Shown: in pieces, positions 1 to 18,855 of the stretch
How the letters are laid out: every line of letters starts with the position of its first letter
Numbering within the stretch: position 1 is the stretch's first letter
From: Candidatus Altiarchaeota archaeon
GTDB taxonomy: Archaea > Altiarchaeota > Altiarchaeia > IMC4 > QMZM01
Direction of reading: 5' to 3'
DNA length: 18,855 bases
NCBI GenBank assembly: GCA_016931955.1
Contig: JAFGDV010000003.1
Location: 1-18,855 of the forward strand
Notes under the pieces: model-generated
Told to the model about the DNA's origin: nothing
Seen by the model: the letters and a program-made list of their open reading frames with translations, nothing else
Database searches by the model: none
Made by a program: the position numbers and the translations under genes

Positions 1-178
1 GCACGTTCATCCATGCTAGTGTGTCTGGTTGGATGTCTACCATGGTTTTCTCCATCACGTTAACCCAGAGTTGTATTGTGTCGCTGGCGTTTATGGTGTC
101 TGCAGAAGCAAGATTGCTGAGGAATAGCATCAGCAGTGATAACAAAAACCAAACCCTTTTATCCTCTATTATCCTCAT
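1..178 (-). CDS. Secreted pilin-like protein, paralog of 592..1533 (5' part only; runs off the window)
   Basis: Not in ORF track. ATG at 178-176 overlaps the TGA of the wHTH gene (ATGA). Hand translation: MRIIEDKRVWFLLSLLMLFLSNLASA/DTINASDTIQLWVNVMEKTMVDIQPDTLAWMNV, i.e. Sec signal peptide ending ASA, then a segment aligning with NDSESATITVNISHNVMVDITPAAFSWGAI of the 313-aa protein (N-x-S...VN...MVDI-x-P...W). Confidence 0.85.
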   Translation of the reverse strand, partial: MRIIEDKRVWFLLSLLMLFLSNLASADTINASDTIQLWVNVMEKTMVDIQPDTLAWMNV

Positions 179-423
179 TTTTTCGTGAATTTATCCAGTG
201 TAAGAGTCTTCGCTGTTAGCTTCCACACGACCTTTTTCTGCCCGATCGGCGACATGATGGTCTGCTCTTCTATCAGTCCAAGGGATTTGAGCTTGTAGCA
301 GTGTATGTTCACAGTTGACCAGGCAAGCTTTGCTTCCTTCGCTATCTTGTATGTTGAGATGGGTTTTCCCCCTTTGCTGAGCAATTCTATGACTAATTCA
401 TCTATCCTGTCTATGTCAGTCAT
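175..423 (-). CDS. Small winged helix-turn-helix DNA-binding protein (ArsR/FaeA-like fold), probable regulator
   Basis: Pattern ISTYKIAKEAKLAWSTVNIHCYKLKSLGLIEE...GQKKVVWKL is a typical wHTH (HTH, LxxxGLI, wing ending in W). Start placed at ATG 423 (82 aa); ORF track extends to ATG 456 but that stretch lies in a long hairpin. Confidence 0.8.
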   Translation of the reverse strand: MTDIDRIDELVIELLSKGGKPISTYKIAKEAKLAWSTVNIHCYKLKSLGLIEEQTIMSPIGQKKVVWKLTAKTLTLDKFTKK

Positions 424-433
424 TTTGAGCGTG

Positions 434-541
434 GGAGGTTGCCGAAACATTATCATTGGAGTTCAAGGAGATTGTGGCTTGGGGGGTGGTTGGTTTTTAG
501 GTAAACTCCATGATGTTGTTTTTTTCCTTCGGCAAACCTCC
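434..541 (-). other. Extended hairpin (~108 nt) between pilin-gene terminator and wHTH gene; candidate structured leader or ncRNA
   Basis: + strand arms GGAGGTTGCCGAA (434-446) / TTCGGCAAACCTCC (528-541), and TGGAGTT (457-463) / AACTCCA (504-510) with further ATCA/TGAT and ACA/TGT pairs; 40-nt loop. Confidence 0.5.
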
Positions 542-548
542 ATTGTGT

Positions 549-582
549 AAAAAAATCTAAAACAGCGGCCTTTTTAGGCCGC
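549..582 (-). terminator. Hairpin + T-tract terminator after the 313-aa gene
   Basis: GCGGCCT-(4 nt)-AGGCCGC (565-582) 10 nt after the stop, followed on the minus strand by TGTTTTAGATTTTTTT. Confidence 0.7.
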
Positions 583-591
583 ATATTCTTT

Positions 592-1533
592 TTATGCTAC
601 ATCGTTTACTATCGCCGTTATCTTTCCGCTAGAGGAACCCTCATATATCCCGTATGGAACGTATGCCTTGATTCCCATGGCGAAGGAGTCTCCTGGAACC
701 AGCGGCGTTCCTTCCACATTGTAGTCGTATGCGTAGTTCACATTAGCGCATAGATGGAATGGTGAGTCTGCGTTCCATCTGGAGAAGAACACCCTCGTAC
801 AAGTGAAATCTACCGCTACGCAGAGCCCATCTAGAGGCCCATCTGTTATGTCTGCATACGCAAAGCTGTAGTCGGGTAAAGCTGTCAAGCCGAATGATTC
901 CACGTCACCTGTCTGGAAATTTGTCGTCCCAGTCTGCGTTTTGGAGTGGGATGTGTTACCTATATATATATTAGTTCCGCCAGTGGTACAATTGGTGTTG
1001 TTGTTGATCATCCAGAAGTATTCGTCACCTGCTTTGTGGAATCTTCCATAGATGTATTTGTTGTCGTTAGGTGGCATGTTTCCGTCAGGGTCCTTTAGAT
1101 AGACCAATTCCGCTGTTGTGTTGTATTCCACCCTGTTTATGAACCAGTAGTCTGTGGCGGATGTGTTCTTTGACAACACGACGAAGTTCCCTGCATCGAT
1201 GGCAGAGGAGTTTCCCGTTCCGAATGGATTGTTTAGCGGATAGGTTGCGTTGAACCATACGTGGGTTATGTTCGCCGACCCGACGTTCTCTATCTGTATC
1301 CCGAAGTATCCAGATGCTTCATGTGTGCTGTTTGCCTCTGTGCCTGGTGCAATCGCACCCCATGAGAAGGCGGCAGGTGTTATGTCAACCATCACGTTGT
1401 GTGATATGTTGACTGTGATGGTTGCGGATTCGCTGTCGTTGTTTGATAGATTTCCACCCAACTGAGCGCTTGCGGCGCCCATGATAATATACAATAAAAG
1501 CAATAATAGTCCGTATTTTACTCTACCTATCAT
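592..1533 (-). CDS. Secreted, heavily N-glycosylated Ig-like protein; putative major pilin/fibre subunit (TasA/ABP-, Csu/SCPU- or WxL-like donor-strand type)
   Basis: Sec signal ending AASA, no TM anchor; N-terminal alternating strand ATITVNI then VDITPAAFSWGAIAPG, IQIENVGSANITHVW; C-terminal LVPGDSFAMGIKAYVPYGIYEGSSSGKITAIV; 12 N-x-S/T sequons, 4 Cys; strong SD GGGTGATG (1537-1544) and own terminator. CDS certain, function inferred. Confidence 0.6.
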   Translation of the reverse strand: MIGRVKYGLLLLLLYIIMGAASAQLGGNLSNNDSESATITVNISHNVMVDITPAAFSWGAIAPGTEANSTHEASGYFGIQIENVGSANITHVWFNATYPLNNPFGTGNSSAIDAGNFVVLSKNTSATDYWFINRVEYNTTAELVYLKDPDGNMPPNDNKYIYGRFHKAGDEYFWMINNNTNCTTGGTNIYIGNTSHSKTQTGTTNFQTGDVESFGLTALPDYSFAYADITDGPLDGLCVAVDFTCTRVFFSRWNADSPFHLCANVNYAYDYNVEGTPLVPGDSFAMGIKAYVPYGIYEGSSSGKITAIVNDVA

Positions 1534-1593
1534 TCACATCACCCATACTAATTCAGCCAATATAGATCCATCTCAATATATTTACTATAATCT

Positions 1594-1664
1594 TATACAA
1601 ACATACTCCTATAAAAACATATCGAGATGTTCTTATATTTTTATATGCTAAAGATATATAAATA
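1594..1664. promoter_or_regulatory. Divergent promoter region with 28-bp imperfect palindrome (candidate operator) and TATA box
   Basis: TATAAAAACATATCGAGATGTTCTTATA (1610-1637, 12 of 14 pairs), extra half-site TATACAAACAT (1594-1604); AAAGA-TATATAAATA (1650-1664) ~31 nt before ATG 1686. Confidence 0.55.
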
Positions 1665-1685
1665 CTTATCGGTTTTTGGTTTAGA

Positions 1686-2822
1686 ATGAAGCCAAAAAAC
1701 ATCATCCACGAGTTGGCGATAATATATCTGCTAATCAATAGCGTCTCCGCCGTCTCGGTAGGAACAGCCCCCGGCGTCTACGACCTGGGGGAGCTGGACG
1801 CCGGGACAAATGTAGCGTTCAGGTTCTATCTGATGACGAACGCACAGAATGATATGTTAGTTACCTTGAGTTACATTCCAGTCCACCAAGACATGTACTA
1901 TCAAGCAGTGACCTCAGGCTACAGGTTCATTCCAAAGGAGGCGTCCCAGGAGGATATCACTTCATGGGTCGAAATACCCCGGAACCCACTCCTGCTGTCG
2001 CCTGAGAGGGTGCAGGTCGTATACCTACAGGGCGGAGGCGTTGTCAGAGCAAACGAAGAAGCGGACATTGTCTTACACATACCAGAAAACGCTGACCCAG
2101 GATACCACGCCGGTTCGATAAGCCTGAGCCCTCAGGTTGCCTCGGGGGGACGCGGCACCGGAGTAATGACCATCGCAGTGACGAGATTTATCTTCGTTTT
2201 CAGGATCGCGGGGGAGGCTAAGAGGGACGGGGAGATAATGACGATACTGGGGGAACGCCTAGAGGAGAAGAAGGCGAAAATAGACGTCTTATTCAAAAAC
2301 ACGGGAACATGCACACTCAGTGCGAGGGTTACTGAACTAAAACTATATGACAAATTCGGGGAACATGTAGCAACCCTGCAGTCAGGTATAAAGATTGTGC
2401 GCCCGGCCATTATAGAATCACTAACTGCTTACTGGCAGGGGGAGGCAGTGAAGCCTGGGACGTACAGGGTAGAAGCGAAGGTAGACTACATAACAGGCTA
2501 CAAGACCGCAGAGGCTACAGTGGAGATACCTACGACAATAAAGGTAAAGCCGAAGAAGCCGACGATTCCTCTACCCGAGGTCTCGGTTTGCGGCTACCTG
2601 CCATACCTGCTTATGGTGCTCATAATAGCGGCATTACTCATCTACTGGCTTGACTGGCGGCGAAAGGAAACGGCCTTGTTGATAATTGCCGCCTTATTCC
2701 TTATAGCGATAGCTTTCTATGTTCTCACCTGTGTGATATCCCTATCCTTAGGTTTTTCATGGCTTGACATACTCTTGGTAATTATAATAATCGCGCTAAT
2801 AATCTACTGGAGGTTGTCCTAG
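1686..2822 (+). CDS. Membrane-anchored two-Ig-domain protein resembling WxL-interacting protein (DUF916/DUF3324) / pilus chaperone (EcpB/PapD-like)
   Basis: Signal peptide (VSA); domain 1 ...ITSWVEI...VLHIPENADPGYHAGSISL...FIFVFRIAG; domain 2 VLFKNTGT...LYDKFGEHV...VRP...LTAYW...PGTYRVEAKVDY; Pro/Lys linker; three C-terminal TM helices. Motif order matches what I recall of DUF916-DUF3324 proteins. Confidence 0.6.
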   Translation: MKPKNIIHELAIIYLLINSVSAVSVGTAPGVYDLGELDAGTNVAFRFYLMTNAQNDMLVTLSYIPVHQDMYYQAVTSGYRFIPKEASQEDITSWVEIPRNPLLLSPERVQVVYLQGGGVVRANEEADIVLHIPENADPGYHAGSISLSPQVASGGRGTGVMTIAVTRFIFVFRIAGEAKRDGEIMTILGERLEEKKAKIDVLFKNTGTCTLSARVTELKLYDKFGEHVATLQSGIKIVRPAIIESLTAYWQGEAVKPGTYRVEAKVDYITGYKTAEATVEIPTTIKVKPKKPTIPLPEVSVCGYLPYLLMVLIIAALLIYWLDWRRKETALLIIAALFLIAIAFYVLTCVISLSLGFSWLDILLVIIIIALIIYWRLS

Positions 2823-2823
2823 A

Positions 2824-3390
2824 ATGGAAAAGAAGATTATAGTGGTTGCAGGTATTCTTTCTTTTATCTTTCTGGCTATGGTTGGTTTTATGGGTTTCTT
2901 GATAACAGACAACACACCGACGGGTTTCATGCTATCAGGAAAGACAGCAGAACCCGAAGAATATGTTCAGAGGATCACGAGAGAGGGTGATGAGAGCCTT
3001 TTCTTCGATAAGATAATCGATAGAATCCCTGCCAGGGTTAGTGTAGTGCATCCCAGGACTGAGAATAATACAATAAAGGTGGGGGTTTCAGCAGACACTA
3101 ACGAGCTGAATTTCGGCGTAGTTATACAGAACATGTCTGTGAGAAAGTTCCTGAATATAGCCAGCGATGATGCTTCAACGGTTAAGATATGTATTGTCTC
3201 ATATGGCAACATAAGTTCGTTCATAAGAGCGGAGCAAGTCGATTTTATCATGGAAAAAGGCGATTCAACGGAGGTCATGCTTGAATTTAACGGGGATCTT
3301 GTTGGAAATTACACCGGCGAGGTGGATGTGGTAACAAAGAAACCAAAATATGGTTTCCTTGAGTCATTGTTACCGTTCGTTGCATGTTAG
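2824..3390 (+). CDS. N-terminally anchored single Ig-like domain protein, hypothetical
   Basis: N-terminal TM followed by PTGF; domain VGVSADTNELNFGVV...RKFLNI...GNYTGEVDVV; 1 nt after previous stop. Confidence 0.75.
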   Translation: MEKKIIVVAGILSFIFLAMVGFMGFLITDNTPTGFMLSGKTAEPEEYVQRITREGDESLFFDKIIDRIPARVSVVHPRTENNTIKVGVSADTNELNFGVVIQNMSVRKFLNIASDDASTVKICIVSYGNISSFIRAEQVDFIMEKGDSTEVMLEFNGDLVGNYTGEVDVVTKKPKYGFLESLLPFVAC

Positions 3391-3396
3391 TAGAAA

Positions 3397-4230
3397 ATGA
3401 ATAAACGGATTATAGCAGTCGCTTTTTTGTTACTTGTGCCGTCAGCTGTTGCGATAATAGAAGTCCAGGTTTATGTATCGGGTCTTATAGACGGCAGAAT
3501 TCCCCACTCAGAAATCCCAGAAGTTGTGAACGACACACCGCAAAGCTTTCTTGTTGTTTGGGAGAATACCGGTTCAGTGGGCTGCGGTTTTAGATTGAGG
3601 GCTGACATCTACGAGGTCTTGAATGACACAAGAAGGCAGGTCTATACTTCATGGGGTGAGGAAAAGCCTATAGAACCTGGGGGTACAGGCAATCTTGCAG
3701 CATACTGGTATCCTGGCAGGTCAGGAAATTTTACTGTGAGAACGTTCCTGTACTTCTGCAATTCCATAAAGGATGGTCCGGCTGCGAATTTTTCTGTATA
3801 TAGGTCCAATAGGACCGGGTCGAGGATCCCGGCAGAGATAACAACAGAAGCAACTGAGGACTATGTGGAATTCAGGTTTGATCCGAAGGAGGACATCAAC
3901 TCCATTCTAATAGTGCCGAGGGACTACCCGACAGGCTGGGTCTTCGAGTCGAAGAGTTTAGAGAGTATCAAGAAGGGCGAGGAGAACACTGTGAGGTTGG
4001 GATATGAGGCGAGCATATGGAAGGAGAGGAACATCACATTTGACATAGTATCCGCCGATGGTAGATTCTATCAATCGAGCAAGGTTTCGTTGATGAAGAA
4101 GGAAGAGTTCCCGATTTATCAGGCAATCATTATGTTTTTAGTCATAGTAATCTTAATACTCTCTGTACAGCTTCTAAGATACAGAAGAGAGGGTTGCAAG
4201 GGAGATGAAAAAGGAATTCCAGAAAAATAA
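3397..4230 (+). CDS. Secreted/C-terminally anchored two-Ig-domain protein, related to domain 2 of 1686..2822
   Basis: Signal peptide (SAVA), WENTGSVGC...IEPGGTGNLAAYW...GNFTV, YPTGWVF second domain, C-terminal TM plus basic tail. Confidence 0.75.
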   Translation: MNKRIIAVAFLLLVPSAVAIIEVQVYVSGLIDGRIPHSEIPEVVNDTPQSFLVVWENTGSVGCGFRLRADIYEVLNDTRRQVYTSWGEEKPIEPGGTGNLAAYWYPGRSGNFTVRTFLYFCNSIKDGPAANFSVYRSNRTGSRIPAEITTEATEDYVEFRFDPKEDINSILIVPRDYPTGWVFESKSLESIKKGEENTVRLGYEASIWKERNITFDIVSADGRFYQSSKVSLMKKEEFPIYQAIIMFLVIVILILSVQLLRYRREGCKGDEKGIPEK

Positions 4231-5077
4231 GTCGGCGGAAGATCCCACCAAGGCCGTGGCCAGGGAGGTTCTCCGCAGTCCTCATATGAAGGAATTTCCC
4301 CATACCCCGCCTGTGAAGCATTTCAATAGACCCCTGCCTATGGAGGAGGTTCCACAAGACAGGGTGCCTACGGGAATCCCAGGGCTTGATGAGCTCCTAA
4401 GGGGTGGTTTTCCCAAGAAATCCGCCATCCTAGTTACAGGGATACCGGGCTGCGCTAAGACCACTTTTGCTTTGCAGTATATCCTAAATGGTGCAGTAAA
4501 GTACGGCGATCGTGGGGTCTTTATTACGGTGGAGCAGGATGTTGAGCAGCTTCACCGCCAGTTTCAGACATTTGGTTACGACATAATGAAGCTTCAGAGG
4601 GAGGGGAAGCTGGCGGTCTTCTGTCTGGAGGTAAAGCCAGAGTTCGGCGAGGACTTCATGATGAAGATAACCTCCAAGGAATTCAGGGATGCAATTAGTG
4701 AATTCGGGGCAAATCGGCTGGCAATTGATCCACTGAATCTTGTTTTGCAGTTCAGTGCGGATTACGGCGGAGAACGTAGGGGCATACAGCGGTTGATCTC
4801 AACCTATAAGAAACTGGGTTGTACGACTATTTTCACGCATGAGAGGGCGGTGGGGGGGCCGGATCCCATATTCGGTGTACAGGACTTTATCGTTGATGGG
4901 ATAATATATCTGCAGCTTGTGAAGATCCGGGGCGCCATAGGTGAGAGGGAGACCCTTTTTGAGAGAAGGCTTAGCATACTAAAGATGCGTGAGACAGATC
5001 ACGGTCAGGGGATGTACCGCTTTGAGATTGAGAAGGATGGGATCCACCTATATCATGGAGTCTTTCTCAGGACGTAA
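4205..5077 (+). CDS. Single-domain KaiC-like (RAD55/ArlH-related) RecA-superfamily ATPase
   Basis: RVPTGIPGLDELLRGGFP, Walker A GIPGCAKTT, Walker B RLAIDPL, DFIVDGIIYL, arginine finger ILKMRET; Pro-rich N-terminal extension; overlaps previous gene by 26 nt. Confidence 0.9.
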   Translation: MKKEFQKNKSAEDPTKAVAREVLRSPHMKEFPHTPPVKHFNRPLPMEEVPQDRVPTGIPGLDELLRGGFPKKSAILVTGIPGCAKTTFALQYILNGAVKYGDRGVFITVEQDVEQLHRQFQTFGYDIMKLQREGKLAVFCLEVKPEFGEDFMMKITSKEFRDAISEFGANRLAIDPLNLVLQFSADYGGERRGIQRLISTYKKLGCTTIFTHERAVGGPDPIFGVQDFIVDGIIYLQLVKIRGAIGERETLFERRLSILKMRETDHGQGMYRFEIEKDGIHLYHGVFLRT

Positions 5078-5096
5078 AGGCCCTGCATGGTTTTAG

Positions 5097-5130
5097 TATA
5101 AAAACACGCAAATATATTAATATATAAATA
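5097..5130 (+). promoter_or_regulatory. Internal TATA promoter upstream of minD
   Basis: AT-rich 72-nt gap; ATATATAAATA (5120-5130) identical to 1654-1664, 29 nt before ATG 5150; TATAAAAACA at 5097-5106. Confidence 0.5.
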
Positions 5131-5149
5131 TAATATTATACTATTGACC

Positions 5150-5896
5150 ATGTCAATAATAGGTGTGGTTTCTGGCAAGGGAGGGGTTGGTAAAACAACA
5201 TTTTCAATAAACTTGGCTGCGGCGCTGAAGGAATTCGGGCAAGAAAGCGTCATAGTCGACGTAGACCTGAACAACCCCAACATAGCCCTCCATCTTGGGA
5301 TACCAAACATGCACTTAACCCTGCAGGAGGTCCTCTCAGAGGAGGTGAAAGTCCATCATAGTATATTCCACCACCCCGTCGGCTTGAAGGTTATTCCCTC
5401 CTCGCTTTCTATGTCGAATGCCACCGCTGATCTATCCAATCTGAGAAAATATCTCACGCAGTTGGAGGGGATAGTGATCCTTGATTCCCCTCCAGGCTTG
5501 AACGAGAACGTTATCTCTGTTTTGGACGCATCAGATTCAGTCATAGTCGTAACCAACCCTGAGATATCTGCTGTCACCGATGCCTTGAAGGTAATCAAGC
5601 TTGCTAAGGATCTGAGGAAAGACAACATAGGCGTTGTCATAAACAGGGTCAGAAATGATGTCTATGAGTTAAACTCCGATGAAATAGAGCTAATGTGTGA
5701 AACACCCATAGTAAGCAGGATATCAGAGGACTCGAACATAAGGAAGGCATCATTCGAGAACGTTCCCGTTGTTCTAAGAAACCCTTATTCGCTGTCTACG
5801 GTGGATTTCATGTATCTTGCGGCCAGACTGCTCAGGAAGGAGTATGAGCCCCCCAACTTTTTAGCCCTGCGGAGGCTCCTAAGCTTCAGAGGTTAA
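5150..5896 (+). CDS. minD: Archaeal MinD/ParA-family ATPase
   Basis: Deviant Walker A SGKGGVGKTT, DVDLNNPNI, LDSPPG, VVTNPEISAVTDA, GVVINRV; C-terminal amphipathic FLALRRLLSF (membrane-targeting-like). ATG 5150 preferred over TTG 5144. Confidence 0.88.
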   Translation: MSIIGVVSGKGGVGKTTFSINLAAALKEFGQESVIVDVDLNNPNIALHLGIPNMHLTLQEVLSEEVKVHHSIFHHPVGLKVIPSSLSMSNATADLSNLRKYLTQLEGIVILDSPPGLNENVISVLDASDSVIVVTNPEISAVTDALKVIKLAKDLRKDNIGVVINRVRNDVYELNSDEIELMCETPIVSRISEDSNIRKASFENVPVVLRNPYSLSTVDFMYLAARLLRKEYEPPNFLALRRLLSFRG

Positions 5897-5901
5897 ATAT
5901 A

Positions 5902-8382
5902 ATGAAATGCAAGAGATCAACCTCAAATTTTTTTTTAGTCCTAGCCTTGCTCTCCCTGATTGGCAACGCATCTTCTCAGACACTTGAGGTAACTGATGTA
6001 AACGTCAATCCCTCCGTTGTCTGGCTGAATGAAAATCCCAGAATTACCGTTTCAGCGAAGTGTAGATACAACAACTCAGTGATACAGGCAGACGATGCTC
6101 TCGTTGAAATCAAATCCCCCGCTGGTTTGACGACGACAGAAAACCTCGCCTACTCCGGTGGGACATACTCTAACGCATTCTTGTTATATGGCTTCTCTGA
6201 GATAGGCACATACACAGCTTCTGTGACCTGTGATTACAACAGTTTAACTGACACAAAGAAAAAGACCTTCACAGTGCGTGAAATGGAGTTGTCCATAATC
6301 AAGGAGGGGAGTGAGATAAAAGCCTATATGGGGGAGGTTATTGAGGTCAGGATAGATTTCAGGGTGGATGGAAAGCAGGTCTCGCTGGCGAGGGATGACT
6401 ACAAGATAGTCGTCGGCGATGTTGAGGCTGAGCCGATATCTGTCATCGGGACAACAGGCTATCAGACGATAAGCGTAGACCTATGCCCCGAAGACGACAT
6501 AGAGGATTGCATGGATGATCTACCAGAGGGCCTGTATGACCTGGAGATTACAGCATACTATTCAACTGGCCAGAGCGTGGCAGATAAGGTGAAAAATTAC
6601 GTCCGCGTGAAGCCCCCAATAAAACTAGATTTCTCAAAGGTGAGGGTTGAGTGCGTTGTCGGACAACTCTGTAGTCCCTCAATAACCTTCGGCGTAACCA
6701 TGACGTCGGGTGACGTGTCAGAACTCTCGGAGGATGACGTATCCGTGAGGATTTTAGGCAACAGGGTCTTCGAAAGCGTTTACGTGGAGGACCTTCAATG
6801 TGATAAGCAAGCTGGTTCATGCACTGTGAAATTGAACATACCCTCAAACCTGCAGCCAGGATCATATGACTTGTTCTTGTCCGTGGAGAAAAAATTCGGC
6901 GACAACTCCTATACGATTGAGGAACCCATCGATTTGAAGGTCGTTCTACAGTTTTCTGGTTATATGAAGGATGCTGCAGGTGAGGTAGTAAGCTCAGTAA
7001 TAACGCTGACTAATTCAGGTACTGGACAGGTGGTCTCAGGGAGCACTGATTACTCTGGCAGATACTCCCTTGACGTGCTCCCAGGGGTGTATGTGATGGA
7101 GGCTAGATTCGGTGGCGCAATTATCAGATTCAATAACGTCTCTTTTTCAAGTGATGACTTCCTCCTTGGGATTTCAGGAAACCTCCTAAGGTATGATGAG
7201 GGGCATCTGCATTCTGGAAGCCCCTCGGGTGTTAGGATCGTGAAGGTCTTAGCAGTCGAGCTAGCATTACCTTTTTACTCAGCATGGTTCTTTGTTCCAT
7301 ACAATAGTGCCCTCGTTAGTGGGGATGAAAACAACTTGAGGGTGTATAAGTGCGCTAACTGGAACTTTGAGAAGGGTTTCTGCAACGGAGAATGGAAGCA
7401 GATAGCGGCGGAAGTTCATCCTATACGTAATGCCGTGGAGTTCTACGCGGATTCAACATCGGCCTTCATAGTGGGAGAGCAGAGGGCACTGTATCTGCAA
7501 AGCATCGAATTGCAAACTCAGAGGGTCTTCATAGGGGAGAATATAGTAGTTGATGGGAAGGTCTGGGATAGCGATGGTAATCCTGTCGAGGGAGCCCAGA
7601 TAAGGCTTTCGTTCCCAGAATTTGGCATCACTTCATCGGCAACATCAACTACGGGAGGGTTCTTCAGGGCGACCATAACAGCCCCTTACACTAGCGGCTA
7701 TCCTTCCCTATTGATAGAGGCCTCGAAGGAAACATATATATCTTCTAACGTGACAACGACCGTTGGCGTGGATATGAAAAAAGAGGTCAGTGTGTTTGGT
7801 GTCCCCGAGAGTGTTGAGATAAAGCTTGGTGAGCCGAAGAGCCTGAGATTCAAGATCTTCAATTCGGGTCAAATCAATCTGACGGATACGATACTCCTCC
7901 GCGTGAATGGGATACCCCAGGGGTGGTATAGGCTTTCAGACGTCAAGATTGATTCCCTTGAAGTAAGCGAGCAGAAGGAGATTGAAATGACGATGGAAGT
8001 AACACCAGAGTTGTGTGGTGCTGACTGCGGTCAATTCTATCTGACAAAGATTGAGGCCACCTCGGAGGAAGTAAGCGATGTTGCGAGTTTTACATTGGTA
8101 ATAGCTTCATCGAAAAATCAGACCACTTCAGCACCTGATAAGGATTCTGGTGGGCTTATAAAGCTGCCTGACATAACTGGTTTCAGTATTTCTGTGCCGA
8201 AGTTATCGAACTCTTATCTTCCATTGAGCTTTATAGTGATCCTCCTTATTCTTATCGTAAACAAGAAGAAGTCTTTCGATATCCAGCTAAGGAAAAGAAG
8301 GCCTGGGAGGAAGGAGAAGGGCGCACCGAAGCTCAGGGATTCTGTCATGGCGTCGCTGAATAAGATCAAGAAGCAGATATAA
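5902..8382 (+). CDS. Large multi-Ig cell-surface protein, C-terminal TM (paralog A)
   Basis: Signal peptide; repeated beta-sandwich motifs (GTYT, PEGLYDL, PGSYDL); carboxypeptidase-regulatory-like domains (GYMKDAAG...TDYSGRYSLDVLPGVY; GKVWDSDGNPVEGAQI); PGF-pre-PGF-like segment (ENNLRVYKC...WKQI...SAFIVG); NEW3-like domain (FNSGQINL...GIPQGW); ITGF-linker-TM-NKKK. Confidence 0.8.
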   Translation: MKCKRSTSNFFLVLALLSLIGNASSQTLEVTDVNVNPSVVWLNENPRITVSAKCRYNNSVIQADDALVEIKSPAGLTTTENLAYSGGTYSNAFLLYGFSEIGTYTASVTCDYNSLTDTKKKTFTVREMELSIIKEGSEIKAYMGEVIEVRIDFRVDGKQVSLARDDYKIVVGDVEAEPISVIGTTGYQTISVDLCPEDDIEDCMDDLPEGLYDLEITAYYSTGQSVADKVKNYVRVKPPIKLDFSKVRVECVVGQLCSPSITFGVTMTSGDVSELSEDDVSVRILGNRVFESVYVEDLQCDKQAGSCTVKLNIPSNLQPGSYDLFLSVEKKFGDNSYTIEEPIDLKVVLQFSGYMKDAAGEVVSSVITLTNSGTGQVVSGSTDYSGRYSLDVLPGVYVMEARFGGAIIRFNNVSFSSDDFLLGISGNLLRYDEGHLHSGSPSGVRIVKVLAVELALPFYSAWFFVPYNSALVSGDENNLRVYKCANWNFEKGFCNGEWKQIAAEVHPIRNAVEFYADSTSAFIVGEQRALYLQSIELQTQRVFIGENIVVDGKVWDSDGNPVEGAQIRLSFPEFGITSSATSTTGGFFRATITAPYTSGYPSLLIEASKETYISSNVTTTVGVDMKKEVSVFGVPESVEIKLGEPKSLRFKIFNSGQINLTDTILLRVNGIPQGWYRLSDVKIDSLEVSEQKEIEMTMEVTPELCGADCGQFYLTKIEATSEEVSDVASFTLVIASSKNQTTSAPDKDSGGLIKLPDITGFSISVPKLSNSYLPLSFIVILLILIVNKKKSFDIQLRKRRPGRKEKGAPKLRDSVMASLNKIKKQI

Positions 8383-8409
8383 TCTTTCACTTGCATAACT
8401 TAAGAGAGA

Positions 8410-10878
8410 ATGGAAATCTGGAAGATTTGGGGGTGGATTTTTCCATGCCTTATGCTCTATCTACTCTGTGGTATTGCGTCAGCCCAGAGTCTGGCTGTCA
8501 CGGATCTAACTGTGACGCCTTCAGAGATATGGTTGAACAGGAATCCTAATATGATAACGATCTCTGCTAAATGTGAGTTCGGCAGTTTTATTGCAAATGA
8601 TGCGGACATGTGGGCTGAAATATCCTTCCCTGGTGGGGGTGGGATGTCTACGGTGCCCCTGATTACTGGGATTTATGAATACCAGCTTTATTCCTCATTC
8701 CCTAACACAGGCACCTACACTGTGAGAGTGAATTGTGGATACAATGGTCATAGTGCGTCTGCCTATCGTTCGTTTACCGCTCATAGATTGGATCTATCGA
8801 TGGACTATAACAAGGAGATAGACACCTATCTTGGGGACGATCTTATGCTGAATGTCAAGTTCATGGCCGACGGCAGCCTTATGACCCCCAAGAAGGACAC
8901 CTTCATGATCTATCTGGGCGTCGATGATAGGTGGGAGCGCTTGGAGCAGACAGAAGACCCTATGCTGAGCGGCGGCTACCAGCAGGTGAGGGTTAAAATA
9001 CCGCTGTATTCTGACAGGGTAGGTAAGGGCTTATATGATCTGAGGGTTGAAGCCAGGTACTCAGATGATGAGCGTTTAACGTTAGCTAAGAGAAAGTTTA
9101 TCTGGGTTAATGACCCTATCCAGGTCTATATGAAGGATAGCGAAATCTTTCATGTACGCGGTTCTTCGAACAGCGTTAACCTGTCTGCTAAGGTAGTTTT
9201 TAAGGCAGGGGACCTCTGGGACATCGGGGCGGAAAATTCTGAGATAGTGATCTTTGATGAAGACACATCAAGGAATGTTCTGGTGAAGAGCATATACTGC
9301 AACAGGGTGACGGAGGAGTGTGTTTTCTCATTTGATGTGCCCTCTCTTGCTCCTGGTTCATACAACCTAGCACTGACGTTGGCCTATCCCAGCCTCACAA
9401 ACTACAGGTACAAATCCACCGCATCCATACCGATGAAGGAGGCATTAGAACTTTCCGGAGAGATAAAAGACGCCAAGAAAAATGTTATAGTCACTACGAT
9501 AGTTGTTGAGAGCATCGACCGAGGAGAGATAGAGGAAGTGAAAACGTCGTCTAATGGCAGTTACTCGATAAACCTGCTTCCAGGCAATTACAATTTCATA
9601 TTCAGGTTTTCTGGTGGGGTGACCATAAAGGTGTCAAACGTCTCCGTCTCTAACCTCGACTTGATCTCCCTTCCAGGGAATCTACTGAGGTATGATCAAG
9701 GGCACATGGAATCCGATGTACCTGATGGTATCAAGATGCTGAGGATAGTGGTCTTAGAGTTGGTGTTCCCTTTCACGGATATATGGGTATACGTGCCATA
9801 CGATAGCTCTAAGATAGCTGGAGATGAGAAAAAACTTAAAGTGTACACGTGTGATAGGTGGAATTTTGAACGCAGCCTGTGCACTGGCACCTGGGTTGAG
9901 GTGGAGAACACCTTGATATACACGATAAAGGACGCCATCGAATTTAACACAACCTACTATGGTGCTTTTCTCCTGGGGGAAAGCGATCGGCTGAGTTTCT
10001 CGCAATTCAAGGTACTTGATGATGAAGTATACATGGCCGAGTCGGTGATTGTGGAAGGTACTGTGGTGAACAGTAAGGGGGAGCCCGTCCAAGGTGCCAC
10101 GATCAACGCATCCTTTCTCGGTTATGGGGAATATTTCACAACGAAAACCAGCAGTGATGGTGAATTCAGGGTAAGTGCGGGTGCTCCGCATTTTGAGGGT
10201 GATGTTGAGCTTCTGTTGAAAGCTGGGAAGGATCTCTTCATCGGCGCGAACAAAACCCATATAATCAGCGTGGGCAGAAAGAAGGACATCAGCATATTAC
10301 AGGTTCCAGACATAGTAGACATATCCCTTGATGAAGTCACCGACTTAGAGTTCAGCCTCTTCAATTCAGGTCAGATAGATCTTGACGACACAATCTACCT
10401 CCACATAGTCGGCATATCATCTGAGTGGTATGAGTTGCTGCCTAATTACGTTGATGGTTTGAATGTGAACGAGGAAAAGCCCTTCATCCTGAGAATCAAG
10501 CTGACCTCTGAGTTATGCGGTGGAAAATGCAATAAGTTCTATCTGGTGAATCTTGAGGCAAAGTCGAGCGATATAAGCGAAGTAGCAAGCTTCACCATCA
10601 AGGTGCCAGACATTCCCGTCAATGAGACAGAGTACTATGAAGAAGGAGAGAAAGAGGAAACCTCCAAGGGGGTTGGTATCACTGGTTTTACCATATCCCT
10701 GCCCTCAATATCAAGCCCCTACATATTCTTGACAATAATCGTCGTTCTGTTGTTACTTATAGTCAACAAGAAGAAGACGGGGAAACTGCATAAGTCATTC
10801 GGCAAACACGGCAAAAAAGGGCATGCGTTAAGGAGCTCTATAATGTCTTCATTCCATAGGATAAGAAAAGAGACCTAA
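8410..10878 (+). CDS. Large multi-Ig cell-surface protein, C-terminal TM (paralog B)
   Basis: Colinear with 5902..8382 over full length (GNLLRYDQGH vs GNLLRYDEGH, WNFE, FNSGQIDL, ELCGGKCNKFYL vs ELCGADCGQFYL, ITGF, LIVNKKK). Confidence 0.8.
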   Translation: MEIWKIWGWIFPCLMLYLLCGIASAQSLAVTDLTVTPSEIWLNRNPNMITISAKCEFGSFIANDADMWAEISFPGGGGMSTVPLITGIYEYQLYSSFPNTGTYTVRVNCGYNGHSASAYRSFTAHRLDLSMDYNKEIDTYLGDDLMLNVKFMADGSLMTPKKDTFMIYLGVDDRWERLEQTEDPMLSGGYQQVRVKIPLYSDRVGKGLYDLRVEARYSDDERLTLAKRKFIWVNDPIQVYMKDSEIFHVRGSSNSVNLSAKVVFKAGDLWDIGAENSEIVIFDEDTSRNVLVKSIYCNRVTEECVFSFDVPSLAPGSYNLALTLAYPSLTNYRYKSTASIPMKEALELSGEIKDAKKNVIVTTIVVESIDRGEIEEVKTSSNGSYSINLLPGNYNFIFRFSGGVTIKVSNVSVSNLDLISLPGNLLRYDQGHMESDVPDGIKMLRIVVLELVFPFTDIWVYVPYDSSKIAGDEKKLKVYTCDRWNFERSLCTGTWVEVENTLIYTIKDAIEFNTTYYGAFLLGESDRLSFSQFKVLDDEVYMAESVIVEGTVVNSKGEPVQGATINASFLGYGEYFTTKTSSDGEFRVSAGAPHFEGDVELLLKAGKDLFIGANKTHIISVGRKKDISILQVPDIVDISLDEVTDLEFSLFNSGQIDLDDTIYLHIVGISSEWYELLPNYVDGLNVNEEKPFILRIKLTSELCGGKCNKFYLVNLEAKSSDISEVASFTIKVPDIPVNETEYYEEGEKEETSKGVGITGFTISLPSISSPYIFLTIIVVLLLLIVNKKKTGKLHKSFGKHGKKGHALRSSIMSSFHRIRKET

Positions 10879-11843
10879 CCAAATAATGAAGCGAGCCCGG
10901 AGGCGGCATCTTCCTCAGAACTCTTCTCCTCCTTCTCTGTCTTTTTTTCCTTCTCTTCTTTGGTTTTCTCCTCAGCCTGAGAGGATGATGCGGCAGCCTT
11001 AAGATCCTCTCCTACAGCATCAGGGACCTTGGATGCTAGAGACAGCATATCACCGTATGCTTTCGACAGCAAAAGCTTTATTGTTTCTTTGTTGAATATC
11101 TCAGCATTAACCGCCAGATTGAGAGCTTTCCTGGAGGCGTCTATGAGAAGATAGCCGATTGTTTCTTGGTTGTATACCCCTAAATTAAGTGCAAGATTCA
11201 GTGCGTTGACATAAGCAGTCTGTAAATCCGTCATCACCTGTTTTTCGTCTATTGCTAGAACATCCGGTGTATAGATCAGTCCGTCCTCGTACGCGGCGTT
11301 CAGTTTTAGGCCGATCTCCATGGGCTCGATACCCAGTCGTGTGAGAATCATAGCGAGTTCGGGTGATATCCTCTCACCCTCCTTAACGACCAATGAATCC
11401 TCTGTTATGGAGATCTTGCCCGCCTTTATCTGAGCCTTAATGCCGGCTTTCTGGATGTCTCCGATGATTGGTCCGGCAGGGAGTGATGTCTCACCGGCAG
11501 GCACAACAATATCCTTCGGTGCTTTGTTCCCACCTTTTGCAGGCGAGGATATCCTATTTTCTTTCAGGATTTTGTTTAATTTGAATGGGTCGAGATCCGT
11601 CAGAACCAGACCTATGGATCCCCTGATGTGAGAATCAAGGCCCTTGATTTCAGCGTTCTCAAAGGACCTCTTTATGAGGTTGATTCGGCTCACCCTAACC
11701 TCTGCTTTCCCTGCCAGTTTTTTCCTCATCAGTTGGAACTGCCTTGATGGGATTCCGTTGATGTCAACTAAACCCACAACCTTTGAGTTGCTTATCCTCT
11801 TTGTTAACTTTTCTATTTCCTTTAGTTTCCACGCGGCTACCAT
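10875..11843 (-). CDS. rplP0: 50S ribosomal protein uL10 (archaeal P0)
   Basis: N-term VAAWKLKEIEKL, GIPSRQFQLMRKKL, APKDIVVPAGET, acidic hinge and C-terminal EEDAASGLASLFG. Confidence 0.97.
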   Translation of the reverse strand: MVAAWKLKEIEKLTKRISNSKVVGLVDINGIPSRQFQLMRKKLAGKAEVRVSRINLIKRSFENAEIKGLDSHIRGSIGLVLTDLDPFKLNKILKENRISSPAKGGNKAPKDIVVPAGETSLPAGPIIGDIQKAGIKAQIKAGKISITEDSLVVKEGERISPELAMILTRLGIEPMEIGLKLNAAYEDGLIYTPDVLAIDEKQVMTDLQTAYVNALNLALNLGVYNQETIGYLLIDASRKALNLAVNAEIFNKETIKLLLSKAYGDMLSLASKVPDAVGEDLKAAASSSQAEEKTKEEKEKKTEKEEKSSEEDAASGLASLFG

Positions 11844-11845
11844 TT

Positions 11846-12484
11846 TTAAGCATCAAGTCTGATCGGAGCACCCATCGTTGTCTTGAAGTAGATGGATTTG
11901 ATTCTATCCTCAGGTATCTGTTTCTCGATACCAGATACCACTGCGATAACGTTCTCTGCCAGATCCGCCGGGCTCATGTCTTCAGTTCCCACCGGCACGT
12001 TCACCGTAGGATTCTTTTTAGATCTGATTTTGATAGTATCCCTCAGCTTCTTGGTTATGGCTTCCAAGTCAGCGTTTGGGGGAACCGGTTGAGGCATCTT
12101 TCCTTTCGGGCCTAACACGATGCCCCAGCTTTTTCCGATGACTGGCATAAGGTCGGGTTGGGCGATGAATGAATAACAGTTATCTGCGAATTTCCTCATC
12201 TTCCTCCTGTTTTTGGAATAATCTTCCAGTTCCTCTCTGCTTAGAACATACTTGGAGACCTTTTTCGCTCGGAGGTTCATGTCGCCGTCAGCGAATACTC
12301 CTATGTTCACCTCCTTGTTCCTGCCCTTAGGCAAAAGCACTGATAGATTAAGTTTGTTTTCAGGGTTCTCCATGTTTATTTCTTTGAAGTTGACGCTGAT
12401 CTCTGCAGATTGCTTGAATTTTCTCTCCGTTATCTGCTTGATCGCTTCCTGAATACGCTTTTCAGTCTCTTTTTTATCCATCAT
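11846..12484 (-). CDS. rpl1: 50S ribosomal protein uL1
   Basis: RKFKQSAE, LPKGR, LGPKGKMP, VGTEDM, KTTMG; SD GGAGG before start; position between rpl11 and P0. Confidence 0.97.
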   Translation of the reverse strand: MMDKKETEKRIQEAIKQITERKFKQSAEISVNFKEINMENPENKLNLSVLLPKGRNKEVNIGVFADGDMNLRAKKVSKYVLSREELEDYSKNRRKMRKFADNCYSFIAQPDLMPVIGKSWGIVLGPKGKMPQPVPPNADLEAITKKLRDTIKIRSKKNPTVNVPVGTEDMSPADLAENVIAVVSGIEKQIPEDRIKSIYFKTTMGAPIRLDA

Positions 12485-12485
12485 G

Positions 12486-12561
12486 TTCCTCCTACCTTAC
12501 CTAGATTAGGGGTAGTATACAGAAGCGGAATATTCTATCTATTTGGAATTAATACTTAAAA
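12486..12561 (-). promoter_or_regulatory. rpl11-rpl1 spacer: TATA-like box and SD-adjacent hairpin (candidate leader)
   Basis: Minus strand TTTTAAGTA (12561-12553); stem CTACC-CCTA-ATC-TAGG-TAA-GGTAG (12515-12492) running into GGAGG SD; TTCC (12530-12527) can pair with GGAA (12489-12486). Confidence 0.35.
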
Positions 12562-12562
12562 G

Positions 12563-13036
12563 TCAGGTCAACCGTTCCTCATAGGCTCCATTATTTATCT
12601 CCTTAGTCATCTCTTTCGCGCTTTTACCTTCTATTGTCACACCTAGGGTCTTGCAGGTTCCTATGACCTCTTTCACAGCCCCCTTGAGGTCGTTGGCTAT
12701 AAGTGAGGGTTTCTTCATATTTGCGATCTTCAGTAGTTGGTCAAAGCTAAGGTTTCCAACAATAGAGCCATCCTTTGTACCTGTATCTAAGCCGATCTCT
12801 TTTTTGATTAGTGCGGATGTTGGAGGTGTTCCAACCTGTATCTCATACTTCTTCGTTTCAGGGTCGACGACTACTTTGACAGGAATCTTCATCCCAGCAA
12901 AACCGGAGGTTTTCTCATTTATTGCTGCTACAACTTCGTTTATGTTTAACCCTAGTGGGCCTATCTTTGGACCCAACGGCGGGCCACCGGTAGCCTTCCC
13001 GCCTTCCACTAGAATCTCTATAGTCTCCTTTTTCAT
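12563..13036 (-). CDS. rpl11: 50S ribosomal protein uL11
   Basis: VEGGKATGGPPLGP, INEKT, GTPPTSALIKKE, EVIGTCKTLGVTIEG. Confidence 0.98.
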   Translation of the reverse strand: MKKETIEILVEGGKATGGPPLGPKIGPLGLNINEVVAAINEKTSGFAGMKIPVKVVVDPETKKYEIQVGTPPTSALIKKEIGLDTGTKDGSIVGNLSFDQLLKIANMKKPSLIANDLKGAVKEVIGTCKTLGVTIEGKSAKEMTKEINNGAYEERLT

Positions 13037-13533
13037 TCTTCAGTTTCTCCCTCTTTTTTAAGGATCTTGATGTCGTCTCCCTTCACAACCACTGGAATGG
13101 GTACTGCAGCCTCTATCAGCTCCACAGTGATCTCATCTTTGTCTTTATCGACCCTCGCAACCCTTGCTTTTTCTTTCTTGAAGGGCCCGGCTATTAATTC
13201 TACAAGATCGCCCTTATTTACTTCTTGCACTACAGGTGTTGGCATAAGGGTTTTTTCGAGTTCCTCAATCGATATCGTCCCAGGGACGTCTTTTTTCTGC
13301 AGCAAACCGCGCGTCTTCGGTGTTTCCCTGGCGATGTCCTCAACCGTTCCAGGGTTGTCGGCTTCCACTAGAACGTAGCCCTTTAAACCGGTCGTATAGA
13401 GTACTGAATAGATTTTTTCTCCCTCCTCCACTTTGCCCTTTTTCTTCCGACTGGCTACTTCTTGGTATATGAGCCTTGCAACTACGTTTTCCTGTCCTGC
13501 GGTTGCCCTTACGGCGTAGATTCTTGGATCCAT
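13033..13533 (-). CDS. spt5: Transcription elongation factor Spt5 (NusG)
   Basis: IYAVRATAGQE, LKGYVLVEA (NGN domain); GDLVELIAGPFKKEKARV...ITVELIEAAVPIPV (KOW). Confidence 0.97.
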   Translation of the reverse strand: MDPRIYAVRATAGQENVVARLIYQEVASRKKKGKVEEGEKIYSVLYTTGLKGYVLVEADNPGTVEDIARETPKTRGLLQKKDVPGTISIEELEKTLMPTPVVQEVNKGDLVELIAGPFKKEKARVARVDKDKDEITVELIEAAVPIPVVVKGDDIKILKKEGETEE

Positions 13534-13563
13534 TATAACCTGAAATGAATAAGTGTTGGCAGT

Positions 13564-13746
13564 CTATGCCCCCTGGAATACCTCAGAAATGAGAAGAATG
13601 ATGAAACCAAGCAAACCAATTGCCAGCATCCCTAAACCCGTTATCTTCATGGTTTCGTTGAATTCCGCTTTCTTCGGTTTCCTGCTTAGTCTCAGAATCC
13701 TCCTAGTCTCACTGTAGGCTTTAACGATTTTTCCCTCTAAGCCCAT
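13564..13746 (-). CDS. secE: Protein translocase subunit SecE (Sec61 gamma)
   Basis: RILRLSRKPKKAEF...ITGLGMLAIGLLGFII; between ftsZ and spt5. ATG 13746 (GTG 13752 alternative). Confidence 0.95.
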   Translation of the reverse strand: MGLEGKIVKAYSETRRILRLSRKPKKAEFNETMKITGLGMLAIGLLGFIILLISEVFQGA

Positions 13747-13759
13747 TTTCACTTAACCA

Positions 13760-14914
13760 CTAAATCTCCCTTAAGCCGATATCCATCCGCTCCTCTCTTC
13801 TGCCTGCTTCAACCCTCTCCTCTAGCTCCTCCTCAAAGGCGGGTGTCTTCACCCCGGAGAGGATGAGTAATGTCTTAATAACATTCCTGTCGAGGGTTTC
13901 ATCTATCTGCGCACCCCAGATAATCTGTGCCTCTGGGTCTATGCTCTCTGAGACAATCCTTACAATCTCTTCCGCCTCTTTTAGTGTCATGTCCCTGCTT
14001 CCTATGATGTTTATAAGTGCCCCAGTAGCACTGCTCACATCGGTGTCTAGTAGAGGTGAACTTAGGGCTTTTTCGACGGATTCCTGGGCTCGTTCGTCCA
14101 TGCTAGTATCCCTCGTAGATGATCCGAGGCCTATCATGGCAGTGCCGCCTTCCTTCATTATGGCTCTTACGTCAGCAAAGTCTAGGTTGACAAGACCAGG
14201 CTTCGTGACCAGCTCCGTTATACCCTTCACTGCGTTCGACAATAGCTCATCAGCCACCTTAAACGCATCATTTAATGGCAGATTCGGCGCAACGTCCAGT
14301 AACCTGTCGTTTGGTATCACTATGACGGTGTCGGCGAACTTCCTGAGCTTCTTTAGACCGGTGAGGGCATTTTTTGCCCTCAACCTACCCTCCATCTTAA
14401 AGGGGAGTGTTACTATGCCCAGTGTTAAAGCATTTATGTCTTTCGCAACTTCTGCTATAACTGGAGCTGAACCAGTCCCGGTTCCTCCACCCAGACCGCA
14501 TGTTATGAAGACCATGTCTGCGTCAGTCAAGACTTCCGCGAGCTTTTTTATGTCGGCGTCTGCACACTGTTCCCCTATTTCGGGATCGTTCCCTGCGCCG
14601 ATTCCCCCCGTTATAGCAGCTCCTATCAGCACCTTCGTCATGGCTTTCGTGTATAACAGGTCGAGGGCGTCAGTATTTACTGCTATGACGTCGCCGCCTT
14701 CGATGCCCATATCTACCAGCCTGTTGATCGTGTTCCCACCTGCGCCGCCTGCTCCAACAATCTTTATCGAGGTCTTTATCTCATCTACAATACGCCTTAA
14801 TTCTTCGTCAGTGTCGGTACCTAAAGAGACTTTTATCTCAGTTGGCCTCTTTTCTATTTTAATCTTCTCCCTTATTTTTGCTTGTGTGATTGCGTCTTGA
14901 ACAATAGCCTCCAT
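13760..14914 (-). CDS. ftsZ: Cell division protein FtsZ (FtsZ1-type context)
   Basis: GAGGAGGN, AVNTD, tubulin signature GLGGGTGTG, T7 loop NLDFADV, IIWGA; ATG 14914 preceded by GGTGG SD; ftsZ-secE-spt5 synteny. Confidence 0.98.
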   Translation of the reverse strand: MEAIVQDAITQAKIREKIKIEKRPTEIKVSLGTDTDEELRRIVDEIKTSIKIVGAGGAGGNTINRLVDMGIEGGDVIAVNTDALDLLYTKAMTKVLIGAAITGGIGAGNDPEIGEQCADADIKKLAEVLTDADMVFITCGLGGGTGTGSAPVIAEVAKDINALTLGIVTLPFKMEGRLRAKNALTGLKKLRKFADTVIVIPNDRLLDVAPNLPLNDAFKVADELLSNAVKGITELVTKPGLVNLDFADVRAIMKEGGTAMIGLGSSTRDTSMDERAQESVEKALSSPLLDTDVSSATGALINIIGSRDMTLKEAEEIVRIVSESIDPEAQIIWGAQIDETLDRNVIKTLLILSGVKTPAFEEELEERVEAGRREERMDIGLREI

Positions 14915-15029
14915 CCAAACCACCTTTTATGCGATGCTACTCCATCAGATATAAATAAATAATAAATTATATTGGAAGTCATACTATAAAAAGACAGTAA
15001 GGTAAATGAAATCTATAATAAAACCCGAC

Positions 15030-15944
15030 TCAAAAGCACTTCTCAGCACACTGAGTCAATCTATGAAGGTTCTCCTTAACCCTCTCCTCGATATACTTTA
15101 TTGCTTTATCGTTTCTCTCAGGCTTGAACAGGTGCCTGAATCTTCCTTGGGCCTTCAAGTAGTCTTCAACGGGTTTCAGCCTTGAAGCATCCTTCGGCAT
15201 GTTGATGCTATGCCTGCCGTCTACTATCTCATATAATGGAAAAACCCCGGTTTCCACTGCAAGCTTCGCTATCTCTACGCTCTTCTCAGTAGGCGTCCTC
15301 CATCCTGTAGGGCATGTGGCTAGTATGTTGACGAATGTCGGTCCTTTTGTTTCGATGGCCTTCTTTATCTTCTTATAGGCATCGGTCGGGTAGCCTATGG
15401 AGGCGGTCGCAACATAGGGTGATCCATGGTACGCCAGAACGTGCACCAAGTCTTTCTTCCAAACCTCCTTCCCAATGCTCTTCTTGCCTGCAGGTGATGT
15501 GGTGGTTGCTGCACCATAGGGCGTGGAACCGCTCCGTTGTATTCCAGTATTCATGTAAGCCTCGTTGTCGTAGCATATGTAAGCGAAATTATGGCCGCGT
15601 TCGAAGGCCCCGGAGAGGTGCCCGAAACCTATGTCATAGGTTGAGCCATCCCCCCCGAACGCGACAACGTTTACGTCCTCCCTGCCTTTAACCTTCAGTG
15701 CAGCGCATATACCTGATGCAATCGATGCAGGATTCTCGAAGGCTCCATGGACCCATGGAAGCTTCCATGCGGTCTCAGGGTAGGGTGTGGATATGACCTC
15801 CATGCAACCGGTCGGCTCCACTAGGATGCTGTTTCTCCCGGCAGCCTTCGTAATCAATCTTAAGGCTATGGCTGCCCCGCATCCCGCGCATGCCCGATGC
15901 CCGTATGAGAAGTATTCCTCCTCAGGTAAGCCCAATATAGCCAT
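15030..15944 (-). CDS. porB: Pyruvate:ferredoxin oxidoreductase beta subunit
   Basis: [18 protein letters not shown] motif GGDG...[19 protein letters not shown]. Confidence 0.93.
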
Positions 15945-15950
15945 TCTAAA

Positions 15951-17126
15951 CTAAAACACCCACTCCTGTTTCTCTCCCTTATCCCCCTTGGTCATGCTAT
16001 AGATCTTCCTTATTCGATCGAATGTGACATCCCGACCCCCCAATCCTATGATGAAGTTCCTAAGTCCGGGTTTTTCTTTTTCGTCATAAAATATCGAAGA
16101 GATTTCGCAGTACATTGGTCCGTCCCCTCCCGGGGACACGGCCTTCTCCAAGACAGCGACCTTCTTTATTCCTTTTAAGGCCTTCTTTATCGTCTCCCTT
16201 GGGAATGGCCTGTATGTTATCAGCTTTAACAGCCCCACCTTCTCACCTTTCTCCCTTAGTTTATCTACTACGACCTTTATCGTCCCGCAGACGGAGCCCA
16301 TCGCAATTAACACAATGTCAGCACCCTCCATCCTGTATTCTTCCACGTGAAGGTATTCCTCAGGCCTCGAATCCTTGATCTGCACAGGGAAGGATTCATT
16401 GAATTCCTTGTAGACCTGCTCTATCACCTTAATGGAGTTCTCTATCGCGTCGACCTGCGATTTCCGGAGCTCCATGTACTCTGATGGGAAGCCTATAGGC
16501 CCAAGAGTGAGGGGCTGCTCTGGGTCCAGGATCGCATGATATGGAACATAGTCTGGGAGAAACTCATCCACCTTCTTCTGTGATGGTATGTCGACCGGCT
16601 CATAGACATGCGACAACGTGAACCCATCCAAGCACACCATCGAGGGCGTCAACACCCTATGGTCTTCGGAGATCTTGAACTGCATCAGAGTTAGGTCGTA
16701 ACATTCCTGTGATGTCTCAGCGTACATCTGAATCCATCCAACATCTCTTGCGGATATGCTATCCTGTTGGTCGTTCCAGATGTTTATCGGAGCCGACAAC
16801 GCCCTGTTAACTACCGTCATACACACTGGAAGCCTCATCCCAGAGACTATGAAGAGGACCTCGTTCATTAACGCCAATCCCTGAGAGCATGTTGCAGTAT
16901 AGGATCTCACACCAGTAGCCGAGGCTCCGAGGCAGGCCGATATGGCGCCGAACTCCGACTCCACGCGAATGTATTCTGCCTCAGTCTCGCCGTCTGCCAC
17001 GAATTCAGATAGTTTCTCTACTATGTGAGTCTGAGGCGTTATCGGGTAGGCCGCGATCACTGCTGGCTTCGCCATCTTAACGGCTTCTGCAATGGCGTGA
17101 GACGCCTCCATAATCTTTTTCGTCAT
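15951..17126 (-). CDS. porA: Pyruvate:ferredoxin oxidoreductase alpha subunit
   Basis: AAYPITPQT, VESE, TATCSQGL, NRALSAPINIWND, DGFTLSH, GLGGRD. Confidence 0.93.
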   Translation of the reverse strand: MTKKIMEASHAIAEAVKMAKPAVIAAYPITPQTHIVEKLSEFVADGETEAEYIRVESEFGAISACLGASATGVRSYTATCSQGLALMNEVLFIVSGMRLPVCMTVVNRALSAPINIWNDQQDSISARDVGWIQMYAETSQECYDLTLMQFKISEDHRVLTPSMVCLDGFTLSHVYEPVDIPSQKKVDEFLPDYVPYHAILDPEQPLTLGPIGFPSEYMELRKSQVDAIENSIKVIEQVYKEFNESFPVQIKDSRPEEYLHVEEYRMEGADIVLIAMGSVCGTIKVVVDKLREKGEKVGLLKLITYRPFPRETIKKALKGIKKVAVLEKAVSPGGDGPMYCEISSIFYDEKEKPGLRNFIIGLGGRDVTFDRIRKIYSMTKGDKGEKQEWVF

Positions 17127-17133
17127 CTTGTAT

Positions 17134-17436
17134 CTACTTTTCCTCTATGATCATGGTTATAGACTTCTTGGGGCATTCGTTGGCGCAGATCCCGCACCCC
17201 TTACAGTAGTCTAGGTTTATCTCGAATTTCCCGTCCGGTCTCTTCTTTATCGCCCCCTCAGGGCAGAGGCTCCAGCATATCCCGCAGCCTACACATTTCT
17301 CATAGTCTATGACGGGCCTCTTTGATCTCCAAGCGCCTGTCTTGGTTTTTTCCGTGGAGCCCTTGCTTTCAAGGACTGCGCCGATGGTTACCTCCTTGTC
17401 ATTGACCTTCAGCTTTATTTTTTCGAAGTCTATCAT
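17134..17436 (-). CDS. porD: Pyruvate:ferredoxin oxidoreductase delta subunit (2x[4Fe-4S])
   Basis: KTGAWRSKRP, CVGCGICWSLCP and YCKGCGICANECP. Confidence 0.93.
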   Translation of the reverse strand: MIDFEKIKLKVNDKEVTIGAVLESKGSTEKTKTGAWRSKRPVIDYEKCVGCGICWSLCPEGAIKKRPDGKFEINLDYCKGCGICANECPKKSITMIIEEK

Positions 17437-17978
17437 CTTTCCCCTTCAATGAGCTTATCGTATGTTCTCTCCACTAGCTCCACGTTTTTTTCAGCAAGGT
17501 TTTGGGGGAAGTTCTCCCGGACGGCCTCACACAGTGATTCCTTTCGAACCTCCCCGGTGAAGGCAGCGAACGCCCCAAGTATGGAAGTATTAACTATGTC
17601 CAAACCCAGGATCTCAAACGCGAGAGAGGTCGCGTCAACCGTTGAAACCTCAGCACCCCCTATGTTGAATTCTTCCGGCTTTTTTTCGGTGTTGATGATA
17701 ACCTGTCCACCCTTAGCAAGCCCGTCCGTCACGTTGACTAAGTCAAAGAGCGTGGAATCTAATACGACTAATATGTCCGGCTCATAGACGGCGTTCTTTC
17801 TCCTGATGAATCTGTCGGAAATCCTGGTGAAGGCCTCAACGGGCGCACCCCTCCTCTCTACGCCGAATTTCGGGAACGCCTGCGAGAACCGGCCGTCCTT
17901 GAATGCGGCTATTGCAAGTAGTGTGGCGGCGGTTACCGCACCCTGCCCCCCTCGTCCATGAAACCTTATCTCCTTCAT
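17433..17978 (-). CDS. porG: Pyruvate:ferredoxin oxidoreductase gamma subunit
   Basis: EIRFHGRGGQGAVTAA, FPKFGVERRGAPV, NTSILGA. Confidence 0.93.
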   Translation of the reverse strand: MKEIRFHGRGGQGAVTAATLLAIAAFKDGRFSQAFPKFGVERRGAPVEAFTRISDRFIRRKNAVYEPDILVVLDSTLFDLVNVTDGLAKGGQVIINTEKKPEEFNIGGAEVSTVDATSLAFEILGLDIVNTSILGAFAAFTGEVRKESLCEAVRENFPQNLAEKNVELVERTYDKLIEGER

Positions 17979-18081
17979 CGTGTGTTATTGTTTTGGATTG
18001 AGTGCAAAAATATTGTCATTATTTTTCATTATAAATGATATATTATTAATTAAAACTCATTATATAAACCACGCGATAAAA
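17979..18081. promoter_or_regulatory. AT-rich divergent promoter region (por operon / rpl35ae)
   Basis: 103-nt very AT-rich gap with several TATA-like words (TTATAAAT, TTAATTAAA, TTATATAAA); exact boxes not assignable. Confidence 0.5.
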
Positions 18082-18342
18082 ATGAAGGGAAAGGTTGTGA
18101 ACTATAGAGGCGGTCAGAGGACGCAGAAAGCGAACCAGATGATTATAGCGCCAGAGAAATCCTCAAACAAGGAAGACGCTGGGAAACTCTTAGGCAAAAA
18201 GATTGAGTGGACGACACCCAGCGGGAAAAAGATCACCGGAGAGGTGACGAGGGTCCACGGCAGAAAAGGCTACGTTGTCGCAAGATTCGAGAAAGGCCTA
18301 CCCGGGCAGGCAATCAGCACCGAAGTCGACATAGAAACCTGA
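18082..18342 (+). CDS. rpl35ae: 50S ribosomal protein eL33 (L35Ae)
   Basis: 86 aa from ATG 18082: KGKVVNYRGG...LLGKKIEW...GEVTRVHGRKGYVVARFEKGLPGQAI. Confidence 0.93.
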   Translation: MKGKVVNYRGGQRTQKANQMIIAPEKSSNKEDAGKLLGKKIEWTTPSGKKITGEVTRVHGRKGYVVARFEKGLPGQAISTEVDIET

Positions 18343-18360
18343 TCCGGTCATTTTTAACCC

Positions 18361-18374
18361 ATGCCGCCGTAGCT
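18361..18374 (+). repeat. Direct-repeat copy of the tRNA-Phe 5' end
   Basis: ATGCCGCCGTAGCT identical to 18449-18462. Confidence 0.8.
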
Positions 18375-18450
18375 AAACTGCCGCCGGCAGTTTACACCAG
18401 CGTGTGGCATGTGCTGTCGCTTAGCCACACTTAAATCACAATCAACATAT

Positions 18451-18524
18451 GCCGCCGTAGCTCAGCTTGGGAGAGCACTCGGCTGAAGACCGAGGTGTCG
18501 AGGGTTCAAATCCCTCTGGCGGCA
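18451..18524 (+). tRNA. tRNA-Phe (GAA), intronless, CCA not encoded
   Basis: Cloverleaf: GCCGCCG/TGGCGGC acceptor, GCTC/GAGC D-stem, CTCGG-CTGAAGA-CCGAG anticodon arm, GAGGG-TTCAAAT-CCCTC T-arm, discriminator A. Confidence 0.98.
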
Positions 18525-18753
18525 TAGCCCTTTTCTTTAGCCAAAGAAAAGTGCTATCATCCCAAAAGAAACTTCTTTTCCGTGCACGCTTTTCTTTAGA
18601 AAAGGGTGCTTGCATAATCCCTCTGGCGGCATAGCCCTTTCTTTTTAGAAAAAAGAAAGTTCTATCAGCAAGATCTATGGGTCTTGTCTGAGTCGAGACC
18701 GGAGGTCTCGCTCATCATCCCAAAGAAAAAAGGAATTCGTTTCGCGAATTCTT
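18524..18753. repeat. Array of back-to-back short palindromes (REP-like)
   Basis: Hairpins at 18524-18557, 18564-18579, 18584-18609, 18631-18665, 18669-18686, 18689-18714, 18731-18753; three share a CTTTTCT/AGAAAAG-type core. Confidence 0.65.
18616..18640 (+). repeat. Direct-repeat copy of the tRNA-Phe 3' end (att-like)
   Basis: AATCCCTCTGGCGGCATAGCCCTTT identical to 18509-18533 (25 nt). Confidence 0.88.
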
Positions 18754-18855
18754 ATGGATTGATGTGCAGAATATAAGATTCTAACATGTGTTGGATGATA
18801 TTCTGCCGCATAGGTTCTATGGGTGGGTTATTACAAAGTCGGCAGAATACAGCAA

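Follow-up and report, generated by a model that had tools for sequence, protein, structure and literature searches.

A probable archaeal variant of chaperone-guided pilus assembly encoded by a divergent gene cluster of Altiarchaeota and DPANN archaea

A divergent gene cluster from a Candidatus Altiarchaeota archaeon probably encodes a new archaeal version of pilus assembly guided by a chaperone. One of its products, P378, is, on profile comparisons, a remote but clear homologue of the DUF916/DUF3324 (WxLIP) membrane-anchored chaperones, and this homology points, short of proof, to chaperone-dependent assembly of surface fibres in some archaea as well. The fuller reading, that the cluster encodes an archaeal surface fibre that lacks type IV pilus machinery and is assembled by a membrane-anchored chaperone, is one in which we place even confidence.

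Organization and conservation of the locus

The window (the whole stretch of DNA analysed, 18,855 nucleotides) comes from an uncultivated archaeon, and the cluster spans its positions 1-10878. The open reading frame lists place all of the genes in the preliminary description where it had put them, in a divergent and tightly packed layout (Table 1). The left arm, on the minus strand, contains P313, a small winged-helix (wHTH) gene and the truncated beginning of another P313 paralogue; the right arm, on the plus strand, contains P378, P188, P277, a KaiC-like ATPase, an archaeal MinD, P826 and P822. Of the two left-arm paralogues first described, the second is present as only 59 residues before it runs off the contig end. 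In particular, its ATG (178-176) overlaps the wHTH stop codon, it begins with a signal peptide followed by an alternating beta-strand, and the profile of alignment A1 matches it (G000:C30:2-148, E 1.7e-6). The gaps between right-arm genes are 1-66 bases long, with 109 bases before the KaiC-like gene if its start is at 4340, and the region between the two arms is predicted to hold, probably, two divergent promoters.

Table 1. Features of the cluster, with positions in the window.
Feature	Positions	Strand	Basis or remark
Second P313-family paralogue, N-terminal 59 residues	1..178	-	contig end cuts gene
Winged-helix-like DNA-binding protein, 93 aa	175..456	-	weak family matches
P313, secreted unanchored beta-protein, candidate fibre subunit	592..1533	-	sequence features
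AT-rich divergent intergenic region, TATA-like stretches	1534..1685	.	direct reading of sequence
P378, remote DUF916/DUF3324 (WxLIP) homologue	1686..2822	+	profile searches, hhalign
P188, N-terminal anchor and one ASH/PapD-like Ig domain	2824..3390	+	profile match
P277, candidate membrane anchor or terminator	3397..4230	+	alignment A3, TM
Single-domain KaiC/RecA-type ATPase	4340..5077 (open frame from 4205)	+	PF06745
Archaeal MinD paralogue	5144..5896	+	TIGR01969
P826, large multi-domain surface protein	5902..8382	+	CarboxypepD_reg, C-terminal TM
P822, P826 paralogue of like architecture	8410..10878	+	CarboxypepD_reg, C-terminal TM

The system extends beyond the window: on contig C34 of the same genome, the locus goes on with two MoxR genes, with genes for DUF58 and vWA proteins and with giant secreted proteins, and the window cluster is half of a larger locus. 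That contig opens with a further full-length P313 paralogue (331 aa, 54% identity), which has its own wHTH gene. As the preliminary description had held, none of the 19 window proteins scanned matches the families of the type IV pilus (PilB/ArlI-type) ATPase, its platform protein, SipW or sortase, and the signal peptides of the cluster read as Sec/SPase I type. Further, PapD_N and PapD_C (PapD, PF00345) and usher models had no match in the nine cluster proteins, and no usher-like protein was found.

The same gene arrangement, in the same order, occurs in 19 of the 55 sources examined, which indicates that it is not a product of chance, and members of Altiarchaeota and of several DPANN phyla carry the cluster. 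Among 61 Altiarchaeota genomes, 13 have both P313 and P378, 2+2 have only one of them and 44 have neither; among 121 sampled genomes of Aenigmatarchaeota (DPANN), the corresponding counts are 39, 3+4 and 75. The pair is thus found in about a quarter of the Altiarchaeota searched and about a third of the Aenigmatarchaeota sampled. Within loci, P313 and P378 lie 14-1375 bases apart in 17 of 19 P378 loci, the remaining two having P313 fragments at a contig end, and four of the five genomes whose P313 locus was without P378 carry P378 elsewhere. All 19 P378 loci also contain P188, 18 contain P277 and 14 contain MinD; KaiC was counted in 8 by clustering of open reading frames or 9 by tblastn, and is missing from most DPANN loci. 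Overall, the co-occurrence of left- and right-arm genes, set beforehand as a check on the preliminary description, was seen both within loci and across genomes.

P378 and its neighbour P313

P378 consists of a signal peptide (hydrophobic segment 6-28), two beta-sandwich domains and C-terminal TM helices (hydrophobic segments at 296-378). All 15 aligned homologues keep the C-terminal TM, in the form of one helix or three, and P378 has zero N-x-S/T sequons. In a search of 5.8 billion sequences, its profile retrieved a DUF916 protein with an E-value of 1.6e-5. Compared by hhalign, P378 matches P0270, whose own PF06030 score is 34.3 bits (cut-off 27.3), with a probability of 97.9%; it matches an annotated Paenibacillus DUF916 protein, whose gene adjoins a WxL gene, at 86%; and it matches alignment A6 at 98.7% (E 1.7e-16, 239 columns). 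The matches to DUF916/DUF3324 proteins span both domains in the same order, and the most conserved block of P378 (residues ~149-176) corresponds in the alignment to the last part of the DUF916 domain. Moreover, the P378 HMM detects DUF916 proteins of CPR bacteria with E-values from 3e-15 to 1e-10, the CPR bacteria yielding 754 matches to DUF916 relatives of P378, and an Atlas language-model lead likewise points to DUF916/DUF3324 proteins. The membrane chaperone and the WxL/DUF916 analogy of the preliminary description are thereby supported.

The Pfam models for DUF916 and DUF3324 fail to reach P378 at any threshold; PF06030 (DUF916) had no match in P378 at E<=0.1 and none in its own genome at E<=10. 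The WxL domain (PF13731) had no match in the genome even at E<=10; no WxL-type pilin gene lies within 10 kb of P378, and the P313 family occupies its place beside P378. The chaperone homology of P378, as a relation between sequences, is no proof of the same activity.

P313 looks like a pilin in its general sequence features, being secreted, unanchored, acidic and rich in sequons, with tandem paralogues. It is a protein of 313 aa with one hydrophobic segment, which is N-terminal, 12 N-x-S/T sequons and a pI of 4.5, and its family comprises 329 representative clusters, with 1-4 copies per locus in tandem. Across 291 sequences, two strands are conserved, a strictly alternating N-terminal one (37-43; hydrophobic at successive positions in 77/6/99/9/100/5/100% of sequences) and a C-terminal one (305-309) that ends the protein. 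Coevolution supports two disulfides and places the C-terminal strand beside strand 87-95 and packed on strand 47-51; for the N-terminal strand the couplings are weak and mixed, and the next strand follows it after three residues, in a hairpin-like manner. These couplings would agree equally well with a fold complete in itself and with strand donation. One P313 relative has a ConA-like lectin domain fused in front of the P313 module, the same architecture as in FimH and the large WxL tip adhesins.

Comparisons of P313 with known families returned little. There was no match in Pfam or NCBIfam and none among PDB chains (0 at E<=10), and no Pfam family was common to more than two of 42 family members, none of these matches being significant. 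P313 reached only 1.4% against a WxL protein and less than 3% against the secreted proteins encoded beside CPR DUF916 genes, neither value indicating similarity, and no sequence similarity was detected to known donor-strand pilins (WxL, TasA/AbpA, thread, cannulae and CU pilins).

A possible assembly route, its alternatives and its relatives

In the proposed route, P313 and its paralogues are predicted from their sequences to be exported by Sec, cleaved after an A-x-A site and N-glycosylated. P378, whose homology is itself established, would bind newly exported P313 and hold it by strand complementation, and P313 would then polymerise head to tail, with the conserved alternating strand after the signal peptide as the donor. 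The architecture and strict co-occurrence of the remaining anchored proteins suggest that P277, and perhaps also P188, tethers or terminates the fibre at the membrane, and that the two ~820-aa anchored proteins, P826 and P822, are base or adhesin partners. More speculatively, the MinD paralogue, the KaiC-like ATPase and the MoxR/DUF58/vWA proteins of the adjoining contig might position or regulate the apparatus, possibly by way of the cytoplasmic tail conserved in the ~820-aa proteins; adjacency points to the wHTH protein as the regulator of the P313 genes. Such a fibre would likely serve to attach the cell to surfaces, to partner cells or to a biofilm matrix. We also put forward, tentatively and with somewhat less than even confidence, that the system combines a chaperone sharing its ancestry with the DUF916 chaperones of WxL pili and CPR relatives, a new pilin family, and a coupling to MinD, KaiC-like and MoxR proteins that places or gates assembly from inside.

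The homology and topology of P378, the co-occurrence of P313 with P378 and the pilin-like character of P313 support a chaperone-assembled fibre, as do the ties of the P826/P822-type and MinD genes to P378 and the TM-anchored chaperones of CPR Pam pili. Against a fibre count the coevolution data, the hairpin-like strand and the lack of similarity between P313 and pilins, as well as the low presence of KaiC in P378 loci, the Pfam models that miss P378, an earlier static-binding model for the DUF916/DUF3324 family and the lack of MinD, KaiC and MoxR counterparts in the available accounts of Elr and Pam pili. The two membranes of the best-studied Altiarchaeum, as given in the available account of it, count against it together with the lack of an usher-like protein.

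These same data leave some room for a static cell-surface complex or coat with no fibre, which we consider unlikely. P378 would stay bound to P313 at the membrane and display it, and the pair, joined by P277, P188 and the ~820-aa proteins, would form a glycoprotein layer or a glycan-binding, cellulosome-like complex. Nothing in the coevolution data calls for an open groove in P313, a lectin domain is present in one P313 relative, and the available literature includes an earlier model in which DUF916/DUF3324 proteins bind and stabilise WxL proteins at the surface, as well as a first proposal that the Csc clusters of lactobacilli are carbohydrate-utilisation surface complexes. However, the available text of an October 2026 preprint now demonstrates polymer building for the bacterial family (10.64898/2026.10.17.759780), and several tandem P313 paralogues per chaperone gene better fit a polymer of major and minor subunits than a 1:1 complex; the patchy presence in 15 of 61 Altiarchaeota genomes also argues against an essential envelope layer.

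It is improbable that the locus instead belongs to the complex for secretion or membrane remodelling that Makarova, Galperin and Koonin (2015) predicted in archaea, with P313 as exported cargo or an accessory. Downstream of P313 genes lie MoxR (23 of 55 sources), DUF58 (21 of 55) and vWA (23 of 55) genes and also large secreted proteins, and the components in the 2015 paper include MoxR, vWA and Ig-like 'S-layer' membrane proteins, with MoxR, vWA and DUF58 adjoining secreted and membrane-anchored Ig-like proteins as they do here; a 2019 paper adds a DPANN-specific secreted family, cls.004306, adjoining such components. Yet its defining signature, DUF4350/arCOG01314, was not found among the nine C34 proteins scanned, a chaperone, a pilin and MinD are not named as parts of it, and the prediction comes without a mechanism and is compatible with a role in fibre assembly. 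Finally, a chance juxtaposition, in which the P313/P378 pair has no functional relation to the MinD, KaiC and large surface proteins beside it, is highly improbable and largely refuted by the conservation data: KaiC is absent from most DPANN loci and is one of many such genes in the genome, and MinD is a common housekeeping family, but Altiarchaeota and several DPANN phyla retain one gene order, full-length P82x (P826/P822-type) genes are confined to P378-positive genomes (14 of 15), the adjacent family-labelled gene is MinD or another P82x for 15 of 16 P82x genes, and KaiC is back between MoxR genes in three loci without it at the first position.

Returning to a chaperone-assembled fibre, a close described counterpart is the Elr/WxL pilus of Enterococcus faecalis. 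In the available text of the October 2026 preprint (10.64898/2026.10.17.759780), the DUF916/DUF3324 family, represented by ElrE, is the membrane-anchored donor-strand chaperone of the WxL pilins ElrC/D, 96.7% of family members have a C-terminal TM, the pathway is reported only in Bacillota, and archaeal strand-donation pili are said to assemble without chaperone or usher. The two systems share a chaperone homologous over both domains, with a signal peptide, two Ig-like domains and a C-terminal TM; a chaperone gene beside genes for small secreted subunit paralogues; larger relatives with a lectin domain before the subunit module; and the lack of an usher. In contrast, the archaeal subunits are not WxL proteins and the Pfam models miss P378; there is no LPxTG protein, sortase or peptidoglycan, so that anchoring would be via TM proteins; MinD, KaiC-like and MoxR/DUF58/vWA genes are added; and the host is an archaeon.

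The Pam pili of CPR bacteria, as presented in the available text of PMC13278184, resemble the cluster in having ultrasmall hosts without an outer membrane, chaperones with a C-terminal TM, multiple pilin paralogues and a terminator anchored by a TM, and in lacking a transenvelope machine. They differ in that no sequence link was found from P313 to secreted proteins encoded next to CPR DUF916 genes, and PamC and PamD are not called DUF916 in that text. No counterpart of MinD, KaiC or MoxR is apparent in the available text on Elr and Pam pili; the term search of PMC13278184 covered 'MinD', which appears there 0 times.

Among archaeal filaments, the threads (Saci_0406), bundling pili (AbpA) and cannulae are, in the available accounts, likewise built of Sec-exported, glycosylated beta-rich subunits and assembled without type IV machinery; the differences are that no chaperone is reported for them in those accounts and that their gene clusters are organized differently. 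P313, moreover, matches no PDB chain by sequence. The hami of Ca. Altiarchaeum hamiconexum are a surface appendage of the same phylum. They are built from a large, beta-rich subunit that carries a Sec signal and an S_layer_N region and has no reported C-terminal anchor, whereas P826 and P822 carry a C-terminal TM and matched no S-layer family, S_layer_N (PF05123) included; the gene context on the described hamus contig also differs from that of the cluster.

If the fibre is real, the chaperone route would extend to the archaeal domain with a new subunit family, where the published accounts available for the donor-strand filaments of archaea (threads, bundling pili) identify no chaperone. A large block of archaeal 'dark matter' genes would gain a function, and episymbiotic DPANN cells a candidate attachment organelle. 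The coupling to MinD, KaiC-like and MoxR proteins would be without parallel among donor-strand pili in the descriptions available, and would raise the question of how ATPases of these types inside the cell talk to a fibre outside it. Further, DUF916 relatives are common in CPR bacteria, which hints at a toolkit common to ultrasmall symbionts.

The remaining proteins of the cluster

The wHTH protein scores 17 bits for HTH_24 against a cut-off of 21.9 (E 0.0046) and also falls below the cut-off for Lrs14 (E 9e-4); its homologues adjoin P313 genes in 33 of 55 sources.

The KaiC-like ATPase matches PF06745 with 199 bits (E 9.8e-59). Its homologues are 243-245 aa long, so its start is probably M46 at 4340 rather than the codon at 4205. 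Its Walker A motif is deviant, with Ala before Lys in six of six genes at this position, and the genome holds 12 KaiC-like genes in all. An identification as ArlH was rejected (NF052589, 36.3 bits against a cut-off of 215). The neighbouring MinD scores 215.3 bits for TIGR01969 (minD_arch; cut-off 201.75); its Walker A motif is deviant, and an amphipathic tail is conserved at its C-terminus. It shares 31% identity with the one other close MinD-like gene of the genome.

P826 and P822 are 35% identical, and each has CarboxypepD_reg domains (E 1.2e-9 in P826 and 1.9e-16 in P822) and a C-terminal TM. The cytoplasmic tail of P826 is basic and has a conserved motif in alignment A5.

P277 comprises a signal peptide, a conserved alternating N-terminal strand, two beta-domains and a TM at 235-264. 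Its V25, in the first mature strand, is invariant in alignment A3, and homology links the first of its domains with the second of P378 (93%, E 3e-7). The P188 profile matches HYDIN ASH-domain chains (9ijj, E 7e-7; 2ys4, E 0.02), and P188 is the sole cluster protein to match these ASH/PapD-like domains.

Gene layout and extent of the cluster

The window is an entire contig, C30 (18,855 bases), of a 1.55-Mb metagenome-assembled archaeal genome (completeness 92%, contamination 0.4%); the records in which its proteins have relatives bear the names Altiarchaeales or Altiarchaeota. The described cluster occupies positions 1-10878, where a minus-strand arm encoding P313, a secreted 313-aa candidate fibre subunit, diverges from a plus-strand arm in the order P378 (a membrane-anchored protein), P188 and P277 (anchored beta-proteins), a KaiC-like ATPase, MinD, P826 and P822 (anchored paralogues of about 820 aa, together the P82x family). 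Genes of the plus arm are spaced by 1-66 bases, with 109 bases upstream of the KaiC-like gene should its start be 4340, the probable position. ORFs, hydropathy and family scans place these genes where the preliminary description had put them; its divergent, tight cluster and its KaiC-like and MinD ATPases are therefore confirmed, with two corrections, namely the KaiC-like gene start, now probably at 4340, and the extent of the system, which does not end within the window. The remainder of the window encodes housekeeping proteins (L10, L1, L11, Spt5, FtsZ, pyruvate:ferredoxin oxidoreductase and L35Ae).

Features of the divergent cluster in the window
Feature	Position	Strand	Characteristics
Further P313 paralogue, first 59 residues	1-178	minus	gene cut by contig end; start codon overlaps wHTH stop codon
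wHTH-like gene, 93 aa	175-456	minus	
P313	592-1533	minus	N-terminal signal segment only; 12 N-glycosylation sequons in 313 residues (hydropathy, sequon count)
Divergent spacer between arms	152 bases		AT-rich
P378	1686-2822	plus	signal segment and C-terminal TM helices; 0 sequons in 378 residues (hydropathy, sequon count)
P188		plus	N-terminal anchor (hydropathy)
P277		plus	C-terminal TM (hydropathy)
KaiC-like ATPase	4340-5077 (start probable)	plus	PF06745, E 9.8e-59
MinD		plus	archaeal MinD TIGR01969, score above cut-off
P826		plus	C-terminal TM (hydropathy)
P822		plus	C-terminal TM (hydropathy)

The first genes on C34, another contig of the same genome, are a complete P313 paralogue and a second wHTH gene; behind them come two MoxR genes, DUF58, a vWA/BatA-like protein and large secreted proteins. 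The related locus L011 has the matching gene order as a single locus of ~35 kb on one contig, and the left end of the window therefore very probably runs on into C34. The junction could perhaps hold one more P313 gene.

A ribosomal L10/L1/L11 operon adjoins the cluster at 10875-13533 in the window. The L1 and L10 ORF families were also found in three related loci, including L011 (1145-2819), so this group keeps the cluster at one place on the chromosome. Further, a 13-nt inverted repeat (92% complementary) pairs positions 350-362 in the wHTH gene body with 1568-1580 in the divergent intergenic region, probably by chance. A search for expression of positions 150-5900 listed no RNA data set carrying them, and the two metatranscriptome runs from the same study contain next to none of their sequence words.

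Conservation and co-occurrence in two phyla

The layout of the cluster is conserved, and its genes occur together, in two phyla. A scan of one genome per species yielded 53 loci encoding P313 relatives, hosted by Altiarchaeota and by records named Aenigmat-, Nanohal-, Woese- and Micrarchaeota. Gene content was compared across 55 sources (these loci, the window and C34) using tblastn with the window proteins and all-against-all ORF clustering. The recurrent order consists of a first block of P82x, MinD, (KaiC), P277, P188 and P378; a divergent block of one to four P313 genes and wHTH; and a last block of one or two MoxR genes, DUF58, vWA, two smaller proteins, and large to giant secreted proteins. 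In particular, 19 sources contain P378, accompanied by P188 in 19, P277 in 18, MinD in 14, P82x in 13, and KaiC in 8 according to ORF clustering or 9 according to tblastn; the P313 ORF is complete in 17 of these sources, and the other 2 have a fragment of it at the contig end.

The preliminary description had named a failure of the two arms to co-occur as evidence against itself. Across 61 genomes of the window's phylum, P313 and full-length P378 each occur in 15, together in 13, singly in 2 and 2, and neither in 44, while a sample of 121 genomes from the phylum of locus L022 (record named Aenigmatarchaeota) has both in 39, one alone in 3 and 4, and neither in 75; these counts take in related genomes, which are not independent samples, and their Fisher values are therefore inflated. 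The co-occurrence of the left and right arms is plain despite this kinship. The four single-gene genomes of the window's phylum are all 73-83% complete. Moreover, all 14 genomes with full-length P82x are P378-positive, and in four of five DPANN genomes without P378 near the P313 locus, P378 lies on another contig.

In-frame stop codons appear in several DPANN homologues of the cluster genes: six in L030:7508-8647 (P378), one in L013:2829-3530 (P277) and one in L044:4683-5171 (P188), with others flagged in L055:8243-9748, L051:6692-7441 and L050:1594-2694. Pseudogenes, assembly errors or a frame drawn past a genuine stop could explain them.

Kinship of P378 with WxL-interacting proteins

Pfam and NCBIfam searches with P378 returned no match, its profile had only weak, scattered matches in the PDB, a Pfam scan of 15 family members found no consistent family, and Pfam's DUF916 and DUF3324 models matched nothing in its own genome even at E<=10. 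When a profile of 15 family members was searched against 5.8 billion proteins, the sole match outside its own family was P0270 (E 1.6e-5), a protein bearing DUF916 (PF06030; 34.3 bits vs a cut-off of 27.3). Profile comparison scored P378 at 97.9% with P0270 and at 86% with a protein annotated as DUF916 on a Paenibacillus plasmid, which has a weak DUF3324 match and a WxL gene next downstream; with an alignment combining the Paenibacillus protein, P0270 and 17 P0270 relatives, the score was 98.7% (E 1.7e-16) over 239 columns, with both domains in order. The P378 HMM also directly matches DUF916 proteins in 80 metagenome loci (E 3e-15 to 1e-10). An independent lead comes from the nearest named Atlas cluster to a P378 homologue, a Bacillota family (score 0.90) in which 98% of members carry DUF916 and DUF3324. 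P378 is thus, judged by sequence, a homologue of the DUF916/DUF3324 chaperone family; it has ancestry, domain order and membrane topology in common with WxL-interacting proteins, and it is too diverged for Pfam's models.

Hassan et al. (2023) describe DUF916, DUF3324 and a TM helix as one unit that binds WxL proteins. Sleutel et al. (October 2026 preprint, 10.64898/2026.10.17.759780) assign this family the role of anchored donor-strand chaperone in the Enterococcus faecalis Elr/WxL pilus. From a screen of RefSeq reference proteomes at Pfam gathering thresholds, they report the DUF916 system only in Bacillota, and the preprint states that archaeal strand-donation pili use no chaperone. The DUF916 family is not confined to Bacillota, since relatives are abundant in CPR bacteria: P0270 relatives numbered 754 matches, the named ones coming from CPR bacteria (Kaiserbacteria and Nomurabacteria). 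The CPR DUF916 genes (L071-L150, P0270-P0389) adjoin a conserved 138-aa membrane protein and secreted proteins of about 370 and 633 aa, one of which carries Big and dockerin domains; such loci are possibly kin to the Pam pilus system of CPR bacteria, which is described as having chaperones and a terminator, both TM-anchored, along with several pilin paralogues (PMC13278184).

The window cluster has one anchored chaperone homologue, several secreted subunit paralogues and anchored beta-proteins, an arrangement that fits the logic of the chaperone-guided WxL and Pam pili. The archaeal locus is best filed as a probable case of usher-less chaperone-guided pilus assembly, here with an archaeal host, a new subunit family and added cytoplasmic ATPases; no prior description of it was found in the limited literature collection searched.

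Candidate fibre subunit, partner proteins and competing readings

The P313 family comprises 329 representative clusters, of which 191 match at E<=1e-30. A profile search of the PDB found no relative, and a Pfam scan of 42 members found no consistent family; P313 resembled neither WxL nor the secreted proteins encoded beside CPR DUF916 genes, and it showed no relationship to P378, P188, P277, P82x or the proteins c10, c14 and c15. Across 291 aligned members, a conserved Ala closes the signal peptide and is followed by a polar, acidic stretch; strand 37-43 alternates hydrophobic and polar residues in almost all members; and a conserved strand, 305-309, lies a few residues before the protein end. 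Coevolution (effective depth 220) supports two disulfides. In this analysis strand 87-95 is the pairing partner of the C-terminal strand, which also packs against strand 47-51; the first beta-domain is accordingly predicted to be closed by a C-terminal hairpin, with residues ~140-275 forming an inserted subdomain. One relative, P0152 (672 aa), carries a ConA-like lectin domain (E 7e-31) N-terminal to the P313 module, the same lectin-before-subunit layout as FimH and large WxL tip adhesins. Overall, these traits fit a pilin.

The contrast in N-glycosylation sequons between P313 and P378 (see table) would be in keeping with a fibre subunit that stays exposed permanently and an assembly factor that acts transiently.

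The P188 ectodomain matches ASH/PapD-like domains of HYDIN (E 7e-7 and 0.02). The P277 profile had no match in the PDB; its first domain is homologous to the second domain of P378 (93%), and its mature N-terminus is formed by an alternating strand that is conserved and has one invariant Val. On the model of ElrB and PamR, P277 is a candidate anchor or terminator. The P82x profile gave weak, scattered PDB matches only. Both P82x proteins have a conserved basic cytoplasmic tail (8230-8382 and 10720-10878) ending in a short motif kept from Altiarchaeota to DPANN, at which the neighbouring MinD may dock; for 15 of 16 P82x genes, the adjacent family-labelled gene is MinD or another P82x. As a second paralogue, the cluster MinD shares 31% identity with the other one, and its amphipathic tail is conserved. 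A hamus/S-layer reading of the ~820-aa proteins was ruled out, as they are without an S_layer_N region.

The genome has 12 KaiC-like genes, the cluster copy included, and a family-model scan rejected that copy as ArlH. All six in-cluster KaiC-like genes (window, L011, L014, L017, L023 and L055) have Ala where Gly normally comes directly ahead of the Walker A lysine, whereas those between MoxR genes have a canonical Walker A in L018, L019 and one of two copies in L037, the second L037 copy having Ala. The Ala-bearing Walker A may mark a regulatory, weakly hydrolysing paralogue.

In the proposed mechanism, P313 would polymerise by strand exchange guided by P378, the fibre would be anchored by P277 and P82x, and MinD, KaiC and MoxR would regulate it; we give this fibre model as a whole a roughly even chance of being right. 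The main competitor, a static surface complex with no fibre, appears rather unlikely. The P313 N-terminal strand has weak, mixed couplings, some to the C-terminal hairpin, which would fit a donated strand as well as a self-complementing one and cannot assign its partner to the same or to another molecule. A secretion or remodelling machine is improbable; the MoxR/DUF58/vWA arm resembles a complex predicted by Makarova et al. (2015), and a scan of nine C34 proteins did not reveal DUF4350, its signature protein. Beside the co-occurrence in two phyla, chance juxtaposition of the genes retains very little probability.

HMM searches detected no P313 module in the giant proteins that the loci encode. 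Downstream of MoxR/DUF58/vWA, C34 (L057) 7361-15855 encodes secreted proteins of 1078 and >1450 aa flanking a secreted protein of 286 aa; this small protein aligns weakly with P378 in the same order (60%) and may be a second, diverged P378-like chaperone with giant clients.
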